From NCBI GenBank assembly GCA_964372905.1, contig CAYJQY010000001.1, positions 72,848 through 136,847 of the forward strand: a stretch of 64,000 nucleotides of DNA, given 5' to 3'. Every line of letters begins with the position of its first letter. The first letter of the stretch is position 1. This document shows, one piece after another, positions 1 to 64,000 of this stretch. Position numbers and translations under genes: made by a program. The DNA comes from an uncultured Candidatus Saccharibacteria bacterium (lineage in GTDB: Bacteria; Patescibacteriota; Doudnabacteria; UBA920). The notes beneath the pieces are model-generated. The model saw only the letters and a list, made by a program, of their open reading frames with translations. It was not told the origin of the DNA and did no database searches.

Positions 1-72
1 GCGGCAATTACTCGTGGCTGTAGACCACGCGGCCTTTGGCCTTCGGGGGTTCGAGTCCCTCACCGCCCACCA
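1..72 (+). tRNA. tRNA-Tyr(GUA), 5' end truncated by window edge
   Basis: Anticodon stem-loop cgtgg-cuGUAga-ccacg, long variable arm ggcc-ttt-ggcc (type II), T-arm GGGGG-TTCGAGT-CCCTC, acceptor 3' strand plus encoded CCA. Confidence 0.7.
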
Positions 73-73
73 A

Positions 74-101
74 AAAAACACCTTTTGAAAGGTGTTTTTT
101 T
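74..101. terminator. bidirectional intrinsic terminator (A-run, cacc-ggtg hairpin, T-run)
   Basis: aaaaaaacacc..ggtgttttttt palindrome between convergent tRNA genes. Confidence 0.55.
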
Positions 102-181
102 GTTCAGTTTATTTTATGTGGGATGTACAAACCATCCGCGGTCTTTGGCCCGCTTGTGGAGTGCTTTTTATTGGATTTTTA

Positions 182-257
182 TGGAGCCGTTGGCCGGAAT
201 TGAACCGGCGACCTACTCCTTACCATGGAGTTGCTCTACCAACTGAGCTACAACGGC
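182..257 (-). tRNA. tRNA-Thr(GGU)
   Basis: Reverse complement folds as a 76-nt cloverleaf: acceptor GCCGTTG/CAACGGC, D-arm GCTC-AGTTGGTA-GAGC, anticodon loop auGGUaa, T-arm GCCGG-TTCAATT-CCGGC, encoded CCA. Confidence 0.8.
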
Positions 258-340
258 ACGAAAACGGCGCTAGCGCGTTTACTCCCGGGATCGCCGGTAC
301 GCGCGCATGACGCTTTATGAAATTTACGAGGCCACACTAT

Positions 341-1123
341 TTACGCCGCCACGCTTTTGAACAGCTCGCGATACTTTTTATTGCGCGGCTCGAGCTCAAT
401 GGCCCGCCTGATCGCTCCCGCGCTTTGCGCGCGCTTACCCACAACTTTATAAGCCAGAGCCAAGTTATAATAGCGGTTCGGGTGTCCCGGATCAAGAGCG
501 AGCGACTTCTCGTACCAAACCGCCGCGTCCTCATAAGCTTTCAAATGAAGCTTGCAGTAAGCCAGTTTGGCCTGATAATCGCTGTTGCTGGGATCGCGCT
601 TTACCAAATAATCGTAGACGTTCTCGGCGTCGGAAAAATTGTTCTGCCCGACGTAGAAGTGCGCCAGAGCCGCGTAACGCGGGAGTTCACGCGGCTGCTC
701 GCGAATTTGTGTGAGATAAAACTGTTCGTCCTTTACCGCTTCAGCAGGCACGGCAGCCGGGTCTGTGACATTAGCCGCGGCGGCATGAGCAACGGCAGCG
801 GCATTAATTCCTGCTGGCCCGCTCACATGCTGCCGACCGCGGAAAATCTTTCGAATCCGATAATTAGTGAGCGAAGGATGCTTCATGCCCTTGGCCTCCA
901 GGGCAAAGTTCAGAGCCCGCTTGGACCAAAATACCACTATTGCCCGCACTTTATAGTACGCCTGCAGCGTGCGGCGGCCGGACATGGCCAGCGTGGCCCG
1001 CAGCGATTCATCTTGGTCCTGCTCCTGGGAGGCCGCGGCTTCGGGCAGGCGCCGCAGAATCATCAAAATCATTCCGACAATCGCGGCCAGGAAAATGACG
1101 GTGGAGATGGTATTGTATGCCAC
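341..1123 (-). CDS. TPR-repeat protein with N-terminal transmembrane anchor
   Basis: N-terminal hydrophobic helix, then tetratricopeptide-like repeats (YYNLALAYK.., AYCKLHLKAYEDAAVWYEKSLALDP). Start codon uncertain (GTG at 1123 or ATG near 1072). Confidence 0.6.
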   Translation of the reverse strand: MAYNTISTVIFLAAIVGMILMILRRLPEAAASQEQDQDESLRATLAMSGRRTLQAYYKVRAIVVFWSKRALNFALEAKGMKHPSLTNYRIRKIFRGRQHVSGPAGINAAAVAHAAAANVTDPAAVPAEAVKDEQFYLTQIREQPRELPRYAALAHFYVGQNNFSDAENVYDYLVKRDPSNSDYQAKLAYCKLHLKAYEDAAVWYEKSLALDPGHPNRYYNLALAYKVVGKRAQSAGAIRRAIELEPRNKKYRELFKSVAA

Positions 1124-1177
1124 AGGGTTTGGTTTTTTAAAATAATTTTTACTTTGCTTTGGCTGATGATCCGGCCG

Positions 1178-1759
1178 CTAGCTCCCCAGCACGTAGCGGG
1201 CGAACCGGCGGACCTGAATGTTCTCGCCCATTTTTGCCACGGCGTCGGCGATGAGCTGGCCAATTTTTTTATCCGGGTCTTTCACGAATGGCTGCTCCAT
1301 CAGGCAAACTTCCTCATAAAATTTAGCGACCTTGCCGTCCACCATTTTCGCGGCAACGCCATCCGGCTTACCTGTGGATTGCCCTTTATAGATTACTCTT
1401 TCCTTTTCGATAACTTCAGACGGCACGTCGGCGCGGCTGACATACAGCGGATTAGCCGCGGCAATGTGCAAAGCCAACTGTTTGGCCAGGGCTTTGAAGT
1501 CGTCGGTGCGCGCCACAAAATCCGTTTCGCAATTTAGTTCGAGGAGGACGCCGATTTTTCCGCCGGCGTGAATATAGCTTTCAATGAGGCCTTCGCGCGC
1601 CACGCGATCAGCTTTTTTAGTGAGCTTAACCACGCCTTTTTTGCGCAAAATTTCCAAGGCCTTGTCTTTATCGCCCTTGGCTTCATGCAAAGCGTCGCGC
1701 ACATCGGTAACTCCGGCGCCGGTTAACTCGCGAACTTCTTTAATTAATTTATTGTTCAT
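1178..1759 (-). CDS. tsf: translation elongation factor Ts
   Basis: N-terminal UBA-like EF-Ts signature (LIKEVRELTGAGVTDVRDALHEAKGDKDKALEILRKKG). Lies immediately downstream of rpsB, the classic rpsB-tsf operon. Confidence 0.92.
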   Translation of the reverse strand: MNNKLIKEVRELTGAGVTDVRDALHEAKGDKDKALEILRKKGVVKLTKKADRVAREGLIESYIHAGGKIGVLLELNCETDFVARTDDFKALAKQLALHIAAANPLYVSRADVPSEVIEKERVIYKGQSTGKPDGVAAKMVDGKVAKFYEEVCLMEQPFVKDPDKKIGQLIADAVAKMGENIQVRRFARYVLGS

Positions 1760-1813
1760 GATAACTTACTTAAAAATAGTTTACTGAAAATTTTATCGAT
1801 GCTTGTCGATAAC

Positions 1814-2614
1814 TTATGAGGTGGCGGCGCCGGCTTCCGGTTCGGCTGGCGCCGGAGCAGGCGCTGATTTGGCCAGCTCCGCTGCCGGGACTGCAACCGC
1901 AGCCGCTGCGGCATCTGCGGCTTCGGTAAAACGATTTTTGCCTTCAATAACAGCTTCGGAAACGACCGTCGCGACCAGAGCAATGGCTTGGGTCGCATCA
2001 TCATTACAGGGAACAACATAGTCGATGCCTTCGGGATTGCCATTGCTGTCAACCACGCCGATAATTTTTACGCCCTGCTTCCTGGCCTCTTTCACGGCTA
2101 TTTCATCATAGTTAATGTCGGTGACAAAAATGGCTTCCGGCAAGCGTTTAACGCTCTTAATGCCCCGGAAAAGCTTTTCCAGCTTCTCAATTTCGCGCTC
2201 AATCAACAGGCGCTCTTTTTTAGTGTAGCGCGTTTCCAATTCACCGCTGGCCTTGAGCTCCTGAAGCTTTTCCAGCTTGCGGATGGTCCGCTGAATGGTT
2301 TTGAAGTTAGTGAACGTGCCGCCGAGCCAGCGCACGGTTACGTAGGGCATCCCCGCGGCTTCGGCTTCCTTCTGCACTATATCGCGCGCCTGCCGCTTGG
2401 TTCCCACAAACAGGATCGTGCCGCCTTTGCTGGCCAAATCGCCGGCAAAACTGGCGGCTTTAAGTAAACCCTGCCGGGTTTTCTCCAAATCCAAAATGTG
2501 GATATCGTTCCGGACAGTAAAAATATACGGCTTCATCTTCGGGTTCCAGCGCGAGGTCCGGTGGCCGAAGTGGGCGCCGCTTTTAAGCAACTCCAATAAC
2601 GATATGTCTTTCAT
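1814..2614 (-). CDS. rpsB: 30S ribosomal protein S2, with Ala/Pro-rich C-terminal extension
   Basis: MKDISLLELLKSGAHFGHRTSRWNPKMKPYIF matches the S2 N-terminus. ATG at 2612-2614. The C-terminal ~40 aa are low-complexity A/P-rich. Confidence 0.93.
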   Translation of the reverse strand: MKDISLLELLKSGAHFGHRTSRWNPKMKPYIFTVRNDIHILDLEKTRQGLLKAASFAGDLASKGGTILFVGTKRQARDIVQKEAEAAGMPYVTVRWLGGTFTNFKTIQRTIRKLEKLQELKASGELETRYTKKERLLIEREIEKLEKLFRGIKSVKRLPEAIFVTDINYDEIAVKEARKQGVKIIGVVDSNGNPEGIDYVVPCNDDATQAIALVATVVSEAVIEGKNRFTEAADAAAAAVAVPAAELAKSAPAPAPAEPEAGAATS

Positions 2615-2730
2615 GAAACTATAGCCCTTTCACTTCTACTCCGCAGCCCATTCGCCAAAGAGATACTCTGACAGAGGGAGGCGCTAACGCGGAATATGTT
2701 TGATTAATGGTGGATGAATTATATCACCCC

Positions 2731-2760
2731 TTGACTAAACATGCAAGCCAGCGTATAATA
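2731..2760 (+). promoter_or_regulatory. sigma70-type promoter for rpmE (TTGACT, 18-nt spacer, TATAAT)
   Basis: TTGACT at 2731-2736 and TATAAT at 2755-2760. The -10 ends 6 nt before the rpmE ATG, implying a leaderless mRNA. Confidence 0.6.
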
Positions 2761-2765
2761 TCGAA

Positions 2766-3029
2766 ATGAAATCCAATCTTCACCCTCAATTTTATCTCAA
2801 TGCCGTGGTTAAATGCGCCTGCGGCAATACTTTCGCCACAGGCTCGACGGTTGCGGAAATTCACACGGAAATTTGCAGCCAGTGCCATCCTTTTTATACC
2901 GGCAAGCAAAAGCTGATTGATACCACCGGTACGGTGGAGCGTTTTAAGCAGCGGGTACAGAAAGCGGCATTGGCCAAGGCTCAAGTCAAGGTCAAAAAGC
3001 CCCGCAAAGCCCGCGGCGACAAAAAGTAA
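2766..3029 (+). CDS. rpmE: 50S ribosomal protein L31 (Zn-ribbon type, C-x2-C...C-x2-H)
   Basis: [28 protein letters not shown]...[12 protein letters not shown] matches L31. Confidence 0.92.
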
Positions 3030-3041
3030 CTTTATCAGAAT

Positions 3042-3073
3042 AAAACCGTCCTGCTGTTTTGGGGCGGTTTTGT
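3042..3073 (+). terminator. intrinsic terminator after rpmE
   Basis: aaaaccg..cggtttt hairpin followed by a T-run. Confidence 0.45.
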
Positions 3074-3090
3074 GTTACAATTACTAAGAT

Positions 3091-4173
3091 ATGAACCCGG
3101 CCTTCAAAAAAATTATTGATGAATATCAGCAGCTCACGAAGCAGCTCGTTTCGGGTAGCCAGGTTGATCTTGCCCAAACCGGCAGGCGCCAAGCCGAGCT
3201 ATTGCCGCTAGTTGAGACGATCCAGCATCTGCAAAAACTGGAGCGGGAACAGGCCGACAACCAGAAACTGATGGAAAATGACGATCCGGCAATTAAAAGT
3301 TTGGCCGCTGAAGAAGCCAAGATGTTGGAGGAAAAAATTCTGGAACTGGCCGAAAAAATTGAAACCGCTCTTTTGCCCAAAGGCGGAAACGACAATAAGA
3401 ACGTCATTATTGAAATCCGCGCCGGCGCCGGCGGCGATGAATCTACTTTGTTTGCCGCGGAAATGTTCCGCGCCTACGGAAAATTCGCCGAACGAAGTAA
3501 ATGGCGCGCCCGCATGATTTCAAGCTCAAAAAGCGATGTCAGCGGCTTTAAGGAAGTAATCTTTGAAATCCTTGGGCGCGCGGGTGCCTCGCAAGGCGCG
3601 GAATCAGGCCCGTACAGCAAGTTCAAATATGAATCCGGCGTCCATCGCGTCCAGCGCGTCCCCAAAACGGAAAAATCCGGCCGCGTCCATACTTCCACCA
3701 TCACCGTAGCCGTCCTGCCAGAAATTGAGGAGCGCGACTTCCAAATCGATCCCAAAGATTTGAAGATAGAAGCTAACACTTCTTCCGGCCACGGCGGCCA
3801 GAGCGTCAACACCACTTACTCGGCCATCCGCATAACCCACCTCCCTACCGGCATCCAGGCCCAAAGCCAAGACGAACGCTCGCAGGCCCAAAACCGCGAG
3901 AAAGCATTGGCGGTTATTCGCGCCCGGGTTGCCGCCCACTACCGCGAAATCGAAGAAAAGAAAATTAAAGACGCGCGCCGCGGCCAAATTGGCACGGGCG
4001 ACCGCAGCGAAAAAATCCGCACCTATAATTTCCCGCAGGACCGCGTAACCGACCATCGCATCAACCGAAATTTCACCCAAATCGCTTTGATCCTGGAAGG
4101 GCAATTGGAACCAATAATCGGCGCATTGCAGGCGGCAGAATTGCAGCTCCAAAAAGAGAACCTGAAGGAATGA
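3091..4173 (+). CDS. prfA: peptide chain release factor 1
   Basis: GGQ motif (SGHGGQSVNTT), an RF1-type PxT tripeptide region (VPKTE), and the prfA-prmC gene order. Confidence 0.9.
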   Translation: MNPAFKKIIDEYQQLTKQLVSGSQVDLAQTGRRQAELLPLVETIQHLQKLEREQADNQKLMENDDPAIKSLAAEEAKMLEEKILELAEKIETALLPKGGNDNKNVIIEIRAGAGGDESTLFAAEMFRAYGKFAERSKWRARMISSSKSDVSGFKEVIFEILGRAGASQGAESGPYSKFKYESGVHRVQRVPKTEKSGRVHTSTITVAVLPEIEERDFQIDPKDLKIEANTSSGHGGQSVNTTYSAIRITHLPTGIQAQSQDERSQAQNREKALAVIRARVAAHYREIEEKKIKDARRGQIGTGDRSEKIRTYNFPQDRVTDHRINRNFTQIALILEGQLEPIIGALQAAELQLQKENLKE

Positions 4174-4197
4174 ACAAATTAATGTACGAAATCCTTT

Positions 4198-5037
4198 GTG
4201 AAAGGATCCGCCGTGACCATTCGTGATACGCTAAAAAAAAATCCCAAAATCGAAGCTGACCTGCTCCTTGCGCATGTTCTAAAAAAGCCCGGGGAGTTTT
4301 TGTATCTTAACCCGGAAAAAAACCTTAACGCCGCGCAGGCGCGGCGCTTTGCGGCTCTGGCCAACCGCCGCCAAAAAGGCGAACCGGTTGCTTACCTCGT
4401 AGGATACAAAGATTTTTACGGCCTTAGCTTTACGGTCAACCGGCGCGTGCTTATTCCCCGCCCCGAAACCGAATGGCTGGTCGAACGAGGGGCTGAACTC
4501 GCCGCAGAATTAAAAAAAATAAAAGGCCTCCGCGCGCCTGTGCGTATTCTTGACCTCGGCACCGGCTCCGGCTGCATTATCATCAGTTTAGCCAAATGTC
4601 TGCGGGGGGGAAATTACGAATTTTTTGCCAGCGACATTTCGAAAAATGCCTTATCCGTGGCTAAATTTAATGCCGTGAAACATAAAGTAAAAATCAAATT
4701 TTTTCACGGCAATTTGTTTAACCGCCTCCCCGGGCCATTTGAGCTAATTATCGCCAATTTGCCCTATGTTCCAGTTGACGATTATCGCAAACTAAAGGCA
4801 AACCTCCGGTTTGAGCCAAAAATCGCTTTAAGCGACGGCGGCAATGCCTGGAAACTCTATTACAGATTTTTTCAGCAGCTGCCTGATCAAATAGCCAAGG
4901 GCGCGCGCGTTATCCTGGAAATAGATCCCAAATCAGTATCAACTCTGAAAAAATATCAAGCTAGGTTTTTACCCCGCAAAAAAATAGAATTTTCCAAAAA
5001 CCTGCGCGGCCAATGGCGATACGCGCAGGTCTGTTAA
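4198..5037 (+). CDS. prmC: release factor glutamine N5-methyltransferase PrmC/HemK
   Basis: SAM-binding motif ILDLGTGSGCIII and catalytic (N/D)PPY-like IANLPYVP. Lies immediately downstream of prfA. Confidence 0.85.
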   Translation: MKGSAVTIRDTLKKNPKIEADLLLAHVLKKPGEFLYLNPEKNLNAAQARRFAALANRRQKGEPVAYLVGYKDFYGLSFTVNRRVLIPRPETEWLVERGAELAAELKKIKGLRAPVRILDLGTGSGCIIISLAKCLRGGNYEFFASDISKNALSVAKFNAVKHKVKIKFFHGNLFNRLPGPFELIIANLPYVPVDDYRKLKANLRFEPKIALSDGGNAWKLYYRFFQQLPDQIAKGARVILEIDPKSVSTLKKYQARFLPRKKIEFSKNLRGQWRYAQVC

Positions 5038-5067
5038 GTCATCCTCGGCTCAATTGTGGCCGTTTGA

Positions 5068-5787
5068 TTACTTTTTGTCTTCCTTTTTGGCTTTCAGCTC
5101 TTTGTCGTCTTTGGCTTTCGGTTCTTTTTGCTGGTCCTCGGCCGCGGCTTCGCCTTCCGCTGCAGTTTCGGCGGCGCCGACGACTGCAGAAACATCCTCA
5201 ACTACCGGTTGATCTAGTTCAGCTACTACGTCGCGCGGGGGTTGAACTTTAACCACCAGGTCATCTGGCGATTCCTGCACTGTGACTTTCGAAGGCACCG
5301 GCAAGTCCTTAACTAAAATGACATTATTGATTTCTTTGAGCACGCTGATATCAACAGGGATATTGTGGGGCAAATCGGCAGGCAGACATTCCACATGCAC
5401 TTCGGTCAAAACCTTTACCAATACGCCGCCTTGCTCCTTGACGGCTTTTGATTCGCCGACGAATTCCAAAGTGACAGGCGCGGTCAGTTTCTCGGTCATA
5501 CTGACCTCGTAAAAGTCCACATGAGTGGGGGTGTGTTTTAAGTAGTGGCGCTGAATACCGTGGATAAGCACATTGTGGCTTTTGCCGTCTTCAGTCAGCA
5601 GCTCAACAATGGTACTCTCGCCTGCCTTGCGGAGCACGCGCTCAAACTCACCTTGGTCAACGGCCAGATGAAGATTTTCCAGCTTGTGGCCATAAAGCTC
5701 GGCCGGCAATATTCCGGCGCTGCGCAGCTTGTCGGGTCTCTGGCTGGCCAGGTCGCGCGACTTGGCTTTTAACTGAATCTTTTCCAT
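5068..5787 (-). CDS. rplY: 50S ribosomal protein L25 / general stress protein Ctc
   Basis: MEKIQLKAKSRDLASQRPDKLRSAGILPAELYGHKLENLHLAV matches the L25/Ctc N-terminus. Acidic/Lys-rich C-terminal tail. ATG at 5785-5787 chosen over upstream in-frame codons. Confidence 0.85.
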   Translation of the reverse strand: MEKIQLKAKSRDLASQRPDKLRSAGILPAELYGHKLENLHLAVDQGEFERVLRKAGESTIVELLTEDGKSHNVLIHGIQRHYLKHTPTHVDFYEVSMTEKLTAPVTLEFVGESKAVKEQGGVLVKVLTEVHVECLPADLPHNIPVDISVLKEINNVILVKDLPVPSKVTVQESPDDLVVKVQPPRDVVAELDQPVVEDVSAVVGAAETAAEGEAAAEDQQKEPKAKDDKELKAKKEDKK

Positions 5788-5849
5788 ATCCATAACAATA
5801 ACAATCCATAACAAAACTTTACAAAAACCTTACACTAAAATGCTTTGAA

Positions 5850-5878
5850 ATTTTAACATAGGACCGGCGATTTGACAA
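5850..5878 (-). promoter_or_regulatory. sigma70-type promoter for rplY (TTGTCA, 17-nt spacer, TAAAAT, minus strand)
   Basis: Reverse complement reads ttgtcaaatcgccggtcctatgttaaaat, about 60 nt upstream of the rplY start. Confidence 0.5.
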
Positions 5879-5889
5879 GAGCATAGAAA

Positions 5890-5918
5890 GATAAAAGCCG
5901 CGCTGTTCATCGCGCGGC
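5890..5918 (-). terminator. intrinsic terminator (minus strand) after the 5934-6296 gene
   Basis: gccgcgc-tgttcat-cgcgcggc hairpin with a T-run on the minus strand. Confidence 0.55.
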
Positions 5919-5933
5919 TTTGATGCTCAAAAT

Positions 5934-6296
5934 TTACACTTGCCGCAGGGCCCTCACCAAATCGCCGTCAAAATTCTTTAAGCTCTGGTGGATGGATATC
6001 AAATCATTCACGTTAATCGGCAAGCGCCGGCTGAACTTAGCGCTGTCCTTACCGGTTAAATCGGTAATGGTGCCGACGCTGACAATTTCCGGCCCGCTGA
6101 TATCGATATTAAACATGACAGAGCTTTTGCACTTTTCGCAGTCAGAATGGATAAGAAACCGGGCCTCGTTCAAGACCTCGTCCTGCTCGCTTTCAATGAC
6201 CCGAATGTTCTGGAATTTATATTTATAGCCGCAAATCGGGCAACGCAGGATAAACCCTAACCACCCTATGACTTTGGCAAAATCAATGCGTTTCAT
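5934..6296 (-). CDS. hypothetical protein with CxxC...CxxC zinc-ribbon-like motifs
   Basis: 120-aa ORF with CPICGYK ... CEKCK. Followed by its own terminator. No recognisable family. Confidence 0.5.
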   Translation of the reverse strand: MKRIDFAKVIGWLGFILRCPICGYKYKFQNIRVIESEQDEVLNEARFLIHSDCEKCKSSVMFNIDISGPEIVSVGTITDLTGKDSAKFSRRLPINVNDLISIHQSLKNFDGDLVRALRQV

Positions 6297-6332
6297 GGCT
6301 TTTCATTTGTGTTTATAGTATAGCAGATTTTA

Positions 6333-7433
6333 CTAAAAACGTAAAATCTTGGACTGACGGCTGATGTTCTGCGCCATTCCCAGCGATGCCAAAACCACAA
6401 TCAGAGAATTGCCTCCGTAGCTTAAAAAGGGCAAAGGTATACCGGTTACGGGCAGAAGACCGACATTCATCCCGATATTTATCACAATCATCCCGAAAAT
6501 CATAAATAAAACGCCGCTGGCCAGGTACAAGGCCAGGTCGTCCGGCGCGCTTCTGGCGACGCGCAAAATCCGAAACAACAGGTAGACGTAAAGAGCCAAA
6601 ATGACCGATGAACCCAAAAAGCCGATTTCCTCGCTGGCCGAGGCAAAAATGAAATCGGTTTGGCGTTCGGGCAAAAAGCGCAGCTGGCTCTGCAGGCCCT
6701 GGCCCAAGCCACGGCCCCAGAGCTGTCCGTTGCCCACGGCAATCATGGCCTGGCGCACGTTGTAGCCCCGTCCGTGCGGGTCGAGCTGGGGGTCTAAAAA
6801 TACTTCGATCCTGTACTTTTGATAATCCTTGAGCACAAACTGCCAGCCAATCCCGGCTAACACAATTAATAAAACTGCTAAAGAAAAAATAAAACGTTTT
6901 TTTATGGGGCTGACCAGCAGGACCCCGAGCCAAATTCCCATGATGATAATGGCCGAGCCCAAATCCGGCTCCAGAATTACCAATCCGGCCGGGATAAAAG
7001 CGTAGATAAAAGTTACAATGATGCTTTTCCAGGAATTTATCTGGCCGCGCTGAAGATAGAGCCAGCGGCCCAAGCCGAGAATAACCACCAGCTTGGCGAC
7101 TTCAGAGGGTTGGAAAACAACAAAGCCGAGATCAATCCAGCGCGTGCTCCCCCGCACCTCGCGGGAAAAGACCAGAACAATCACCAGCGCCAGCAGCAGC
7201 AAGGGATAAATAATCCGGTGCATTTTGGCCAAATGTCGATAGCTGTAAAAAGACAACAAAAAATAAGCCGCGAGGCCGAGCACGACAAAAATCAGTTGCC
7301 GGTAAAATATCGTTAAATTATTTCCGGAAAGCGAAATGCTGTATTGCAAACTCAAACCGATAACCAGCAGGAGTAAGGTTGTCCCGAACAGCGGCAAATC
7401 AAAGTATTTCAGTTTCGACCAAAGAGGTTGCAT
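6333..7433 (-). CDS. peptidoglycan glycosyltransferase FtsW/RodA (SEDS family)
   Basis: About 10 TM helices and the SEDS hallmark segments (DFIFASASEEIGFLGS, PLPFLSYGGNSL). Confidence 0.88.
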   Translation of the reverse strand: MQPLWSKLKYFDLPLFGTTLLLLVIGLSLQYSISLSGNNLTIFYRQLIFVVLGLAAYFLLSFYSYRHLAKMHRIIYPLLLLALVIVLVFSREVRGSTRWIDLGFVVFQPSEVAKLVVILGLGRWLYLQRGQINSWKSIIVTFIYAFIPAGLVILEPDLGSAIIIMGIWLGVLLVSPIKKRFIFSLAVLLIVLAGIGWQFVLKDYQKYRIEVFLDPQLDPHGRGYNVRQAMIAVGNGQLWGRGLGQGLQSQLRFLPERQTDFIFASASEEIGFLGSSVILALYVYLLFRILRVARSAPDDLALYLASGVLFMIFGMIVINIGMNVGLLPVTGIPLPFLSYGGNSLIVVLASLGMAQNISRQSKILRF

Positions 7434-7438
7434 CCGCG

Positions 7439-8299
7439 CTAAAAGTTATCCGTAGAAGGTCTTTGAAGGTTTGATCCCGAGCCGCCGAGACCCATGAGCA
7501 AAAGATTATTGGCATCGAGCACGTCGGTCTGGGGAATTAGATCAATTGAGGAAATGGCGCTGCCGCTTAAGCCGGGCAGGCTTACGGGAAACTTGCGCAC
7601 TTCGTTAGGGTTAACCGTAAATTCCTGGCGCGCGGTGACCAGCTGAATCCGGCGCGATTTATCGTAAACTAAAATTATTAACTCCGCCCGCTTTAATTGA
7701 TAAGGACTGTCATTGCGCACCGCGGCCTCCACCGTAAAAGGGTCGGTGTCGATTGGCCGGGAAACATCGGGGCGGATCGCGGTCAAATTGACTTGGGGAA
7801 TGCTAAACCGCTTTTGCCAGTGAATATCGTCCAAAGTCAGGGTGCCGGACACAATCGGCTGGGCCGTGGTAAAGCGCGGCGCCACCACAAATTTTTTCTG
7901 GCTGGGCAGCAAGAACAATTTACCTGGACTGCTAAGAGCCGTTTCTCCCGACGCAGTCTTGAAAATAAAATTATAAGAAATACGGTCGGCCGACAGCTCA
8001 AAATTTTCATTGGTAACCTGGGCATAAGCCGCATAGGCATTCTGACCCAGCGGCAAAACGGTGACCTTACTGACAGTAGGCGCTCGAGGATTTTGGAACG
8101 ATGGCCGGGCCTGGACTTGAAAATTTTTATAGCGGCCATTCCAATAGGCCTGCGACCCGTAGCGGACCGCGAAATAAGTCGGGATGATGCCAATGACGCA
8201 GACCACCGCCACGGTGCGCACCAGCGGCGGCAGCGTTCTTAACAAATAAACCAGGCTAATGGCGATTTCTTCGATTTTTATTTTGACGGTTTCCCACAT
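7439..8299 (-). CDS. hypothetical membrane-anchored protein (co-oriented with ftsW/rodA)
   Basis: Long ORF with an N-terminal TM helix and a Gln/Asn/Thr-rich extracytoplasmic body. Start set at the ATG at 8297-8299 (MWETVKIK) to avoid overlapping the dnaE promoter and start. The upstream GTG at 8362 is an alternative start. Confidence 0.5.
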   Translation of the reverse strand: MWETVKIKIEEIAISLVYLLRTLPPLVRTVAVVCVIGIIPTYFAVRYGSQAYWNGRYKNFQVQARPSFQNPRAPTVSKVTVLPLGQNAYAAYAQVTNENFELSADRISYNFIFKTASGETALSSPGKLFLLPSQKKFVVAPRFTTAQPIVSGTLTLDDIHWQKRFSIPQVNLTAIRPDVSRPIDTDPFTVEAAVRNDSPYQLKRAELIILVYDKSRRIQLVTARQEFTVNPNEVRKFPVSLPGLSGSAISSIDLIPQTDVLDANNLLLMGLGGSGSNLQRPSTDNF

Positions 8300-8351
8300 A
8301 TTCAGAAGTATAACAGAACAGATAAATTTTTGATATAATGTTGATGAAGAT

Positions 8352-11300
8352 ATGAAATTCACCCACCTCCATTGCCACAGCCACTATTCGCTCCTGGACG
8401 GCCTGTCCCGCATCGGTCCCCTGGTGGAGCGGACAAAAAATTTGGGTATGGAAGCGCTGGCCCTCACTGACCACGGCGTGCTCTACGGTGCGGTGGAATT
8501 TTATAACAAAGCGCGCGACGCCGGACTCAAGCCAATTATCGGCATGGAAGTTTACATTGCCCCGCGCGGCCTGGCCAGCAAAGACGGCCGCCAGGACGCC
8601 GATTATTATCATTTAACTTTATTGGCCATGAACGATCAGGGCTATAAAAACCTGATCCAGCTCACCACCATCGCCCATCTCGAGGGCTTCTACTACAAAC
8701 CAAGAATCGATAAAGAAATTTTAAAAAAATATGGCGACGGACTGATTGCCTTGTCCGGCTGCCAGCGCGGAGAAATCCCGCGCGCGGTCGTCAACCAATC
8801 AGACCAGGAGGCTAAACTTGCGCTCCGGCAGCACCTGAACATCTTCGGCCCTAACCGGCTGTATGTGGAAATCCAACGCAACGCGCGCGCCAACACCGAA
8901 GCGCAAACCGCCCTCAACAACGCGCTTATTGCCTTTGCGCGCACCAACGGCCTGCCTCTGGTGGCTACGCAGGACAGCCATTATATTTACCCGGAAGATG
9001 CCGAAGCCCACGATGTCATGGTCTGCATTGGCACGGGCAAAACCGTGGGCGATTCCGGCCGCCTCGACATGCGCGGCGCTGACCTGTCATTGCGCTCGCC
9101 CGAGCAAATGGCCGAAGCATTTTATGATTTGCCCGAGGCCATCAGCAACACCCAGGTCATTGCCGAGCAGTGCAATTTGGAAATCCTGGTAGACCAGCGC
9201 TATTTCCCCACCGTGGAGTTGCCCAAGGGCGTGACCGCAGAAGAGCATTTGAAAACCTTAGCCCACCAGCGGGCGCGGGAACTTTATGCCAAGGACGAAG
9301 CCGTGCCGCAAGAAATCACCGAGCGCATTGACTACGAGCTCAACATCATCAACAAAAAAGGATTTGCCACATATTTTTTGATGGTAGCTGACATCGTCGG
9401 CGGGGCGCACGAACTTGGCGCCCTTACCAACACTCGCGGCAGCGCGGCCGGCAGTCTCGTAGGAAAAGTCTTAGGCATCACCACGGTTGACCCGATTTAC
9501 TACGAATTACCCTTTGAGCGCTTTTTGACCATGGACCGGCCAGGCACGCCGGATATTGACCTGGATATTGCCGACAACCGGCGGGAAGAGACCATCGGCT
9601 GGATTACCGAACGCTACGGGCGGGATAAGGTCGCCCAAATTATAACTTTTGGAACGATGAAAGCGCGCGCGGCGGTGCGCGACGTCGGCCGGGCTTTGGG
9701 AGTGCCTTACGGAAAATGCGATCGGATCGCCAAAATGATTCCCCTGGGCAAGCAGGGTTTCGACATGACGCTGGACCATGCTATTACTGTAACGCCGGAA
9801 CTGAAAGACGTTTACGAACGCGATCCGGAGACAAATAAAATTCTGACTATTGCCAAAAAATTGGAGGGTTGTGCGCGGCACGCTTCGATTCACGCAGCGG
9901 GTATTGTCATTACCCCAACCGCTCTGACCGACTATCTCCCACTTCAGCTTGAACCGGATGGCCAGCGGCGCATCACCCAATATGACATGTATGCCATTGA
10001 CGTCAACGTCAATTCCAAGGCGCTGGGACTAATTAAAATTGATCTTTTGGGGATCAGAAATTTAACTATTGTTGAGCAGGCCGTGAGAATAGTCAAGCAG
10101 CGCCATGGCATTGACATCGATATTTATAATCTCCCCCACCCCGACGAAAAAACTTTCAAGCTGCTGTCCGACGGCCTGACCTTCGGCGTGTTTCAGCTCG
10201 GTTCGTCAGGTATTACCCGCTATTTGCGGGAACTGCGGCCGACCCGGATTTTTGACATCATGGCCATGATCGCCTTGTACCGCCCCGGCCCCATGCAATT
10301 CATTCCCGAATACATCGCGCGCAAGCATAATCCCAGTCTGATTAAATATTTCGATCCGGCCTTGGAAAAAATTCTCAAGCGCACCTATGGAATTTTAGTT
10401 TACCAAGATGATCTGCTAACCATTGCCCACGACCTAGCCGGCTACAGCTGGGCCGAGGTCGATAAATTCCGCAAGGCCGTGGGTAAAAAAGACCCGGTCG
10501 AAATGGCTAAACAAAAAATCAAGTTTATCCAAGGGTGCATGGATACGTCCGGCTGGAGCCACAACAAAGCCAGCCAGATTTGGGCCTGGATCGAACCGTT
10601 TGCGGCCTATGGTTTTAACAAAGCCCATTCGGCATCCTACGCCATTGTTTCCTATCAGACCGCCTATATGAAGGCCAATTATCCCGTGGAGTTCATGGCG
10701 GCTTTGATGACTGCGGAAAGCGGCGATGAAACCAAAATCTATGCCGCGGTTGAGGAGGGCAAAAATTTAAGCATCCAGGTTTTGCCGCCGGACGTCAACG
10801 AATCTTTAGATAACTTTACCGTGGTCAACGAGGCCACCATCCGCTTCGGCTTAAATGCCATAAAAAATTTGGGCAACGATGTGATTGCGCGGATAATTGA
10901 AGTCCGCAATAATCTGGTAGGCGACCCTGGGACTCAAGCCCAATCTCGCGGCTTTGCGTCGCTGGAGGATTTTTTGATTCGCAGCCACACCAAAAATCTC
11001 AATAAAAAATCCTGGGAAGCTTTGGTTAAATCCGGGGCTTTGGATTCGTTTGGCGAGCGCGGCTCCATGCTGGCCAGCACAGAACAGGTTTTGGATTTCT
11101 TGCGCGAGCATTTTAAGCATGAGACTTCGGGGCAAAACTCTTTATTCGGGACATCAAACCAAACCGGCCGGCTCAAGCTCAAAAACGTAGCGCCGGCAGA
11201 CAAAGACGAACGCCTGGCCTGGGAAAAGGAACATCTCGGCATGTACGTATCGGCTCACCCTTTGGACCGCTACCGCGAAGTGCTAAAGTCAGTCACGTCC

Positions 11301-11840
11301 ATAAAAACTTTGGCTGACCTGGGAGAGGACAATATTGTCACGGTCGGCGGGATCATTGCTAAACTTAAACGCACCATAACCAAAAAGAATGACCCTATGG
11401 CCTTTTTAACCTTGCAGGATTCCAGCGGGATCATTGAAGTTTTAGTTTTTCCTAAAGTGATGGCTAACGTGGTGTCTTTACTCCAACTCGACGGCGTAGT
11501 CCAGGTATCTGGCCGTCTGTCCGAGCGCGAGGGCGAATTTAACCTCATTGCTAACGACCTGCGTTCCCTGCCCACCGACGAATCCTATCTGGCAGCTTTA
11601 TCAGAAATGGAAAAAAACAAGCAAGTAGTTATCCACATGCAGAAGTCCAGCGACCCCGAGGTCTTAAACCGAATTAAAGATGTAATTGTCAGTTTCCCCG
11701 GCCAGGCCCAAGTTTATTTGAATTTAGGCAATGGAACCGGGGCCAAGATGATAAAAACGCACTCCCAGGTGCGCATCAGTAATGACTTGGTGGCCGCCTT
11801 AAAGGCTATTCCAGAGGTGCTGATGGTGAGCGAAAAATAA
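8352..11840 (+). CDS. dnaE: DNA polymerase III alpha subunit
   Basis: PHP domain N-terminus (HLHCHSHYSLLDGLSRI), polymerase core and OB-fold region, 1162 aa. An extended -10 (tgatataat) lies just upstream. Confidence 0.95.
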   Translation: MKFTHLHCHSHYSLLDGLSRIGPLVERTKNLGMEALALTDHGVLYGAVEFYNKARDAGLKPIIGMEVYIAPRGLASKDGRQDADYYHLTLLAMNDQGYKNLIQLTTIAHLEGFYYKPRIDKEILKKYGDGLIALSGCQRGEIPRAVVNQSDQEAKLALRQHLNIFGPNRLYVEIQRNARANTEAQTALNNALIAFARTNGLPLVATQDSHYIYPEDAEAHDVMVCIGTGKTVGDSGRLDMRGADLSLRSPEQMAEAFYDLPEAISNTQVIAEQCNLEILVDQRYFPTVELPKGVTAEEHLKTLAHQRARELYAKDEAVPQEITERIDYELNIINKKGFATYFLMVADIVGGAHELGALTNTRGSAAGSLVGKVLGITTVDPIYYELPFERFLTMDRPGTPDIDLDIADNRREETIGWITERYGRDKVAQIITFGTMKARAAVRDVGRALGVPYGKCDRIAKMIPLGKQGFDMTLDHAITVTPELKDVYERDPETNKILTIAKKLEGCARHASIHAAGIVITPTALTDYLPLQLEPDGQRRITQYDMYAIDVNVNSKALGLIKIDLLGIRNLTIVEQAVRIVKQRHGIDIDIYNLPHPDEKTFKLLSDGLTFGVFQLGSSGITRYLRELRPTRIFDIMAMIALYRPGPMQFIPEYIARKHNPSLIKYFDPALEKILKRTYGILVYQDDLLTIAHDLAGYSWAEVDKFRKAVGKKDPVEMAKQKIKFIQGCMDTSGWSHNKASQIWAWIEPFAAYGFNKAHSASYAIVSYQTAYMKANYPVEFMAALMTAESGDETKIYAAVEEGKNLSIQVLPPDVNESLDNFTVVNEATIRFGLNAIKNLGNDVIARIIEVRNNLVGDPGTQAQSRGFASLEDFLIRSHTKNLNKKSWEALVKSGALDSFGERGSMLASTEQVLDFLREHFKHETSGQNSLFGTSNQTGRLKLKNVAPADKDERLAWEKEHLGMYVSAHPLDRYREVLKSVTSIKTLADLGEDNIVTVGGIIAKLKRTITKKNDPMAFLTLQDSSGIIEVLVFPKVMANVVSLLQLDGVVQVSGRLSEREGEFNLIANDLRSLPTDESYLAALSEMEKNKQVVIHMQKSSDPEVLNRIKDVIVSFPGQAQVYLNLGNGTGAKMIKTHSQVRISNDLVAALKAIPEVLMVSEK

Positions 11841-11930
11841 AAAAATTGAAATCTGAAGTGTTCCATGATGAATTTTTTCCTCATATACATGAGGAAATTT
11901 AGTTTGTCCCTGCCAAATCCCCGCTAAAAT

Positions 11931-11959
11931 TTGCATTTTTGAAAATTTTCCCTTATAAT
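11931..11959 (+). promoter_or_regulatory. near-consensus sigma70 promoter (TTGCAT, 17-nt spacer, TATAAT) in the dnaE-thrS intergenic region
   Basis: ttgcat-ttttgaaaattttccct-tataat. It would drive a transcript with a ~260-nt structured leader into the 12223 ORF. Confidence 0.5.
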
Positions 11960-12222
11960 TTCCCCAATAGATAAGAGCAATTTTATCTTGCACCTTCCAA
12001 GCAAAATACAAAACTGGAAAAGAAAAGCCGTGTTTCCTGCTACGATCCTTAGCCCTGATTTCGGGAATAGGGATCGTAGCAGGAGGTAGCACAAAACTCC
12101 CTCTACGGCGGGCGGAGAGCCTTCTCTGTCTGAACTCTGTTAACAGATAACAGAAGTTAGCTGAAGCACTTTCGGTTTGGTCTCAGGATTGGCCTGAAAT
12201 CAAACACACGAGGTGAATCACT

Positions 12223-12648
12223 ATGAGAACGAGACGAACCCTATGGGCTATCGTTTTGGCAAGCGCCGTGATCATCGGGTTGATGACAACGACGGAGGCT
12301 GCCCAGGCGACGGCAAGCATTAACAAGACGGCCGTGTGCGTGGCGATGAGTATCAATATCCCGCCCGGAAACGCGACAACGGCTGAGGCCGCGATGGTAG
12401 CTGGAGCGGCAGCGCGGTATGCCGACGTGCTACACAAGAAGCAGGCTAACCTGAATTCAAGCGCGATGCTGAGGGCGGAGAATACAGGATGCCTTGGAAC
12501 GGTGACCCCTACACTCGCTAAGCGTTCGGCTTCGACCACTTCGAACCGGACGCCTGGAGAAAACTCGGCCCGGTCTCGGGCTCATAACACGGCCGCGGGA
12601 ACATCACGCGGCGCACCGGCGGTTTCGCAGAACAAGCAGATCGGATAA
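12223..12648 (+). CDS. hypothetical small secreted protein (signal peptide, Ala/Thr/Ser-rich), atypical GC-rich composition
   Basis: GAGGTGA Shine-Dalgarno 7 nt upstream of the ATG. N-terminal MRTRRTLWAIVLASAVIIGLMTTTEAAQA resembles a signal peptide. The C-terminal half is low complexity. Could also be a spurious ORF over a structured RNA. Confidence 0.35.
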   Translation: MRTRRTLWAIVLASAVIIGLMTTTEAAQATASINKTAVCVAMSINIPPGNATTAEAAMVAGAAARYADVLHKKQANLNSSAMLRAENTGCLGTVTPTLAKRSASTTSNRTPGENSARSRAHNTAAGTSRGAPAVSQNKQIG

Positions 12649-13112
12649 TCCGCCGTTCGGGAGTCGGCCCTCCAGTTCAGTAACATTCGGGCTGGAGGGC
12701 CCGACTCATAAACATGCCTAGTAGGGACGCCAATTGGCGAATCGAGCGGCGCGCGGGGCGAATCCCCGTTTACAATTTAATTTATAAGAGGATCTTATTG
12801 AGGACGTCCGGCCTTAAAGCCGGATTGTAGAATTGCTACCTTGCAGTTTTATCGCGAAAGCACAACAAATGTTGTGTCTTTCTTTCGTTATAGGGGCTTA
12901 TTGACCGTATTGTGAGAATAATTTAAACTAAAAGCAGTATCGCAAACGTTGATCCGGCCACCAACCGGGGAGCTTGAATAAAATCAATAAAAAGGCCGCG
13001 CAATTTGGTGCGCAGCGATCTGGGACGGAAACGTCGCTCGAAATTCGAAGACCCCAGGACTTGGTTTCTGATCATCTATTTATTGATCAGTGGCCGACTC
13101 CCGGGGTTTTAT

Positions 13113-13364
13113 TTAACCCTTAATGCCAAAATGGGTTTTGATGCTTACGAGACCAGTTTCCAAAGCTTCTACTCTAGTTTCAATCCGGTCCATTCGATGA
13201 ACGCCCATGACCACCTCTTGCTCTAAACGTTTCAAAATAACCATGACTTCATCCATTTTCCGTAAAAACTCGTCACGAGTAAGAACGTTTGCCAACATAA
13301 CTTCGTGTCTAGCTAAAATTTCATCATGATCCATAATCTTGCGATAAATAAACTTTTCATTCAT
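13113..13364 (-). CDS. hypothetical small coiled-coil protein (83 aa)
   Basis: ATG at 13362-13364 preceded by an AAAGGA SD (MNEKFIYRKIMDHDE..). Heptad-like charged sequence. A downstream minus-strand terminator lies near 12985-13010. Confidence 0.5.
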   Translation of the reverse strand: MNEKFIYRKIMDHDEILARHEVMLANVLTRDEFLRKMDEVMVILKRLEQEVVMGVHRMDRIETRVEALETGLVSIKTHFGIKG

Positions 13365-13452
13365 GCACCGTCCTTTCAAATTAATTCTTTTATCTGCGCT
13401 TGTCAATGATATAATAACTATGCTTAAATTCTGATGAAGATAAGATAAATTT

Positions 13453-15219
13453 ATGATCAAAAACGACGAAGTTATCCACAATCTAAGACATTCTCTGGCG
13501 CACCTTTTGGCCGCGGCGGTGATTGAGCTTTACCCGGGCGCTCAAAACGCCATCGGTCCGGCCATCGAGGACGGGTTTTATCAGGATTTGGACATTCCAA
13601 AACCGATCTCGGAAAACGACCTGCCGGCAATCGAGCGGAAGATGCGCGAGATTCTTAAAACGTGGAAAAAATTCGAACGCCGCAAGGTCAGTCCAGAAGA
13701 AGCTCTAAAGCAATTTTCCTGGAACACTTATAAACAAGAACTCATTCGTGACTTTGCCCAAGAAGGCCAAACGATTACCCTCTATATTTCGGGAAACTTC
13801 GTGGATCTTTGCCGCGGCGGCCATGTAGAGGATGTGACTCAAATAAATCCTGACGCGTTCAAACTGACTAAAGTCGCCGGCGCCTACTGGAGAGGAAATC
13901 AATCCAAGCAGCAACTCACCCGCATCTACGGCCTGGCTTTCAATTCCAAAAAGGAGCTCGACGACTACGAAAAAATGCTGGCTGAAGCCGAGAAGCGCGA
14001 CCACAAAAAACTAGGCAAAGAGTTAGGATTGTTTGCATTTTCAGAAACCGTAGGCAAAGGCCTGCCGCTTTGGACACCCAAAGGCTCAGTCGTACGCCGC
14101 GAGCTGGAACGCTTCATTGTTGATGAAGAACTCAAGCGCGGCTATCTGCATGTCTACACGCCGGACATCGCGCGCCTGGAACTCTATAAAAAGTCCGGCC
14201 ACTATCCCTACTATAAAGACTCTATGTATGCGCCCATCAAAATCGATGAAGATGAATTTATGCTTCGCCCCATGACCTGCCCGCATCACTTTGAACTTTA
14301 CTTAAGCGAGCCCCATAGCTATCGCGAGCTACCTATGCGTATAGCCGAGCTGGCCCACAATTACCGTTATGAACAATCCGGGGAGCTTATGGGACTGCTT
14401 CGGGTGCGCACTTTCTGCCTGGCAGACGCTCATATCATCGCCCGCAAACAACAAGCCTTAACAGAAATTACAGGCGTACTTGACCTCATAGAATTTGTCT
14501 GCACCACACTGGGCCTGAGCCAAGGCGAAGACTACCGCTATCACCTCTCACTCGGTGACCGCAACGATGAAAAAAAATACTACAAGGATGATGCGGCCTG
14601 GGATGAAGCTGAATCCGCTTTACGCAAAGCGCTCCAAGAGCGAAACGCAACCTTTTTCGAAGCCGAAAATGAAGCCGCGTTCTACGGCCCAAAAATTGAT
14701 ATTCAGATGAAGAACGTCAACGGCAAGGAAGATACTGCCTTTACGGTCCAATACGATTTCGTTATGCCTAAACGGTTCAAGCTGACCTACACTAATGAAT
14801 CGGGGCAAGACGAGGAGCCGATTGTCATTCACCGTTCCTCCATTGGCGCGCTGGAAAGAATTTTTGCCTTTCTTATTGAACGCTACGCCGGCGCATTCCC
14901 GGTTTGGCTGGCGCCGGTGCAAGCTATGGTTTTACCCATCAGCGAGAAACAAATTGACTACGCCCGTTCTGTCGCCGCCGAGCTTAAACAGCTAATACCT
15001 GCTATTCGCATCGAGATGGACGAGCGCAGCGAGTCCATCGGCAAAAAAATCCGCGAAGCAAGCATGCAAAAAATCCCCTATCTCGTTATTGTAGGCGATA
15101 AAGAAGTTGCGGCGAAACAGATTGCGGTGCGTGCTAGAGGTGACCAGGATTTGGGAGCACTGTCGGTTAAAAAATTTAGCGACCATCTCAAACAAGAAAT
15201 AGACAGTAAAAAATTGTGA
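13453..15219 (+). CDS. thrS: threonyl-tRNA synthetase lacking the N-terminal TGS/N1 domains
   Basis: Starts at the second additional (editing-type) domain with HSLAHLL. Class II core with the Zn site CPHH, anticodon-binding C-terminus, 588 aa. Confidence 0.9.
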   Translation: MIKNDEVIHNLRHSLAHLLAAAVIELYPGAQNAIGPAIEDGFYQDLDIPKPISENDLPAIERKMREILKTWKKFERRKVSPEEALKQFSWNTYKQELIRDFAQEGQTITLYISGNFVDLCRGGHVEDVTQINPDAFKLTKVAGAYWRGNQSKQQLTRIYGLAFNSKKELDDYEKMLAEAEKRDHKKLGKELGLFAFSETVGKGLPLWTPKGSVVRRELERFIVDEELKRGYLHVYTPDIARLELYKKSGHYPYYKDSMYAPIKIDEDEFMLRPMTCPHHFELYLSEPHSYRELPMRIAELAHNYRYEQSGELMGLLRVRTFCLADAHIIARKQQALTEITGVLDLIEFVCTTLGLSQGEDYRYHLSLGDRNDEKKYYKDDAAWDEAESALRKALQERNATFFEAENEAAFYGPKIDIQMKNVNGKEDTAFTVQYDFVMPKRFKLTYTNESGQDEEPIVIHRSSIGALERIFAFLIERYAGAFPVWLAPVQAMVLPISEKQIDYARSVAAELKQLIPAIRIEMDERSESIGKKIREASMQKIPYLVIVGDKEVAAKQIAVRARGDQDLGALSVKKFSDHLKQEIDSKKL

Positions 15220-15345
15220 GGGCGGCGATAACAGAGCCGCCAAGCCGGATTGCCTAAGAAAAACTATTGGAGCGTAAGTTTTCAAGCTTTGGCGAAGCCA
15301 AAGGGCAGAAAACCAGCGACCTAGTTTTTCGTGGCAAACGGCTCG

Positions 15346-15370
15346 GCGGCTAACTCCCGCCTCTTTTTTT
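15346..15370 (+). terminator. intrinsic terminator after thrS
   Basis: ggcgg-ctaactc-ccgcc followed by tcttttttt. Confidence 0.6.
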
Positions 15371-15414
15371 ATCCACAATAAAATGCTATAGTTTGTCTGT
15401 ATTAATTTGAATTT

Positions 15415-17262
15415 ATGTGCGGCATTATTGGCTATGTGGGCAAAAAGGAAGCGCAACCCATCCTTATGGAAGGGTTGAAGCGCATGGAGTACCGGGGCTA
15501 TGACAGCGCGGGTATTGCGGTCATTGAACGGCCAGGTATTGTCTGCATAAAAAAACAAGGGAAAATTTCCAAACTGGAAACGGCGCTTAACAGCAAGCTC
15601 AACGGCAGAAACTTTAAGGGCACGGTTGGCATTGCTCACACGCGCTGGGCCACTCACGGCGCTCCCAGCGACAAAAACGCCCATCCGCACGCCGACTGTC
15701 GGGAACAAATTTACGTGGCGCATAACGGCATTATCGAAAACGCCAAAGACCTAAAAAAGAAGTTGGCCAGGAAGAGGCATGAATTCCGCTCGGACACGGA
15801 TACTGAACTTATCGCTCACCTCATTGAAGAGGGCTATAAGAAACATAAAAAGCTCGAGCAGGCCGTGGCCCACGCCCTAAAACTCATTACTGGAACTTAC
15901 GGTTTGGTGGTGCTGTCAAATTTAGAGCCGGAAAAAATTGTGGCCGCCCGTTTGGGCAGCCCCCTGGTTATCGGGATTACTGACGACGGCGAATATATCG
16001 TAGCTTCAGACGTCGCGGCGATTCTGCGGCACACCCGTGAAGTGGTGTATCTTGAGGACCGGGAAATGGTCGTTTTGGAGCCGGGCGGGTATCGGATCTT
16101 GAGCGCGCAAGAAAAAGAAATTGGCCGCAACTCCGAGCACGTGGAATGGGACATCACTCAAGTGGAAAAAAACGGTTTTGATCATTTCCTCCTGAAAGAA
16201 ATTTTTGAGCAGCCTGAAGTCTTAGGCAACGCGCTTAAAGGACGCATGGACATTGGCGCCGGCGACGCGCACATGGGAGGTATCCAGGACGTATCCAAAC
16301 GCTTGGCCAAAATCAACCGGATCATTATTGTAGGATGCGGCGCAGCATATTATGCCGCCCTTGTCGGTAAATACATGATTGAGGAATATGCCGGGATTCC
16401 GGTGGAAGTCGATTTAGGTTCCGAGTTCCGCTACCGCAAGCCGGTGCTGGATGATAAAATCGCGGTCATATTTATTTCCCAGTCAGGCGAAACGGCCGAC
16501 ACTTTAGCCGCCCTGAAAGAAGTGAAACGAAAAAATATTCTCACCCTTAGCGTGGTCAACGTGGTGGGCAGCTCCATTGCCCGCGAAGCAGACGCCGGCG
16601 TCTACATTCACGCCGGACCGGAAATCAGCGTATCGACCACCAAGGCTTTTATGAACCAACTGGGTATACTGACCTTGATCGCGGTCTTTTTAGGCCGTCA
16701 GCGCAACATGTCTTACGTCATGGGCAAACGCATTCTGGAAGAGCTCAACAGCATGCCGGACAAAATCAACCACATTTTGAAAAATAAAGATAAGATCAAG
16801 AAAATCGCAAAAAAATATCTAAAAATAACTAACGCTTTGTTCTTAGGCCGGAAATATAACCTTCCTATTGCCTTAGAGGAAGCGCTTAAGCTTAAGGAAA
16901 TTGCCTACATACACGCCGAAGCGTACGCGGCCGGGGAAATGAAGCACGGCCCCATCGCGCTGATAGACGAAAATTTTCCTAGTTTTGCCATCGTCCCCAA
17001 AGACAGCGTTTACGAAAAAAATATCAGCAGTTTGCAGGAAATCAAGGCCCGCCGCGGAAAAATTATCGCCGTGGCGACGGAAGGCGATAAAGATATTGCC
17101 GACCTGGCTGATAATGTAATGTACGTCCCAAAAACTTTAGAAATGTTTTATCCTATGCTTACGGTGGTGCCGCTCCAGCTGTTTGCCTATTACAGCGCGG
17201 TTTTGCGCAACCGCGACGTGGATCAGCCGCGGAACTTGGCCAAGAGCGTGACCGTGGAATAA
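15415..17262 (+). CDS. glmS: glutamine--fructose-6-phosphate aminotransferase
   Basis: Catalytic Cys at position 2 (MCGIIGYVG), GATase-2 domain plus two SIS domains, 615 aa. Confidence 0.95.
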   Translation: MCGIIGYVGKKEAQPILMEGLKRMEYRGYDSAGIAVIERPGIVCIKKQGKISKLETALNSKLNGRNFKGTVGIAHTRWATHGAPSDKNAHPHADCREQIYVAHNGIIENAKDLKKKLARKRHEFRSDTDTELIAHLIEEGYKKHKKLEQAVAHALKLITGTYGLVVLSNLEPEKIVAARLGSPLVIGITDDGEYIVASDVAAILRHTREVVYLEDREMVVLEPGGYRILSAQEKEIGRNSEHVEWDITQVEKNGFDHFLLKEIFEQPEVLGNALKGRMDIGAGDAHMGGIQDVSKRLAKINRIIIVGCGAAYYAALVGKYMIEEYAGIPVEVDLGSEFRYRKPVLDDKIAVIFISQSGETADTLAALKEVKRKNILTLSVVNVVGSSIAREADAGVYIHAGPEISVSTTKAFMNQLGILTLIAVFLGRQRNMSYVMGKRILEELNSMPDKINHILKNKDKIKKIAKKYLKITNALFLGRKYNLPIALEEALKLKEIAYIHAEAYAAGEMKHGPIALIDENFPSFAIVPKDSVYEKNISSLQEIKARRGKIIAVATEGDKDIADLADNVMYVPKTLEMFYPMLTVVPLQLFAYYSAVLRNRDVDQPRNLAKSVTVE

Positions 17263-17275
17263 GGAAGAATGCCCT

Positions 17276-18235
17276 ATGAAAAAAGTGGTAACTATTGGCG
17301 GCGGCGGCGGACATTCGGCGGTAATCAGGGCGCTGAAAGATTTAGATATCGAGCTGTCAGCCATTGTCAATATGGTGGATGACGCTGGCCATAGCGGCAG
17401 GCTGGTTCGCAAAGAAGGCGTACACTCCCCCGGAGACGTAAGGCGCGTGCTGTCGGCTTCATCGGAACACGCACATAAATTTTTAGAGCACCGCTCAAAC
17501 GATGGCAGTGCGTACGGCAATCTGCTTTTGGCGGCTGCCGAAAAAGAAACCGGATCGTTCCAGGCGGCAATCGACCGAATACGGCAGCAGATGCAAATCG
17601 TTTACAAAGTTTTCCCCGCCTCGGAAGACCAAATCGTATTGCACGCCGAAACCGTCAATCATCAAACCATTACCGGCCAAGCTGAAATTGTTAAGCATAT
17701 ACGAAGCCATCTCGACCAGCCCTATGAGCGGGTCTGGATCGAACCGAAAAACGCTTCTCTTTCTCCCGGCGCCAAAAACGCGCTGGAAAATGCTGATTAT
17801 ATTATTGTGGCTATGGGAGATTTATACAGCAGCATCGCGCCTCTGCTCTGCCTTACCGAAATCTTTGCGCATATAAAAAATAATGCCAAAATCATTTGGC
17901 TGCCAAACTTCACGGCCTCGCCCGGCCAAGTTCATTACCAAAATGTATCAGGCGCTCTCAAATTTCTCCAATCCCTGAACCCATCTTTCCAGCCTAGCGT
18001 CATAGTTGTGCATGTGGGCGAATTGCCTCAAGAGCAGGGGGATATGCTACGCGAGCGCAACTACACTGTGTCAAAACTAGATGTTGAAAAGCTTTCCTCA
18101 ACACAGATATTAACTGCTGACCTGATTAATCCCGCTTACACTCGGCGCAATGAACCCGGTGACAGTATTGACCGGAGTCCCATTGCTTATGATACGGAAA
18201 AGCTAAAAACTATCTTTAAAAAAATTATTGTGTGA
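17276..18235 (+). CDS. YvcK/CofD-like gluconeogenesis factor family protein (UPF0052)
   Basis: N-terminal glycine-rich IGGGGGHSAVIRALK motif typical of the YvcK/CofD family. Confidence 0.7.
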   Translation: MKKVVTIGGGGGHSAVIRALKDLDIELSAIVNMVDDAGHSGRLVRKEGVHSPGDVRRVLSASSEHAHKFLEHRSNDGSAYGNLLLAAAEKETGSFQAAIDRIRQQMQIVYKVFPASEDQIVLHAETVNHQTITGQAEIVKHIRSHLDQPYERVWIEPKNASLSPGAKNALENADYIIVAMGDLYSSIAPLLCLTEIFAHIKNNAKIIWLPNFTASPGQVHYQNVSGALKFLQSLNPSFQPSVIVVHVGELPQEQGDMLRERNYTVSKLDVEKLSSTQILTADLINPAYTRRNEPGDSIDRSPIAYDTEKLKTIFKKIIV

Positions 18236-18717
18236 TCCGACCCGCAGACCAAAAAGATATTTCAGCCATAGCTGAAATTAATAAACAGGGTTTTTCCGGC
18301 AATGCCGCCGGCAATGCCGCCAAGCGTTGGGTAAAAGCCAATTTTGCTCAAAGAGAGAAGTATCGCTACTTTGTGGTTGAAGCCGACGACAAAGTCACCG
18401 GCTATATCGGCTGGGAAATTAAAGGCGGATTTATGCGCAAAACCCCCGTGGTGGAACTACAGCAACTAGCCGTGCTGCCAGATTTTCGCGGTAAAGGGAT
18501 CGGAACCGGCTTAATCAACGAATCATTGCCTCAAGTTAAATTGTGGATCAAACAGGTCAATCCAGCGGCTGAAAAAGTGCGGATTTTCGTCTGGACCAAG
18601 AAGGACAATGGGCCGGCCAAAAAAATCTATCAAAAAATTTCTAACCTCGACCGAACCTACGAACGCAACATCTACGACAGCGATGAAATAATGCTGTTGG
18701 GCGAGCACCGACTCTAA
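18232..18717 (+). CDS. GNAT family N-acetyltransferase
   Basis: Acetyl-CoA binding motif RGKGIGTGLI. 161 aa. Start overlaps the yvcK-like stop. Confidence 0.7.
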   Translation: MIRPADQKDISAIAEINKQGFSGNAAGNAAKRWVKANFAQREKYRYFVVEADDKVTGYIGWEIKGGFMRKTPVVELQQLAVLPDFRGKGIGTGLINESLPQVKLWIKQVNPAAEKVRIFVWTKKDNGPAKKIYQKISNLDRTYERNIYDSDEIMLLGEHRL

Positions 18718-18785
18718 ATTTTTACACTCAAAATTCCCGCGCTTAAAATTTTCAATTGATTACGATTGCTTGCCTGGAATCGTGA

Positions 18786-19553
18786 TTAGGTTAAAATCCG
18801 CGGCCCCTTGTCCGTTACGGCCACCGTATGTTCAAAGTGCGCGGCCAGGCCGCCGTCATGGGTGCGAATAGTCCAGCCGTCGGTGTCAAAAATAACTTTG
18901 GGTTTTTTCTCGCAGACCATGGGCTCAATGGCAATGACCATGCCCGCAACCAGTTCCTCGCCCGTCCCCGGCTGGCCGTAACACGGCACGGCCGGGTCTT
19001 CGTGAACGGCATAGCCCACGCCGTGACCCACCAAGTCGCGCACCACGCTGAAGCCCGATCCTTCAGCCGTGGCCTGAATAGCATGGCCAATGTCGCCCGT
19101 GCGCTTACCCGGACGCACCTGCTTTATCGCTTCATCTAGACAGCGCCGGGCAACACCAATAATTCGCTGGGCCAACTCGCTAACCGCGCCCACCGGCACG
19201 GTTAGCGCCGTGTCAGTGTACAGACCCTTGTACTCCATGCCAATGTCCAGGCCTAAAATATCGCCACCCTGCAAAATATCCTGCTTCGAGGGAATACCGT
19301 GCACCACGGCGTCGTTAATGGAAGTGCAGAGTCCGGCCGGAAAGGGATTGCGCTTATCGCCATACCCCACAAAACTGGGCTGGCCTCCGGCCTTGCGGAT
19401 TTCGCTTTCGGCAAAATGATTCAACTCCCAGGTCGAAATACCGGGCCGGGCTAACGCCGCGGTCCGGTGTAAAACATCGCGGAGGATCATGCCGCCCTCA
19501 TTAATGCGCTCAATTTCCCCTGAAGTTTTGGTCAGTGACGGCCGATTTGCCAT
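18786..19553 (-). CDS. map: methionine aminopeptidase type I
   Basis: Pita-bread fold metal ligands (D..D..H..E..E pattern, VVHGIP, GHGVG). 255 aa. Downstream of adk as in conserved ribosomal-protein-cluster tails. Confidence 0.9.
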   Translation of the reverse strand: MANRPSLTKTSGEIERINEGGMILRDVLHRTAALARPGISTWELNHFAESEIRKAGGQPSFVGYGDKRNPFPAGLCTSINDAVVHGIPSKQDILQGGDILGLDIGMEYKGLYTDTALTVPVGAVSELAQRIIGVARRCLDEAIKQVRPGKRTGDIGHAIQATAEGSGFSVVRDLVGHGVGYAVHEDPAVPCYGQPGTGEELVAGMVIAIEPMVCEKKPKVIFDTDGWTIRTHDGGLAAHFEHTVAVTDKGPRILT

Positions 19554-19559
19554 AAATGT

Positions 19560-20180
19560 TCAGACCTTACTTTCCAGCTCTTTAATCGCCGCTAAAATTC
19601 GGCGCTGAACCCCGGCCACGCTGCCGACTCCGCTAATTTTCTTAAACGGATAGCGGCGATAAAAAAAATCCACGACCTGGGCAATGTTTTTCCGATAATA
19701 ATTGACGCGGTTTTTCAGCGCCTCGTTGGTATCATCCGTGCGCTTGCTGAACTTGCCCTTAAAGTATTCCTGCCTATTGCTCATGCGCTGGATGGTTTCA
19801 TTCAACGGAATAGACAGATAAATCACGACCGGGCCGCGCCGGCGCTCGGCTTTCAGCAGTTTCCAAACCAGCTTAGCTTCCCCCGCCATTTTAGGCGTGC
19901 CGTCAAACAAAATGCCTTTGCCAGCCGAAGTCGCATGAATTTTTTCCCGCAAAATTCGGCGCACCAAACGGGTCGGCGTCAATTTTCCTTTATCGAGTGT
20001 TTGGGCGAGACGGTACTTTGATCGAGACTCGCGGTTTTTAATTTTGCGCAGTTCCCTACCCATGTCCAAATCGTAGAGATGAAATTTTTTGGCCAATAAA
20101 GCCGACTGGGTTGCTTTACCGGCCGCTGGATCTCCCAATAAAATGATATTCATCGGCTTGATTGGTTTCTTTCGCTTCAT
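19560..20180 (-). CDS. adenylate kinase-like nucleoside monophosphate kinase (second paralog)
   Basis: Degenerate P-loop GDPAAGKAT and an NMP-kinase layout. Tandem with the canonical adk. Confidence 0.6.
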   Translation of the reverse strand: MKRKKPIKPMNIILLGDPAAGKATQSALLAKKFHLYDLDMGRELRKIKNRESRSKYRLAQTLDKGKLTPTRLVRRILREKIHATSAGKGILFDGTPKMAGEAKLVWKLLKAERRRGPVVIYLSIPLNETIQRMSNRQEYFKGKFSKRTDDTNEALKNRVNYYRKNIAQVVDFFYRRYPFKKISGVGSVAGVQRRILAAIKELESKV

Positions 20181-20758
20181 GTCTCACTTAATCCTAATTC
20201 TTTATTGATGGCGCTAGTGACTTGCTCAATGGGAGGGTGGCCGTCAATCGTGACAAAACGCGTTTGCTGGCGCAAGTACTCGAGTACCGGCAAGGTGTCT
20301 TTCTCATACTGGTCGAGGCGAAAATTAATTGTGGCTTCTGTATCGTCCTTGCGGTGTTCAGTCTGCGCCCGCAGCAGCAAACGCTTCAATGATTCCTCGC
20401 GGGGTAAATCGATAAATATCGTCAAAAAATCCGCCCGGCCCTGCCTTTTAAGGGCATTAAGCAAAAACTCCGCCTGGCCAAGCCGGCGCGGAATGCCGTC
20501 AAAAATGATTCCCCGGTCAGGAGAAATTTTGGCGAGATGGCTTGCCGCCACTTCGAGCAGAATCGCGTCATCGAGGAGAACGCCGCGCTCAATCATGTCC
20601 TTAACTTTACGACCCAGCAGCGTATCCTCCTGGGCGACCTGGCGCAAAATTCCGCCCATCTCCCAATAAAAAAACCCGAGCCGCTTGGCGAGCAATTTAG
20701 CCTGGGTGCCTTTGCCGGACCCTTGCGGACCGATAAAAAAAATTATTGCCTGCTGCAT
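20177..20758 (-). CDS. adk: adenylate kinase
   Basis: P-loop GPQGSGKGTQA, NMP-binding and LID regions. 193 aa (short-LID type). Confidence 0.9.
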   Translation of the reverse strand: MQQAIIFFIGPQGSGKGTQAKLLAKRLGFFYWEMGGILRQVAQEDTLLGRKVKDMIERGVLLDDAILLEVAASHLAKISPDRGIIFDGIPRRLGQAEFLLNALKRQGRADFLTIFIDLPREESLKRLLLRAQTEHRKDDTEATINFRLDQYEKDTLPVLEYLRQQTRFVTIDGHPPIEQVTSAINKELGLSET

Positions 20759-20861
20759 ATTTAAAAATTATACGGGAAAATTAGCTTATTGGCAAATATT
20801 GTGGTATCATTATTTTGATTTTAGATATTACTGATAAAGAAAATCATTTACCGTAAGATAA

Positions 20862-20965
20862 TTCGGGGAGGGGAAAATTGCTTCCTGGGGAGTGAGTTTG
20901 CCAGCGCAAACTCGGCCGGAGACCAAGGAGGCGTGCTCACGGAGCAGGAACAATTTTCCCTCAAG
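20862..20965 (+). promoter_or_regulatory. structured 5' leader upstream of the K+/H+ antiporter gene (candidate riboswitch-like element)
   Basis: Long-range near-complementary segments ggggaaaattgcttcc (20870-20885) and ggaacaattttccctc (20947-20962) enclose a gagtttgc/gcaaactc hairpin and GGGGAG, GGGGA and ACGGAG motifs. Confidence 0.35.
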
Positions 20966-20997
20966 CCAATATCGTACCTGGAAATAAAAACACAAAA

Positions 20998-22695
20998 ATG
21001 GACAATCTGTTTTTAGAACTGACCTTGGTCTTGATTGTGGCTGGCGGCATCGCTTTTATCATCAGCTTCTTTAAGCAGCCCAGCCTGATCGCTTACATTT
21101 TGACCGGACTAATTGTAGGGCCCCTGGGCTATTATCATTTTCAGCACAAAGACATCCTCCAGGCGTTTTCGCAAATTGGCATAACCTTGCTGCTGTTCAT
21201 GACCGGCCTGGATTTGGACTTTGCCCAACTCAAGCGAATTGGCCGGACCGCCTTGTACGCCGGGATCGGACAAATTATTTTTACTTTTCTCGCAGGCCTG
21301 CTATTAATTATCCTGCTTGGTTTTACTGGTTCGACGGCCTGGTATATCGCTATCGCTCTAACTTTTTCTTCGACCATCGTCGTAGTAAAACTGCTTAATG
21401 AAAAACGCGACCTCCACAGCCTCTACGGCAAGTTGGCAGTGGGTGTTTTGCTGGCCCAGGATTTTGCGGCCATCATTTTATTGATTATTTTGAGCGGCGC
21501 GGCCGGCGGAAGTTTTTGGACCAGCTTACCGGCCGGTCAGCTGATTTTTCTAGCCGCGACCAAGGCCTTACTCCTCGGCCTTCTCATCTACTGGCATGCC
21601 AAATTTTTATTCCCGCGGCTGCTTCACTATATTGGCCGGTCCGACGAATTGCTCCTGGTTTTTTCCCTGGCCTGGGCGCTGGGTTTAGCCGCCTTTGTAT
21701 CCTTGCCAATCATCGGCTTTAACCTGACCATCGGCGGATTTTTAGCCGGCATCGCTCTGGCCAATTCCTCAGTCCATTTTCAGATCAGCGCACGCATTAA
21801 ATCTTTGCGTGATTTTTTTATCATGCTATTTTTTATAGCTCTGGGCTCACAATTAACTCTGGATAATCTTACGGCCGTCATTGGGCCGGCCATAATTTTC
21901 TCAGCTTTCGTGCTCTTGGGCAAACCAATCATCATCGGCATGATTCTTTCGGCCATGGGCTACAAACCCCGGACGGCTTTTATGACCGGCGTCACGCTGG
22001 GGCAAATTTCCGAATTCAGCCTGGTGCTTATGGCTTTGGGCTTGAGTTTGGGTTATTTCAACGAAACCTCCGCAAGCCTAGTCACGGTAGTTGGCCTTAT
22101 TACTATCGCCCTGTCTTCCTACGGCATTCTCTATTCTCACGAGCTTTATGAATATTTTAAGGGGCCTCTGCGCTGGCTGTTCGGCCTGCGGCTCTTTCAC
22201 CGCGAAGAAAGTCACAACGGCGACCGGCAGCTCAATGGGCACATCGTGCTCATGGGCGCTCACCGGATCGGAGGGCATTTAATTAAATCCTTAGTTCGCC
22301 GGGGCGATACATTTTTAGTTGTGGACTTTAATCCCGATATTGTAGCCCGCTATGCCGAAACTGGTTTGCCGATAGTTTACGGTGATGTTACTGACCCGGA
22401 AATCCAGGATCTGGCCGCGCTGTCTAAAGCCAAACTCATCATTTCCACCATTCCGGATTTTCATGACAATCTCGTGCTGATGAATGCCGTGAAGCGCGCC
22501 CGGATTAAAACCACACTCATTCTTACCGCACAAGACGAAGTCGAAACCCGCGAACTTTATGACAGAGGCGCTGACTACGTCATTTTGCCGCACTTTATTG
22601 GCGGCCTGCATCTGGCCAAAATTTTGGAAGACGACCCGGCTTTAAGCGAACTGAAAAAATTGCGCGCCCGGCATCTGAAAGCGCTTGGCGTATGA
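20998..22695 (+). CDS. monovalent cation:proton antiporter-2 (CPA2, KefB-like) with C-terminal TrkA-N (RCK) domain
   Basis: About 12 TM helices, then a Rossmann RCK domain (IVLMGAHRIGGHLIKSL..VVDFNPD). 565 aa. Confidence 0.85.
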   Translation: MDNLFLELTLVLIVAGGIAFIISFFKQPSLIAYILTGLIVGPLGYYHFQHKDILQAFSQIGITLLLFMTGLDLDFAQLKRIGRTALYAGIGQIIFTFLAGLLLIILLGFTGSTAWYIAIALTFSSTIVVVKLLNEKRDLHSLYGKLAVGVLLAQDFAAIILLIILSGAAGGSFWTSLPAGQLIFLAATKALLLGLLIYWHAKFLFPRLLHYIGRSDELLLVFSLAWALGLAAFVSLPIIGFNLTIGGFLAGIALANSSVHFQISARIKSLRDFFIMLFFIALGSQLTLDNLTAVIGPAIIFSAFVLLGKPIIIGMILSAMGYKPRTAFMTGVTLGQISEFSLVLMALGLSLGYFNETSASLVTVVGLITIALSSYGILYSHELYEYFKGPLRWLFGLRLFHREESHNGDRQLNGHIVLMGAHRIGGHLIKSLVRRGDTFLVVDFNPDIVARYAETGLPIVYGDVTDPEIQDLAALSKAKLIISTIPDFHDNLVLMNAVKRARIKTTLILTAQDEVETRELYDRGADYVILPHFIGGLHLAKILEDDPALSELKKLRARHLKALGV

Positions 22696-22771
22696 AAATT
22701 TGACAAAATAACGTTCTGGAGTATTATTACGATATCGGGTATCAATCACGGTCTTTTAAGGGCTCGGCAGC

Positions 22772-22799
22772 ATCACCTCTTTGGAGGGGATGTTTTTTT
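22772..22799 (+). terminator. intrinsic terminator after the kefB-like gene
   Basis: cacctc-tttgg-aggggatg hairpin followed by T7. Confidence 0.5.
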
Positions 22800-23067
22800 G
22801 ATTCAAAAATTATTTTATCTCTATAAAAATTCTAACGCGCATTTAACGTAGCTTGATGATCATAGTCATACAATACTTAAGGCGGTCGTCGGGAGGTCGT
22901 AGCCAGCCGGGCTGGTCAGCGGTTGATACCCCAATTGATTAGGCACTCCGTGCCTAATGTGGTGCGAACCACCGGCCTCCGCCACCAAGAGCCCGGCAAC
23001 CTAACGCTGGGCTCTTTGGTTTTGAGTTGCTTTTGCCATTTGCGCTGCGAATTGGTAAGATTTCGCT

Positions 23068-24492
23068 ATGCTCAAGCTCTACAACACGCTGACGCGGAAA
23101 ATTGAACCGCTGAAGCCGCTCCGCGACAATACAGTTGGCCTGTATACCTGCGGCCCCACCGTGTACGATTTCGCGCACATCGGCAATTTGCGCACTTACA
23201 TTTTTGAAGATTTGCTCCAGCGTGTTTTGGAATACAACGGCTTTGCGGTCAACCGCGCCATGAACATTACCGATGTCGGGCATTTGGTCGGCGACGGCGA
23301 TGAAGGCGAGGACAAAATGGAGGTTGGGGCCAAGCGCGAAGGCAAATCGCCGCTGGAAATCGCGAGAAAATATGAGGATAAATTTTTTGAGGATCTGGCC
23401 GCGCTGAACATTAAACTGCCCGGCCTCAATAAGCCCGAACGCGATAAATGGCTGGTCCGCGCCACCGATGTCAGCGGCGAGCAGCAGGAAATTCAGAATA
23501 TCATCAGAATTTTATTGGAAAAAGGCCTGGCTTACCAAACCGCATCAGCCATTTATTTCGATGTGGCTAAATTCCCCAACTACGGAGCGCTGGCTGGGCA
23601 GAAGCTGTTCGAAAAAAGCGTGCAGGCGCGCGGCGAAGTCATTATCGATCCTGAAAAACGAAATCCGCAAGACTTTGCCTTATGGTTTTTCCTGGTCGGG
23701 CGATACAAAAACCATATCCTGCGCTGGCCGTCACCTTGGGGCCAAGGCTTTCCCGGCTGGCACATTGAATGTTCGGCCATCTCGCGCAAACTGCTCGGCC
23801 AGCCCTTTGACATCCACACCGGCGGCGTGGACCACATTGGCACGCATCACACCAATGAAATCGCGCAAAGCGAAACGGCGTTCGGCGTGCCCCTGGCCAA
23901 AATCTGGATGCACGGCGAATTTTTGTTGATTGATGCTGGCCGCATGGGCAAAAGTCAAGGCAACTTAATGACTTTGCACGCCTTGGTCCAAAAAGGCTTC
24001 CGTCCGCTGGATTATCGCTACTTATGTTTGACTGCCCACTACCGCACTCAATTAAATTTCTCTTGGGAAAATTTGCAGGCCGCCCGCAGCGCCCTGGAGC
24101 GACTTTACGACTTTACGCGGTCAACGGAGGAACAAGGCATCAAGCCGGCTATTGGCTGTGCGGAATACGAACAGCGCTTCCTTGAGGCAATCAATGATGA
24201 CCTCAATATCCCCAAGGGGCTGGGGATTGTTTGGGAACTTCTTGGGGATAAAGACTTCCCTACCAAGGCCAAGTTAAAACCTTTATTAAAATTTGATAAA
24301 GTGCTTGGGCTGGGCCTGGACCAGCCGGCGCAAATCGAAATCCCGGCTGAAGTCCAAAAGTTGCTCGCCGAACGCGAAGCCGCCCGCAGCGCCCAAGATT
24401 TCTCAAAATCCGATGCCTTGCGCCAACAAATCGGTGAAATGGGCTTTGAGGTTCTAGACACGCCCCAGGGCCAAAAAATCAAAATAAAGTAA
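23068..24492 (+). CDS. cysS: cysteinyl-tRNA synthetase
   Basis: Class I HIGH-type (AHIGNLRTY) and KMSKS-type (KMGKSQGN) motifs plus Zn-binding Cys. 474 aa. Confidence 0.93.
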
Positions 24493-24635
24493 AAGCCCGG
24501 GTCTCAAATCCTTTGGCCCGGCGCTTCTTTTAGCGCCGAGCTTATGCTAGAATGGTAGAATCTAAATAAAAACTCAAATATTCCAAAGTTAACCAGCCAC
24601 TTATCTTTATTATCGCCAATCTGCCCTAAACTCCT

Positions 24636-26033
24636 ATGGAATCCTCCTCCATGAACCGCCTCCCACCCCAGAACCAGGAAGCCGAAACCGCGGTTTTAGG
24701 CTGTTTGATGCTGGACAAAGACGCCATCATCCGCGTGGCTGACGTGCTCACGCCAGAAGACTTTTACGAAACCCGGCACCGGCTCATCTATGAGACCATG
24801 CTCGAGTTGTTTGAAAAAAATATGTCGGTGGATATTCTCACGGTTTCCAACGCTCTCGACGAAAAAAAGATTCTGGAAAACATCGGCGGCGCCTCTTACC
24901 TGACGCAATTGGTTAATTCAGTGCCGAGCGCCGCGCACGTCGCCCACTACGCTTCCATCGTCAACAAGAAAGGCACCCTGCGCCGGCTCATTACCAGCGC
25001 TGCGGAAATCACCAACCTCGCCTATGCCGAAGAAGGCGACGTGGAAGCCATCTTGGACAATGCCGAACAAAAACTGTTCAACATTTCCCAGCAGCACCTC
25101 CAGCAAAACTTTGTGCCAATTTCCAGCGTCCTCCATGAGACTTTTGAAAGGATCGATGAACTGCACCGGGAAAAAGGCAAACTGCGCGGACTGGCCACCG
25201 GCTTTCTCGACCTTGACCGCCTGCTCGGCGGTTTGCAGAAATCCGATCTGATTATTTTGGCGGCCCGGCCGTCTATGGGCAAAACTTCGCTGGCGCTGGA
25301 TATTATCCGCCATGTTTCGGCAGATTTGAAAATCCCTACCGGCATTTTTTCTTTGGAAATGAGCAAGGACCAGCTGGTGGATCGCCTGCTCTCTTCCCAA
25401 TCCGACGTGAATCTGTGGAAAATTCGCACCGGCAACCTAAACGACGAGGATTTTGAAAAAATTGGCGAAGCCATGGGCAAACTTTCCGAGGCGCCAATCT
25501 TTATTGACGATGCCGCTGGCTGCAACATTATGGAAATCCGCACCAAGGCCCGCCGGCTCCAGGCCGAGAATGACGTCGGGCTAATTGTGGTTGATTACCT
25601 CCAGCTCATGGCCGGGCGCGGCCACAATCAAGACAACCGCGTCCAGGAGGTCAGTGAAATTTCGCGGTCTTTGAAAATTTTAGCCCGCGAATTGAACGTG
25701 CCGGTGTTGGCTCTGTCCCAGCTGTCGCGCAACGTGGAAAACCGGCCGGACAAAGTGCCGCAGTTGGCTGACCTTCGAGAAAGCGGTTCAATTGAGCAAG
25801 ATAGCGATGTCGTCATGTTCATTTACCGCGAAGACATGTACCGCGGCAAGGATTCCAGCCGCCCCAACATTGCCGAAATTCACATCAAAAAGCACCGCAA
25901 CGGCCCCACCGGCTCACTTGACCTCTACTTTGACGCCGACCGCACCAGCTTCCGCAACCTGGATAAATCGTTCAGCACCGCGCCGGATGTAGTGATGCAA
26001 TCCATGCCGCCAGAAAGTTTGATTGAATTATAA
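24636..26033 (+). CDS. dnaB: replicative DNA helicase
   Basis: DnaB N-terminal domain, Walker A (GKTS-type) and RecA-like C-terminal domain. 465 aa. Confidence 0.93.
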   Translation: MESSSMNRLPPQNQEAETAVLGCLMLDKDAIIRVADVLTPEDFYETRHRLIYETMLELFEKNMSVDILTVSNALDEKKILENIGGASYLTQLVNSVPSAAHVAHYASIVNKKGTLRRLITSAAEITNLAYAEEGDVEAILDNAEQKLFNISQQHLQQNFVPISSVLHETFERIDELHREKGKLRGLATGFLDLDRLLGGLQKSDLIILAARPSMGKTSLALDIIRHVSADLKIPTGIFSLEMSKDQLVDRLLSSQSDVNLWKIRTGNLNDEDFEKIGEAMGKLSEAPIFIDDAAGCNIMEIRTKARRLQAENDVGLIVVDYLQLMAGRGHNQDNRVQEVSEISRSLKILARELNVPVLALSQLSRNVENRPDKVPQLADLRESGSIEQDSDVVMFIYREDMYRGKDSSRPNIAEIHIKKHRNGPTGSLDLYFDADRTSFRNLDKSFSTAPDVVMQSMPPESLIEL

Positions 26034-26400
26034 TCGCATGACGGGCGAAATTAAATACAATTCAGGGGAACAGTTTGATGTATTGCTGTTTGATCGCCAA
26101 CTGCGGGAGGCGGGTTTAAAATTTGAAATGTCAATAGAACCCAACCTTTATCTGACAGACGAGACGATGCGCGGCTATAAAGTAACCGCCAATGATAATG
26201 TAATAGGCCATGTCTTTTTGAATTCAAGTGAAGGAATAACCACGGTTGATTTCTGGCCCATTTCAGGATCTGCCGCTGTACTTTATATAAAACCTCCTCA
26301 ATCGCCTCCTCAAAATGCGGTTGTGATTGAATCATTTAAGGACCTCCCCAAATGTTTGGAGAATGTGTTTGAAACCTGGTTGAAATCCGCAAAGCCATGA
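26023..26400 (+). CDS. hypothetical protein
   Basis: 125-aa ORF translationally coupled between dnaB and recR. No recognisable motif. Confidence 0.45.
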   Translation: MNYNRMTGEIKYNSGEQFDVLLFDRQLREAGLKFEMSIEPNLYLTDETMRGYKVTANDNVIGHVFLNSSEGITTVDFWPISGSAAVLYIKPPQSPPQNAVVIESFKDLPKCLENVFETWLKSAKP

Positions 26401-27104
26401 CCAAACTCCCTAGTTCCCTTGAGCGTCTAATCAACGAACTGGCCAAACTGCCGGGCATAGGGCCCAAGAGCGCCCAGCGCCTGGCGTTTTATATATTGAA
26501 GCGCGAGGATGTGGATGTGGCCGGCCTGGCCCGGGCCATCGAACAAGTTAAAAAAGATATAAACTTTTGCTCAATTTGTCACAATATGGCCCAAAGCGAC
26601 CCGTGCGGCACCTGTACCGACCCGGCCCGCGACCACGCCCTAATTTGCGTGGTGGAAGAGCCGCTGGATGCCCTGGCCATAGATAAAACCGGACAGTTCA
26701 ACGGCGTGTTTCACATACTCGGCGGCGTACTCAATCCCATGGAAGGCATCGGGCCGGATAAATTAAATATGGATTCGCTGAAGCGGCGCGTAACCGGGCA
26801 AAATACCAATACAGAAAAGACAAACGCAAAAAACCCGGCAAGCAAAAATTCGCCCGGCCAAGGCAATGGCAATAAAATAGGAGAAAAAGAACGGGGCCGG
26901 CAAGTTCAAAAAATCCGCGAAGTCATCATCGCCACAAATCCTTCCCTAGAGGGCGAAACCACGGCCATGCACTTGGCCAAACTGCTCAAAGACAGCGGCG
27001 CGAAAATTACCCGCATTGCCCGCGGCTTGCCCATGGGCGGCGATCTGGAATACGCCGATGAAATTACGCTCACGCGTGCGCTGGAAGGGCGAAGGGAATA
27101 TTAA
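26397..27104 (+). CDS. recR: recombination protein RecR (with low-complexity insertion)
   Basis: HhH (LPGIGPKSAQRLAF), C4 zinc finger (CSICHNMAQSDPCGTC) and Toprim domain. An Asn/Lys/Gly-rich insertion of about 50 aa precedes the Toprim domain. Confidence 0.88.
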   Translation: MTKLPSSLERLINELAKLPGIGPKSAQRLAFYILKREDVDVAGLARAIEQVKKDINFCSICHNMAQSDPCGTCTDPARDHALICVVEEPLDALAIDKTGQFNGVFHILGGVLNPMEGIGPDKLNMDSLKRRVTGQNTNTEKTNAKNPASKNSPGQGNGNKIGEKERGRQVQKIREVIIATNPSLEGETTAMHLAKLLKDSGAKITRIARGLPMGGDLEYADEITLTRALEGRREY

Positions 27105-27135
27105 TGAAGCATCTTTTTTGGACGGAGAGAATATT

Positions 27136-27167
27136 TAAAAGAGCCCCTTTGAAAAGGGGTTCTTTAT
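27136..27167. terminator. bidirectional intrinsic terminator between recR (+) and the 27167-28225 gene (-)
   Basis: gagcccctt-tgaa-aaggggttc hairpin flanked by A- and T-runs. Confidence 0.6.
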
Positions 27168-28225
27168 TACTTTACGGTCAAAGTTAAGGTGGCGCTCTGC
27201 TTGTCGCGCAGAACGGTCAGACTTATTCGATCGCCGGATTTGTATCGTTCCAAAATTTGTTCAAACACTGGGTCCTGGCCTACATTCGTATCATCAACCT
27301 TAGCGATAATATCACCAACCTGCAGACCAGCGGCCTGCGCCGCGCCGGCAGAAACAACCTGCGTAACCTGAACGCCGGAACTCAAGCCCTCCAACTCGGC
27401 CTGGGTCTTATCGATAAATTCATAAGAAAAGCCAAAGCCGGGTCTTGCCAGGCCGGCAGAGCCCGCCAGGGCCTGCTGAAAGGCCGGCCTCATCACGTCG
27501 GTGGAAATGACCGCTGAACCGTCCCACATGCCCAAAACCGCCCCGCTTAAGTCCACAATGGCCTCACCCGGAACCAAAGAGGCCACCGGCTGAACGCCGA
27601 AACCGCGGCTGGGTCTATCGGCGTTAAAAACCTGATTCAAGCCCTGGCGCTGGGGAAAAGTTACGAAGTTGGGATCAACCACAGGCCGCGAATCACCCAC
27701 AATATTGTAAATAAACAGGATGCGCTGGCCGCTGGCAGCATCCTTTGAACTGCCGATGTTAGCCACGGATACATTGCCAATTTCGGCCTTAACAATTACC
27801 ATCTCGCTGGCCGGGTCGCTAATGGCCGAAACCAGCGGCGCCCATCTGCCGTCCTGCAAAACCACGCGGTAGTTGCCCAGATCTCCCCCGACCGCACTTT
27901 TGCCGGTCAAAAACAGACCGTCCGAGGTCAAATTTACGGCGGCGCCGGTCATGATTGTCTGGCCGTCGACTGCCGAAACAATCACGCTTAATTTGGATTT
28001 AACCGATTCGGAGGCATCGTGAATATCGTTGGAATCGCTGACCCGGACGGTTTCCCGCCGGTTAATGACAATGGGCGCCTCCGGTCGAATGATCCCCCAC
28101 TTTCTGATCAGCGGCCAAGTCGCCAGGGTCGCGGCCAAATATCCGCCAAAAAGGATCTCCAGCAGTAAACTGATAATAACGGCGATCAAAATAATTCGCA
28201 CGTATGACTTATTTTTTGAGGGCAT
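27167..28225 (-). CDS. HtrA/DegP-like membrane-anchored protease homolog with C-terminal PDZ domain
   Basis: N-terminal TM helix, a trypsin-like region with a GDSRP segment (degenerate GDSGGP), and a C-terminal PDZ (LQVGDIIAKVDDTNV). Catalytic competence uncertain. Confidence 0.55.
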   Translation of the reverse strand: MPSKNKSYVRIILIAVIISLLLEILFGGYLAATLATWPLIRKWGIIRPEAPIVINRRETVRVSDSNDIHDASESVKSKLSVIVSAVDGQTIMTGAAVNLTSDGLFLTGKSAVGGDLGNYRVVLQDGRWAPLVSAISDPASEMVIVKAEIGNVSVANIGSSKDAASGQRILFIYNIVGDSRPVVDPNFVTFPQRQGLNQVFNADRPSRGFGVQPVASLVPGEAIVDLSGAVLGMWDGSAVISTDVMRPAFQQALAGSAGLARPGFGFSYEFIDKTQAELEGLSSGVQVTQVVSAGAAQAAGLQVGDIIAKVDDTNVGQDPVFEQILERYKSGDRISLTVLRDKQSATLTLTVK

Positions 28226-28243
28226 GTTTTTTGGCAGTTTGAT

Positions 28244-28990
28244 TTAGATTAAAATCCTCCAGGGGGTTACCACTACAATAACAAAAATGAACACGGCGGC
28301 CAAAATGAGATGAAATTGCACCCGCTTGGGAGTTATGTGATTAAACACGGAATAATAGTACAGAGCCCAGCACAAATAGAACAAATTAAAAAGGATCACG
28401 GCCAGCGCCGAATAATGCAGGGGCAAGAAATTAAGCGCCCAAAATAATTCGGTCGAAAACAGCGCAATGGTAAGCGAACTGCTCCATCTGTTCCGCGGGG
28501 TTAAAGGCGTGAACTCGTAAGACGCCCGACTAAGCAAAGTGGTAAACGCAAAAACCGCAACCGTATACCACAATCCGAACCTGGGAAAATATTGCACCAC
28601 GGCCGCAGCGCTCATAAAAAAACAGAAGGCAGTCAGTAGAACTTCATTAAACAGCAGCTGCTGACCCACGCTGCTGGTCGTAGCTTCAATAAAATAGACC
28701 AGGGGCAGGCCAACCAAAAGAAATAAACCGCGCAGCCAATCAGCGGGTATGATAAAAAACACGCCAAACCAACTGACCAAAAACAGCAACGGGCGCAGCC
28801 ACAGCCACCAATTGAATTTTTGTTCGGACCGAAGATACACCCAGTTATATAAAGCAAATACGGCCAGCAAACCCACAAAGGCGGGAATTAAATAGCGAAA
28901 GATAGGCTGGGGCGTGGCAAAAATCTGCACCACCACCAAAAACGCGATGCTTAGTATGGCGCTAATTATGCGATGGTACTTGCCGATCAT
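28244..28990 (-). CDS. hypothetical polytopic membrane protein
   Basis: About 7 predicted TM helices. Sits in an operon with lgt. No family recognised. Confidence 0.5.
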   Translation of the reverse strand: MIGKYHRIISAILSIAFLVVVQIFATPQPIFRYLIPAFVGLLAVFALYNWVYLRSEQKFNWWLWLRPLLFLVSWFGVFFIIPADWLRGLFLLVGLPLVYFIEATTSSVGQQLLFNEVLLTAFCFFMSAAAVVQYFPRFGLWYTVAVFAFTTLLSRASYEFTPLTPRNRWSSSLTIALFSTELFWALNFLPLHYSALAVILFNLFYLCWALYYYSVFNHITPKRVQFHLILAAVFIFVIVVVTPWRILI

Positions 28991-29936
28991 GTTTGATAAA
29001 AATTAGGGAAAGATAGATAAGCGCGCCGACAGCTAAGGCCAAGCTGACTAAGGCGTTGATTCTTAACCCGTCCGCCATGACGCTGTCGATGCGTAAAAAC
29101 TCCAGCAAAAACCGAACTATATTATACAAAAAAACGTAGCCAAAGAAAAGGGCGCCGGGCGGGCTCGGGGTCCTGTCCCGGTTCGTCCCCATTGGGTGCT
29201 CGGCTACTGCCTGCGCGCCCAATGGAGGACCCCCGAACCGTGCCACCCCTCGCCGATAAAGCTTTAACAAGCCCACTAAAATAATCAGGTTGGCCAAAGC
29301 TTCGTACAAAAATAAGGGATGAAAATTAGCCGAGCTTAAAAATTCTTCGGGTCGGAATCGCAGGGGTACGAACATCTTCCAGGGCAAGCCAGTGGGGTAG
29401 CCGAATAATTCGTAATTAAAAAAATTGCCGAATCGGCCAATGATCTGACCGATTAATATGCTGGGTGTAAGCCAGTCCAAATAATTTAAGATGCGCTGGA
29501 CCCGCTGGCTTGCCGACGTGTGGCGGTAAACATGCCAAACTACCGCGACCGCGCCGCCAATAACCGCGCCGTAAACGCTCAAGCCGCCGCGCCAAACCTG
29601 CAGAATCAACCCGGGGTTATGCAAGTAAAACGGCAAATCCGATAAAACATGATAGAAACGCGCGCCAATAAAGCCGGCTATAACTGCCAAGAAAACTATT
29701 GAGTCAACTTCTTTGGGTTCTATGCCATAACGCGACGCGCGACGCTGGGCCAAAAAATATCCCACTGCCACGGCCCCGGCCATGAACAGGCCATAGTAAC
29801 GAATTTGCACCGGCCCCAGGGCAAAAAACTGCGGCAACTGAATCTGTCCTATAAAAACGAAATGCAAAAACATCACCAGAAGTAATGCTCCGGCGATGGA
29901 AAATCCCCATATCAAGAAAAATTTTTGCTTTGTCAT
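28962..29936 (-). CDS. lgt: prolipoprotein diacylglyceryl transferase
   Basis: Lgt signature region (AGFIGARFYHV, GRFGNFFN) in a multi-TM topology. 324 aa with a C-terminal extension. Confidence 0.85.
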   Translation of the reverse strand: MTKQKFFLIWGFSIAGALLLVMFLHFVFIGQIQLPQFFALGPVQIRYYGLFMAGAVAVGYFLAQRRASRYGIEPKEVDSIVFLAVIAGFIGARFYHVLSDLPFYLHNPGLILQVWRGGLSVYGAVIGGAVAVVWHVYRHTSASQRVQRILNYLDWLTPSILIGQIIGRFGNFFNYELFGYPTGLPWKMFVPLRFRPEEFLSSANFHPLFLYEALANLIILVGLLKLYRRGVARFGGPPLGAQAVAEHPMGTNRDRTPSPPGALFFGYVFLYNIVRFLLEFLRIDSVMADGLRINALVSLALAVGALIYLSLIFIKHDRQVPSHN

Positions 29937-29938
29937 AT

Positions 29939-30547
29939 CTAAAACAGCGCGGTCTGCTGCTGCACGCCCGCGCGCGCCAACGGCTCGCTGATCCGCAGAG
30001 GAATTTCTTTCATGGTAAAAAAGTCGCGATACAATAACTTGCCGTTGCCCAAAGCGTACTCATAAATTTGCCGCGTTATTTTCACATCGTCCAAACAGTA
30101 TTTTTTCAGCTCGTCCAGGCGGCCCGCGCGGAACAATGCAATAGCCTGCCGCCCGTCGCCCGATTTGCCGTAGCCCAGAGTAGCCTGGGCCAGCGCATCC
30201 AAAGAAAGCCTGTGCCCCAGAACTTTTTCCACTTCCTGCATAATATCCAAATGCGGCACTTCGGATAAATCAAAATTCAAATACGGCTGGAGCACCGGCA
30301 CATCAAACAGCCTGCTGTTGAAGCCAATAAGCTGATCAGCCGCCTGGAGCAACGGCCCCAGCTTGCCCAGCTCGCGCTCCTCAAAAATTAAATATTTGTC
30401 TTGGGCATAATCATAAATGCCGCACACGGAAACCTTAAGGAGATGGTTGCGGCCGCGGCCGCCAACCTCGCTGAACTCTTTCTGGGTTTCCACATCAAAC
30501 ACGATTTTTTTGGGCATGAAAAAAACTATTAAATCCGCAGTTGTCAT
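29939..30547 (-). CDS. DEDD-family 3'-5' exonuclease
   Basis: Exo motifs I (IVFDVET), II (GFNSRLFDVPVL) and III (Y...D: CLDDVKITRQIY). Start could be M1 (30547) or M11 (30517). Confidence 0.65.
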   Translation of the reverse strand: MTTADLIVFFMPKKIVFDVETQKEFSEVGGRGRNHLLKVSVCGIYDYAQDKYLIFEERELGKLGPLLQAADQLIGFNSRLFDVPVLQPYLNFDLSEVPHLDIMQEVEKVLGHRLSLDALAQATLGYGKSGDGRQAIALFRAGRLDELKKYCLDDVKITRQIYEYALGNGKLLYRDFFTMKEIPLRISEPLARAGVQQQTALF

Positions 30548-30647
30548 TATACTACAATTCCTAAATCTCTGTCCCCCCTGGATTTATCGGCCAAAACATG
30601 TTAATTTATTAATATATAAGAGCTTTTAACATTAAAACCCGAAATAT

Positions 30648-30887
30648 ATGGGAGAAGATTCCGAGAAAAGACTGTATGTTGGAGAAGGTGAAGCGCCCTC
30701 AATAATAACGGACACCAAATCCGGCGTGCCGAGAAAAGACAAAGACCGCGGTACCGAAGAAGCTAGAAGGGCGGAGCAAGCGGCTGACCAAGCGTCTGAT
30801 GCGGCTAAAAAAGCCCAGCAGGAAGCTAGGGAGAAAAGAGAAGGCAAACCTTCGGGAAAGGCCCGTCATAGCCCAGCTGGTGGTTAA
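30648..30887 (+). CDS. hypothetical low-complexity charged protein (doubtful)
   Basis: 79-aa K/E/A/R-rich ORF with no SD. Possibly non-coding. Confidence 0.2.
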   Translation: MGEDSEKRLYVGEGEAPSIITDTKSGVPRKDKDRGTEEARRAEQAADQASDAAKKAQQEAREKREGKPSGKARHSPAGG

Positions 30888-31066
30888 ATGGGGACATTCA
30901 AAGGAAAAACAGATGGAGACCCACGACGCCTATCGATTCTTGACGGCCTGGAAATAGGCACGGATCTTGTTAGTGATGTATTGTATTAGACGATGAAACC
31001 GGGCTGGGCGACAATACCAAAGCGCAGCCAGTCGAAGAAGAACAGTCCGAATAATTATTTCATATC

Positions 31067-32848
31067 ATGGAACGAGAGCTTGCCGTAAGAACTCCTGAAA
31101 ACATCGGCCAGACCGTAACCGTAAAGGGCTGGGCCGCCTCTACCCGCGACCACGGCGGGCTGATTTTTATTGATCTGCGCGACCACACCGGCCTTGTCCA
31201 ACTCGCCGTGCATCCGCAAAATGCCGCCGCGTTTAAAATCGCCGAAGGCGTTCACGATGAGTTCGTTTTGGCGGCCACGGGCACAGTGGTGGAACGCGCG
31301 CCGGAACTGGTCAACCAAAACCTTGCCACTGGACATATCGAAATAAAAGTCAACGAGCTCCACATCCTGAACCCGGCCAAACCGCTCCCCTTCCCCGTTA
31401 TGCATCAGCCGGATGAAATCAGCGAAGAGCTGCGCCTGAAATACCGCTTCCTGGATTTGCGCCGCGACAAAATGCAAAATATGCTGGTCAAGCGGCACAA
31501 AATGATTAAGCTGATCCGCGACTACATGGACGAGCGCGGCTTTATTGAAATCACCACGCCCATTCTCACCAGTTCCTCGCCCGAAGGCGCGCGCGATTTT
31601 CTTGTGCCCTCGCGCCTGCATCCCGGCGAATTTTACGCTCTGCCCCAAGCCCCGCAAATGTTCAAACAGCTGCTCATGGTCGGCGGCGTGCCAAAGTATT
31701 TCCAAATCGCCCCATGTTTTAGAGATGAAGACCCGCGCGCCGACCGCTCCCCAGGCGAATTTTATCAGCTGGACTTGGAAATTGCTTTTGCCGATAATCC
31801 CGAAATGGTGTTCCAAGAACTTGAGCCGCTGTTTATAAAATTAACCGAAGATTTTGCCGGCAAAAAAATCTGGCAAAAACCTATTCCGCGCATTCCCTTT
31901 CGCGAGGCCATGGATAAATACGGTAGCGATAAGCCGGATTTGCGCTTCGGCATGGAACTGGTAGATTTAACGGAAGAGTTGCGCGACACAAAATTTACTG
32001 TGTTCAGCGGCGCCATTAAAGCCGGCGGCGTGGTCAAGGCCATTTGCCTGCAAGGCGGCGCCAAACTCACCCGCAGCCAGATTGATGAATTAACCGAGAT
32101 GGTAAAAAAAGACGGCGCCGGCGGCCTGGCCTACATCACACTAGCCGAAGACAGCCTCAAGTCCCCCATCTTAAAATTTCTATCCGATACCGAAGCCATG
32201 GCCATCACCACAAAAATGAAAGCCGAAACCGGGGATATAATTTTCTTCGGCGCGGACCGGCGCGAGCAAGTAAACAAAGTGCTCGGCAAACTCCGCGACC
32301 GCCTCGGTAGCGACTTCGGCCTCAAAGACCCCGGCGTAATAGCCTGGGCCTGGATCACGGATTTTCCCATGTACGAATACAACGAGCGCGAAAAGAAACT
32401 TGACTTCATGCACAATCCCTTCTGTATGCCGCAGGGCGGGCTAGAGGCGCTGGAAACCCAGGATCCGCTGAACATTCTTTCTCATCAGTACGATATTGTG
32501 GCCAACGGCTTGGAATTGTCCTCCGGCGCCATCCGCAACAACCGGCCGGACATCATGTACAAAGCCTTTGAAATTGTAGGGATTGATAAAAAAACCGTGG
32601 ATGACAAATTCGGCGCGATGATCCGCGCGTTTGAATTCGGCGCGCCGCCGCATGGCGGCTTTGCGCCTGGAATTGACCGCATTCTGATGATGCTGGAAAA
32701 CGAGCCCAACATCCGCGAAGTCATTGCTTTCCCCAAAAACGGCTCGGCCCAGGATTTGATGATGAACGCGCCGGGCGCGGTGGATGAGAAGCAACTCAAG
32801 GAATTGCATATTAAGTTGGATTTGCCGAAGAAGAATAAATTAAAATAA
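31067..32848 (+). CDS. aspS: aspartyl-tRNA synthetase (bacterial type with insertion domain)
   Basis: OB-fold anticodon-binding N-terminus, class II motifs 1-3 (FRDE, GGAPPHGGFAPGIDR). 593 aa. Confidence 0.93.
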   Translation: MERELAVRTPENIGQTVTVKGWAASTRDHGGLIFIDLRDHTGLVQLAVHPQNAAAFKIAEGVHDEFVLAATGTVVERAPELVNQNLATGHIEIKVNELHILNPAKPLPFPVMHQPDEISEELRLKYRFLDLRRDKMQNMLVKRHKMIKLIRDYMDERGFIEITTPILTSSSPEGARDFLVPSRLHPGEFYALPQAPQMFKQLLMVGGVPKYFQIAPCFRDEDPRADRSPGEFYQLDLEIAFADNPEMVFQELEPLFIKLTEDFAGKKIWQKPIPRIPFREAMDKYGSDKPDLRFGMELVDLTEELRDTKFTVFSGAIKAGGVVKAICLQGGAKLTRSQIDELTEMVKKDGAGGLAYITLAEDSLKSPILKFLSDTEAMAITTKMKAETGDIIFFGADRREQVNKVLGKLRDRLGSDFGLKDPGVIAWAWITDFPMYEYNEREKKLDFMHNPFCMPQGGLEALETQDPLNILSHQYDIVANGLELSSGAIRNNRPDIMYKAFEIVGIDKKTVDDKFGAMIRAFEFGAPPHGGFAPGIDRILMMLENEPNIREVIAFPKNGSAQDLMMNAPGAVDEKQLKELHIKLDLPKKNKLK

Positions 32849-32932
32849 AAACACCTTATCATCATATTAAACTGGATTTGCTGAAGCTGAAGAAGAAAAG
32901 TAAACAAATAATGTAAATTAACCTTCTAAGCT

Positions 32933-33478
32933 ATGAAAAAAGGAGAAGCTGACAAAAGAGCTCCAACTGGCGGAGATCCTGACTCAAGACTGCCATCAAA
33001 AAGAGAATTAGTCGAGGCCGGATTTAATGTAGATACTGTTAGCGAATTTGATGAAACAAGGGAAGTTGTAATTAGGCCGGTTGAGCTTGAGCAATTAGCT
33101 ACGAACATAGCCGAGACGCGCTTAAAAGAAGACTATATGACCAAGGGTCGGGTGCAAGCTGAACTGGAGTGGGCCAAGTCTATGCTGCCTCTGATCACCC
33201 CTATGGTGAGAAACAATAAAAAGAACCGGGGCACTATTATTCATTTAAAAGCGACGATGGCTGAATTCCAAGGGAATGATGAATGGTATGAACGAGAGTT
33301 TAAAACTCCTGCTACAGCTAAAGTAGCCATTATCGAAGGACTTATCGAACAGACTTACGATGAAATCAGTAAAAAACCAGACTTAACCCTAACTGAATTT
33401 CTTGACGCAGTAGAATGGAAAATACGGGCATTTGCTTCGAAATTCCAACATGGTATAGGATATAGCAGTTTTTTATAA
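32933..33478 (+). CDS. hypothetical protein
   Basis: 181-aa soluble, charged ORF with no recognisable motif. Confidence 0.45.
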   Translation: MKKGEADKRAPTGGDPDSRLPSKRELVEAGFNVDTVSEFDETREVVIRPVELEQLATNIAETRLKEDYMTKGRVQAELEWAKSMLPLITPMVRNNKKNRGTIIHLKATMAEFQGNDEWYEREFKTPATAKVAIIEGLIEQTYDEISKKPDLTLTEFLDAVEWKIRAFASKFQHGIGYSSFL

Positions 33479-33484
33479 ATTTTT

Positions 33485-34102
33485 ATGGACAACAACCTAA
33501 AAAAACTTCTTGAAGCAAATAAAAGCAACTACAAACTTCTGACGCACCGCAAAGTCTATACGGCTTTTAACGCGGCGGAAACGCAGCATATGGACAACCG
33601 GCAAATTGTTAAAGTTGTGCTGGCCAAACTTTCCAAACCGAGCGCGCATTTGATCAAAGCGGGCGGCCCGGCCGAGCTAAACTTTATTTTCGTGGCCGTA
33701 CCGGCCGGCCGGCGCGTGGACTTAAAAAAAGTGGCCAAAGCCATCAATGACCATCAATCAAAAAGTTATAAACAATTGATAAAATCGGCAGCTAATACTA
33801 AAAAGGTTCAAAATGATGCAGGGGCGGGAAATAAACTCAAAGCAAGAATAAAAATAAAGAAACCATTAAAAATTACGGCCAAACTGGCCAGCGAAAAAGA
33901 CATAGAAAAACATCTCAAAACCAAAGTCGGTTTACTCCACCCCTTCAGCCATTTGTTCGGCCTACCCATTTTAGTAGATAACAAGCTGGCAAAAAACAAA
34001 AAACTCATTGTCTCGGCCGGAAGCTACACGGAAAGCCTGGAAATCTCATCAAAAGACTTCCTCAAGCAAATGCAGGGGCAATTAGGCAATTTTACCGAGT
34101 AA
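33485..34102 (+). CDS. YbaK/ProX-like aminoacyl-tRNA deacylase domain protein with Lys-rich insertion
   Basis: Spacing of conserved segments (..KVVLAKL..FIFVAVPAGRRVDLKKVAKAI .. insertion .. GLLHPFS...LIVSAGS) resembles YbaK/Pro-tRNA editing domains. Confidence 0.5.
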   Translation: MDNNLKKLLEANKSNYKLLTHRKVYTAFNAAETQHMDNRQIVKVVLAKLSKPSAHLIKAGGPAELNFIFVAVPAGRRVDLKKVAKAINDHQSKSYKQLIKSAANTKKVQNDAGAGNKLKARIKIKKPLKITAKLASEKDIEKHLKTKVGLLHPFSHLFGLPILVDNKLAKNKKLIVSAGSYTESLEISSKDFLKQMQGQLGNFTE

Positions 34103-34842
34103 TGCAATCCGTAAAACTCCAACAATTTGAAGGGCCTCTGGACTTGCTCCTCTCGCTCATTGAAGAACAAAAATTAGATATCACCCAAATCGCCCTGGCC
34201 CAGGTCACGGAACAGTTTTTACAGTACATTAAACAGCTCAAGGAACTTGACCCCACCACCCTGGCTGACTTTCTCGCCATTGCCGCGCGCCTGCTGGTCA
34301 TCAAGTCGCGCGCCATTTTGCCGACTCTGGAAACAGAAAGCGAGGAAGATGAAACCGGGCAGGATTTGGCCGCGCGCCTCCTGCTCTACAGGCAATTCCG
34401 CGAAGCCGCGCGCTATCTCAAGCGGCTCGATAACCGGCGCAAGCAAAGTTTTACCCGTGCCCTCCAGTTTGAACAGCGCATCAATTTTTATCCCGATTCG
34501 GAAACCACGGCCAAAGAAATCCACGACGCGATTTTAACCGTCCTGGCCGAATTGAAAAAGCTCGACAGTCTACCCAAAGCCAAAATCCGCGAAGCTATTT
34601 CCATCCAGGAAAAAATCGACCAGCTCCAGCTCCATTTAAGCCAGCAAATCGAAACGAAATTAAGCACCCTGCTGGAATCGGCCAAAAACAAATCCGAGGT
34701 CATTATTACTTTTCTCGCCCTGTTAGAATTAATCAAACAAAAAATCTTAACTGTTGATCAGGAAACGCTATTCACTGACATAACTATCAGAAAGTTTGAG
34801 CCAGCCGCGCAAGCTGCCAGCGAAACCAATACCAATGACTAA
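34102..34842 (+). CDS. scpA: segregation and condensation protein A
   Basis: QFEGPLDLLLSLIEEQKLDITQIALAQVTEQFLQYI matches the ScpA (kleisin) N-terminus. 246 aa. Confidence 0.88.
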   Translation: MQSVKLQQFEGPLDLLLSLIEEQKLDITQIALAQVTEQFLQYIKQLKELDPTTLADFLAIAARLLVIKSRAILPTLETESEEDETGQDLAARLLLYRQFREAARYLKRLDNRRKQSFTRALQFEQRINFYPDSETTAKEIHDAILTVLAELKKLDSLPKAKIREAISIQEKIDQLQLHLSQQIETKLSTLLESAKNKSEVIITFLALLELIKQKILTVDQETLFTDITIRKFEPAAQAASETNTND

Positions 34843-35080
34843 GACTACTTTTGGTGTCCTCTTTATTGTCGCCGGTGCAAGCTACGGTTCGATGGCTATA
34901 GACAAGGTCAATGAACTTACGCTGGGAAGTCTCCTGAAATACAATTTCATCAAACCGCCTTCGCAAAAAGCAGTAAAAGAAATTACCAAAAGCAAACTCG
35001 GCCGCAAAGGCACCATTTTGGCCTATGCCGCGGGCTTGATTGCCATCGGAATCTATCTCATAATCTCTCCTGAAACGTAA
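34835..35080 (+). CDS. hypothetical small two-TM membrane protein
   Basis: ATG at 34835 overlaps the scpA stop. Two hydrophobic helices. Lies between scpA and scpB. Confidence 0.4.
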   Translation: MTKTTFGVLFIVAGASYGSMAIDKVNELTLGSLLKYNFIKPPSQKAVKEITKSKLGRKGTILAYAAGLIAIGIYLIISPET

Positions 35081-35113
35081 CGTTCTAATATCTCCTCCTG
35101 AAGCGCAACATTT

Positions 35114-35677
35114 ATGCCCAATCTCAAAAGCCAGCTGGAAAGTATCTTGTTTGTGGCGAGCAAGCCGCTCGATGCCAAAAATCTCGCCCGGATCGTGGAC
35201 AAGCCGGAAGAAGAAGTGCGAGCCGCTCTGAATGAATTGGTCAGCGAGCATCGCGAAACCGGCATTATTCTTTTGACGGCCAGCGGGCACTATCAGCTCT
35301 CCACCCACAGCGAAAATTCAACCACAGTTAAAAACTATTTAAACGACGATTTGCGCGAAAAGCTCACCGACGCCACGGTGGAGGTTTTGGCTATTATCGC
35401 CTATCGCCAGCCAATTTCCAAAGCCGAAGTTGAAGCCATTCGCGGCGTCAATTCGCAATACAGTCTGCGGCACTTGTTGATGCGCGGGCTGGTGGAAAAA
35501 ATTCCCAATCCCAATGACGCGCGCAGCAATCTCTACCGCGTGACCACGGAATTTCTCCAGCACCTCGGGCTGGCCAGCATAAATGATTTGCCTGAATTCG
35601 AACAGCTGGTGAGCCAAATTAAGCTCCCGGAAACGCCGCAGCTGGACGATGGACTGGCCGAAAATCCGCAAAACTGA
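35114..35677 (+). CDS. scpB: segregation and condensation protein B
   Basis: LESILFVASKPLDAKNLARIV winged-helix ScpB signature. 187 aa. Confidence 0.88.
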   Translation: MPNLKSQLESILFVASKPLDAKNLARIVDKPEEEVRAALNELVSEHRETGIILLTASGHYQLSTHSENSTTVKNYLNDDLREKLTDATVEVLAIIAYRQPISKAEVEAIRGVNSQYSLRHLLMRGLVEKIPNPNDARSNLYRVTTEFLQHLGLASINDLPEFEQLVSQIKLPETPQLDDGLAENPQN

Positions 35678-35709
35678 TAAAATTAGCTCCGTTTAATGTA
35701 CTTACCCGT

Positions 35710-35784
35710 GGCCCATTCGTCTAGTGGCTAGGACGACTGGTTCTCAGCCAGTAAACAGGGGTTCGATTCCCCTATGGGCTACCA
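35710..35784 (+). tRNA. tRNA-Glu(CUC)
   Basis: Cloverleaf: acceptor GGCCCAT/ATGGGCT (G1-U72), anticodon stem ACTGG/CCAGT, loop uuCUCag, T-arm AGGGG-TTCGATT-CCCCT, encoded CCA. Confidence 0.8.
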
Positions 35785-35943
35785 AAGTTTCCTCTTCACC
35801 CGAATTGGTAACAATCAACTTCCGTTTCTTGACGATAAGCCAACTTTACAGCTTCCTCTAAAATTTCTAAATCTGCTCTATCGAAGTTAGCTGCTTCAAG
35901 AAACTGATATTTTCTTTTGCATAAAGTTAAGAGATTAATGTTA

Positions 35944-36612
35944 TTATTTAATCCCGACAGTAACTGCGGCGCCGGGAAAATACTTTGCCACTATTTTTAC
36001 CTCAGTAAAACCAGCTTGTTGTAAGTATACAGGAATAAGTCCTTCCAGATTGCCCTTTAGGTATTCCGCATTTTCAAAGAGGTGCAATAACTTTGGCATC
36101 CAGCTAGTTTTAGTAGGTCCGAAGTCTGCAATGAGCACTTTTCCGCCCGGTTTTAAGATCCGGTATGTTTCTTGAATGGCTTTTCTTTTTATCTCATCCG
36201 GCAAATGATGAAACACAAGCGAGCTGACGGCTCTGTCCGCAGAATTATCCGGTAACGGCACGCTTTCCGCAAATGCCTGAATTAATTCCACTTCAAACTT
36301 GTTTTTTGCAAAACGGTTTCTGGCAATGCCAAGCGCTCGCGTGTCTGGGTCAATACCGATAAAGCGAGTGCGAGGATACTGTTGCTTGCCGAGCGCCAGC
36401 AGCACTCCAGTGCCGCATCCGACATCCACCACTGTATCACCGTCCCGAATTTCTGCCGCGGTTAAGACTTTCCGCAAAAAGCGCTTGCCAAGTCCGATCA
36501 GCCCACTTACAGTATCGTAAATTGGAGTTAAAAAATCCTTGTTCAGCGGGGGTATATATTTGTAATTGGGTTGGTAAGCCATAGTAGTTAAAACTTTTGT
36601 GGTTTCGTCCAA
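35944..36612 (-). CDS. class I SAM-dependent methyltransferase
   Basis: Motif I VVDVGCGTGV and post-I acidic residue. 222 aa. Confidence 0.75.
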   Translation of the reverse strand: MDETTKVLTTMAYQPNYKYIPPLNKDFLTPIYDTVSGLIGLGKRFLRKVLTAAEIRDGDTVVDVGCGTGVLLALGKQQYPRTRFIGIDPDTRALGIARNRFAKNKFEVELIQAFAESVPLPDNSADRAVSSLVFHHLPDEIKRKAIQETYRILKPGGKVLIADFGPTKTSWMPKLLHLFENAEYLKGNLEGLIPVYLQQAGFTEVKIVAKYFPGAAVTVGIK

Positions 36613-36677
36613 TTTTTAATTAATTCTTTCCAGAATAAAAATCCAATTACATAAAGTAAGTCTTTTGGTAATCATGG

Positions 36678-36762
36678 CTACACTTTTAATTTTGCCTCCA
36701 CGCGCTTTAATAATACCGCATTATTCATCGCCGCAATAATGGAAGATGCAAACACGAGCAGA
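36678..36762 (-). pseudogene. remnant of a P1B-type ATPase (CopA-like) 3' end
   Basis: Minus-strand frame translates to ..SSIIAAMNNAVLLKRVEAKLKV*, paralleling the copA C-terminus SSIIVATNAVLLKRVEKYLKN*. A 25-bp exact repeat (ccacgcgctttaataataccgcatt) occurs at 36698-36722 and 37240-37264. Confidence 0.6.
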
Positions 36763-36764
36763 CA

Positions 36765-37190
36765 TTAACACTTGCATTCCCATAGGTTGTTAAACCACCT
36801 GATCACATACCGCCAGATGAAAAAGTACAGCACAGGCAGCCATAACCAGGCAATGTTGTGATAGAAATAATCAAATTTTTGTCCGTCCACAAAGATTCCA
36901 ACGACTGCTTGAGTTGCTTCCGCATGAATCCGGTGGCCAGCCGGATAAAGAATTGGCGACAAGCCAAAAATTAAGCCCAATGCCGCTCCCCAAAGGTCAA
37001 TACGAAATTTGGGAATCCGGTTTTGAATTACAAAATACATAACATTCCATAGTGCATATATAAAGGGAGCAAGTGTAAATTCCCACACAAGCAGACCGTA
37101 ATTTTTGGTTACTTGACCATAGAACACGAGCAAAGCCACGATTGCTCCTGGGAAAATAAATCCTGAAATAAAAGCTTTAAAATATTTCAT
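36765..37190 (-). CDS. hypothetical 4-TM membrane protein flanked by copA 3'-end repeats
   Basis: 141-aa hydrophobic ORF lying between the copA remnant and the intact copA. Confidence 0.5.
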   Translation of the reverse strand: MKYFKAFISGFIFPGAIVALLVFYGQVTKNYGLLVWEFTLAPFIYALWNVMYFVIQNRIPKFRIDLWGAALGLIFGLSPILYPAGHRIHAEATQAVVGIFVDGQKFDYFYHNIAWLWLPVLYFFIWRYVIRWFNNLWECKC

Positions 37191-37219
37191 TAGTTTCTGT
37201 TCACTAATTATTAGACAAC

Positions 37220-39508
37220 CTAATTCTTTAAATATTTTTCCACGCGCTTTAATAATACCGCATTCGTGGCTACGATGATAGAAGAAGCGGACATGAGCAA
37301 TGCGGCAATTTCCGGGCGCAATGACCAGCCTAAGCTATTATAAAATACTCCGGCCGCCACCGGAATGGCCAGCACATTGTAAATAGCGGCCCAGAACAGG
37401 TTCTGCTTCATCTTCGTAACCGTAGCTTTGCTCAAACGGATAGCCGCGACAATATCGTAGGGATCTGATTTCATGAGAACTATATTGCCGGTCTCAATCG
37501 CCACATCAGTTCCCGCGCCAATGGCAATGCCAATGTCTGCCTGCGCCAAGGCTGGCGCATCGTTAATGCCGTCACCGACCATAGCTACGAATTTACCTTC
37601 ACCTTGCAGTTTCTTGACATGCGTTGCTTTGTCCCCGGGCAGAACTTCAGCAAATACTCGATCAATGCCTAAATCTTTTCCCACTGCCTCGGCCACTTTG
37701 ATATGGTCGCCGGTAATCATAGCAACCTCAAGACCTAAATTTTTAAGCGCGCTGATGGCTTTTTTAGAAGTCGGTTTTACGGTGTCGGCAACCGCAATCA
37801 CCCCCGCCAGTCTGTTGTCTACCGCGATTAAGCTAAGCGTCTTGCCTTGTGCCGCCAAGCTGTCAATCTGATTGCGCTCTCCGGCAGTATCAATTCCTTT
37901 ATCAGTCAACAGTTTTTCTTTCCCTGCCAGTACCTGCTTGCCTCCAATAACACCTTTGAGGCCGAAGCCGGCAATAGATTCAAAATTTGAAATTTGCTCT
38001 CCGTTTAGATTCCGGCTTTTCGCTTCGTCAACAATGGCTTTGGAGATGGGATGATTGGAAGCCGAACCAATGGCGGCTTGCAGCCGCAATACTTCATCGG
38101 GTTGAAACCCGTTAAAACCCAATACATCGGTGACTTTTGGCTTGCCTTCGGTCAGCGTTCCGGTTTTGTCCAAAACAATAGCGGTGAGGCGAGAAGTATT
38201 TTCAAGTGTAGCCGCGTCTTTTATTAAAATATTATGTTTCGCTCCGATTCCTGTGCCGACCGCCACGGCAGTCGGCGTGGCTAGGCCAAGCGCGTCAGGA
38301 CAAGCAATAACAACTGTAGCTACGGCAAATGTCAACGCGGTCAGCAAGCTCGCGCTCCCCAAAAAATACCAACCAAGGAACGCAGCCGTACCAGAGCCGA
38401 TTGCCACGACTACCAATCTGCCGGCCCAGAGGTCGGCAATCCTCTGACCGGGGGCTTTGGAGTTCTGCGCTGTTTCCACCATTTTGATGATTTGCGCTAA
38501 AACGGTTTCCGAACCCACTTGGGTGGCTTCAAATTTTACGATTCCGGTAATATTAACCGCTCCGCCGACAACTTTATCGCCGATCTTTTTGCTGACGGGG
38601 ATAGATTCTCCGGTAACCAGGGATTCATCAATTGCGCTTTCTCCTTCGGTGACCTTACCGTCTACCGGCACCTTGTCACCCGGACGCAATACGACAATAT
38701 CTCCCTTAATGATTTCTGCACTGGGGACAGTCATTTCCTTGCCGCTACGAATCACGGTTGCTTGGGGAGGGACCAAATCAAAGAGGGCTCGCAGAGCGTC
38801 GGATGTGCCTCTGCGGGATTTCATTTCCATCCAATGACCGAAAAGAACAAAGGTGACCAGCAATGCTGCCGCTTCAAAAAAGGTTTCCTTGCCGCCAATC
38901 AGGGTGAGCAAGACGCTAAAAACATAAGCGGCCAAGACGCCGGTGGCAATCAGCACGGCCATATTCAGCTTTCGGGCTTTCAGAGAGTAGTAAGTGCCGG
39001 TTAAAAAGATGGAACCGGTCCAAAATACAATAGGGGTAGTGAGAATAAGCAGCAGCCAATTAACCGGGATTGGAGTTGGAAGATTCAGCTTAAAGATATT
39101 GATCCCCACCGGGGAATACAAAAAAATGGGAATAGAAAGCAGAAAGGAAATCCAAAACCTGCGCCGCATATCCGCGGCCATTTGCTTAGCGATGGCCGGA
39201 TTGGTCATGGCGGCCTCGTGATCCGCATGGCTCATGGCTTGCATATCATGGCCGGCGTGAGAGTCGGCTTTTTTGGACTTGCCCGCCATAGCCCCGCCTG
39301 CCGGCCGGGCAGGTTTAGCGGAGACGGGAATTAAATCCATGCCGCAGCCCGGGCATTTGCCTGGTTCTTTTTTGATTACCTCGGGATGCATTGGGCAGGT
39401 ATAAACCTGCTTGTCGTCATTCATTTTATTATGATGATTATGATTCATATCCATATAATTTATTAACTTAATACCCGGAAAACTCTTCAGTTCGAATGTT
39501 GTCTTCAT
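37220..39508 (-). CDS. copA: copper-translocating P1B-type ATPase with N-terminal CPMHPE-type metal-binding domain and CPD (not CPC) membrane motif
   Basis: DKTGT, GDGINDAPAL, TM MSASS motif, N-terminal YTCPMHPEV...CPGCGM and a His/Met-rich stretch. The TM6 motif is IACPDALGLATP. AGGTG SD before M1, with a 41-nt overlap of the upstream gene. Confidence 0.9.
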   Translation of the reverse strand: MKTTFELKSFPGIKLINYMDMNHNHHNKMNDDKQVYTCPMHPEVIKKEPGKCPGCGMDLIPVSAKPARPAGGAMAGKSKKADSHAGHDMQAMSHADHEAAMTNPAIAKQMAADMRRRFWISFLLSIPIFLYSPVGINIFKLNLPTPIPVNWLLLILTTPIVFWTGSIFLTGTYYSLKARKLNMAVLIATGVLAAYVFSVLLTLIGGKETFFEAAALLVTFVLFGHWMEMKSRRGTSDALRALFDLVPPQATVIRSGKEMTVPSAEIIKGDIVVLRPGDKVPVDGKVTEGESAIDESLVTGESIPVSKKIGDKVVGGAVNITGIVKFEATQVGSETVLAQIIKMVETAQNSKAPGQRIADLWAGRLVVVAIGSGTAAFLGWYFLGSASLLTALTFAVATVVIACPDALGLATPTAVAVGTGIGAKHNILIKDAATLENTSRLTAIVLDKTGTLTEGKPKVTDVLGFNGFQPDEVLRLQAAIGSASNHPISKAIVDEAKSRNLNGEQISNFESIAGFGLKGVIGGKQVLAGKEKLLTDKGIDTAGERNQIDSLAAQGKTLSLIAVDNRLAGVIAVADTVKPTSKKAISALKNLGLEVAMITGDHIKVAEAVGKDLGIDRVFAEVLPGDKATHVKKLQGEGKFVAMVGDGINDAPALAQADIGIAIGAGTDVAIETGNIVLMKSDPYDIVAAIRLSKATVTKMKQNLFWAAIYNVLAIPVAAGVFYNSLGWSLRPEIAALLMSASSIIVATNAVLLKRVEKYLKN

Positions 39509-40244
39509 TTACACCTGCATTAGCAAGTAACTCTTTCATCGCGGCAACCATGCTTGGCGGTCCGGCAAGATAATAGATAGATGCTTGAAGATCGTCAACA
39601 TACCGCTCTATCATGGCGCGGTCTATATATCCTGTTTCTCCTTGCCATTCCGTCTTTGATTTTTCAGGTTCAGTCATGGTTGGAACAAAGGTGAACGCTG
39701 GGTTTTGCTGAGCCAACTCTTGAAGTTCAGCGAGGGATGCCGCGTCTTCCGGCCGGCGATTAGAGTAAAACAGATATATATGATGGGGCAGTTTTCTTTC
39801 GGTTGCATCTTTAATCATAGAAAGTACGGGAGTTATGCCAATGCCTCCAATAAGAAACACAGCAGGCTTTGACGCGTCGCTATGCAACATAAATGACCCG
39901 TGCGGGTTTTCAATTGAGACAGTATCTCCAATCTCCATGCGTCCCAGAACTCTCTTAAAGGCAGTATCTCTCATTCGTGTTGCAATAACAATATCCTGCT
40001 CTGTAGGCGAATTCACAAAGGAAAACATTCTGCTGTTGCCCTCGGCGTCTGTTTGTGGAGGATTAATCAGGATCATCTTTACATGCTGGCCGGCCTTAAA
40101 CGAAAGCTCTGCCGGCTTTTCGAAAAAGAAAGCCATCGTGCCCTCCGCTACTTCTTTCTTGTCCTTCAGCGCGATTTCAAACACCTTTGCGTGTTCATGG
40201 TGTGTATGTTCGTGATGATCGTGTCCGTCATGATCGTGATTCAT
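39468..40244 (-). CDS. FNR-like FAD/NAD(P)H oxidoreductase (ferric-reductase-type flavin domain) with His-rich N-terminus
   Basis: FAD motif RMFSFVNSP, NAD(P)-binding GGIGITPVLSMI, N-terminal MNHDHDGHDHHEHTHHEH. Confidence 0.7.
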   Translation of the reverse strand: MNHDHDGHDHHEHTHHEHAKVFEIALKDKKEVAEGTMAFFFEKPAELSFKAGQHVKMILINPPQTDAEGNSRMFSFVNSPTEQDIVIATRMRDTAFKRVLGRMEIGDTVSIENPHGSFMLHSDASKPAVFLIGGIGITPVLSMIKDATERKLPHHIYLFYSNRRPEDAASLAELQELAQQNPAFTFVPTMTEPEKSKTEWQGETGYIDRAMIERYVDDLQASIYYLAGPPSMVAAMKELLANAGVNEDNIRTEEFSGY

Positions 40245-40311
40245 GTTTGTGATAGGTTAAACGAATAAATACTTATAAAATAATTGGGCTTGGTCTACTT
40301 GGGTATGATAT

Positions 40312-40971
40312 TTAATGCATTATTTGAGAATTATTTTGAGGCTTCATTTCAAACTGATAAGCGCCCTCGGGTTCGCGGTAGCTAATAAGCAAACCGGAGG
40401 CAATCAACAAAAACAGCATCCACGCATAAGCCGCTAATTTCAGTCGGCCTTTTCCCAACACCTCCACCGCTCTAAACACTCCCGCCAGAATAAAGGAAGC
40501 GCCTAAATATCGATGAATGGTTACCGCTCTCACAACTGCTTCGGAAGTGCCATGCTGCTCGTGGGTTAAAAATAGCACACCAATTATTAAAAGAACTATG
40601 GGAAAAGCCGCTTTCGGCCAGAGCTTGTCAGTTTTCAAGCTATAAAGTTCAGCTGCCCCGGCAACTGTGGCCAGAATTGCCAAATAAAAATGTTGGCGCT
40701 GTTGCGCATCCGTGATGGTAGCCTTCCAAGCCAACCCCATTTCATTGAAGTGGTGGGAAAATGAAAAAATAGGTAAAAACAATCCGGCCATAAGCATCAG
40801 GCTTGGCCAGGCATACTTTAGCCAGTTCGCCCGATAAATTCCGGTTATTTGCACAAAAGCAATAATAACCACCATAGCAAAGAGCGCACCCTCAACCCAA
40901 TGACCCAGGTTGGATAAGTAAATCAACTCATCTAGCGTATGTAATTGTAAAATAATTGGTAAATTTTCCAT
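40312..40971 (-). CDS. 6-TM His-containing membrane protein (candidate heme-binding ferric-reductase/MsrQ-like partner)
   Basis: About 6 TM helices with conserved-looking His in the helices (HH, THEQH). Immediately upstream of the FNR-like flavoprotein on the same strand. Confidence 0.4.
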   Translation of the reverse strand: MENLPIILQLHTLDELIYLSNLGHWVEGALFAMVVIIAFVQITGIYRANWLKYAWPSLMLMAGLFLPIFSFSHHFNEMGLAWKATITDAQQRQHFYLAILATVAGAAELYSLKTDKLWPKAAFPIVLLIIGVLFLTHEQHGTSEAVVRAVTIHRYLGASFILAGVFRAVEVLGKGRLKLAAYAWMLFLLIASGLLISYREPEGAYQFEMKPQNNSQIMH

Positions 40972-41092
40972 ACTATTTTAACTCTCAAATAAAATTTCTT
41001 AAGCTTACATCTCCCACATGTAATACTTACGCGAACATTACTTCTCCCGGCTTTTGACAAAGTTTAAAATCCATCGGTAAAATTATATATTA

Positions 41093-41275
41093 TCAATTAA
41101 CGGCGTCATCGTCTTCTACAATTTCATCTTGTGGTACGTATTCTTCGGGGCGCATTATAAAATTATCTTTGCATGCGGTACAGCACAAATGGTAAGCCAC
41201 TCCACGAAACTTTATAATCGCGTGTTCCTGCTTCTTGCGGATTTTCTTTTTGCAAACCGGATCAATATAATGCAT
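41093..41275 (-). CDS. YHS-domain metal-binding protein
   Basis: DPVC...HAIIKFRGVAYHLCCTACKDNF, YHS/TRASH-like. 60 aa. Confidence 0.6.
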   Translation of the reverse strand: MHYIDPVCKKKIRKKQEHAIIKFRGVAYHLCCTACKDNFIMRPEEYVPQDEIVEDDDAVN

Positions 41276-41278
41276 ATA

Positions 41279-41911
41279 TTAATATTTTGAAATCTTTTCC
41301 ATGAGCATATCGTTATTCACGGCCATGTTGGCGTCGTCCAAGACTTCTCGCACCATACCTTGTTTATCAATAAGGATATAGGTGTGTCCCAGCGCCTGTC
41401 CGGGATGCATAGACGACCCCATAGATAAAAGTCCTAAACGATAGGAAGCTGTACCGGCTAAATCAGCGTGATGAGCAGAAGTGCCGCCACCCCCACCTTG
41501 ATCAAATAGGATTGTAGCTTTGGCTAAATCCGGCATTTTGGCTGTCGCTGTTTGCCAGTTTTCGGGCGCGTCAGTCACTACTGAAAGAGCAACAATATCC
41601 TCCTTGTTAAACCGTGGATCGGTTCCAAATGCCGCCATCTGGTTCCAACAAGCCGGATAGCACATTATCCCTTCATTAAAAAACAACACGACATTCTTAC
41701 CTTTAAGACTGGCGAGGTCATAGTCTTTTCCGTCTTTATCTTTCAGGGTAATATTCGGCAGCGGCTTGCCGACAAGGCTGCTGGTTGTAGTCGCGGCTTG
41801 CTGTTTTTGCTCACTGGTCTTGCTGGTATTGAATAAAGCTATGCCAACAATGACCGCGACGACAGCGGCAAGCCCCAAAATCACAAATGGTTTTACATTA
41901 TTTTTGCTCAT
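41279..41911 (-). CDS. membrane-anchored SCO1/SenC-like thioredoxin-fold protein (CxxxC)
   Basis: N-terminal TM helix, GKNVVLFF..MCYPAC (C-x3-C), downstream His/Met-rich segment. Overlaps ccdA. Confidence 0.55.
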   Translation of the reverse strand: MSKNNVKPFVILGLAAVVAVIVGIALFNTSKTSEQKQQAATTTSSLVGKPLPNITLKDKDGKDYDLASLKGKNVVLFFNEGIMCYPACWNQMAAFGTDPRFNKEDIVALSVVTDAPENWQTATAKMPDLAKATILFDQGGGGGTSAHHADLAGTASYRLGLLSMGSSMHPGQALGHTYILIDKQGMVREVLDDANMAVNNDMLMEKISKY

Positions 41912-42761
41912 GGTTTTTAAATTGTTTAATGATGTAAATTATTAACAGAATAAGGATGAGGAGGACGAGTCCGGCCCACACCAGTTCAGGAATTTTCTGG
42001 GTAAAACGGTGTACCGAATGGACGAGATTGGCCATCAGAATATTAGTTGAGAGCTGATAACTGGACTGCATGGCCAGTTTGTTGGCCAAGGCCAAATAAA
42101 TGATATACACGCCCATGCCAAGGAATACGAATCCGGCCACTGTTTCAGCTAAGTTAAACCGCCAGGTAAAACTGCCTAACTTCAAGGTGCGCGGTTTTCT
42201 CAATGACGCAAACTTTTGGGTAAAGTTAATCTTATCCAGAAAGAAAGCAATCAGGAACAAGGGCATGACCATGCCGAGCACATAGCTTAAGGTGTAGACG
42301 CCGCCCCATAAGACACTGCCGCTGGTAACCGAAAGTGCTAGTACCCCGGCTAACACCGGCGCGCAGCAAGTGGTGGCAATAGCGGAGAAGATCCCTAATA
42401 CATAGACTGAAATAAAACTATACTTTTTTACTGACGGGTTTACGAATGACGGCAATGACATTTGTTTGCCCATAACCAGCGCTATACCCAAGCCAGCCAG
42501 CATCAGTCCTCCTAAAGTAAAAATAAAATTGTGATACTTATTAAACACCTGCGCCAACGCCGAAGCTCCCAGACCAATGGGCAGAAAGATGGTCAAAATG
42601 CCCAAAAAGAACATAAAAGTCATCAACACGACCTTGTATCTCTCTTTGAATACTGATCCCAAGTAGGACGGCAACAAGACCGTAATGCAGCAGGGCGCAA
42701 AGAGCGCCGCGATACCGGCAATGAAGGCCGCAATAATAGAAGTGCTTGCAAGTAAGTCCAT
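41898..42761 (-). CDS. ccdA: cytochrome c biogenesis protein CcdA / DsbD-family thiol-disulfide transporter
   Basis: FIAGIAALFAPCCITVLLPSYL matches the CcdA first-Cys segment. About 6-8 TM helices. 287 aa. Confidence 0.7.
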   Translation of the reverse strand: MDLLASTSIIAAFIAGIAALFAPCCITVLLPSYLGSVFKERYKVVLMTFMFFLGILTIFLPIGLGASALAQVFNKYHNFIFTLGGLMLAGLGIALVMGKQMSLPSFVNPSVKKYSFISVYVLGIFSAIATTCCAPVLAGVLALSVTSGSVLWGGVYTLSYVLGMVMPLFLIAFFLDKINFTQKFASLRKPRTLKLGSFTWRFNLAETVAGFVFLGMGVYIIYLALANKLAMQSSYQLSTNILMANLVHSVHRFTQKIPELVWAGLVLLILILLIIYIIKQFKNHEQK

Positions 42762-42770
42762 AAAATAATT

Positions 42771-42956
42771 TTAATCTTTCTTATCTTTAAATCGTTCGTC
42801 GTCCTCAACCGGCAAATCTCTTACCTGTCCCTTATTTACTGCCTGTTTAGCAATTAAATAATTACAACTATCATGGCTTGAGCACCACGCCTGGCATTGC
42901 TCCGCGATTTTTTCGTCAGAATATGCTAATTTACAGATTTTACATTGATATGTCAT
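42771..42956 (-). CDS. small Cys-rich zinc-ribbon-like protein
   Basis: CKICK...CQAWC..C pattern. 61 aa. Confidence 0.4.
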   Translation of the reverse strand: MTYQCKICKLAYSDEKIAEQCQAWCSSHDSCNYLIAKQAVNKGQVRDLPVEDDERFKDKKD

Positions 42957-42963
42957 ATCAATA

Positions 42964-43428
42964 TTATTCTAAATTCCATCTAAAAGATCGCTCCGGGACA
43001 CCGCCTACATCCTTTATTTTCAGTTCAACATATTTTGGAATCGGGTTAATGCTGTTAAAAATCAAAGCGCCTTCCCGATGGTGGCCTCCCGGTCCTGGCC
43101 CTTCCCACGATACTGGCTGATACACACTGCCCTTATCATCAACCAATACTGCGACCTTGGTGGGATCTTGGTCCAAGTCGCCTGAATGCGCAGTAAAAAC
43201 AACAGTGAACTTCCATAGCTTAGCATCTTTGCCGAATTCAGTCGGCGTTATTTTAATTGACACCGGCGGCGGCTCGTCGGTTTTGGTTTCCCACTGCTTG
43301 GCATTCTGTTCTTGGCTGGTCTGCGCCGCCTGCTCACGCCCTTTCCTGCCGTCCGGGTAAACTGCAAAATAGTAATAGAGCAGGAAAATAACAGCCAGTC
43401 CGATTGCAATAAATCGCCAGTATTTCAT
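42964..43428 (-). CDS. hypothetical membrane-anchored extracytoplasmic protein
   Basis: N-terminal TM helix followed by a soluble domain with GPGPGGHHREG. No family recognised. Confidence 0.45.
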   Translation of the reverse strand: MKYWRFIAIGLAVIFLLYYYFAVYPDGRKGREQAAQTSQEQNAKQWETKTDEPPPVSIKITPTEFGKDAKLWKFTVVFTAHSGDLDQDPTKVAVLVDDKGSVYQPVSWEGPGPGGHHREGALIFNSINPIPKYVELKIKDVGGVPERSFRWNLE

Positions 43429-43865
43429 CCGCCTTTAACTTTAATGATTTTGCTTGTCACATACGCAATGCCTAAGGCATTAAACAGCAGCCCAACCCAG
43501 AATAGTTCTACTTGATACTGCGCAACGAATGTGACAATCCCCACGGCTCCAAGCACCGGCAAAACATTTGCCAGATAGTGGGTACAGCAGGACACCATGG
43601 CGGCCGTAGAAGTGGCGCCGGTCACACCAACTACTTTGCCGGCGCCTTGCGCGCCTTTTATCAGTGTTCGCAGGTATGCGTAGAGTCCGATTTGAATCCC
43701 AAAGCCCAGAGCCAGGCTGAGAATGAAATACCAGAAGCTATTGAATTGATCTTTGGCAAAGGCCCAGCCGGAAACCAACGAAAGCACTGAAAAATACAGT
43801 CCCAATAGAACAAGTGCTGCAATGAACCCGTAAATTACAGATTTTTTAATCGCGATCGTTTCCAT
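43425..43865 (-). CDS. hypothetical 4-TM membrane protein with intramembrane CC-x-HY motif
   Basis: MVSCCTHYLANVLP inside a predicted helix. 146 aa. Confidence 0.45.
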   Translation of the reverse strand: METIAIKKSVIYGFIAALVLLGLYFSVLSLVSGWAFAKDQFNSFWYFILSLALGFGIQIGLYAYLRTLIKGAQGAGKVVGVTGATSTAAMVSCCTHYLANVLPVLGAVGIVTFVAQYQVELFWVGLLFNALGIAYVTSKIIKVKGG

Positions 43866-43870
43866 AGGCC

Positions 43871-44065
43871 TTATTGCTTTGGAATATAAGCTTTTGGGTC
43901 TTGGGTAAATTGCTCTTTACAATAATCAGAGCAGAACTTATATTGCACTCCTTCATGCTTATGGATAATTGAATCAGTCGGCCGCATACCGCAGACCGGA
44001 TCTTTTGACGGTGCTCCGCTGGCTACGCCTTTGTTTCTTTTGAACAATGAACTGAATACGCTCAT
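43871..44065 (-). CDS. YHS-domain metal-binding protein
   Basis: DPVCGMRPT...YKFCSDYCKEQF matches the YHS/TRASH consensus. 64 aa. Confidence 0.7.
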   Translation of the reverse strand: MSVFSSLFKRNKGVASGAPSKDPVCGMRPTDSIIHKHEGVQYKFCSDYCKEQFTQDPKAYIPKQ

Positions 44066-44085
44066 AAATTTTTGCCTCCACTGGA

Positions 44086-44346
44086 TTAATGATGCTCGTG
44101 GGTGGACGGTTTTTCAGCAGGACCCAACTGCCTCTCCGGGTCTTCTTCCTTGGATTCACCATGGCCGCGGCCGCCGAACATCATCAGAATGTGGGCCAGA
44201 ATAAATACGCCGATGATGGAAAACCACAGCCAATTCGAGGAAAAGCCGCCGCTTCTGCCTCCAAATAACAAAAATGCGAGCGGCAGCAGTAAGCAGCTGG
44301 CCATCATCCACCACATCATTTTGGAATCGTGATTGTTATGGTTCAT
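44086..44346 (-). CDS. small membrane protein with His-rich termini (DUF2933-like)
   Basis: MNHNNHD... two TM helices ...STHEHH. This architecture is common next to heavy-metal efflux genes. Confidence 0.5.
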   Translation of the reverse strand: MNHNNHDSKMMWWMMASCLLLPLAFLLFGGRSGGFSSNWLWFSIIGVFILAHILMMFGGRGHGESKEEDPERQLGPAEKPSTHEHH

Positions 44347-44387
44347 AGATAATGAACATTAATTGTGACCGAGCATAATAATCCTTT

Positions 44388-44657
44388 CTACCGTTCCGCC
44401 TTGATGCTGGAATTGTGCATCCAGACCATGTAGGCGCCGAAGATCCAGGCAATAACGGCGATCAGAATGAAGCCCCAGACCACGCTTCCCAAAGTTAGCC
44501 AAGTAAACCCGGGCAGGGTTTCAAACAAAGTGTGGTGCAATTCTATTCCTCTCTGGCTGCGCAGCGGCAGAAATCCGCCCATGAGGCAAAGGACGTAGAC
44601 GATTTCCGCTCCCAAAATACATTTCCAGACATATGATTGTAATGATAATCTTCCCAT
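44388..44657 (-). CDS. hypothetical small membrane protein
   Basis: 89-aa ORF with 2-3 TM helices. First gene downstream of the csoR-like gene. Confidence 0.4.
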   Translation of the reverse strand: MGRLSLQSYVWKCILGAEIVYVLCLMGGFLPLRSQRGIELHHTLFETLPGFTWLTLGSVVWGFILIAVIAWIFGAYMVWMHNSSIKAER

Positions 44658-44668
44658 ATATTTGCGAG

Positions 44669-44941
44669 CTACTTATTTGATAAAGTATAGACCTTAATCA
44701 GTTCCTTGATGGCTTTTTCATCTTCGCCCTTGCTCTGCATTTGGTGCTTGACGTGAGTGCGGAGATGATTTTCCAGGAGGAACGCATCCAGGCTCTTGAG
44801 CGACCTTTGGATAGAGAGCGACTGTTCCAACAAGGTGGGACAGTATACCTCTTTTTCAATAGCCTTAATAAGACCGTCTAGCTGTCCCCGGATGATTTTA
44901 CCCCGATGGATAGCGCGTTTTTTGAGTTTTTGGTCTACCAT
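44669..44941 (-). CDS. csoR: CsoR/RcnR-family metal-sensing transcriptional repressor
   Basis: 90-aa all-helical protein with Cys (YCPTLLEQ) and downstream His residues in the spacing of the CsoR C-H-C/H ligands. Heads the metal gene cluster. Confidence 0.65.
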   Translation of the reverse strand: MVDQKLKKRAIHRGKIIRGQLDGLIKAIEKEVYCPTLLEQSLSIQRSLKSLDAFLLENHLRTHVKHQMQSKGEDEKAIKELIKVYTLSNK

Positions 44942-44980
44942 AGTATTAGTTATCCCCAGATTAATTATAATTACATAGGT

Positions 44981-44996
44981 TATACCCCTATACCCT
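44981..44996. promoter_or_regulatory. direct repeat tataccc-c-tataccc upstream of csoR (candidate operator)
   Basis: G/C-tract-containing repeat located 40-55 bp upstream of the csoR start codon. Confidence 0.25.
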
Positions 44997-45192
44997 ATTT
45001 ATACTCTCCCCATCAAAATCTGTCAAGGGCGTTATTTACCACAGGCCACCATCACCTCGCAGTATCGAGCGGCTCGGATGGATCATTGGATGCTGTAAGC
45101 TGATACCAAAAGCATAGACTCAAACGCCTGAACCAAGCCGGCCTAGCGGCCAGTTTTGAATTACCGAGCAAACGTGTAATAATACTTGGTAT

Positions 45193-45705
45193 ATGCTCTC
45201 CAACAAAAACGAATACCTCACTTACGTAAGAAACTTCATTTTCGGCGTGGAAGATAGCCTGGTGTCCACCGTCGGACTCCTTTCCGGTATCGCAGTCACC
45301 AATGTCTCAACCAGCGCCATTGCTTTAACCGGAGTCGTCCTAATCTTTGTGGAGGCCTTTTCTATGGGCGTGGGCAGCTACCTTTCGGAACATTCCACGG
45401 CTAATTACGAAGGCAATGCCCCAGATACCCACCCCAGAACTTCAATTATTGCCGGAGTCATCATGCTGGCCTCATATTTAGCGGCAGGCATAGTTCCCCT
45501 GCTACCTTATCTAATTGCCCCGCGGCAGACAGCCTTCTGGCTGTCTATTGCCTCTTCGCTGGTTGCCCTGTTTATCCTCGGTGCTTTAAGCGCTACCATG
45601 CTGAAAAGCAAAATTTGGATCGGCGCCATCCGGATGTTCCTGCTGGGCGGCACGGCCATAGCCATTGGGATTACCGCAGGAAAAATCGTGGAGCGCCTAA
45701 GTTAG
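45193..45705 (+). CDS. VIT1/CCC1-family Fe2+/Mn2+ transporter
   Basis: FGVEDSLVSTVGLLSGIA (the G-x-x-D-G-L-V-S motif) and about 5 TM helices. 170 aa. Confidence 0.7.
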   Translation: MLSNKNEYLTYVRNFIFGVEDSLVSTVGLLSGIAVTNVSTSAIALTGVVLIFVEAFSMGVGSYLSEHSTANYEGNAPDTHPRTSIIAGVIMLASYLAAGIVPLLPYLIAPRQTAFWLSIASSLVALFILGALSATMLKSKIWIGAIRMFLLGGTAIAIGITAGKIVERLS

Positions 45706-45728
45706 CTCGTCGCTGCCACAGCTTCCAA

Positions 45729-46898
45729 TTAGCTATTTGCCACCACTCTGTTCCAAGTAGTTTTGACGATAGTGTCCAAATCGCTGTAGCGTGGCTCAAA
45801 CCCGAGCTCGCGCTTAATTTTGGAATTGTCGGCTACGGTGGCCGCCGCATCGCCGGGGCGGCGCGCGCCCATTTCAATGGGAATCATCCGGTTAGTTATT
45901 TCCGCAACCGCCCGAATCATTTCAGCCACGCTGCAGCCTTTGCCCGTACCAACATTATAAACATTATGGTTCTGCTCTATTCCCAGCTTCTCTAAAGCCA
46001 AAATATGAGCATCGGCAATATCTAAAACATGAATGTAATCGCGGATGCAGGTGCCGTCAAAAGTATTATAATCGTTGCCGAAAATGATGATCTTTTCGCG
46101 CGCGCCGCGGGCAACATCCATTACAATAGAAACTAAATGGGAATTAGTGTGCGTGTCGCCCAAGTCGCCCTCAAAAGAAGCGCCGCAGACATTAAAGTAG
46201 CGCAAGGTCGTGGTCTCGAAATCCAAGTACATGGCGTAATACTGTACCAGCATTTCAGCCAAAAGTTTGGAAAACCCATAGGGATTATTAGGCTGCGGCG
46301 GCGTGTTTTCCGGGATAGGGATATTGTCCTGCTCCCCATACACCGCCCCGGTAGAAGAAAAAATCAATTTTTTCACTCCGGCGGCGTTCATGGCCTGAAG
46401 CAGGACAGCGGTATTGATAAAATTATTTTGAAGATATTCGGCTGGTTTAGCCACGGATTCCTCAACCTCCAGGCTGGCGGCAAAATGCATGACAGCATCA
46501 ATTTTATTGTCAGAAAAAATTCGTTCCAGTAATTTCATATCCCCAACATCACCTTCATAAAAAACCGCCTGCTCCGGAACGAATTCACGGCGGCCCGTAG
46601 ACAAATTATCGACAATTACTACCTTATAGCCCTTATCAAGCAACTGCCGCACTGTGTGGGAGCCAATATAGCCCGCGCCGCCGGTGACTAAAATATGCTC
46701 CGGTTTCTTAGACGCCGCCCGGCTTTCCCCAGCTGGCTTCAGTTTGGATTGTCCGGCCTGCACAACCTGCTCCAGCAAATCGTTATATTTCTGAATGTTC
46801 AAAACCACGGCCTCGGACTTGCCGCCCATGCTCAAAATTATCCCCCCGCCGCGCAGATTAACTTCTTTGATTAACTCTTCCAAGTAACTGGAATCCAT
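45729..46898 (-). CDS. galE: UDP-glucose 4-epimerase with fused N-terminal Phd/YefM-like domain
   Basis: Residues ~70-389 are GalE (ILVTGGAGYIGSH, YxxxK, NVGTG). Residues 1-65 (SSYLEELIKEVNLRGGGIILSMGGKSEAVVLNIQKYNDLLEQ) resemble the Phd/YefM antitoxin fold. Read-through is continuous, with no internal start codon before ILVTGG. Confidence 0.8.
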   Translation of the reverse strand: MDSSYLEELIKEVNLRGGGIILSMGGKSEAVVLNIQKYNDLLEQVVQAGQSKLKPAGESRAASKKPEHILVTGGAGYIGSHTVRQLLDKGYKVVIVDNLSTGRREFVPEQAVFYEGDVGDMKLLERIFSDNKIDAVMHFAASLEVEESVAKPAEYLQNNFINTAVLLQAMNAAGVKKLIFSSTGAVYGEQDNIPIPENTPPQPNNPYGFSKLLAEMLVQYYAMYLDFETTTLRYFNVCGASFEGDLGDTHTNSHLVSIVMDVARGAREKIIIFGNDYNTFDGTCIRDYIHVLDIADAHILALEKLGIEQNHNVYNVGTGKGCSVAEMIRAVAEITNRMIPIEMGARRPGDAAATVADNSKIKRELGFEPRYSDLDTIVKTTWNRVVANS

Positions 46899-47170
46899 AA
46901 AAGATTATTAAACAAACGATAAATACAAATGATAAACAGCTTATAACCAATATATAAGCTGTGGTTTTGTTTGGATGTTCGATTTGTGAGCCGCAACCGG
47001 CCGGAAGAACTTTTGGTCAAATTCCCGGTCAATAGAAGCTAAGGACATCATACCATGCCCAAATGAAAAAGCAAGCCAGATATGCACAACCAAACACTAC
47101 ACTCCGCGCCATCGCGAGGACGGCGCGGAGTAGCCAAACTGGAATCACATTGCCCGGAATGTAAATTTAT

Positions 47171-50100
47171 TTACTTCCAGATAAAGTCGATAATCTGCTT
47201 ACCGCGACGGCGCATCAGGGCGAAACCGCCGGTCAGGAGTCCGGCAAAGCCTATAGCCGCCATGCCGCTGCCGGCGCCGGTCTTTGGCGCGATAAAGCGC
47301 GGCTGGCCGGGAATCGGAGGAATGGTAATAGTCACAGTATTGCCGTAGGTGTTGGTCATCACAAAGGTCTGCTGGGCGGACAGGAAGAATTTGACCCGGG
47401 CGCGGAAGCTCTTGGAAATTGAACCGCCAGCCGGAATATCGACACTGGAGAAAGTAATCGTATTCCCGCTCAAGCTTCCGCCGCCCCTGTCAACCATGTC
47501 AGCGAAAGGCAGGACGCCGGATAGATCATCGGTAATGGTAAAATTATTGGCCCGGGCATTGCCTGTGTTAGTCACGGTCAAAGTGTAGGTGATGAAATCC
47601 TCGCGGGCAGCCAGAGTAGTGGTCGCGTCAACATTCTTGGTATCATTATGCGCGCGTTTGCTGAAAATTAAGTTAGGGTTGCCCGTAGTGGTGGTGGTGG
47701 TATCGTTGTCAACAAAGACGAAAGCATCATCTTCGATCCGGCTCACGCCGTCGCCGGTGGCGCGGGCAATGTTCTGGATCGTCCTGGAAGAAGTCGAATT
47801 GACCCTGGCTTCAAACCTGATTCGACGCGACTCGCCGCTTCTAAGATCACCAAGATCCAGATCAATCCTGTTGCCGCTGGAGTTGTCATCATCCAAATCA
47901 TCAGCGTCGATGCTGTCGGTATCCACGTCTAAGCTGCTGGGCACCGAATCGGTCACCCGGACGTTATCTACCGTCTCGCTTCCGGTATTTCTCACCCTGA
48001 TTTCAAACTGGACCTCGTCATCGTTATCGGCATTAACGCTATTGCGCAGCGAAGTGCTCTGGGTTATGTTGCGGACCTGTTTTTCGATAGACAGTTCGCC
48101 GAAGCCGTCACCTATAAAGCGGTTGATAAATACGGTCGCGGAATCGCTTAACGAACCGACGCCGCTGCCGAATACTGTTGCGGTGTTGATAATGACAGTC
48201 TGGCTCTGGCCCGAAGCACCAAAAGCGCGGGCTTGGAAAGTCAAGACGCGGCTCTGGCCCGAAGTCATAGTGCCGACACTGATGAAATTGTTAATGAAGC
48301 TGTCTGAAATTGTTTGGCCATCGAGGCGTCCCGATCCGCTTACTAGCGTAAGGTGGCTCGGCAGGTTTTCCGACAACTGCACATTATTAACGGTACCGTT
48401 GTTGGCCGTCACCACAACCCGATATTCCACGCGCTCGCCGTCCTCGGCTGTGGTCTGTTTGGCAAAGCTCGTGCCGCGGGTCTGGTTGCGAACGTGTTTG
48501 GTGATGTTCAGATTGCCAGCATTCTGGTTGATGCTAACTCCGCAAATATCGCTGGTGCCGCTGCTCGTTACGGTAACGTTGCGCTGACCAGAGGTAGAAT
48601 ACGAAGTATTGAAAGTCGAACCGGAACCGGATGAAGGGTTGCCGCTCGGAGCAGACCAGGAGAAAACGCCGTTGCCGCCCGAGGCGGAGAAGAACATGGT
48701 TTGATTAACATCGCCCGACTGGAAACTAGGCGTGCATTCTACCGCATTGACGATTTGATTAACTTGAACTCCACAGGTATCGCTGGTGCCGCTGCTTGAT
48801 ACGGTCACGGTTTTTGATCCGGAAGTGGAATAGGAAGTGCTGAATTGGGAGCTTGATCCCGAAGAAGGGTTGCCGCTCGGAGCAGACCAAGAGAAAACGC
48901 CGTTGCCGCCCGAGGCAAAAAAGTTAGCCGTTTGTCCCACATTCACGCTCTGGAAGCTTGGCGAGCAGTCTACTGGGTTAACAACAATTTGATTGACCTG
49001 CACCGCGCAGGTATCGTTGGTACCATTACTCGTAACAGTTACAATCTTCTGTCCCGAGGTCGAATACTTAGTCTGGAAACTAGAGCTGGATCCGCTGGAG
49101 GGGATGCCTCCGGGAGCAGACCAGGAGAAAACGCCGTTGCCGCCCGAGGCGGAAAAGAATACCGTTTCATTGATATCCGCGCTCTGGAAGCTTGGCGAGC
49201 AGTCTACCGGATTCGGCTGAGGAATCTGATTCTGTTGATTCTTAAAGACCACTGTAGCACACTGCGGGCCGCTGAAAACTTCCACCACGCCGCCTGCCGG
49301 GGTCACCAACAATTGCTGCCAGCCGGACGGAACTGATTCAGTTACCGCGTGCGTGCCCGCGGAAACATTATTGAAGCGGGCATGACCGCCCGAATCATTC
49401 ACTGCGGTTGCGCCGCCGTCCAAGCGGAAAATGAATTGCGCCACCGGGGTAATTGGCTGGCCTTGGGTATTAAAGGTTTCTTTGATTACGTCGATACAGC
49501 CCACCACTTGGGGCGGTTGGTTGACGTTCACAGCACAGGTATCGCTCAACCCGCCGCTGCTTACGGTCACGGTTTTTTGACCCGGGCTATTGTAAGAGGC
49601 TGAAAAGTTGGAGCCTGAACCAGACGAGGGGTTGCCGCCCGGAGCTGACCAGGAAAAGACACCATTACCGCCCGAGGCCGTAAACAAAGCCGGCACGTTC
49701 ATGTCAACAGTCTGATTATGGGGGGCGCAAATAACCTGCTGAATCGGCGGACTCTTCACGCGCATCTTGAATTTCACAAAACCGCTGAATTCAAAGCAGG
49801 CCCGCAGGTCCCCCAGAGAAAATTCCCCGTTGGAGTCTATGCTAAAACCGCTCTGCACCAGGTTGCCTCGGAAGTCAAAGCGCTGGCCGCTGCCAGGAAT
49901 GATTTCTAAACTCTCGTTGGCATTGGTATGGATAAAAATTGAGTCGCGGATCGTGGCGGCATTATCGGCGCGCAGAGCAATTTTAACCCGGTGCTCTGCG
50001 GCAGCGGCCGTATCAATATTCGTTCCAACTGCAACATTAAACGCTGTAGTAACATTGGGATCGCCATTTACAATAGCCCCGTTATGGAAATACACCAACA

Positions 50101-50416
50101 CGTCAACAACATCGCCGGCATGGGCCGTAACACCTGCCGCTTGCTCGGCATCGTTCCTGGGGTATTGGCCGTTTTCAAGCTTAGCCCGGACCAAAGGAAA
50201 ATCCACACAGGCCAAACCTGGATCGCCGTAAACAATGGGAAACGGATTGAATACCGGGGTTTGAAATTCCTGACAGTCTTCGGCCAAGGCGTTATCTGAA
50301 CGCTGCGGCGCAAAAGCAAAAATGGCGCCGACAGCCAATAAAATCAGCCCCACTTTCCAATTAAAGCGAGGAAAAATCGAACGGAATTTTGACCAAAATG
50401 CTCGCTGGGTGGACAT
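47171..50416 (-). CDS. giant repeat-containing cell-surface protein with C-terminal sortase-type sorting signal
   Basis: N-terminal signal/TM. About five ~75-aa repeats (..CSPSFQS..FFSASGGNGVFSWSAPGGNPSSGS..TVTVTSSGT.DTC.VQVNQ). About three DUF11-like 'conserved repeat' domains. C-terminus IAPKTG followed by a hydrophobic segment and RRRGK. Confidence 0.8.
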   Translation of the reverse strand: MSTQRAFWSKFRSIFPRFNWKVGLILLAVGAIFAFAPQRSDNALAEDCQEFQTPVFNPFPIVYGDPGLACVDFPLVRAKLENGQYPRNDAEQAAGVTAHAGDVVDVLVYFHNGAIVNGDPNVTTAFNVAVGTNIDTAAAAEHRVKIALRADNAATIRDSIFIHTNANESLEIIPGSGQRFDFRGNLVQSGFSIDSNGEFSLGDLRACFEFSGFVKFKMRVKSPPIQQVICAPHNQTVDMNVPALFTASGGNGVFSWSAPGGNPSSGSGSNFSASYNSPGQKTVTVSSGGLSDTCAVNVNQPPQVVGCIDVIKETFNTQGQPITPVAQFIFRLDGGATAVNDSGGHARFNNVSAGTHAVTESVPSGWQQLLVTPAGGVVEVFSGPQCATVVFKNQQNQIPQPNPVDCSPSFQSADINETVFFSASGGNGVFSWSAPGGIPSSGSSSSFQTKYSTSGQKIVTVTSNGTNDTCAVQVNQIVVNPVDCSPSFQSVNVGQTANFFASGGNGVFSWSAPSGNPSSGSSSQFSTSYSTSGSKTVTVSSSGTSDTCGVQVNQIVNAVECTPSFQSGDVNQTMFFSASGGNGVFSWSAPSGNPSSGSGSTFNTSYSTSGQRNVTVTSSGTSDICGVSINQNAGNLNITKHVRNQTRGTSFAKQTTAEDGERVEYRVVVTANNGTVNNVQLSENLPSHLTLVSGSGRLDGQTISDSFINNFISVGTMTSGQSRVLTFQARAFGASGQSQTVIINTATVFGSGVGSLSDSATVFINRFIGDGFGELSIEKQVRNITQSTSLRNSVNADNDDEVQFEIRVRNTGSETVDNVRVTDSVPSSLDVDTDSIDADDLDDDNSSGNRIDLDLGDLRSGESRRIRFEARVNSTSSRTIQNIARATGDGVSRIEDDAFVFVDNDTTTTTTGNPNLIFSKRAHNDTKNVDATTTLAAREDFITYTLTVTNTGNARANNFTITDDLSGVLPFADMVDRGGGSLSGNTITFSSVDIPAGGSISKSFRARVKFFLSAQQTFVMTNTYGNTVTITIPPIPGQPRFIAPKTGAGSGMAAIGFAGLLTGGFALMRRRGKQIIDFIWK

Positions 50417-50800
50417 AATATTTATAAAAGCTTAAAAAATACTTATAATTAAATGACTTGCTGGCCTGTAAAACTTGGCTCAAATATGCTGAAATATGAG
50501 GATTTAAGGAAATAACTTATAATTATAATCTTTTTCGATGATTTTGTCAAGGCGCTTGCGGAAAATGCCCGCGATGTATCTCATCTTTTACAGCGCTGGC
50601 CCAGAACAAACCAGAACAAATATAGCTTCCAATTGTAGCTCTTTCTTAACAAATTGTAAAATAGCCGGATACATAACTGGGTGCATCAAACCCGCCCTGC
50701 GCTTATAAACCATGATCACGCCGATGAGCCACTCCCGCGCGGCCGGATGTTTGATGCCAAGGGTTCAGTACTCACAAATAATAAGACTGTATATTACATT

Positions 50801-51136
50801 TTAGAAAATCCGGCTAAGCAGAAATCCTACTAGATAGACAATAAGATTTACGCACGGCCACAGAGTCGCCCACACAGCCTTGTCATACTCGAATTCCTTG
50901 TTGAGCGTCCTGGGGACGAAAATGGACAATATTAGAATCACCGGCAAAGTCAGTGCGGCCAAACCCATAAAATAGTAACCGCGCTCGGCAAAAGCTCCGG
51001 GCTGGCTGAACAGCCGGATAATCGAAAGAGCCAAGGCAATTGAAGGTAATAACAACACCACATACAAGATTGTGGTATACCGCACAAACTTTTTAGCGAA
51101 TTCCTTCTTAGCGGACTGTTTCGTTTCGTTTGTCAT
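50801..51136 (-). CDS. hypothetical 3-TM membrane protein (last gene of the lexA transcription unit)
   Basis: 111-aa ORF with three hydrophobic helices. Confidence 0.45.
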   Translation of the reverse strand: MTNETKQSAKKEFAKKFVRYTTILYVVLLLPSIALALSIIRLFSQPGAFAERGYYFMGLAALTLPVILILSIFVPRTLNKEFEYDKAVWATLWPCVNLIVYLVGFLLSRIF

Positions 51137-51284
51137 ATCACTTAAAATTATAGCACTAAATGGCGGGTGGCCCCCAATAATTGTTACAGCTATTGAAAAT
51201 AACCAGCATCGATCTTAACTGATCGAAGTGGAGTTCCCCTCGCAGCCATCCTATGAAAATAGCCACAGCTCTTTTTTTACGCTA

Positions 51285-51464
51285 TTACCTCCACAAAACA
51301 CCCTTAAATTCGTTATTGACCATCAGTGGTACCCCGTTGATGGCTGCAATCTTAACCGTAATATCCTGAAGCGGACAAGAATGCTCCCGTTCGTTAGTGC
51401 AATGGGCGCAAAGGCGACGCAATTTATCCACTATTTGATTTTTGTTTAATTCCAATTCGGACAT
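51285..51464 (-). CDS. small Cys/His zinc-finger-like protein (59 aa, below the ORF-track threshold)
   Basis: Reverse-strand ATG at 51462-51464: MSELELNKNQIVDKLRRLCAHCTNEREHSCPL... Lies 13 nt downstream of the lexA stop. Confidence 0.35.
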   Translation of the reverse strand: MSELELNKNQIVDKLRRLCAHCTNEREHSCPLQDITVKIAAINGVPLMVNNEFKGVLWR

Positions 51465-51477
51465 AAAATTTTCAACT

Positions 51478-52089
51478 TCATTCTAAATTTCTGATAACGC
51501 CCACGACCTTGCCCTGAATGGACCATTCTTCTTTGGGATAGATGTTGGGATAGTCAGGGTTTTCGGCTTTTAAGTAGGCGCGCGTCTTAACGTAAATTAA
51601 CCGCTTCACCGTGGCCTCGTCATGCAGCAGCGCCACAACAATATCTTTATTCTTGGCCTCGCGCGTCGGCCGCACAATGACCAGGTCCCCATCAAAAATC
51701 CCGGCCTGGATCATACTGTCGCCGCGCACTTTAAGCAGAAACACGTCGCGCCTGCCCCGCACCAGCGTCTGCGGCAAATTGATCCACTCTTCAATCTGCT
51801 CCTCGGCCCAGTGCGGACTGCCCGCCTGAATGGCCCCCAAGATCGGCACACGAATCAAACCTTTTTCCAAACTTTCGTTCAAACTGTTCAACACGGTGAT
51901 GCCTCGCGCCTTACCATTGGTCTCAATAAAACCCTGCGCTTCCAAGGCATCAAGCAACTTAGCGATGGCATTCTTGGACTTAACGCCAAGCTGCCGCGCC
52001 ATTTCCGACAACGAAGGCGGCAGATTATGCTCGCGCACCTGCTGGACAATAAATTTAAGCAGCTGTTTTTGTCGATCGGTTAAACTCAT
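51478..52089 (-). CDS. lexA: LexA repressor (SOS regulon, S24 peptidase)
   Basis: N-terminal winged HTH. Cleavage and catalytic region (VRGDSMIQAGIFDGDLVIV, K in the C-terminal domain). 203 aa. Confidence 0.9.
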   Translation of the reverse strand: MSLTDRQKQLLKFIVQQVREHNLPPSLSEMARQLGVKSKNAIAKLLDALEAQGFIETNGKARGITVLNSLNESLEKGLIRVPILGAIQAGSPHWAEEQIEEWINLPQTLVRGRRDVFLLKVRGDSMIQAGIFDGDLVIVRPTREAKNKDIVVALLHDEATVKRLIYVKTRAYLKAENPDYPNIYPKEEWSIQGKVVGVIRNLE

Positions 52090-52195
52090 AACTCTAGCGT
52101 ATACGATCGTTCACCCTATGTCAATGCCAATAAAAACAACCCTTTAAGTCCGTACCAAAAAGTTATCCACACTTAACTTACTATATTCAAGTAAC

Positions 52196-52432
52196 TTACT
52201 GTCGAGCGAAAAGAAACTTAATTAACGTCAGAACCCCTTCCCAGATGCTCTTTAAAATCGGCACCGACCCAGGCAACAACACGACAAGCAGAATCAAATA
52301 GATGAAGTTTCGTTTAACCACCTGGACTACTGAATAGATAATAAACACTGCCAGCGCGATAGAAACAATCGGCTGTAAGCCCACGGGGAACAAATTTATA
52401 AATTGAAAATAAAGGTTTTGAATGTCGGCCAT
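52196..52432 (-). CDS. hypothetical small 2-TM membrane protein
   Basis: 78-aa ORF between the HTH regulator gene and lexA. Confidence 0.35.
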   Translation of the reverse strand: MADIQNLYFQFINLFPVGLQPIVSIALAVFIIYSVVQVVKRNFIYLILLVVLLPGSVPILKSIWEGVLTLIKFLFARQ

Positions 52433-52453
52433 AAAAATAAGATTAGATAAAAA

Positions 52454-53089
52454 TTAAAAATGTATGACGTTAAATCTCTCTTGTCCTATCCCCTGCCACT
52501 TCAACCGGCGAGATTTTTTTCGCTTGAGAGTCAGCCGGTCAATTACGGTTAAATAGGGATAATCAAAAATATCTTTGATGAACCGGTCAAACGTGTCGCG
52601 CCGCGCGCGAAACTCCGCTTCTGTCATGATACTATAATTGATTTCATTACCCATAAGCTTTTGCGTTTGATCCAAAAATTGCTGCAAGCGGTTGAGATTA
52701 ACTCTGCCCACCAGTAAAATATCAACGGGCAACTCCGGATAGCCGATAAAGATCCCGCTCAAAAATGCCGCCCTAATATCGCCCAAGCGCCGGATAGCGG
52801 CAAACAATTCATCGTCATATTTTCTTTGATGTTTCACCAGTGAAGGCTTGAGGTCAGTCAGCAGCTTATGGCGCGCAGAGACTAAATAGTACTTTTGCCC
52901 GCGCTTACTGAAACTCTTAATCATGCCATGCCGCGCCAGCTGGTTAAGCTCCCGCGCTAGCGGCCCCACGCCCAGGCCCAACCGCTTGGCCAATTCGCGC
53001 ACGGTAAAACTGCGCGGCGGCGCCAACAACAAAAAACCGATAATAAGAGTTTTGTTTTTTGAACCCATCAAACCTTTCAAGGTTTCCAT
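52454..53089 (-). CDS. winged-helix (ArsR/MarR-like HTH) domain protein with C-terminal uncharacterised domain
   Basis: FTVRELAKRLGLGVGPLARELNQLARHGMI HTH. ATG at 53087-53089 (METLKG) chosen over the longer upstream hydrophobic extension. Confidence 0.5.
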   Translation of the reverse strand: METLKGLMGSKNKTLIIGFLLLAPPRSFTVRELAKRLGLGVGPLARELNQLARHGMIKSFSKRGQKYYLVSARHKLLTDLKPSLVKHQRKYDDELFAAIRRLGDIRAAFLSGIFIGYPELPVDILLVGRVNLNRLQQFLDQTQKLMGNEINYSIMTEAEFRARRDTFDRFIKDIFDYPYLTVIDRLTLKRKKSRRLKWQGIGQERFNVIHF

Positions 53090-53165
53090 GTAGTTTATTA
53101 TACTATACTTTTGGGAGCCGGACGGGTTTTCCGGCTCCCCAAAATGTTGTATAATATAAAAGCAT

Positions 53166-55163
53166 ATGGAAAACTTGGAAACCCAGGTAGCCAAAATCGA
53201 GATCGGCAACAACAAACAGACCAGCACCTACGTTTTCGTCCTGGCTGAAACCGATCCAGACACCCTGTCAGAACTGTTTATTATCGTCGAATTGCCCTTG
53301 TTTAACCCGGCTGCCGCTCCGGATTGCGAAAGATTGGCCCAAATTATTGCCGCGGCCCTGCGGCGATCCTATCGCAAGCACATCAGCGAGAATACGTTCG
53401 AAAACTCCCTGACCCAGATCAACGAAGAGCTGGCCAATTTAGCCGAGCTTGGCAAGACCCACTGGGTCGGCAAGCTCAACGCCTTAGTCAGCGCCAAGAC
53501 CGACGACAATCTCCATATCAGCACCACGGGAAAAATTCACGCGCTCCTGCTGCGCGGCGGCGAATTCATTTCGGTCGCCGACAGTCCGCTCGTCCATCAT
53601 CCCCTAAAAACTTTTGAAAACTTTGCCCTGGGCAAACTTAAGCTCGGCGACACGCTAATTTTTTCCACCAGCCAGCTGTTTAACCACCTGTCCGTTGACC
53701 GGCTCAAAAATATCCTCCGGGATTCTTCCCTGCCCGCCGCCGCCCAGCAAGTTATTGAGATTCTTCAGGACAATGCCGGGCCGGAAATTGCTTTTGGCGC
53801 CCTTATGAGCACCCAGGTCGAACCTGGCTCGATTCCCGAATTCGAAGAAGAAATCGATTTGGAGGAATACATGGCAGCTTCTGGCGGCTGGCAACAATGG
53901 CCCAAACGCGCCTGGTCAAGCATAGCCAACCTGCTTCGTCGGGGCGCAGGCGCCGCTATGGATCTCATAAAAAACCGCAAGCGCGCGGAGGTCATACAGC
54001 TCATCAATAAAAATCGGCAGAACCTGGCCGCGGCCGCGGAAAACGCGCGGCGCAATTTAAGTCCGCAAAAATTTGCCCAGTTTTCCCGCACCAAAAAATT
54101 CTTCCTTATCTCGGCGCTTGTCCTGCTGGTAGCGCTCATCGCCAACATCGCCATCGGCGCGCACTATAAAAGCGTTCGGGCCAAAGCCGAACAAATCAAA
54201 AACACCTTCGCCGCTATCGGCAACAACCTGAATAATGTCAATGCCTCTTATCTTTATGGCGATGAGGCCAATGCCACCGCCGCGCTCAAAAATATCCAAG
54301 ACCAGATCAACACTCTCAATGACCTCAATCCGACCCAGCAGCAGGAGCTGGATAATATCAATAAACAAGTCGCCGAACTGCGCGACAAAATCGAACGTAA
54401 GGAAAGCCTTGAGCCCACGGCCGTAGCCACTTTGAGCAGCGCCGACTCCCTCATCAAACTGCCCAATTATTTTGCCACCCAAACCGGCGAAGCCATTATC
54501 AGCTATAATCGCGGCAACGGCAACATTCAGGATAACATCTTAAAATCCAGCGAAACTATTGTCCGCAGCGTCCCGGTCAAACCCGGCCTGGCCGTAATTT
54601 ACAACGGCACCAGCTTGATGGCTTGGAACTCGGACACCGGCTCGCTCGGCTCGCCCTTTGTTCAAAACGTGCCCACGGCCGAACGCGCTACCGGTCTGGC
54701 TTACTACCCCATTAACCGGCGCGTCTATATTGTCGATAAATCCGCGGGCGACGTCTTAAGCTTCATTGTCGGCGATACTAATTTGAGCAAGCCTGTGGTT
54801 TCCATCGACACTATTGATGATGCGCGGCGCGCCGTTGACCTGGCCGTGGACGGCGCGATTTATTTGCTCACCGACAGCGGGCGCATAGGCAAATACGTGT
54901 CCGGCAGTCCGGTGGAGTTTAATCAGCCGGGTTTGTTTGTGCCCATATCCGGCCGCGGCCGCATCTATTCCCAAAGCGATTTCAAATACTTGTATGTTTT
55001 AGACCCTGAAAATCGCCGCATGCTGATATTAGATAAAAAAGGCGGCGTGGTAAAACAGTTAGTGAGCGGCCAGTTTAATAATCTGAAGGATTTCGCCATC
55101 GACGAGAAAAACCGCATTATTTTCGTGCTCAACGACAACAGCTTGCTGAAAATCAATTTCTAG
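53166..55163 (+). CDS. hypothetical bitopic protein: cytoplasmic N-domain, single TM helix, C-terminal beta-propeller-like repeat domain
   Basis: 665 aa. TM helix FFLISALVLLVALIANIAIG near residue 320. C-terminal repeats with hydrophobic-x-D/N patterns (YIVDKSAGDVL, YLLTDSGRIGKY, YVLDPENRRMLILD, IFVLNDNSLLKINF). Confidence 0.55.
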   Translation: MENLETQVAKIEIGNNKQTSTYVFVLAETDPDTLSELFIIVELPLFNPAAAPDCERLAQIIAAALRRSYRKHISENTFENSLTQINEELANLAELGKTHWVGKLNALVSAKTDDNLHISTTGKIHALLLRGGEFISVADSPLVHHPLKTFENFALGKLKLGDTLIFSTSQLFNHLSVDRLKNILRDSSLPAAAQQVIEILQDNAGPEIAFGALMSTQVEPGSIPEFEEEIDLEEYMAASGGWQQWPKRAWSSIANLLRRGAGAAMDLIKNRKRAEVIQLINKNRQNLAAAAENARRNLSPQKFAQFSRTKKFFLISALVLLVALIANIAIGAHYKSVRAKAEQIKNTFAAIGNNLNNVNASYLYGDEANATAALKNIQDQINTLNDLNPTQQQELDNINKQVAELRDKIERKESLEPTAVATLSSADSLIKLPNYFATQTGEAIISYNRGNGNIQDNILKSSETIVRSVPVKPGLAVIYNGTSLMAWNSDTGSLGSPFVQNVPTAERATGLAYYPINRRVYIVDKSAGDVLSFIVGDTNLSKPVVSIDTIDDARRAVDLAVDGAIYLLTDSGRIGKYVSGSPVEFNQPGLFVPISGRGRIYSQSDFKYLYVLDPENRRMLILDKKGGVVKQLVSGQFNNLKDFAIDEKNRIIFVLNDNSLLKINF

Positions 55164-55185
55164 ATTCTAAATTTGCGGCGAATTT

Positions 55186-55216
55186 AAAGAGCCTCGGAAT
55201 ATCGAGGCTCTTTTAT
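55186..55216. terminator. bidirectional intrinsic terminator between the 53166-55163 gene (+) and rplL (-)
   Basis: agagcctcg-gaatat-cgaggctct hairpin followed by ttttatt. Confidence 0.6.
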
Positions 55217-55222
55217 TCACAC

Positions 55223-55633
<411 letters not shown>

Positions 55634-55827
55634 AATAATTCCTTTCGATAATAATTAATGATGCTAATACCTGCCGAGCCGTCTTGTTGCCGCTTCCGAC
55701 ACACTCGCTCGTCCAGCGACTCGCTCGCTCTGTCCTCGCCGGCCTTCGCCTCGCTTTCAGCTCGGCGAACCATGCAGGCCGACTGCGGATGGTCTTCAGC
55801 GGCAGCCAATTCGGCTCGATGTAATTT

Positions 55828-56352
55828 TTAAGATTTTTGCGCGACGGCATTGAGCACGTTCAGCAGGCGGCGCAGGTTTCCGGCCATCACATTCACGAAT
55901 CCCGACACCGGCGCATTAATGGTGCCCACAAACTGCCCGCGCAATTCTAATCGCGACGGCAAATCAGCCAAAACCATAACCTGGTCTTTACCGACCAACA
56001 CCCCATCAATCACGCCGGAAAGCATGTTGATGGTTTTGATGTCTTTGCCCACTTGTTTGATGAGCCGGGCCGGCGCGGTTTCCTCTTCCTCGGACACCGA
56101 AAGAATGACCGGCGTCTTGTAATCCAGACTGTCGCCCTGGAAATTGACGCCTGCGGCTTCCAGCGCTTTGCGCACCAAAGTCATCTTATAAACCTTGGAA
56201 AAGACTTTTTCTTTGGACAGGGCGCGGCGGAACTTATCGATGTCTTTAACGGTGGTGCCGCGATACTCGGAAAAGACTACGGCCTTGGCGGCCTTGAATT
56301 TTTCAACGAGCTCCTGTAGATCAGCTTCTTTTTGCGAACGTTTTTTTGGCAT
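55828..56352 (-). CDS. rplJ: 50S ribosomal protein L10
   Basis: MPKKRSQKEADLQELVEKFKAAKAVVFSEYRGTTVKDIDKFRRAL matches L10. ATG at 56350-56352. Confidence 0.88.
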   Translation of the reverse strand: MPKKRSQKEADLQELVEKFKAAKAVVFSEYRGTTVKDIDKFRRALSKEKVFSKVYKMTLVRKALEAAGVNFQGDSLDYKTPVILSVSEEEETAPARLIKQVGKDIKTINMLSGVIDGVLVGKDQVMVLADLPSRLELRGQFVGTINAPVSGFVNVMAGNLRRLLNVLNAVAQKS

Positions 56353-56480
56353 ATGTTTGTAGTTCTTAACAAACAGCGAGTCTCCCTCGACCTTTACGGT
56401 TAAATATCCAAACTGCCATTCGCTGTCTCGCCGGTTGCCCGCAGGTAGCAGAATTGCGCATATGTCCACAGGTAGCAATG
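56353..56480 (-). promoter_or_regulatory. candidate rplJ (L10) autoregulatory leader
   Basis: ~130-nt untranslated region upstream of rplJ, the usual position of the L10(L12)4-binding leader. Structure not verified. Confidence 0.3.
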
Positions 56481-56824
56481 CTCCTTGCGCGGCAAGCCGG
56501 CTCGACAGCTCCTGAAAATTTACTAATCAAGAAACAAAAATCTCGGTTGGAGCCGAGTTAAAAAATCAAATCAAGCTTTTAAGCCTGGACGCGGGTTTGC
56601 AAGATTGCAAAGATTTCGCGCTTGATGTTCCTCGGTAGGTACCCTTGCGGGAATTAAGGCCTCGCACTTTAAGCTTTGAGCTTGAGCTTTGCATCCAATT
56701 TGGATTTGGATTTGGGCTTGGACTTTACATCACTTGGATTTATGCCCGGGCGCGTGAGGCCGCCGACTGTCTTGGGATATTTAATTGCTGAAATTATAGC
56801 AGGTTTGATGATCACAGCGCAACA

Positions 56825-56853
56825 TTGACAAAATGTTAAAATTGTGATATAAT
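56825..56853 (+). promoter_or_regulatory. consensus sigma70 promoter (TTGACA, 17-nt spacer, TATAAT)
   Basis: ttgaca-aaatgttaaaattgtga-tataat, about 88 nt upstream of the 56941 ORF. Confidence 0.6.
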
Positions 56854-56940
56854 TGCAACGATGTCCGGACCCCCTCCGGACGCAGGATTTTCCCGGCCGC
56901 TGCGCTTCGCGCATGGCCGGAATAAAAAGGAGGGCTCAAT

Positions 56941-57369
56941 ATGAAGAAATTGAGCCTAAGGGGGTGGGCCGTCCTCGTAGCGGCGGCCTGTGGGATTTTT
57001 TTATTCGGATGCCTTCGGCTTGGGGGCATCCGCGGGGCCGGCGCCGGTTTGCTGGCGCTTTCCGGCTTTGGCTGGGGAGTGCTGGCAGGTTGGCGCATGG
57101 CGCGGCCCGCCGCGTGCCACTTGAAAGGGTGGGAACGCGGCGTGCGGCTGGGACTTACAACCCTGGCCGCAATTCTCTCCCTCGCCACCATTGGCGTGGG
57201 GATAAAGGCCGTTGCCCGTTTCGCCGCGGCCGCCCATTACTGGAGCGGCCTGGCCGGCGAAATTCTTCTCCCTTTGCTGGGAGTTTATTTGATGGCCCGG
57301 TTGTTTCTGGCCATCAGGAAACTTCCCGAAGGTTGGAAGACGCGCCGCTATATCGGAAAAGCGGCGTGA
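56941..57369 (+). CDS. hypothetical 4-TM membrane protein (GC-rich, Gly/Ala-rich)
   Basis: AGGAGG SD 7 nt upstream, with its own consensus promoter and a strong terminator. 142 aa. Confidence 0.6.
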   Translation: MKKLSLRGWAVLVAAACGIFLFGCLRLGGIRGAGAGLLALSGFGWGVLAGWRMARPAACHLKGWERGVRLGLTTLAAILSLATIGVGIKAVARFAAAAHYWSGLAGEILLPLLGVYLMARLFLAIRKLPEGWKTRRYIGKAA

Positions 57370-57383
57370 CCAAGCAAAACCTG

Positions 57384-57430
57384 AGCGCGACCGTGTACGC
57401 CCCACCGTACACCGCGCTCTATTTGTTTTA
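57384..57430 (+). terminator. intrinsic terminator (long two-tier GC hairpin followed by a T-run)
   Basis: gagcgcg-accgtgtacg-cccca-ccgtacac-cgcgctc followed by tatttgtttta. Confidence 0.7.
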
Positions 57431-57499
57431 TCTAAAATTTTATCGGAACAAATTTCACATATACTACATATACTAACAGGATGACAAAGGCGCGCTCCC

Positions 57500-58075
57500 C
57501 TACCCCCCCACAAACTTCGGCAAATACCCAAGCATCGCGGCAATTTCGCGCAGATAATAGCGCCAGAGTTCCTGGCGGCTGTAATAGCTGGGCGCAGGCG
57601 CATCCCAATAAACTTTTTTGAAACCAAGGCGGCGCGCCAACAGCACGCTACGCGCCAGATGAAATTCATCGCTGACAATAATGACGCTACGCGCATCTGG
57701 CAGCTTGGCCCGGGAATTTCTTAAATTTTCATAGGTCGAATGCGACTGGTCTTCGATAATCAGCGGAGGCAACGCATCGGAGTTTTTGCGAATGACTTTT
57801 TGCATATACCCGGCCTCGGAAATATCCTCATCCGAAATGCGCCCGCCGGATAGCACCATGGTATCGGCCTTGCCCTGCTCGTATAAATCCAGTGCAGTAA
57901 TCGTACGGTTATACAAAGCCGGCGTGTTAATAGCCGCGCCAAGAACAATTATCGCGTCCGTTTTAGATATGGCGGGGCGGGACTGGGCGATTAAAATAAC
58001 AACAAGGGCATCGATTGCTAGAAATGCCGCTATAAAATAAAAAAGATATTTTATTGCCTTCGAAAAGGATCGCAT
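57500..58075 (-). CDS. DUF218 (YdcF/ElyC/SanA-like) domain protein
   Basis: N-terminal TM helix, then DAIIVLGAAI...MVLSGG, typical of the DUF218 fold. Confidence 0.65.
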   Translation of the reverse strand: MRSFSKAIKYLFYFIAAFLAIDALVVILIAQSRPAISKTDAIIVLGAAINTPALYNRTITALDLYEQGKADTMVLSGGRISDEDISEAGYMQKVIRKNSDALPPLIIEDQSHSTYENLRNSRAKLPDARSVIIVSDEFHLARSVLLARRLGFKKVYWDAPAPSYYSRQELWRYYLREIAAMLGYLPKFVGG

Positions 58076-58093
58076 TTTTGCATTATACCAATT

Positions 58094-59254
58094 TTACCGC
58101 ACCACGCGCCGGATAAAAGGATTAATGCGCGTAACCGCTTCGTAATTGATGGTGCGGGTCTTTCGGGCAACCTCGTCGGCAGTTATTTCATCGCGCCCTT
58201 GGCGGCCAATAAGAATCACCTCATCCCGCCAAACTTTGGGCACGGAGCGAACCGAAGTTACATCAATAACAGATAAATTCATCGAGACGCGGCCGATAAT
58301 TCGGCACCGCTGGCCGTGAACCAGCGCCGAACCGATGGAAGAATACAAGCGGGGCAGGCCCTCATAATAACCCACGGGCAAGACGGCCAAAGTGCTGGCG
58401 CGGCGCAACTTTTCGGTGGCGCCGTAGCCCACGGCCGCGCCTTTGGGCAATTTTTTTATTTGGATGATGCGAGTTTTCCACGCCAGCACAGGTTTGATGC
58501 CGAGCTGGCGCAGACGTTTGGCGAACCGCGGCGCGGGCGGCAAGCCGTACAGCCCGATGCCAGCCCGATGCAAATTTAAATCCGGAATATTTGTTCCCTG
58601 CAATAAGGCGGCGGAGTTGTTGGCGTGAATATATTTTGGCCGATACCCTGCTTGGCGCACCTGCCGCACGGCCAAGGAAAAAACTTTTTGTTGTCTGATG
58701 AATTGCGCGCTCCGGCTTTCATCGGCCGTGGCAAAATGGGTCATCAATCCTTCTAAAAAAATGCCGCCCCCAAACTCCTTCAGGTCTGCAAACTTCTTTA
58801 GGATGGATAGCGTCTGCCCGAGCTCATGAACCGTAACGCCCTGGCGCGACATACCGGTATCTATTTTGAGATGGATCTTGAACTGGCGTTTTAGGCGATG
58901 GCGGCGGGAATGTAAACGCATGGCGCGCAAAAGCGCCGGATCGGAAACCGCTTGGCTGACATCGTAGCGCAACAACAGCGGCAGACGGTGCGGGGGCGTG
59001 TAGGTGACAATTAAAATGGGCTTGACGATTCCCGCGCGCCGCAGAGCCACGGCTTCATCTATGGTATCAACACCGAACCAGTCGGCAGAATGGCGGAGTA
59101 TTTGAGTAGCTTCGAGCAAACCATGGCCATAGGCATTGCATTTCACCATGGCCAGAAATTGACCGGGTTTACCTAGGCCTTTAAGGACCGCGGCATTCTG
59201 CTTGAGCGCCGCGGCGTCAATTTCCACCCAGATTTTGTCTGACAACTTCTCCAT
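58094..59254 (-). CDS. alr: alanine racemase
   Basis: PLP-Lys motif AMVKCNAYGHG and the C-terminal beta domain. Start at ATG 59252-59254 (MEKLSDKIWVEID). Confidence 0.88.
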   Translation of the reverse strand: MEKLSDKIWVEIDAAALKQNAAVLKGLGKPGQFLAMVKCNAYGHGLLEATQILRHSADWFGVDTIDEAVALRRAGIVKPILIVTYTPPHRLPLLLRYDVSQAVSDPALLRAMRLHSRRHRLKRQFKIHLKIDTGMSRQGVTVHELGQTLSILKKFADLKEFGGGIFLEGLMTHFATADESRSAQFIRQQKVFSLAVRQVRQAGYRPKYIHANNSAALLQGTNIPDLNLHRAGIGLYGLPPAPRFAKRLRQLGIKPVLAWKTRIIQIKKLPKGAAVGYGATEKLRRASTLAVLPVGYYEGLPRLYSSIGSALVHGQRCRIIGRVSMNLSVIDVTSVRSVPKVWRDEVILIGRQGRDEITADEVARKTRTINYEAVTRINPFIRRVVR

Positions 59255-59873
59255 AACACGCGTAGGGTTTATTGTTCGCCACTGCCCAATTCGGGGTGCC
59301 GTATTCAAAATGCCACCATTCGTTATCATTAACCACAAAGTCCTGCACGAACAATGCTTCCCGGAGCATTTTGCGATTCTGGGCTATTGTCTCATCAGGG
59401 CTGATGCGCTCAAAATAATAGGGCGCTGATTCCGGTCCAAAGTGGTCAAAAGCCGTGCCCATAGCCAATTCTTTTCCATCGGGACCAACTAAAGTCAGAT
59501 CCACGGTGCCGCCAGTGCAGTGGGGCGGGACTACGCCGGGATCATCCCATGGTGCGACATACTTCAATACTTCAACTGTCCACAGGTCGTGGTTCCACTT
59601 AGGATGTTCCCGTTTCATATCTTCGTAAACCCGCTCATAAAGTCCTTGCTGCGCGCTATGGGGGCGGTAACCGTCCCAAACTTTAAATTTAAACCCATCT
59701 AACTTTTTTTGTGCGTCCGCCAGCCGGTTAGCGGCTCCTTTACGCAGCAGCATTTTTGGCGTTTCGCTGAATCCCAATTTAAAATACATTGATTCTAGCA
59801 CAAAATCGAACCCGGCCAAGTCCACAAGTGGTTCGTCATTATCTTGGATAGGCATATTTTTTACGGCAGGCAT
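59217..59873 (-). CDS. D-alanyl-D-alanine dipeptidase (VanX/DdpX-like, M15D)
   Basis: VWDGYRPHSAQ, the SxHxxGxAxD-like region (HCTGGTVDL) and EWWHFEY zinc and catalytic motifs. 218 aa. Confidence 0.8.
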   Translation of the reverse strand: MPAVKNMPIQDNDEPLVDLAGFDFVLESMYFKLGFSETPKMLLRKGAANRLADAQKKLDGFKFKVWDGYRPHSAQQGLYERVYEDMKREHPKWNHDLWTVEVLKYVAPWDDPGVVPPHCTGGTVDLTLVGPDGKELAMGTAFDHFGPESAPYYFERISPDETIAQNRKMLREALFVQDFVVNDNEWWHFEYGTPNWAVANNKPYACYGEVVRQNLGGN

Positions 59874-59875
59874 AA

Positions 59876-60991
59876 TTACAAATCAAAATTAGTTTTTAAT
59901 TTTTTTTCGCGGGTATGGCGCTCGAGCGCCTGCTCAATGAGCCGACTGATAAGCTCGGTCTGCGACAGCCCGCTGGCCGCCCAAAGTTTCGGATACATGC
60001 TGATTTTAGTAAAACCCGGTATAGTATTTACTTCATTAATGATGACTTCTTTTTTACCGCGGAGAAAAAAGTCGACTCGCGCCATGCCTTCGAGATTCAG
60101 GGCCTTAAACGCAGCCACAGCCAGCTCCTGGACGCGGCGCGCTATGGGCGCGGGCAAGTCAGCTGGAATTTTAAGGTCAGCCCCGTTTTCGTCAATGTAT
60201 TTTGCCTCATATGAATAAAATTCGTGGCGCGGGATAACTTCACCGGGAAGAGAGGCCCGTGGCTGCTCGTTGCCCAAGACTGAACATTCAAGCTCGCGGC
60301 CTTTTATATATTGCTCAAAAAGGATTTTGGAATCATACAGGAAAGCGTCGCGGACCGCAGGACCGAATTCTTTTTTTGAATGAACTTTGTGGATGCCGAC
60401 AGAAGAGCCCAGGTTGGCCGGCTTAACAAAAAACGGCAGACCCAGAAAATTTTTAACGCGCTTGAAGCTTAACTTTCGAGCTTGGTTGCGGGACACAGTT
60501 ATGAACTTAGCAATCGGCAGGCCGGCATCGCGAAAAAGCCGCTTCATCACGTCTTTATCCATGCCCACAGCCGAGCCAAGCACACCCGAGCCAACAAACG
60601 GCACATCCATTAATTTCAGCATGCCTTGCACTGTGCCGTCTTCCCCATAGGTTCCGTGCAGGACCGGAAAAACCACATCTACCGGACGTGTGTCGCGCGC
60701 GCGGTCCAAACTTACCAAAGCGCCGCGTTCATTGCGGCCGGTTACCAAGGTCACGCTCTGGCCGCCTTTATTTAGTTTAATCAACTTGGGGTTGTCGGCA
60801 TTGAGCAAAAATTTTGAGGAGTCATTCAAGAACCAGTGACCCTGCTTATCAATACCGATAAGCACGGGCTCATATTTTTTCTTGTTTAGCGCGGCAATGA
60901 CGTTTTTTGCGGATTGTAGCGATATCTCATGCTCGGCCGAACGACCGCCGAACATTATGCCGACGCGGAGTTTTCTTTTAAATTTCTTCAT
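59876..60991 (-). CDS. ddl: D-alanine--D-alanine ligase family protein
   Basis: ATP-grasp fold. N-terminal VGIMFGGRSAEHEISLQSA plus C-terminal EVNTIPG. 371 aa. Confidence 0.88.
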   Translation of the reverse strand: MKKFKRKLRVGIMFGGRSAEHEISLQSAKNVIAALNKKKYEPVLIGIDKQGHWFLNDSSKFLLNADNPKLIKLNKGGQSVTLVTGRNERGALVSLDRARDTRPVDVVFPVLHGTYGEDGTVQGMLKLMDVPFVGSGVLGSAVGMDKDVMKRLFRDAGLPIAKFITVSRNQARKLSFKRVKNFLGLPFFVKPANLGSSVGIHKVHSKKEFGPAVRDAFLYDSKILFEQYIKGRELECSVLGNEQPRASLPGEVIPRHEFYSYEAKYIDENGADLKIPADLPAPIARRVQELAVAAFKALNLEGMARVDFFLRGKKEVIINEVNTIPGFTKISMYPKLWAASGLSQTELISRLIEQALERHTREKKLKTNFDL

Positions 60992-62607
60992 AATTTCATT
61001 ATATCAGATAGCAGGCTCTGCCCCGTCATAAAGCGCGGCTTAGGCAAGCCAAATAGCTTTAATATCGTGGGAGCGACGTCAGCTAAAGTGCCGGCGCGCA
61101 ATTTTTGGCTCGGCCCTTTGCTCGTCTCCGAATTATCCCCTGAACGATTACGTGAATCATTTATGATAATAGCCGGCACGGGGTTGATGGTGTGCGCGGT
61201 GTGCTTGGCCCCCGAATCGGCGTGGATGTTATGTTCGGCATTGCCGTGGTCAGCAGTAATGAAAACCGTGGCGCTGTTTTTTTGGGCCGCCGTAGCCAGA
61301 CGCTTAAGCTGTCTATCTACAAACTCAATGGCTTTAACCGTGGCTTCAAAATTGCCGGTGTGGCCAACCAAATCGGGATTGGCGTAATTTACAACGATAA
61401 AATTCACCCCGCGCTTAATCCGTTCGATGGACGCGTCGGTTATTTCTTTGGCGCGCATCTCCGGCGCCTCGTCGTGCGTACGGATATCCTTGCGGCTGTC
61501 TATCAGCACATATTCTTCGCCAGGAAAAACCTCCTCGATCGCGCCATTTAAGAAAAACGTGACGTGGGCGTACTTCTCGGTTTCGGCGATGTGGGCCTGG
61601 GCCAGCCCGGCCTCCGAAATCTCTTTGGCCAGCGTGGTTTCAATGACGGCCTGTGGAAAAGCCACTAGACTTTTGAAGGAGCGCTTAGCCTGATCATACT
61701 CAGTCATGGTAACAAAGCAGAGATTATCGCGCTCCACGCGCTCGGAAATTTTTTGCGCGATCATGCGCACGCGGTCAGCCCGAAAGTTAAACAAAAACAC
61801 GCCGTCATTTTTTTGGATCGAGTAGCCCTGCCCATTATCATCTAAAAATACTACGGGCTCCAAATGTTCATCCACTATTCCCTGCCCGTGAAGCTCGCGG
61901 ATGAGATCAGAGGGCTTGCGGGCGCGGCAGACCGTGCCCTGGCAGTCAAAAATCGCGGCTTCGGCGCGGGCCAGGCGGTCCCAATTGCGGTCGCGATCCA
62001 TGGCGTAAAAGCGGCCGGAAGCGGTGGCAATGAACCCCACGCCCAAATCTTCAATGACTTGTTCCAGTGCGCGCAAGTACTGGTGCGCGCTTTGGGGCGA
62101 TGTGTCGCGGCCGTCGGTGAAAGCGTGGATGGCGACTTTTTTTATGCCCGCGGCTTTGGCCACGCGCAAAAATTCGTGGAGATGTTCCTGATGGCTGTGA
62201 ACGCCGCCCGGACTTAACAGGCCAAGAACGTGCAAGGTTGAGCCGTGGGTTTTGACGTGAGCGAACAATTTAAGAAAAGCGGGGTTGGCGGCAAACTGCC
62301 CGCTGCGGGCAGCTTTGGCCACGCGCACAAAATCATTATCAATGATAGTGCCGGCGCCGATGGTTAAGTGCCCCACTTCGGAACCGCCTATCTGACCTTT
62401 AGGCAGCCCCACCGCTTCGCCGCTGGCCTCAAGCAGGGAGTGCGGGCAGGTTTCCCACAGCGAATCAAAAAACAGCTTGCGTGCCTGCGCAATAGCGTTG
62501 TGTTCCCGTTCCTCGCGCACGCCCCAGCCATCTAAAATGATCAGGATTACTTGTTTAGATTTTCTGCCGAATCCCATTTTATCAGCGTCTATTTTGTGAG
62601 TTTTCAT
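60988..62607 (-). CDS. gpmI: 2,3-bisphosphoglycerate-independent phosphoglycerate mutase
   Basis: ILDGWG Mn-site N-terminus, the catalytic Ser region and the phosphatase-domain ADHGNAE. 539 aa. Confidence 0.9.
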   Translation of the reverse strand: MKTHKIDADKMGFGRKSKQVILIILDGWGVREEREHNAIAQARKLFFDSLWETCPHSLLEASGEAVGLPKGQIGGSEVGHLTIGAGTIIDNDFVRVAKAARSGQFAANPAFLKLFAHVKTHGSTLHVLGLLSPGGVHSHQEHLHEFLRVAKAAGIKKVAIHAFTDGRDTSPQSAHQYLRALEQVIEDLGVGFIATASGRFYAMDRDRNWDRLARAEAAIFDCQGTVCRARKPSDLIRELHGQGIVDEHLEPVVFLDDNGQGYSIQKNDGVFLFNFRADRVRMIAQKISERVERDNLCFVTMTEYDQAKRSFKSLVAFPQAVIETTLAKEISEAGLAQAHIAETEKYAHVTFFLNGAIEEVFPGEEYVLIDSRKDIRTHDEAPEMRAKEITDASIERIKRGVNFIVVNYANPDLVGHTGNFEATVKAIEFVDRQLKRLATAAQKNSATVFITADHGNAEHNIHADSGAKHTAHTINPVPAIIINDSRNRSGDNSETSKGPSQKLRAGTLADVAPTILKLFGLPKPRFMTGQSLLSDIMKL

Positions 62608-62661
62608 CTACTTTATCCTAAACTAAAAGCCGGCAATTGACAAAGCAATTGACAAAACCAG

Positions 62662-62690
62662 CCGCCCTGCACGGGCGGTGTTTCGTTTTT
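62662..62690. terminator. bidirectional intrinsic terminator upstream of gpmI
   Basis: ccgccc-tgca-cgggcgg hairpin with T-runs on both strands. Confidence 0.5.
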
Positions 62691-62891
62691 GTAAAGATAA
62701 CCCTTATCACAAGATGCTGGTGGCAAACCAACCAGCGCTTGTGAAAAGGGACCCCAGGACCTGGGGTCAAATTCCCCGCCATGCGCAGTGGGGGGAACCA
62801 CTCGAGGAGTGCTGAGAGGAGTGCTGATATGACGAAACCCCGACCAAGAGACAGGCCGCAGCTTCCTCCGCGGCCTGTCTCAATCTTTTAT
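62691..62891. ncRNA. structured intergenic region / candidate small RNA (strand unresolved)
   Basis: Three or more strong hairpins, a tandem 12-nt repeat gaggagtgctga x2 (62804-62827), and a terminal 12-bp GC hairpin (62848-62881) followed by a T-run on the + strand. No ORF of 40 aa or longer. Confidence 0.3.
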
Positions 62892-63037
62892 TAACGTTCT
62901 GTGATTGGCTAATTTTTATGACCTATAAGCTTTATTTCTTCATCATCGCCCCAAGATCCATAAACTGGATGCCCGCCGGCATGGCGAACATGCCGCTGTC
63001 CGCCGCTCACGTAAAATGTACCGCCTTTATGGCGCTG

Positions 63038-63808
63038 TTACGGCGCGGGAATAGCGAAAGCGGCTTTCAAGGTTTTTCTTGCTTGCTCCATGGTCGCGCG
63101 AAAATCGGCAAAGGCCTTGTCTATGGCCTGCTTGCGCGCCGTGCGCAACTGCTGAACGCTGGCCGGAATTTTTTCCGCTTGCCGGCGGTCGGTACGGAAT
63201 TTCTGCTGGGCAGCGCGCATGGCGCTAAAAAATGTCTGACGGGCGGTCAGCGGGGCCACGCCGGACGCGCAATCGCTTTTAGCTTTGTCTAAGGCCGCGT
63301 TGACGGCATCATGATAAACTTTAATAGCAGCATTAATGGCGGCTTCGCGTTCGGCTATGGCCGTATCCAAGCCACTGCGGAATGTCGCGATAGCGCCGTC
63401 AACAGCAGCGCGGCGCGTGGCCAAAGCCGCGTTCAGAGTGTTTTGAAAATCGGTTACCGCTTGCTTCTGGGCATCCGTGGCGGCTTTAGCCATTAGCGCG
63501 GCAATTTGCGCAGCGCGGGTTTGATTGGCCTGCTGGTGGGTTTGGACCAAGCGACTGTTCTGCTCTTGTTGCCTGGCGTCAATCTTCCGATCGCGCCGGC
63601 CCCGGGCCTCATTTAATTTGGATTCATTATTGGAAAATCGCTGGCCCAGAGTGGTATTGGCGCTGGTAATCCGTGCGCAAAAATTAGCGCCATCGGTCGC
63701 GCTACCCGGCCGGGTCTGCGCTGCGGTACTAACGGCGGATAACGCATATATCGCCAGAACAGTCCCAGACACCAGCGCGCTTTGCATCAACTTAAAATTC
63801 GTTTTCAT
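63038..63808 (-). CDS. hypothetical secreted Ala/Gln-rich alpha-helical protein
   Basis: AAGGAG SD. Signal peptide MKTNFKLMQSALVSGTVLAIYALSAVSTAAQ. Periodic A/Q/R/K-rich helical repeats. Confidence 0.6.
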   Translation of the reverse strand: MKTNFKLMQSALVSGTVLAIYALSAVSTAAQTRPGSATDGANFCARITSANTTLGQRFSNNESKLNEARGRRDRKIDARQQEQNSRLVQTHQQANQTRAAQIAALMAKAATDAQKQAVTDFQNTLNAALATRRAAVDGAIATFRSGLDTAIAEREAAINAAIKVYHDAVNAALDKAKSDCASGVAPLTARQTFFSAMRAAQQKFRTDRRQAEKIPASVQQLRTARKQAIDKAFADFRATMEQARKTLKAAFAIPAP

Positions 63809-64000
63809 TGTAAACTCCTTCAAAAGCGTTAATATTCTCATCGCTTGAGGTTATGATGTCAACCTCGTCATTCTGGCTGGCAGCGGCTTGTTCCTGACCG
63901 GCGTTTTGCAGTATGGCATTGACTGCATCGTCGGGATTGCCAGTGGCTTTTGCGGCAGCGTTTTTGGACTGAATTTCTCGAGTTGATTCAACGGCCCTCT
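63792..64000 (-). CDS. 3' end of a CDS whose 5' part lies beyond the window
   Basis: Open minus-strand frame from the window edge (..TAAKATGNPDDAVNAILQNAGQEQAAAS..ENINAFEGVYNENEF*), overlapping the start of the 63038-63808 gene. Confidence 0.3.
   Translation of the reverse strand, partial: RAVESTREIQSKNAAAKATGNPDDAVNAILQNAGQEQAAASQNDEVDIITSSDENINAFEGVYNENEF

Follow-up and report, generated by a model that had tools for sequence, protein, structure and literature searches.

To our knowledge, standard P1B classifications hold only the CPC and CPH motifs for copper pumps, while a heavy-metal ATPase encoded on the 64,000-nt stretch of DNA analyzed here (the window) reads CPD at this place. The question was therefore whether this Asp is an error, a substitution within a CopA protein, or the native residue of another pump lineage, and which metal such a pump would transport.

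An intact P1B-type ATPase with a conserved CPD motif

Motif inspection found the ATPase ORF intact and every catalytic motif present (Table 1). The next gene upstream has its stop at 39468, and the homologue N-termini read MNHNH or MDHNNH. Because it agrees with the homologue starts, M21 (ATG, 39448..39446; MNHNHH...) is probably the true start, which would give a protein of ~742 aa. The N-terminal His content is limited to MNHNHH, a short run, and the His/Met-rich linker, alongside an HMBD, which aligns to LpCopA residues 36-67 and is not a ferredoxin-fold HMA domain. Both the CPMHPE-type N-terminal domain and the MSASS motif that the first-pass annotation had pointed out were thus present.

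Table 1. Coordinates of the ATPase, its motifs, and nearby features in the window
Feature	Position	Strand	Remarks
3′-end remnant of a second ATPase, CLLVFASSIIAAMNNAVLLKRVEAKLKV and stop	36678..36764	-	28 codons + stop
Orphan membrane ORF, 141 aa	36765..37190		Remnant directly after
P1B-type heavy-metal ATPase ORF	37220..39508	-	762 aa as maximal ORF
M6 MSASS, residues 739-743	37280..37294	-	M739, S742, S743 = AfCopA M711, S714, S715
M5 IYNVLAIP, YN(x)4P signature	37361..37384	-	Y710, N711 = AfCopA Y682, N683
GDGINDAP hinge motif, residues 645-652	37553..37576	-	By motif
DKTGT phosphorylation motif, D447	38156..38170	-	By motif and alignment
CPD motif, C403-P404-D405	38294..38302	-	Unwound M4 kink (TM6 in 8-helix numbering)
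A-domain TGES dephosphorylation motif, residues 299-302	38603..38614	-	By motif
TM2 GHWMEM, residues 224-229	38822..38839	-	E228 = AfCopA entry-site residue E205
His/Met-rich linker HAGHDMQAMSHADHEAAM, residues 84-101	39206..39259	-	H94 kept in CPD and CPH groups
HMBD (PF19335; YTCPMHPE...CPGCGM), residues 35-62	39323..39406	-	Pfam E = 1.9e-12
His-rich N-terminus MNHNHH, residues 21-26	39431..39448	-	Short; conserved among homologues
CsoR/RcnR-family repressor (PF02583), x-C-H-H fingerprint	44669..44941	-	First gene of the same-strand run ending with the ATPase

The protein scored 563.5 bits with the Cu-ATPase model TIGR01511 (cut-off 397), matched the Pfam families E1-E2_ATPase (5.6e-53) and Hydrolase (6e-36), and contained eight hydrophobic segments, as for MA, MB, and M1-M6. 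AfCopA (7r0g, E = 6e-165) and LpCopA (E = 3.6e-158) were matched over ~600 residues. In the AF2 model (pLDDT 72.9) the helix was broken at 403-404 (H388-402 and H405-424), and the best Foldseek matches of this model were the copper pumps 7r0g, 4bbj, 3rfu, ATP7B, and HMA4. With DKTGT, TGES, GDGINDAP, YN, and MxxSS all intact, and with HAD-type P/N and A domains, the protein is a P1B-type ATPase, in which no P1B-2, -4, or -5 signature was found.

The motif reads IACPDALGLATP, with the codons tgt-cct-gac at 38302..38294; the minus strand gtt att gct tgt cct gac gcg ctt ggc cta gcc acg ccg translates to VIACPDALGLATP. The first-pass report of CPD instead of CPC was therefore borne out, its span (38295-38303) being one base off. 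D405 aligned opposite C382 of AfCopA and C384 of LpCopA. CPD was present in all 120 closest database homologues (75-100% identity), in 84/84 loci (80 from species-representative genomes, three from metagenomes, and the window), and in the six plasmid homologues from cultured organisms that were checked (47-51% identity). Over 88 sites the Asp codon was GAT in 52 and GAC in 36, the residue being invariant. Since it is conserved in all homologues and loci with GAT/GAC turnover, the Asp is not a product of chance or error, and resequencing of the codon, proposed earlier as a check, is moot. Judged from these comparisons, the Asp at residue 405 is a genuine, selected, and strictly conserved feature. 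Faulty sequencing or assembly, or a pseudogene in decay, suggested only by the scarcity of CPD in textbook schemes, was ruled out by the identical Asp in >200 independent sequences, in which its codon varies synonymously, and, the ORF and all catalytic motifs being intact, has a vanishingly small probability. In annotation, CPD should accordingly be taken neither for an error nor for a defective CopA.

Placement in the CopB lineage

Two neighbour-joining trees, with 130 and 18 CPC sequences, placed CPD and CPH proteins in one clade apart from CPC (200/200 and 100% bootstrap), and the CPH group fell among the CPD lineages of Patescibacteria, Deinococcota, Actinomycetota, and Aquicultor. All 119 Bacillaceae CopB proteins carried CPH; a profile search that used five CPH proteins as seeds yielded nothing but closely related CopB proteins of Bacillaceae and added little diversity. 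Consistently, GHWxE in TM2 was found in all but one of the CPD/CPH proteins examined, and L365/A369/G373 in TM3 were common to the CPD and CPH groups, while both signatures were absent from the 135 CPC proteins examined. The derived residues common to CPD and CPH were H225, M229, L365, A369, G373, and A714, of which H225 and M229 are, on the alignments, synapomorphies of the CopB lineage. Only position 405 separated the CPD proteins from both the CPH and the CPC proteins in the residue co-variation comparison. No other Asp-specific co-varying residue was found there; R731 and E733 were enriched in CPD proteins yet occur in AfCopA.

By clade and signature residues, the window ATPase belongs to the CopB (P1B-3) lineage and is not a modified CopA. 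With this placement, the relevant change is from His to Asp, a single-base step (CAC to GAC), and not from Cys to Asp. Among the P1B-1 features, the protein has YN and MxxSS but neither CPC nor the grouping with CPC proteins; among those of P1B-3, it has the clade and the TM2/TM3 residues but neither CPH nor MSxST, which is present in some other CPD lineages (Deinococcota and Aquicultor).

The first-pass annotation had regarded the protein as an otherwise P1B-1-like CopA. A P1B-1 CopA with a lineage-specific Cys-to-Asp substitution would fit MSASS, which conforms to MxxSS, and would fit the closest solved structures, which are CopA proteins, though without a full-length CopB structure as competitor: the PDB sequence and fold searches found for the CopB lineage only the AfCopB nucleotide-binding domain (3sky/3skx). 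The 100% bootstrap grouping of CPD with CPH and the CopB-specific TM2 and TM3 residues overturn that assignment and make such a substitution very improbable.

Compared with CopB/P1B-3 proteins (CPH, MSxST, and a His-rich N-terminus; e.g., CopB of Bacillaceae, E. hirae, and A. fulgidus), the window ATPase shares the clade, GHWxE, the TM3 L/A/G residues, and A714, and perhaps, in its short MNHNHH stretch, the His-rich N-terminus. It differs in having Asp for His at 405 and Ser for Thr at 743, and CPD proteins keep the CopA-like residue at ~25 other positions where CPH proteins diverged. Similar to CopA/P1B-1 (AfCopA 7r0g and LpCopA 3rfu), with ~43-48% identity across the core, it has YN, MxxSS, and the entry residues Met, Glu, and Asp, and an HMBD is also found in LpCopA. 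In contrast to CopA, it has Asp for the second Cys, no ferredoxin-fold HMA domain, the CopB-type TM2/TM3 signature, and a separate clade.

Earlier description and spread of CPD pumps

CPD together with YN(x)4P and MSGSS was described in Rhizobiales as a CopB-related subtype, and these clade VIc Cu-ATPases (Xanthobacter autotrophicus and Nitrobacter hamburgensis, as well as Bradyrhizobium sp.) were put forward as a new subtype related to P1B-3 (Cubillas et al., 2017; PMC5552934). The window protein fits the motif definition of clade VIc (CPD, YN(x)4P, MSxSS, and few N-terminal His), except that the central residue of the M6 motif is Ala and not Gly, and it shares CPD in place of CPH and the CopB-type grouping with the rhizobial proteins, which were compared by their published motif description. 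It differs in its HMBD (PF19335) N-terminus and in its place in a separate, Patescibacteria-centred CPD lineage. Actinomycetota proteins that are motif-identical to clade VIc (ITCPDALGLATP and MSGSS) likewise formed a CPD lineage separate from the window protein, and the MSGSS type of Rhodococcus and Mycolicibacterium is ~820 aa long versus ~742 aa.

Peptide patterns from the window protein matched at least 567 of ~186,000 species-representative genomes, and all 80 loci kept from these were CPD. CPD is thus the mark of a subclass that is widespread among CopB-like copper ATPases and was noted in 2017, so the window protein is not of a new kind; CPD pumps are the CopB-type form throughout Patescibacteria and occur in hundreds of species, cultured bacteria included. 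The earlier suggestion of an uncharacterised subtype holds in that the subtype is distinct and no biochemical or genetic data on any CPD-type pump were found in the literature searched, where only the 2017 study was relevant, but the subtype had already been described (PMC5552934). Likewise, the counter-possibility raised with it, that CPD is a routine, already-characterised signature, was correct as to routine occurrence but not as to functional characterisation. Thermus thermophilus TTC0354 ("CopB") was considered as a possible characterised CPD member but led no further, the literature found describing an HMA-bearing, SmtB-regulated pump with no motif given.

Gene neighbourhoods, substrate, and role

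In the window, the island around the ATPase holds a CsoR-family repressor and two YHS proteins; an NCBIfam scan of its unannotated proteins gave nothing useful. The repressor, which heads the run of same-strand genes closed by the ATPase, is probably the regulator. Among the 84 loci, 18 had a multicopper oxidase (MCO) gene no more than 8 kb away, nine had it directly downstream on the same strand (e.g., L082), and at least 14 had a canonical CPC pump near the CPD pump; at L090 a cupredoxin gene lay nearby. The co-occurrence of CPC and CPD pumps speaks against redundancy between them. The cultured plasmid carriers were Rhodococcus, Mycolicibacterium, Cryobacterium, Deinococcus, and Meiothermus, whose CPD pumps adjoin MCOs, CopZ, canonical CopA, and CsoR. 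In detail, the Rhodococcus order is MCO-CopZ-CopA(CPC)-CPD ATPase-DUF305, and the Meiothermus plasmid carries a four-helix-bundle Cu-binding protein, MCO, CopZ, and CsoR.

The canonical Cu(I) fingerprint of CsoR-family repressors is C-H-C, while the island repressors were mostly of the non-canonical C-H-H type, an observation that counts against copper. C-H-H was found in 25 of 26 CPD-only loci, and C-H-C repressors lay mostly in loci that had a CPC pump as well (five of seven; Fisher p = 5e-4, not phylogenetically corrected). Naming the metal from this fingerprint was attempted and given up, with the association kept as a lead only, as that p value ignores phylogeny and, at L081, a C-H-H repressor adjoins a CPC/HMA pump.

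Based on its fold, its catalytic and transmembrane motifs, the conservation of the Asp, its lineage, and the copper-related neighbourhoods, the window gene likely encodes a P1B-type ATPase of the CopB (P1B-3) lineage that is functional and exports copper, with Asp as the native, selected third residue of the CPx motif. Copper is its presumed substrate, D405 a putative metal ligand, and export the predicted direction of transport. The pump would follow the usual Post-Albers cycle, with phosphorylation at D447 and dephosphorylation through TGES. On its way in, the metal would pass M183, E228, and D359, with the lineage-specific H225 and M229 at their flanks; C403, D405, Y710, N711, M739, and S743 would hold it where M4 is kinked and unwound and at M5/M6, before its release outside. 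The D405 carboxylate would thus stand in place of the CopA thiolate or the classical CopB imidazole in a Cys/Asp/Met/Tyr/Asn transmembrane site. Against copper export, a carboxylate is an unusual Cu(I) ligand, at least 14 loci pair the CPD pump with a canonical, seemingly non-redundant one, the NCBIfam Cd/Zn subfamily model also scored above its cut-off (381.5 vs. 313.5), if below the copper model score, and the window holds no MCO or CopZ gene.

The Asp might alternatively switch selectivity to Cu(II) or a harder divalent cation (Zn, Co, Ni, or Pb), the pump acting alongside a canonical Cu(I) CopA. An O-donor where the core site otherwise has S or N would agree with this, as would the loci with both CPD and CPC pumps, the clade-fixed states (CPH in 119/119 Bacillaceae CopB and CPD in 120/120 Patescibacteria-type proteins), and the distribution of C-H-H and C-H-C repressors. 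By analogy, a membrane carboxylate can serve as a divalent-cation ligand: in P2-type pumps (PEGL) the M4 Pro is directly followed by a Glu that binds the cation, and in ZntA a membrane Asp serves for Zn(II). However, the window ATPase lacks the P1B-2 M5 Lys and M6 DxG of ZntA and any P1B-4 or -5 signature, its copper-type YN and MxxSS in M5/M6 are intact, its copper-model score is much higher, the neighbours are copper genes (MCO, CopZ, and cupredoxin), and the C-H-H repressor of L081 adjoins a CPC/HMA pump. Further, CPH CopB, formerly called a Cu(II) pump, was reassigned to Cu(I) (review PMC7558416). A selectivity switch is therefore considered unlikely.

Somewhat more doubtful is a conjecture in which the CPD pump and the x-C-H-H CsoR-family repressor at the head of its operon form a matched sensor-pump pair, each with one thiolate fewer than its canonical Cu(I) counterpart, for Cu(II) or a harder cation, in parallel to the C-H-C/CPC system for Cu(I); here CPD would be ancestral in the CopB lineage and CPH derived. 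More improbable still appears a low-turnover metallation pump, which would provide extracytoplasmic cuproenzymes (e.g., an adjacent multicopper oxidase) with copper and would not serve detoxification. The ATPase stop overlaps or abuts the MCO start in nine loci, and many loci have a second, canonical pump, but most, the window included, have no oxidase within 8 kb, and the gene lies in operons that resemble resistance islands and begin with a metal-sensing repressor, as well as on plasmids that carry further resistance genes. We prefer copper export by a CopB-lineage pump. A carboxylate that occurs naturally at the core metal site makes a clean starting point for asking what determines Cu(I) versus Cu(II) selectivity in this lineage.

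The copA-type 3′ remnant noted earlier near the ATPase was also confirmed. The 141-aa ORF that it directly follows was in no related locus in the synteny comparison, so the remnant and the ORF have no syntenic explanation; the remnant itself matches the C-terminus of the window ATPase with 70% protein and 78% DNA identity.

The CPD motif and its conservation

The Cys-Pro-Asp (CPD) motif that the first-pass annotation had reported in a P1B-type ATPase is present at C403-P404-D405 in M4, with its codons (tgt cct gac) lying 1 base off the reported 38295-38303. The stretch around it (gtt gtt att gct tgt cct gac gcg ctt ggc cta gcc acg) translates as VVIACPDALGLAT and falls within the maximal 762-aa ORF, from which the residue numbers of the pump are counted. 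The true start is probably the ATG of M21 (MNHNHH...), giving a product of ~742 aa, because the homologues begin with MNHNH... or MDHNNH... from the first residue and the gene upstream has its stop at 39468; the maximal ORF start (39446..39508) overlaps that gene, and M21 lies ~20 nt past its stop.

CPD was present in every one of the 120 closest proteins in the databases (75-100% identity; nearly all from Patescibacteria MAGs), and one differed in a flanking residue only. Further, a scan of species-representative genomes gave at least 567 relatives, and CPD was found in 80/80 loci kept from it. Over 88 CPD sites the Asp was encoded by GAT in 52 and GAC in 36, and the Cys and Pro codons varied too. 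A conserved residue with changing codons indicates amino-acid-level purifying selection on the Asp, which excludes a sequencing error or a pseudogene.

Placement of the pump in the CopB lineage

The Pfam domains of the pump are E1-E2_ATPase, HAD hydrolase and, at the N-terminus, an HMBD (PF19335, residues 35-62) that LpCopA has as well (residues 36-67); no ferredoxin-fold HMA domain was detected. NCBIfam places the pump in the copper subfamily, as TIGR01511 scored 563.5 bits (cut-off 397), while the Cd/Zn model scored lower (381.5). The closest solved structures were AfCopA (7r0g, 3j09; E ~1e-165) and LpCopA (3rfu), and copper pumps were the top PDB fold matches of the AlphaFold model (pLDDT 72.9), in which M4 breaks exactly at C403-P404. 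Hydropathy gave eight transmembrane segments, and DKTGT (D447), TGES, GDGINDAP, YN (710-711) and MSASS (739-743) were all intact. In the alignment with AfCopA, using residues discussed in PMC9433437, M183, E228, D359, C403/D405, Y710/N711 and M739/S742/S743 of the pump matched M158, E205, D336, C380/C382, Y682/N683 and M711/S714/S715, respectively; therefore, the Asp takes the place of the core site's second Cys, with all else in place.

The pump had been read as a P1B-1-like CopA with CPD instead of CPC, a reading that the phylogeny contradicted. Among 1.84 billion cluster representatives searched, CPD proteins were the highest-ranking matches; after them came CPC (CopA, P1B-1) proteins in large majority and a few CPH (CopB, P1B-3) ones. 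A neighbour-joining tree of 145 sequences (692 columns) grouped the 10 CPD and 5 CPH sequences exclusively against 130 CPC ones in 200/200 bootstraps. When cultured-organism sequences were added in a second tree, this split and the monophyly of CPH were each at 100%, and the CPH clade joined among at least three CPD lineages in a weakly resolved order (39-70%). The CPD lineages were Patescibacteria plus a Roseiflexaceae protein (MS[AL]SS), Deinococcota (MSxST), Actinomycetota (MSGSS) and Aquicultor (MSAST).

CPD and CPH proteins also have in common derived residues missing in CPC, namely H225, M229, L365/A369/G373 (TM3) and A714. H225 and M229 flank the entry-site Glu as the TM2 motif GHWxE, found in all but one of 255 CPD and CPH proteins vs. 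0/135 CPC proteins. At ~25 positions the CPD proteins retain the CopA-like residue where classical CPH diverged, and only position 405 sets them apart from both. The trees and the common residues argue against a modified CopA and indicate that the pump belongs to the CopB (P1B-3) lineage, in a basal or intermediate position. The comparison that matters is His vs. Asp, a single-base change (CAC/GAC). CPH with MSxST occurred in 119/119 Bacillaceae CopB proteins, and the CPx state is stable inside each clade.

The CPD signature was noted in 2017 by Cubillas et al. (PMC5552934), who described CPD with YN(x)4P and MSGSS in Rhizobiales as a CopB-related subtype; in the literature searched, the motif appeared in no other paper, and no biochemical work on CPD pumps was found. 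The earlier suggestion of an uncharacterised subtype thus stood in part: CPD marks a real subtype, for which no functional characterisation was found in the literature, but it is no oddity of this gene, which is one further member of a widespread and already noted group.

Gene run around the pump

The pump is at the close of a same-strand run (44941 to ~35944, minus) ordered as CsoR-family repressor, DUF5676, His-rich 86-aa protein, YHS protein, 146-aa membrane protein, 154-aa protein, 61-aa Cys-rich protein, DsbD_TM, redoxin, second YHS protein, Ytp1-like protein, FNR-like oxidoreductase with His-rich N-terminus, ATPase, orphan 141-aa ORF, 3′ remnant and methyltransferase.

Features of the metal island and elsewhere in the window
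Feature	Coordinates	Strand	Remark
LexA-type repressor by look of translation (by eye)	51478..52089	-	203-aa ORF
Probable surface protein, 1081 aa	47171..50416	-	N-terminal hydrophobic segment, C-terminal membrane anchor; four tandem ~90-aa repeats with motif ASGGNGVFSWSAPGGNPSSGS
CsoR/RcnR-family repressor	44669..44941	-	head of island
YHS/TRASH-domain protein, small	43871..44065	-	
146-aa membrane protein	43425..43865	-	SCCTHY motif
DsbD_TM-redoxin pair	41279..42761	-	
YHS/TRASH-domain protein, small	41093..41275	-	
Ytp1-like multi-pass membrane protein	40312..40971	-	219 aa
FNR-like FAD/NAD oxidoreductase	39468..40244	-	strongly His-rich N-terminus MNHDHDGHDHHEHTHHEH; directly upstream of pump
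P1B-type ATPase, maximal ORF	37220..39508	-	762 aa
M21 ATG	39448..39446	-	
Stretch around motif	38314..38276	-	
CPD codons	38302..38294	-	
Orphan membrane ORF	36765..37190	-	141 aa
Remnant of second ATPase 3′ end	36678..36764	-	28 codons; directly after orphan ORF

Several modules of the run were found again in 16-28/80 related loci, and the YHS proteins, the DsbD_TM-redoxin pair and the SCCTHY protein in 11-25/80. The FNR-like oxidoreductase, which may be a metal reductase, was common to only 2/80. In a related locus (L081, 9261..9920) the Ytp1-like protein is again found close upstream of the CPD pump. The second ATPase 3′ end, noticed in the first-pass annotation, is genuine, which suggests that the 3′ end of the pump gene was the site of a cassette insertion or of recombination. 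The 141-aa ORF had no match in Pfam or NCBIfam, nor was a homologue present in any of the 80 related loci.

The repressor has the fingerprint x-C-H-H (C34, H59, H63), vs. C-H-C of Cu(I)-CsoR. Across the loci (L003-L082), 25/26 repressors with C-H-H were in loci whose only pump is the CPD one, while 5/7 with C-H-C were in loci that have a CPC pump as well (Fisher p = 5e-4, uncorrected for phylogeny), L081 being an exception. We hypothesize that C-H-H goes with CPD-only loci and C-H-C with CPC-containing ones.

Candidate metal and spread

The context points to copper as the metal of the pump. A multicopper oxidase (MCO) lay within 8 kb of the CPD pump in 18 loci, directly downstream on the same strand in 9 of them, and at L082 the pump stop codon overlaps the oxidase start codon. 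The order MCO-CopZ-CopA(CPC)-CPD pump-DUF305 was found on a Rhodococcus plasmid; a Meiothermus plasmid carried a four-helix-bundle copper-binding protein, MCO, CopZ and CsoR, and one related locus (L090) a cupredoxin gene near the pump. YN and MxxSS of the pump are copper-pump signatures as well. A canonical CPC pump was also nearby in at least 14/84 loci, which counts against simple redundancy. A role of D405 as a harder ligand is chemically plausible, because in P2-type pumps the cation-binding Glu is the residue after the M4 proline, and in ZntA a membrane Asp serves Zn(II). For CopB-type pumps, one review (PMC7558416, citing Purohit 2018) gives Cu(II) as the first assignment and Cu(I) as the later one. 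The carboxylate may shift this preference.

RefSeq names CPD proteins as copper- or heavy-metal-translocating ATPases. Plasmid-borne CPD pumps occurred in cultured Rhodococcus, Mycolicibacterium gilvum, Cryobacterium arcticum, Deinococcus geothermalis, Deinococcus gobiensis and Meiothermus taiwanensis. CPD pumps of near-identical type (65-68% identity) were also found at L035, L052 and L063, in MAGs whose labels are Woesearchaeota, Acidimicrobiia and Bdellovibrionales, which suggests that the island spread horizontally or that these MAGs were mis-binned.

What the first reader, a model, noticed from the sequence alone, without database searches (positions are those of the whole stretch)
45729..46898. 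GalE fused to an N-terminal Phd/YefM-like (antitoxin-fold) domain
The UDP-glucose 4-epimerase core begins at ILVTGGAGYIG around residue 70, with no in-frame ATG, GTG or TTG immediately before it. The ORF instead continues upstream through about 65 residues (SSYLEELIKEVNLRGGGIILSMGGKSEAVVLNIQKYNDLLEQ). Those residues match the Phd/YefM pattern (..[25 protein letters not shown]..) closely. A toxin-antitoxin antitoxin fold fused to a sugar epimerase is unusual. It could be a domesticated antitoxin used as a dimerisation or DNA-binding module, or an assembly or frameshift artefact that has fused two genes.
Basis: seen in the sequence. Interest (0 to 1): 0.55.

Follow-up and report, generated by a model that had tools for sequence, protein, structure and literature searches.

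The report
GalE with domesticated antitoxin-fold N-terminal handle
A sugar-nucleotide epimerase (GalE) of an ultra-small Patescibacteria bacterium carries a conserved 47-residue N-terminal domain derived from the Phd/YefM antitoxin fold; the domain has lost every antitoxin-specific feature and probably serves as a dimerisation or docking handle, which makes it a moderately interesting case of a toxin-antitoxin part reused in a housekeeping enzyme.

Summary
The ORF (45729-46898, minus strand, 389 aa) is real, and the fusion is not an artefact. Residues 69-383 are a bona fide GalE (TIGR01179, 419 bits against a cutoff of 262).

**N-terminal module.** Residues 1-47 fold confidently (pLDDT 92) into helix-strand-strand-helix.
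- Pfam PF02604 is the recurrent hit in 42 of 49 orthologues. The window protein itself scores below Pfam's threshold (19.6 against 29.8 bits).
- A profile of the module aligns with classical Phd/YefM antitoxins (hhalign 98.8%).

**What the module lacks.**
- Strand beta1 is absent.
- The YefM DNA-contact residues are absent or replaced.
- The toxin-binding tail is replaced by a 4-35 aa variable linker.
- No toxin gene is adjacent.

**Conservation.**
- The fusion is in frame in 31 of 32 Patescibacteria species genomes and in about 55 metagenomic proteins (45-72% identity).
- It has a conserved start, and its codon variation is that of coding sequence.
- Synteny is conserved: sortase-type surface protein, a hairpin, the fusion GalE, and in most loci a family-2 glycosyltransferase.

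**Best reading.** The module is a domesticated dimerisation or adaptor handle on a working epimerase. The architecture is shown. The role of the handle is inferred. This is a new variant of known kinds, of moderate interest.

The parts
45729..46898 (-). Complete ORF, 389 aa plus stop: Phd/YefM-like module, linker and GalE
   Evidence: ORF list and sequence. Full-length homologues cover 97-100% of it. The AF2 model of the whole protein has mean pLDDT 93.7.
46758..46898 (-). N-terminal module, residues 1-47: helix 4-15, strand 19-24, strand 27-33, helix 35-47. It is a beta1-less Phd/YefM-like domain.
46695..46757 (-). Linker, residues 48-68. It is low in complexity, rich in K/T/Q/A/S, and varies in length among orthologues (4-35 aa).
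   Evidence: Alignment and linker table. pLDDT falls to about 54 for residues 51-60 in the full-length model.
45732..46694 (-). GalE core, residues 69-389: GGAGYIG NAD-binding motif and the Y207-x3-K211 catalytic motif
   Evidence: TIGR01179 gives 419.4 bits against a cutoff of 262.3. The motifs are invariant in 56 sequences. The best solved relative is 2c20, E=1.9e-90.
46936..46962 (.). Perfect 10-bp inverted repeat ACAGCTTATA-(7)-TATAAGCTGT, 38 nt upstream of the ATG. It is a conserved CAGC/GCTG-core hairpin of this intergenic region, a feature of the locus and not tied to the module.
   Evidence: It is present upstream of the gene in 30 of 33 loci. Base pairs flanking the core covary. It also occurs in the module-less locus L036. 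No Rfam family matches.
47100..47132 (-). Terminator-like GC-rich hairpin directly after the upstream surface-protein gene
47171..50416 (-). Syntenic upstream neighbour: a 1081-aa surface protein (DUF11/CLIPPER and PKD repeats) with a C-terminal APKTG motif, a hydrophobic segment and a basic tail (sortase-type sorting signal)
   Evidence: Pfam scan. Homologous upstream ORFs with the same C-terminal signal occur in more than 20 loci. A sortase gene lies nearby in L001.

Best explanation
The gene encodes one real, conserved polypeptide with three parts.

- **GalE core.** A catalytically intact UDP-hexose 4-epimerase (residues 69-389).
- **Linker.** A flexible, poorly conserved linker (residues 48-68).
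- **Module.** A 47-residue N-terminal module descended from the N-terminal domain of Phd/YefM type II antitoxins.

**What the module keeps.** It keeps the part of the fold that makes the antitoxin dimer: the hydrophobic face of helix alpha1, strands beta2 and beta3, and the following helix.

**What the module has lost.**
- The edge strand beta1.
- The DNA-reading residues.
- The toxin-neutralising tail.
- Any toxin partner.

**Proposed mechanism.** The module most likely works as a tethered dimerisation or docking handle. Two modules would pair through beta3-beta3', as in YefM. That pairing could reinforce the GalE homodimer or cross-link GalE dimers. It could also dock the enzyme to a partner, for example through the now-exposed beta2 edge. 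The setting is a cell-surface glycosylation neighbourhood: a sortase-type surface protein upstream and, in most genomes, a family-2 glycosyltransferase downstream.

**Shown:** the architecture, the fold assignment, its conservation under selection, and the loss of antitoxin features.
**Inferred:** dimerisation or docking as the role, and the link to surface glycosylation.
For: **The fusion is real and conserved**
- About 55 full-length homologues, 45-72% identical.
- The module is in frame with GalE in 31 of 32 GTDB species genomes, all Patescibacteria.
- The start MD(N)xYL is conserved, with ATG in 30 of 33 loci. Only 2 of 34 proteins have a Met at the canonical GalE start.
- pN/pS is 0.35 in the module and 0.35 in the core. 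In module codons not fixed by the search pattern, entropy per codon position is 1.02, 0.64 and 1.59.
- In a neighbour-joining tree of the cores, 47 of 54 fusion proteins fall in one split. The only non-fusion sequence inside that split is a fragment cut by its contig end.

**The GalE core is intact**
- TIGR01179 gives 419 bits. The GGAGYIG, Y207 and K211 motifs are invariant.

**The module has the Phd/YefM fold**
- AF2 gives pLDDT 92.5.
- PF02604 hits 42 of 49 modules, best E=1.4e-6.
- The module profile, searched against 1.84 billion proteins, retrieves classical antitoxins. Of the 55 short hits, 47 match PF02604, down to E=1.4e-19.
- hhalign gives 98.8%.

**Dimer elements are kept and antitoxin elements are lost**
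- YefM dimerises by beta3-beta3' hydrogen bonds plus hydrophobic residues of alpha1 and beta2, and beta1 is the outer edge strand. Its DNA contacts are N5, Y6, S7, R10, Q11, K14 and T32 (PMC7544224).
- The module begins at about YefM residue 8. The position equivalent to R10 is N, Q, T or S in 33 of 33 sequences.
- The linker varies from 4 to 35 aa.
- No toxin gene is adjacent in the window or in the related loci, and the window holds no second Phd-like ORF.

**The same beta1-less module occurs as a stand-alone small protein**
- This fits an autonomous oligomerisation unit.
Against: - No tool here could test oligomerisation. Only single chains could be predicted and no model coordinates were available, so the role of the handle is an inference from retained and lost features.
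- GalE is already a homodimer (established knowledge), so the benefit of a second dimerisation element is not obvious.
- The invariant R16 and the common K27 might still contact a nucleic acid or another ligand.
- The window protein's own Pfam score is below threshold.
- The antitoxin set used for hhalign was retrieved with the module profile, so that E-value is inflated.
- The glycosyltransferase neighbour is missing in this window.
Confidence: 0.6

Rival explanations
1. Moonlighting autoregulator. The Phd/YefM-like module binds DNA, for instance the inverted repeat 38 nt upstream of the ATG, so the enzyme represses its own gene as antitoxins do.
For: - Phd/YefM N-terminal domains are operator-binding domains (PMC7544224).
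- A perfect 10-bp inverted repeat lies just upstream. A CAGC/GCTG-core repeat is conserved at that place in 30 of 33 loci.
- R16 is invariant in the module.
Against: - YefM's DNA contacts N5, Y6 and S7 have no counterpart because beta1 is absent. The equivalent of R10 is never basic.
- The spacing between the arms of the repeat varies from 2 to 34 nt. The flanking pairs covary (18 double changes against 7.9 +/- 2.2 in shuffles, 0 of 500 shuffles reaching the observed value). That is the behaviour of a hairpin or terminator, not of a fixed-geometry operator.
- The same hairpin precedes a GalE without the module in L036.
Confidence: 0.1
2. Recruitment adaptor, a variant of the main reading. The module does not mainly self-associate. 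It docks GalE onto another protein, such as the neighbouring glycosyltransferase, the sortase or surface-protein machinery, or a stand-alone beta1-less paralogue. Docking could be by heterodimerisation or by accepting a partner strand where beta1 is missing.
For: - Synteny with a sortase-type surface protein and a ~240-aa GT2 is conserved.
- beta1 is the edge strand next to beta2 in YefM, so its absence leaves an open edge.
- Related beta1-less modules exist as separate small proteins.
Against: - No partner has been identified.
- The window itself lacks the GT2 neighbour.
- The known stand-alone paralogues sit in the str operon, not near this gene.
- Nothing here distinguishes this reading from homodimerisation.
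Confidence: 0.2
3. Functional fused antitoxin. The module still neutralises a toxin encoded elsewhere in the genome.
For: The fold family is that of antitoxins.
Against: - The C-terminal toxin-binding segment that defines antitoxin activity in Phd/YefM is replaced by a non-conserved linker.
- No toxin gene is adjacent in the window or in more than 30 loci.
- No TA toxin family appears among the families listed for the 68 small ORFs of the window. Only the best 25 of 49 families were shown.
Confidence: 0.03
4. Artefact or chance. The ORF is either a frameshift or assembly fusion of two genes, or an N-terminal extension that only resembles Phd/YefM by chance.
For: The Pfam score of the window protein is sub-threshold. 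A profile search against PDB sequences found nothing.
Against: - The same in-frame architecture occurs in independent assemblies from ENA, JGI, NCBI and Logan and in 31 of 32 species genomes.
- Purifying selection acts on the module.
- Sequence, profile and fold evidence converge on the same family.
Confidence: 0.04

Closest known systems
Bacterial UDP-glucose 4-epimerase GalE (for example Bacillus anthracis 2c20, E. coli 1udc)
   Same: Residues 69-383 align end to end. The match to 2c20 has E=1.9e-90 and the match to TIGR01179 gives 419 bits. The NAD-binding and YxxxK motifs are intact.
   Different: Solved GalEs and typical GalEs (about 320-340 aa) begin directly at the first Rossmann strand. 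This protein has 68 extra N-terminal residues that form a separate folded module and a linker.
Phd/YefM type II antitoxins (Pfam PF02604; E. coli and S. aureus YefM, phage P1 Phd, M. tuberculosis RelB1 and RelJ)
   Same: The alpha1-beta2-beta3-alpha2 topology is shared, as is the family-typical motif (G-K-P-x-A-V-V-L-x-x-x-x-Y-x-x-L). They are the best fold matches and the only recurrent Pfam hit.
   Different: This module has no beta1, no conserved DNA-contact residues, no toxin-binding C-terminal region and no toxin partner. It is fused to an enzyme. The window protein scores below the Pfam gathering threshold.
Yeast Gal10 (GalE fused to galactose mutarotase; PDB 1z45)
   Same: It is a GalE core joined to a second domain in one polypeptide. 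It appears among the solved homologues.
   Different: In Gal10 the extra domain is a C-terminal enzyme of the same pathway. Here it is a small, non-enzymatic, N-terminal domain from a toxin-antitoxin family.
Stand-alone beta1-less Phd-like small proteins of uncultured bacteria (P0148, P0161, P0164, P0166, P0168, P0170, P0195)
   Same: They carry the same beta1-less module starting at the initiator Met (M-helix-GG-strand-strand-Y..L helix) and were retrieved by the module profile.
   Different: They are not fused to GalE. They carry an acidic, disordered tail that ends in (D/G)(L/I)P(F/L). At least two are encoded between fusA and tuf.

Membership tests
UDP-glucose 4-epimerase GalE (NCBIfam TIGR01179, extended SDR) | Score above the curated equivalog cutoff over the full model | tested here: met
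   419.4 bits against a cutoff of 262.3; protein residues 69-383 match model positions 2-323 of 332.
UDP-glucose 4-epimerase GalE (NCBIfam TIGR01179, extended SDR) | N-terminal Gly-rich NAD-binding motif GxxGxxG | tested here: met
   G73, G74, A75, G76, Y77 and G79 are invariant and I78 is at least 90% conserved in 56 aligned sequences.
UDP-glucose 4-epimerase GalE (NCBIfam TIGR01179, extended SDR) | Catalytic Ser/Thr and the YxxxK motif | tested here: met
   Y207 and K211 are invariant. The F-S181-S182-T183 stretch is conserved. It aligns with FSST of 2c20.
UDP-glucose 4-epimerase GalE (NCBIfam TIGR01179, extended SDR) | Epimerase activity and substrate range (UDP-Glc/Gal against UDP-GlcNAc/GalNAc) | not testable with these tools
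   This needs an enzyme assay. The gatekeeper residue was not rigorously mapped here.
Phd/YefM type II antitoxin (Pfam PF02604) | Pfam gathering score (29.8 bits) | tested here: not met
   The window module scores 19.6 bits, E=7.9e-4. Among 49 orthologous modules, 42 hit the family at E<=1, with a best E of 1.4e-6.
Phd/YefM type II antitoxin (Pfam PF02604) | Core fold alpha1-beta2-beta3-alpha2 of the N-terminal domain | tested here: met
Phd/YefM type II antitoxin (Pfam PF02604) | N-terminal strand beta1 (edge of the six-stranded dimer sheet) | tested here: not met
   The Pfam match starts at profile position 13. hhalign aligns module columns 5-47 with template columns 17-59. In-frame stop codons lie two codons upstream of the ATG. 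The start is conserved in 33 loci.
Phd/YefM type II antitoxin (Pfam PF02604) | Operator-contacting residues (YefM N5, Y6, S7, R10, Q11, K14, T32; PMC7544224) | tested here: not met
   Residues 5-7 have no counterpart. The equivalent of R10 (module position 3) is N, Q, T or S in 33 of 33 sequences.
Phd/YefM type II antitoxin (Pfam PF02604) | C-terminal toxin-binding and toxin-neutralising segment | tested here: not met
   After helix 35-47 comes a 4-35 aa linker with no conserved sequence, and then GalE.
Phd/YefM type II antitoxin (Pfam PF02604) | Adjacent cognate toxin gene (YoeB, Doc, RelE or ParE class) in a two-gene operon | tested here: not met
   The neighbours are a surface protein upstream and VIT1 (window) or GT2 (other loci) downstream. 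No toxin family appears among the Pfam families listed for the small ORFs of the window (the list was truncated).
Phd/YefM type II antitoxin (Pfam PF02604) | Homodimerisation through beta3-beta3' and alpha1/beta2 hydrophobic packing | not testable with these tools
   Only single-chain prediction was available. The residues at the equivalent positions (L6, L9, I10, V/L21, L22, V31-V32-L33) are conserved.

The most novel reading that the evidence does not exclude
The beta1-less Phd/YefM module is a portable oligomerisation or adaptor domain of Patescibacteria and related uncultured bacteria that has left toxin-antitoxin biology altogether. In one lineage it tethers GalE, perhaps into higher-order assemblies or onto the cell-surface glycosylation machinery. 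In another it forms a small dimeric protein with an acidic tail and a hydrophobic D-L/I-P-F tip, encoded between fusA and tuf. This would be a so far undescribed family of exapted antitoxin domains with housekeeping roles in reduced genomes.
Probability: 0.3. Interest if true: 0.6.

Novelty: new variant of a known kind. Interest (0 to 1): 0.42.

Why it matters
- **Reuse of antitoxin domains.** Antitoxin domains are usually discussed only within toxin-antitoxin modules. Here one has been stripped of its DNA-binding and toxin-binding parts, fused to a core metabolic enzyme, and kept under purifying selection across at least 32 species of Patescibacteria.
- **Annotation.** Public records call these proteins simply 'UDP-glucose 4-epimerase GalE'. 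Domain-based TA-finding pipelines could miscount them as antitoxins.
- **Biology.** Patescibacteria have tiny genomes and depend on their cell surface for an epibiotic lifestyle. An enzyme supplying UDP-sugars sits next to a sortase-anchored surface protein and a glycosyltransferase and carries a tethering handle. That hints at spatial organisation of surface glycosylation, which can be tested with recombinant proteins.

Tried and rejected
- **PDB sequence searches.** phmmer with the 68-residue N-terminus and hmmsearch with the module profile gave only spurious hits: designed repeat proteins and an inositol monophosphatase. The link to Phd/YefM came from Pfam, the large profile search and the fold searches instead.
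- **Degenerate DNA pattern.** My first pattern had one N too many and matched nothing, not even the window. The corrected pattern found 32 genomes.
- **AFDB fold library.** It was not available.
- **Rfam.** It has no family for the 46850-47200 intergenic region.
- **Literature.** Searches for a YefM-epimerase link, or for antitoxin-domain fusions in Patescibacteria, found nothing relevant.
- **Operator idea.** I considered the upstream palindrome as an operator for the module (note 2). I rejected this because of the variable spacing, the covariation and its presence at a module-less GalE.
- **Split version.** A 75-aa ORF overlaps the start of a module-less Patescibacteria GalE in L038. I considered it as a 'split' form of the fusion, but it is a hydrophobic membrane peptide.
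- **Secondary loss.** The module-less Doudnabacteria GalE P0057 begins MDNKKQILVTGG and sits in similar synteny, which suggested secondary loss of the module. The NJ tree does not place it inside the main fusion clade, so I do not claim this.
- **P0189.** This 1569-aa protein with six 'matches' to the module is a CARDB repeat protein, so the hits are spurious.
Full report
**1. The observation**

The ORF 45729..46898 on the minus strand is present exactly as described: ATG start, 389 codons, TAA stop.
- Two in-frame TAA codons lie two codons upstream of the ATG, so the reading frame cannot start earlier.
- Residues 69-317 match Pfam Epimerase (E=7e-63). Residues 69-383 match the NCBIfam GalE equivalog TIGR01179 with 419.4 bits against a curated cutoff of 262.3.
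- Between codon 47 and the core (I69-L-V-T-G-G) there is no in-frame ATG, GTG or TTG. The nearest candidates are GTG46 and TTG41, both inside the last helix of the N-terminal module.
- The 68 N-terminal residues alone hit only one Pfam family, PF02604 (PhdYeFM_antitox). The hit has E=7.9e-4 and 19.6 bits, below the gathering score of 29.8, and covers profile positions 13-65 of 74.

**2. Not an artefact: the fusion is conserved and translated**

A search of 5.8 billion proteins returned about 55 proteins of 368-423 aa. They cover 97-100% of the query at 45-72% identity and come from ENA, JGI, NCBI and Logan assemblies. Where they are named, the names are 'UDP-glucose 4-epimerase GalE' of Candidatus Doudnabacteria or the Patescibacteria group.

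Their alignment shows three parts:
- a conserved N-terminal block, MDxxYLxELIxExxxRGGGxxLxxxxKPxAVVLxIxKYNxL;
- a linker of 4-35 residues with no conserved sequence, rich in K, T, Q, A and S;
- the GalE core.

A degenerate DNA pattern written from the module found 32 species-representative genomes, all labelled as Patescibacteria lineages. In 31 of them the module is in frame with GalE. The 32nd runs off its contig end.

Further evidence that the module is translated and under selection:
- The initiator is conserved (ATG in 30 of 33 loci; D2 in 29 of 33). Only 2 of 34 proteins have a Met at the canonical GalE start.
- Pairwise pN/pS is 0.35 in the module and 0.35 in the first 44 codons of the core. 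Synonymous sites are near saturation, so this ratio is rough.
- In the 32 module codons not constrained by my search pattern, entropy per codon position is 1.02, 0.64 and 1.59, which is the signature of a translated sequence.
- In a neighbour-joining tree of the cores, 47 of 54 fusion proteins fall on one side of a single split. The only other sequence on that side is a contig-truncated fragment. Seven divergent fusion proteins, whose modules are also divergent, fall outside it.

No orthologue shows two separate genes. The frameshift or assembly explanation is refuted.

**3. What the N-terminal module is**

AlphaFold2 predicts the module confidently, both within the full protein and alone.
- Full protein: mean pLDDT 93.7. 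Blocks for residues 1-40 score 91-96, and the linker falls to about 54.
- Module alone: pLDDT 92.5, with helix 4-15, strand 19-24, strand 27-33 and helix 35-47.

Fold searches point to one family.
- Foldseek ranks the same proteins first (probability up to 0.95, query TM up to 0.68). Its E-values are not significant, as can be expected for so short a query.

Sequence evidence agrees.
- Of 49 orthologous modules scanned one by one, 42 hit PF02604 (best E=1.4e-6), and no other family recurs.
- A profile of the module searched against 1.84 billion representative proteins found 81 proteins at E<=1e-3. Besides GalE fusions, these are short proteins, 47 of 55 of which match PF02604, down to E=1.4e-19.
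- hhalign of the module profile against 26 of those classical antitoxins gives 98.8% probability. The set was retrieved with the module profile, so the E-value of 5e-17 is inflated. The register is informative: module columns 5-47 align with template columns 17-59.

The homology assignment is well supported. The module corresponds to alpha1-beta2-beta3-alpha2 of the antitoxin N-terminal domain and lacks the first roughly 12 residues, which form beta1.

**4. What it has lost and what it has kept**

According to the S. aureus YoeB-YefM-DNA structures (PMC7544224):
- The YefM dimer has a sheet in the order beta1-beta2-beta3-beta3'-beta2'-beta1'.
- It is held together by beta3-beta3' hydrogen bonds, by hydrophobic residues of the helices and beta2, and by the helix after beta3.
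- DNA is read by N5, Y6, S7, R10, Q11, K14 and T32.
- The toxin is bound by the C-terminal helices and strand.

In the GalE module:
- YefM residues 1-7 have no counterpart.
- The position equivalent to R10 is N, Q, T or S in all 33 genomic sequences.
- The toxin-binding part is replaced by the variable linker.
- The conserved hydrophobic positions (L6, L9, I10, L22, V31-V32-L33, Y38, L41) are the structural and dimer-forming ones.

No toxin gene is adjacent.
- In the window the neighbours are a 1081-aa surface protein upstream and a VIT1-family membrane protein on the other strand downstream. A CsoR-type repressor and a YHS-domain protein lie further on.
- The same holds in more than 30 related loci.
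- The module profile finds no second copy in the six-frame translation of the window.
- A Pfam scan of 68 small ORFs lists no TA toxin family, although only the best 25 of 49 families were shown.

The module therefore fails the tests for being a working antitoxin or a YefM-like repressor. It retains what is needed to pair with a second copy.

**5. Context**

The gene sits in a conserved neighbourhood.
- Upstream, in the same direction, is a large protein (700-1450 aa) with DUF11/CLIPPER, PKD and MG-type repeats. It is homologous across loci and ends in (A/V)AP(K/T)TG, a hydrophobic segment and a basic tail, which is a sortase-type sorting signal. A sortase gene is nearby in L001.
- Downstream, in at least 14 loci, is a conserved ~240-aa family-2 glycosyltransferase. 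It is absent at this place in the window.
- LexA lies a few kb upstream in the window and in L003.

This suggests, but does not show, that the epimerase supplies UDP-sugars for cell-surface glycosylation.

**6. The upstream palindrome**

A perfect 10-bp inverted repeat lies at 46936-46962, 38 nt before the ATG.
- A repeat with an invariant CAGC...GCTG core, an A-rich 5' flank and a T-rich 3' flank occurs 21-292 nt upstream of the gene in 30 of 33 loci. About 6 would be expected by chance from my own estimate.
- Loop length varies from 2 to 34 nt.
- The pairs flanking the core covary: 18 double changes against 7.9 +/- 2.2 in shuffles, with 0 of 500 shuffles reaching the observed value. Register shifts destroy the pairing.
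- Other terminator-like hairpins in the window have unrelated stems.
- Rfam has no match.
- The same kind of hairpin precedes a Doudnabacteria GalE that lacks the module, in a similar neighbourhood in L036.

I therefore read it as a conserved terminator or attenuator-type hairpin of this intergenic region, not as an operator for the module. Why its core sequence is conserved remains unexplained.

**7. Mechanism proposed, and rivals**

Most likely (about 0.6, with the adaptor variant counted separately at about 0.2), the module is a domesticated dimerisation or docking handle tethered to a working GalE by a flexible linker.
- Shown: the architecture, the fold family, selection on the module, and the loss of antitoxin features.
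- Inferred: self-association through beta3-beta3', and any consequence for GalE assembly or localisation.

The rivals are:
- DNA-binding autoregulator: about 0.1. Disfavoured by the missing contact residues and by the behaviour of the palindrome.
- Antitoxin for a distant toxin: about 0.03.
- Artefact or chance resemblance: about 0.04.

**8. Comparison with what is known, and novelty**

The core is an ordinary GalE. Its best solved relative is B. anthracis 2c20, E=1.9e-90. None of the solved GalEs aligns with the module. Their matches all start at the first residues of the core (residues 1-3 of the core query, and position 44 for 1gy8), and some chains carry short unaligned N-terminal leads. 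Yeast Gal10 is a GalE fusion of a different kind, with a C-terminal mutarotase.

The module belongs to the Phd/YefM fold family but not to the functional class of antitoxins. Public annotations of the homologues mention only GalE. One cluster (P0019) carries a precomputed PF02604 hit, so the architecture is latent in databases. Two literature searches found no description of it.

I rate it a new variant of known kinds, of moderate interest.

**9. Side observations**

- The module profile also retrieves small proteins that start with the same beta1-less module and continue with an acidic, disordered tail ending in (D/G)(L/I)P(F/L). Two divergent members are encoded between fusA and tuf.
- Other unusual architectures turned up: two tandem Phd/YefM domains fused to a xylose-isomerase-like TIM barrel (P0171), and the module fused to a degenerate SDR that lacks the Gly-rich motif (P0182).

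Noticed in passing
window 46936-46962 (and upstream of the orthologous gene in L001-L036): A conserved hairpin with an invariant CAGC...GCTG core, an A-rich 5' flank, a T-rich 3' flank and a loop of 2-34 nt lies between the surface-protein gene and the GalE gene in 30 of 33 loci. The flanking base pairs covary. Other terminator-like hairpins of the window have unrelated stems, and no Rfam family matches. It is also present at a module-less GalE (L036 4840-4872). It is probably a terminator or attenuator. The reason its core sequence is conserved is unexplained.
   Followed up: partly
L040 4001-4423; L041 232-654; L043 550-915 (proteins P0170, P0161; also P0148, P0164, P0166, P0168, P0195): These small proteins (about 100-175 aa) begin with the same beta1-less Phd-like module. 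They continue with a strongly acidic, low-complexity tail ending in (D/G)(L/I)P(F/L), reminiscent of the SSB C-terminal tip or of ribosomal stalk tails. Two divergent members are encoded between fusA (EF-G) and tuf (EF-Tu) in the str operon.
   Followed up: partly
window 47171-50416 (-): This 1081-aa repeat-rich surface protein (DUF11/CLIPPER, PKD, MG10-like) ends in APKTG, a hydrophobic segment and RRRGK, which is a sortase-type sorting signal. Homologues with the same C-terminus sit directly upstream of the fusion GalE in more than 20 genomes. L001 has a sortase gene next to it.
   Followed up: partly
L001 7364-8083 and the equivalent position in L010, L013, L014, L015, L016, L019, L022, L024, L025, L026, L028, L030 and L032: A conserved ~240-aa family-2 glycosyltransferase lies directly downstream of the fusion GalE in most loci, often followed by a Peptidase_S8 gene. 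This neighbour is missing in the window, where a VIT1-family gene on the opposite strand follows instead.
   Followed up: partly
protein P0171 (414 aa): Two tandem, full-length Phd/YefM domains (PF02604, 87 bits) are fused to a xylose-isomerase-like TIM barrel (AP_endonuc_2). This is another case of an antitoxin fold fused to an enzyme.
   Followed up: no
protein P0182 (401 aa): The beta1-less module is fused to a very divergent epimerase-like SDR domain that lacks the GGAGYIG motif. It may be a pseudo-enzyme relative of the fusion.
   Followed up: no
L036 5001-6020 (protein P0057): This module-less Doudnabacteria GalE sits in a similar neighbourhood (large protein upstream; APH, GT2 and Peptidase_S8 downstream) and starts MDNKKQILVTGG. 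The start echoes the MDN start of the fusion proteins. A neighbour-joining tree does not place it inside the main fusion clade, so loss of the module is not established.
   Followed up: partly
window 43871-45705: A small metal-related cluster lies just downstream of the GalE gene: a CsoR-type metal-sensitive repressor (44669-44941, -), two small hydrophobic ORFs, a YHS-domain protein (43871-44065, -) and a VIT1-family transporter (45193-45705, +).
   Followed up: no
window 51478-52089 (-): A LexA repressor gene lies a few kb upstream of the surface-protein/GalE pair. The same arrangement (LexA, then the large surface protein, then the fusion GalE) is seen in L003.
   Followed up: no

Follow-up and report, generated by a model that had tools for sequence, protein, structure and literature searches.

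The window, a 64-kb stretch of bacterial DNA, carries on its minus strand a genuine open reading frame (47171-50416, stop codon included) that starts with ATG and encodes a protein of 1081 aa. An identical protein is on record at NCBI as P0001, and the last 198 aa, tail included, occur as an exact copy in an independent assembly (Logan contig L016). The original prediction of a 1081-aa repeat-rich surface protein holds for this gene. The same prediction called it by far the largest product in the window, but DnaE is larger. A promoter-like site is located ~105 nt 5′ of the ATG, and a GC-rich hairpin lies 39 nt past the stop codon, both being pattern matches only. The features that bear on this locus are listed here in order of position.

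8352-11840: DnaE, 1162 aa
45729..46898, minus strand: NAD-dependent epimerase, 389 aa, downstream of the adhesin (Pfam; synteny)
47100..47132, minus strand: terminator-like 14-bp hairpin, GC-rich, with a weak T tract (pattern match only)
47171..50416, minus strand: coding sequence of the 1081-aa surface protein (ORF call, hydropathy; identical NCBI protein P0001)
47174..47293, minus strand: putative cell-wall sorting signal, aa 1042-1081 (TIGR01167, homolog tails, tail profile)
47276..47290, minus strand: pentapeptide A-P-K-T-G, aa 1043-1047
47294..47680, minus strand: DUF11/CLIPPER domain c, aa 913-1041, with K920, E939/D940 and N1021 (Pfam, alignment)
47681..48106, minus strand: DUF11/CLIPPER domain b, aa 771-912, with K779, D800/E801 and N892 (Pfam, NCBIfam, alignment)
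48107..48520, minus strand: DUF11/CLIPPER domain a, aa 633-770, with K640, E661/E664 and N744 (Pfam, NCBIfam, alignment)
48521..49207, minus strand: PKD-like repeats 2-4, aa 404-476, 482-554 and 559-631 (Pfam; DNA copies)
49208..49516, minus strand: CnaB-type domain, aa 301-403 (alignment, AF2 model, Foldseek)
49517..49732, minus strand: PKD-like repeat 1, aa 229-300, with Cys230/Cys294 (Pfam PKD; DNA repeat family D1)
49733..50281, minus strand: head domain specific to the family, aa 46-228, with the look of an Ig-like beta-sandwich
50282..50416, minus strand: signal peptide, aa 1-45 (hydropathy; pattern common to orthologs)
50522..50550, minus strand: promoter-like site TTGACA-17-TATAAT, 12/12 consensus (consensus scan; pattern match only)

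Judged by its DnaE, the source organism falls beside Candidatus Doudnabacteria in Patescibacteria, which makes it a CPR-type organism. The window encodes Ddl, Alr and an FtsW/RodA-like ORF, and therefore peptidoglycan is made. Genes for DsbD-type, DsbB and DsbA proteins are also present, which is consistent with the paired cysteines of the adhesin.

The N-terminal signal or transmembrane segment suggested before is borne out by hydropathy, which places the hydrophobic segment at aa 18-40. It has the make-up of a signal peptide, with a basic n-region, a hydrophobic core at aa 22-36 and then P-Q-R ... A-L-A/E-D, where the slash marks the predicted cut. The pattern AP[RQ].x(5-7).A/[ED].C is also found in orthologs, and the peptide is probably cut after Ala45. 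Following it is a domain conserved over ~190 aa (aa 37-228), including Cys48, Cys70, Cys207 and an H111-N112 motif, that resembles the Ig domains of sortase-anchored adhesins. The earlier list of domains left out this head, which is the part of the protein most likely to bind a ligand. Neither structure nor sequence searches gave it a close relative whose ligand is known, and we recognised no lectin fold or other fold used for binding. The head is likely to form a ligand- or host-binding tip.

Between the head and the C-terminal tail lie modules of three kinds. About five Ig/PKD-like repeats had been proposed; we found four PKD-like ones, seen both as four Pfam stretches and as four DNA copies, with a CnaB-type domain inserted between the first and the second. 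Repeats 2-4 each contain one Cys pair, its members 64 residues apart. The CnaB-type domain (Cys pair Cys307/Cys386) is sub-threshold against Pfam SpaA (PF17802; 14.3 bits, cut-off 23.1). Its AF2 model, with a pLDDT of 93.5, matches GBS52, UafA, TIE and CnaB2 in Foldseek (TMq up to 0.69, probability 1.00), and at the level of this predicted structure the CnaB fold of aa 301-403 is confirmed. Residues K312, E360 and N393 are invariant in the 10 sequences of our alignment (A5), making them a candidate isopeptide triad.

The three DUF11 domains recognised in the original prediction are found at high significance by both Pfam (PF01345; E 5.6e-24, 85.1 bits against a cut-off of 24.6, three stretches) and NCBIfam (TIGR01451; E 1.9e-20, 72.6 bits against 24). 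DUF11, also called CLIPPER, is known from the stalks of fibrillar adhesins (PMC12617251). A PDB sequence search with the three domains gave no match at E<=1, and the Lys/acidic/Asn sets were assigned by aligning the domains to each other and to CPR homologs, not to the 9IFR structure. The acidic residue sits in a D/E-x-V-x-[YF] strand conserved across the three copies, and the sets are candidate intramolecular isopeptide sites. Domain c, which ends in a family-wide NTYGNTVT strand, is more strongly conserved than any other module, at 60-70% identity with homologs, and its amino-acid sequence is identical in the independent assembly.

Phase variation through the internal DNA repeats, which had also been suggested, is unlikely, because the repeats are only 59-73% identical and share no exact match longer than 41 nt; we rejected it on these grounds. 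Tandem Repeats Finder reported nothing for the gene. A diversity-generating retroelement adjoins the gene of the closest homolog, in locus L002, where it targets a different protein of 249 aa. We dismissed it as a diversifier of the adhesin gene on account of this target, and no retroelement of that type is found in the window.

The C-terminus reads RFIAPKTG, followed by 21 hydrophobic or small residues, RRRGKQ and IIDFIWK. It can be divided into I-APKTG, the hydrophobic stretch AGSGMAAIGFAGLLTGGFALM, the basic cluster RRRGKQ and an extra C-terminal IIDFIWK. The predicted scissile bond for a sortase is that between Thr1046 and Gly1047. This tail had been read as an LPXTG-type tripartite signal with A-P-K-T-G as its pentapeptide, and the reading stands: scanned alone, the tail reaches 19.7-20.8 bits with TIGR01167 (LPXTG_anchor), above the cut-off of 15.9, its next-best NCBIfam matches are other sortase-signal models (NPXTG, LAVTG), and the motif is kept throughout the family. 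TIGR01167 is not reported when the full-length protein is scanned, and Pfam Gram_pos_anchor (PF00746) gives no match to the tail.

Conservation among relatives extends the motif beyond the pentapeptide. In 28 homolog tails the P, T and G are present without exception and the K in 25, whereas position 1 is A in 22, P in six and L in none. An aromatic residue occupies position -2 in 27 of the 28, the conserved motif includes a beta-branched residue at -1, and the length after the motif is fixed at 30-34 aa. The basic cluster is followed by a conserved extension of 7-9 residues, xLxxLIF[TS], which is IIDFIWK here. A 40-position profile of the tail, searched against 1.84 billion representatives, matched 130 clusters (46 at E<=1e-10), about 120 of them genuine protein clusters, and virtually all matches lie at the extreme C-terminus. 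Their pentapeptides are APKTG, APTTG, APRTG or PPKTG, and LPxTG occurs in none. Recurrence of the extended motif in so many genuine clusters argues that the match is not due to chance. The matches are split between two unrelated protein families, the second of which, an unlinked one, has APTTG tails; since both carry the tail, it behaves as a transferable signal. On the evidence of these alignments, APKTG is a conserved, lineage-wide sorting signal used in place of LPXTG, and the gene in the window is one ordinary member of an APxTG adhesin family.

As noted before, the window lacks a sortase gene. None is present in the 64 kb or in the ~5.8 kb past its right edge, no real ORF of the window contains a TLxTC-type motif, and tblastn with two CPR sortases gave nothing better than E 0.5. 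Related loci are different. In eight of nine distinct loci a PF04203 sortase is encoded one or two genes upstream of the [AP]PxTG CLIPPER protein (L001, L004, L008, L009, L012, L013, L014 and L015); the ninth, the closest homolog locus L002, has no sortase within 10 kb. A search of genome contigs with the low-complexity patterns G[LV]FLYFFF and YQ[NS]WI[AN]GF confirmed at least five loci. The conserved order is CAP <- sortase -> adhesin -> epimerase -> GT2 -> S8 peptidase, and it is the sortase-carrying segment of this block that is missing from the window. The epimerase encoded after the adhesin here shares 48-56% of its residues, along the entire protein, with the post-adhesin epimerases of L001, L002, L004, L012, L013 and L014. 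Because the window keeps the adhesin-epimerase junction, its adhesin gene is a positional ortholog. Relatives whose DnaE is ~69% identical to that of the window organism carry the long sortase, and the source genome probably encodes one as well.

This partner sortase is 400-550 aa long and its catalytic motifs are invariant in a family with 404 matches at E<=1e-10. It passes the generic model TIGR01076 (46.4 bits, cut-off 39.35). Against the NCBIfam class models its scores are far below the cut-offs, at 51 of 160 bits for class C, 49 of 165 for class D, 37 of 160 for class E and 23 of 166 for class F, with classes A and B not listed at E<=0.01. By these scores the sortase of the related loci fits none of classes A-F.

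We read the observed architecture, the conservation of the signal, and the sortase family with its linkage to orthologs as those of a fibrillar protein that a Doudnabacteria-like bacterium of the Patescibacteria (CPR) exports by Sec and displays on its surface with the help of a sortase, with a probability of roughly 0.7. The Sec signal peptide would be removed during export, while the C-terminal hydrophobic segment and basic cluster would keep the precursor in the membrane. A membrane-bound sortase of the CPR lineage would then recognise the extended motif [FY]-[VIT]-A-P-K-T-G. Such an enzyme is predicted to have ~400-550 aa, with a cytoplasmic N-terminus, one transmembrane segment, a conserved extracellular module that carries a calcium-site-like DNSGNGL motif, and a C-terminal catalytic domain with putative active-site His (I[SA]GHSS), Cys (ALSTCWP) and Arg. 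By analogy with known sortases, it would cut between Thr1046 and Gly1047 and pass the protein to a peptidoglycan precursor, which would be the wall acceptor. From the wall outward, the stalk would consist of three CLIPPER domains, three PKD repeats, the CnaB domain and one more PKD repeat, stiffened by candidate Lys-Asn isopeptide bonds and by one disulfide per PKD or CnaB module. It would present the Ig-like head as a likely ligand- or host-binding tip. The architecture suggests that the protein functions as an adhesin.

The same anchoring could instead serve a core envelope protein found almost throughout the clade, which would bind no specific ligand and act as a spacer across the wall or as an S-layer-like scaffold. 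We consider this the less probable role by a wide measure, yet it is the best of the alternatives. A single conserved copy per locus agrees with it, as do neighbouring genes for envelope polysaccharides (epimerases, RmlD, NTP-transferase, GT2, MurJ/Wzx-like) and a head in which no lectin fold or other fold used for binding was recognised. However, a conserved tip, variable stalk and conserved anchor are the hallmark of fibrillar adhesins (PMC12617251), and orthologs range from 636 to >1800 aa with a varying number of stalk modules, which better fits the tuning of reach than a lattice.

It is rather unlikely that sortase has been lost, or is inactive on the adhesin, in this organism and in the L002 lineage, with RRRGKQ and the hydrophobic segment acting as a plain membrane tether. 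The absence of a sortase from the window with its ~5.8-kb flank and from the surroundings of L002, and of the sortase-bearing synteny segment from the window, is what such a loss would leave. Moreover, Meheust et al. 2019 (PMC6744442) report that, outside Microgenomates, sortase turns up only patchily among CPR groups. Yet F-I-A-P-K-T-G equals the family consensus in both unlinked lineages despite only 41% overall identity, and if no processing enzyme acted there would be no obvious constraint to hold P, T and G invariant. Sortase function also needs no gene linkage, and relatives at ~69% DnaE identity possess the enzyme.

Two further readings were rejected. The class C sortases that are the weak best NCBIfam and PDB matches of the partner enzyme, and the resemblance of the head and CnaB domains to pilin domains, could point to a pilin polymerised into a covalent pilus by a class-C-like sortase, but this is very improbable. 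The enzyme scores only 51 bits where class C demands 160, the DP[FWY] lid motif is present in one of 90 sortase family members, and the sortase is accompanied by one substrate gene only. In addition, an alignment of 21 head sequences holds no invariant or nearly invariant Lys that could serve as the pilin-motif nucleophile; the YPKN-like site reads QYPRN here, with Arg instead of Lys. At 1081 aa, the protein is also far above typical pilin size. Least credible of all is recognition by a sorting enzyme other than a sortase, such as an exosortase, archaeosortase or rhombosortase: those systems share the tripartite design, but even the best of the weak matches of the tail to their signal models, MYXO-CTERM (10.4-11.4 bits against 20) followed by VPLPA-CTERM (6-7 against 25), are far below threshold, and none of the nine loci encodes such an enzyme, whereas sortase is seen there. 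We likewise rejected a link between this protein and Pam pili, which were recently described from CPR bacteria.

To our knowledge, little is understood of how CPR bacteria assemble their surface and adhere to hosts. Work on their surface has mostly concerned type IV pili and, recently, Pam pili. The locus described here suggests that there is a third element, a fibrillar protein bound covalently to the wall, for which many Doudnabacteria-like genomes would keep a separate sorting code (APxTG) and a separate lineage of sortases. A broader proposal, to which we give about even odds, is that the APxTG tails and the 400-550-aa sortases with the calcium-site-like module constitute a previously undescribed, Patescibacteria-specific sortase class with the natural specificity [FY]-[VIT]-A-P-[KT]-T-G, in which Ala takes the place of Leu at position 1. 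Throughout the clade, the CLIPPER adhesin would be the substrate dedicated to this class, and it would provide Doudnabacteria-like episymbionts with their main attachment organelle among those fixed covalently to the wall. Present annotation leaves a gap here, as NCBIfam makes no anchor call when the proteins are scanned at full length, and neither the sortase subclass nor the second substrate family is covered by any of its models. Should the specificity be confirmed, the signal could serve as a surface-proteome marker for Doudnabacteria-like organisms and the head would become a candidate host-binding domain. A natural Ala-specific sortase could also be used beside LPXTG-specific enzymes in protein engineering, as an orthogonal transpeptidase for protein ligation.

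A close architectural parallel is with CLIPPER fibrillar adhesins (Costa et al. 2025, PMC12617251; PDB 9IFR), which likewise have a tip, a tandem Ig-like stalk and an anchor. The Lys/acidic/Asn positions, conserved in all three copies here, and the predicted disulfides beside candidate isopeptide bonds may be further points in common. In contrast, the stalk of our protein mixes PKD, CnaB and CLIPPER modules, its tip is a novel family-specific domain, and its anchor is an APKTG signal rather than the OmpA-like domain of the characterised Acinetobacter example (PMC12617251).

With Gram-positive LPXTG proteins (TIGR01167/PF00746) the protein shares a signal peptide, a pentapeptide with P, T and G, a hydrophobic stretch and a basic cluster, and its orthologs are linked to a PF04203 sortase. 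However, the host is a CPR bacterium, and the tails of the CPR proteins have Ala or Pro, never Leu, at position 1 in about 120 genuine clusters. The aromatic -2 and beta-branched -1 residues are additions to the classical motif, the extension after the basic cluster (IIDFIWK or LIFT) has no counterpart in classical signals, and the Pfam anchor model misses the adhesin tail.

Dedicated pairs of one sortase and one substrate include SrtB-IsdC (NPQTN) and the 'proteobacterial dedicated sortase system'. The CPR loci resemble them in that a single sortase gene adjoins a single cognate substrate with a non-canonical motif in conserved synteny, but the CPR sortase appears to lie outside classes A-F (<=51 bits against cut-offs >=160) and is extended at its N-terminus by a long region that includes an additional conserved module, predicted to be extracellular. 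Nor is the CPR system strictly single-substrate, since the unlinked APTTG family exists.

The pentapeptide itself has a precedent in the laboratory, where an engineered F40 mutant of S. aureus SrtA accepts APKTG and APATG (PMC9126251). Although the motif is identical, that mutant is laboratory-evolved and of low activity, whereas in the CPR loci an entire lineage of sortases seems to prefer APKTG by nature.

The reading frame at 47171-50416 (-) is genuine: it opens with an ATG, encodes 1081 amino acids, and its product is identical to an NCBI protein record (P0001). As pattern matches only, the gene is flanked by a perfect sigma-70-type consensus, some 105 nt ahead of the ATG, and by a 14-bp hairpin past the stop codon. 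Although first described as the largest gene product of the window, the protein is exceeded by the 1162-aa DNA polymerase III alpha subunit (ORF 8352-11840). By hydropathy, two segments and no others are hydrophobic (aa 18-40 and aa 1050-1068), and the C-terminus reads RFIAPKTG-AGSGMAAIGFAGLLTGGFALM-RRRGKQ-IIDFIWK. Pfam and NCBIfam both recover the three DUF11/TIGR01451 domains of the original prediction, a CnaA-like stalk domain of fibrillar adhesins also called CLIPPER (PMC12617251). The "about five" PKD-like repeats reduce to four, found as four stretches by Pfam/NCBIfam and as a four-member family by a DNA repeat finder:

aa 229-300, (-), PKD-like repeat 1
aa 404-476, (-), PKD-like repeat 2
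aa 482-554, (-), PKD-like repeat 3
aa 559-631, (-), PKD-like repeat 4

The stretch between repeats 1 and 2 (aa 301-403) is a different domain of CnaB type. K312, E360, N393 and one Cys pair are invariant in an alignment with nine homologs, and its model (pLDDT 93.5) gives matches of probability 1.00, with TMq reaching 0.69, to a CnaB2 domain and to the CnaB-type domains of GBS52, UafA and TIE. In all three CLIPPER copies the first strand has a Lys, the D/E-x-V-x-[YF] strand has an acidic residue, and an Asn follows late in the domain. A solved CLIPPER example contains a Lys-Asn isopeptide bond with Asp as catalyst (PMC12617251); Lys-Asn bonds in the three copies here (K640-N744, K779-N892 and K920-N1021) are candidates only, as is K312-N393 in the CnaB-type domain. 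Cysteines are strictly paired in every PKD and CnaB module, a pattern that fits the Dsb-type genes nearby. A DsbD-type protein is encoded in the window and DsbB and DsbA-like genes lie just past its right edge, in a cluster that also fits the DsbA/VKOR enrichment reported for CPR:

window 41898-42761 (-); L016:5858-6490 (Logan contig of the same organism); L005:3183-4239 (about 3-4 kb past the window's right edge): thiol-disulfide cluster of DsbD-type membrane protein, redoxin, DsbB and DsbA-like thioredoxin

The four PKD-coding repeats are 59-73% identical, share at most 41 nt of exact identity and yield nothing in Tandem Repeats Finder, so that both slipped-strand phase variation and simple repeat collapse are unlikely. 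Two independent short-read assemblies from this organism do end at or within the gene, but not in the PKD repeats. One Logan contig (L016, ERR3478686), which matches at 99.82% over 8.4 kb, begins within the second CLIPPER domain (window 47768); another (L017, ERR4904391) ends in the spacer (window 47023). The organism also occurs in run ERR4904390. Either strain variation or graph tangles may have caused the breaks. The first contig reproduces exactly the last 198 residues, including the sorting signal, and independent confirmation covers these only, not the PKD region.

Scored alone, the tail (last 41-55 residues) reaches 19.7-20.8 bits against the TIGR01167 LPXTG_anchor model (curated cut-off 15.9), followed by two further sortase-signal models, NPXTG and LAVTG; a scan of the full-length protein did not report TIGR01167, and the Pfam anchor model gave no match to the tail. 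Given this mixed result, its reading as a sorting signal leans on comparative evidence. Among 28 homolog tails, the P, T and G of the pentapeptide are present in all 28 and the K in 25, with Ala (22) or Pro (6) and never Leu at position 1. Phe or Tyr stands at position -2 in 27 of these tails, and 26 have Val, Thr or Ile at position -1. The spacing from motif to C-terminus is fixed at 30-34 residues and the TM core FAGLLTxGF is kept, as is a short extension past the basic cluster, xLxxLIF[TS] (IIDFIWK in the window protein), which to our knowledge is absent from classical LPXTG signals.

When 1.84 billion representative proteins were searched with a profile of the tail (40 positions), 130 clusters matched at E<=0.001, of which 46 reached E<=1e-10, nearly all at the extreme C-terminus. 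The pentapeptide in these is APKTG, APTTG, APRTG, PPKTG or a close variant, and LPxTG occurs in none of the 130 clusters. About eight weak matches come from a spuriously translated ISIHAPRTGSD repeat element and were discarded. The genuine matches form two unrelated families, the first being large CLIPPER proteins like that of the window. The second comprises Ser/Thr-rich proteins of 150-500 aa ending in Y[FY]VAP[TK]TGVNKxAPFxFAGLLTxGF..RKRKLIFN, of which none matches an NCBIfam model and one, HEX3099437.1, is annotated as Patescibacteria:

P0269-P0275, P0279, P0284, P0287, P0291, P0304, P0313: second APxTG family

Because the tail is common to unrelated proteins, it acts as a transferable signal rather than marking where a single domain family ends. 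Other recurrent CPR tails on PKD/DUF11 homologs, which may be further unrecognised sorting signals, are 'VPTG[PTG]xES + TM + Y.AYTRT..FRRRE', 'VTGPTETAAAAAG..YRERSKK' and 'LPQSGSPT..'; ends that have no TM segment and read '..F[KR]E[IV].P[RKW]' are also seen. One homolog (P0049) combines the head domain found in the window protein with a VPTGGE-type tail.

P0028, P0049, P0057, P0059, P0061, P0067, P0069; P0004, P0007, P0020 and others: homologs with other recurrent tails or TM-less ends

As originally noted, the window holds no sortase: a TLxTC-like motif occurs in no real ORF, and tblastn of two sortases (from homolog loci L001 and L004) against the window gave no match below E 0.5. The surface-protein tail is the only tripartite C-terminus in its six frames. 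In the two probe loci (L001, GCA_036726225.1; L004, GCA_023484515.1), the gene for the APKTG protein is preceded, either immediately or two genes away, by one for a PF04203 sortase (434 or 486 aa). With these two sortases as probes, the same pairing appears, among the matches listed, in L008, L009, L012, L013, L014 and L015, where the tails read FVAPKTG, FTAPKTG, FTAPTTG and FIAPRTG. L011 alone has a different neighbour, so that a sortase lies beside an APxTG protein in eight of these nine distinct loci among the matches listed. At the family level this pairing is decisive.

The conserved order is CAP <- sortase -> (small gene) -> CLIPPER adhesin -> ~390-aa epimerase -> GT2 -> S8 peptidase. 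Directly downstream of the adhesin gene, the window encodes a 389-aa full-length ortholog of this epimerase (48-56% identity), making the window gene a positional ortholog of the sortase-linked adhesins. The first ~65 codons of the epimerase gene (45729-46898, minus strand) form an N-terminal extension with weak, below-cut-off similarity to Phd/YefM antitoxins (E 7.9e-4), conserved along its full length in every ortholog found after the adhesin in related loci. Given the conserved neighbourhood of polysaccharide genes, a structural role in the envelope, and not host adhesion, is a live alternative for the function of the surface protein. The adhesion reading had invoked an episymbiont-type small genome, and this premise is reasonable, since proteins bearing the names Candidatus Doudnabacteria or Patescibacteria group bacterium share 66-69% identity with the window DnaE and the named surface-protein homologs are likewise Patescibacteria.

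The RNaseH-like, LGT, hypothetical and PDZ-protease genes of the synteny block lie displaced at 27179-30517 (-), and both the NUDIX-to-CAP-sortase segment and GT2-S8 are absent from the window, indicating that the locus was rearranged, with LexA now upstream. The locus of the closest homolog, L002, is arranged like the window (adhesin 41% and LexA 81% identical) and has no sortase within 10 kb. That the tail is a plain membrane anchor, its sortase lost, is nonetheless unlikely. An indirect argument suggests that the source genome itself carries a sortase: the motif is intact and fits the consensus in both unlinked lineages even at 41% overall identity, and relatives at ~69% DnaE identity carry one.

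A 665-aa ORF of the window (53166-55163, plus strand) with weak coiled-coil-type matches only and no Pfam family is conserved at 47% identity near LexA in L002. Between LexA and the adhesin gene, that locus (L002:6169-9482; groundwater metagenome ERZ978523) also carries a diversity-generating retroelement. It consists of an Avd-like gene, a target of 249 aa whose variable region lies at ~7572-7671, a template repeat (~7939-8038) and a gene for reverse transcriptase. Of the 16 mismatches between variable region and template repeat, 14 are at adenines of the template. This retroelement is absent from the window.

The partner sortases belong to a family with 404 matches at E<=1e-10, mostly 400-550 aa and named Doudnabacteria or Patescibacteria. 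They pass the generic sortase model (46.4 bits, cut-off 39.35) and score at most 51 bits against the class C, D, E and F models, whose cut-offs are at least 160 (A and B not listed); the nearest PDB relative is a class C sortase, at E 1.3e-7 only. Among 120 members, the catalytic motifs ALSTCWP and I[SA]GHSS are essentially invariant, and the Arg is present in 108. Between the TM segment and the catalytic domain, 115 of the 120 carry an extra conserved extracellular module, YQNWIxGFYYD...DNSGNGL.NF.K.LLNLNPKSYDTLGLG (P0094-P0213; ~125-235 of P0094), with a calcium-site-like DNSGNGL motif. A pilin role for the surface protein is unlikely: its head lacks a conserved Lys, there is one substrate gene only, and the sortases lack class C features, the class C lid motif occurring in one of 90. 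Exosortase-type sorting is ruled out by HMM scores far below model cut-offs and by gene context.

Taken together, these data are best explained by sortase-mediated anchoring, which would proceed as follows. The precursor would be exported by Sec and held back by the hydrophobic and basic segment at its C-terminus. A sortase particular to CPR would read [FY]-[VIT]-A-P-K-T-G, cut at T1046|G1047 and join the protein to peptidoglycan, which the organism makes, as the D-Ala-D-Ala ligase, alanine racemase and FtsW/RodA-like protein encoded in the window indicate. The product is a fibrillar surface protein built, from the wall outward, of three CLIPPER domains, three PKD domains, one CnaB, one PKD and then the head (aa 46-228), and it would presumably bind a ligand.

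Variant sorting motifs are a familiar theme. CPR genomes commonly encode sortases (PMC6744442). The tail variant, the sortase subclass and the second substrate family each lack a model in NCBIfam (June 2026), and in the searchable literature APKTG is mentioned solely as a motif that an engineered S. aureus SrtA mutant accepts (PMC9126251). The window gene is an ordinary member of this APxTG system.
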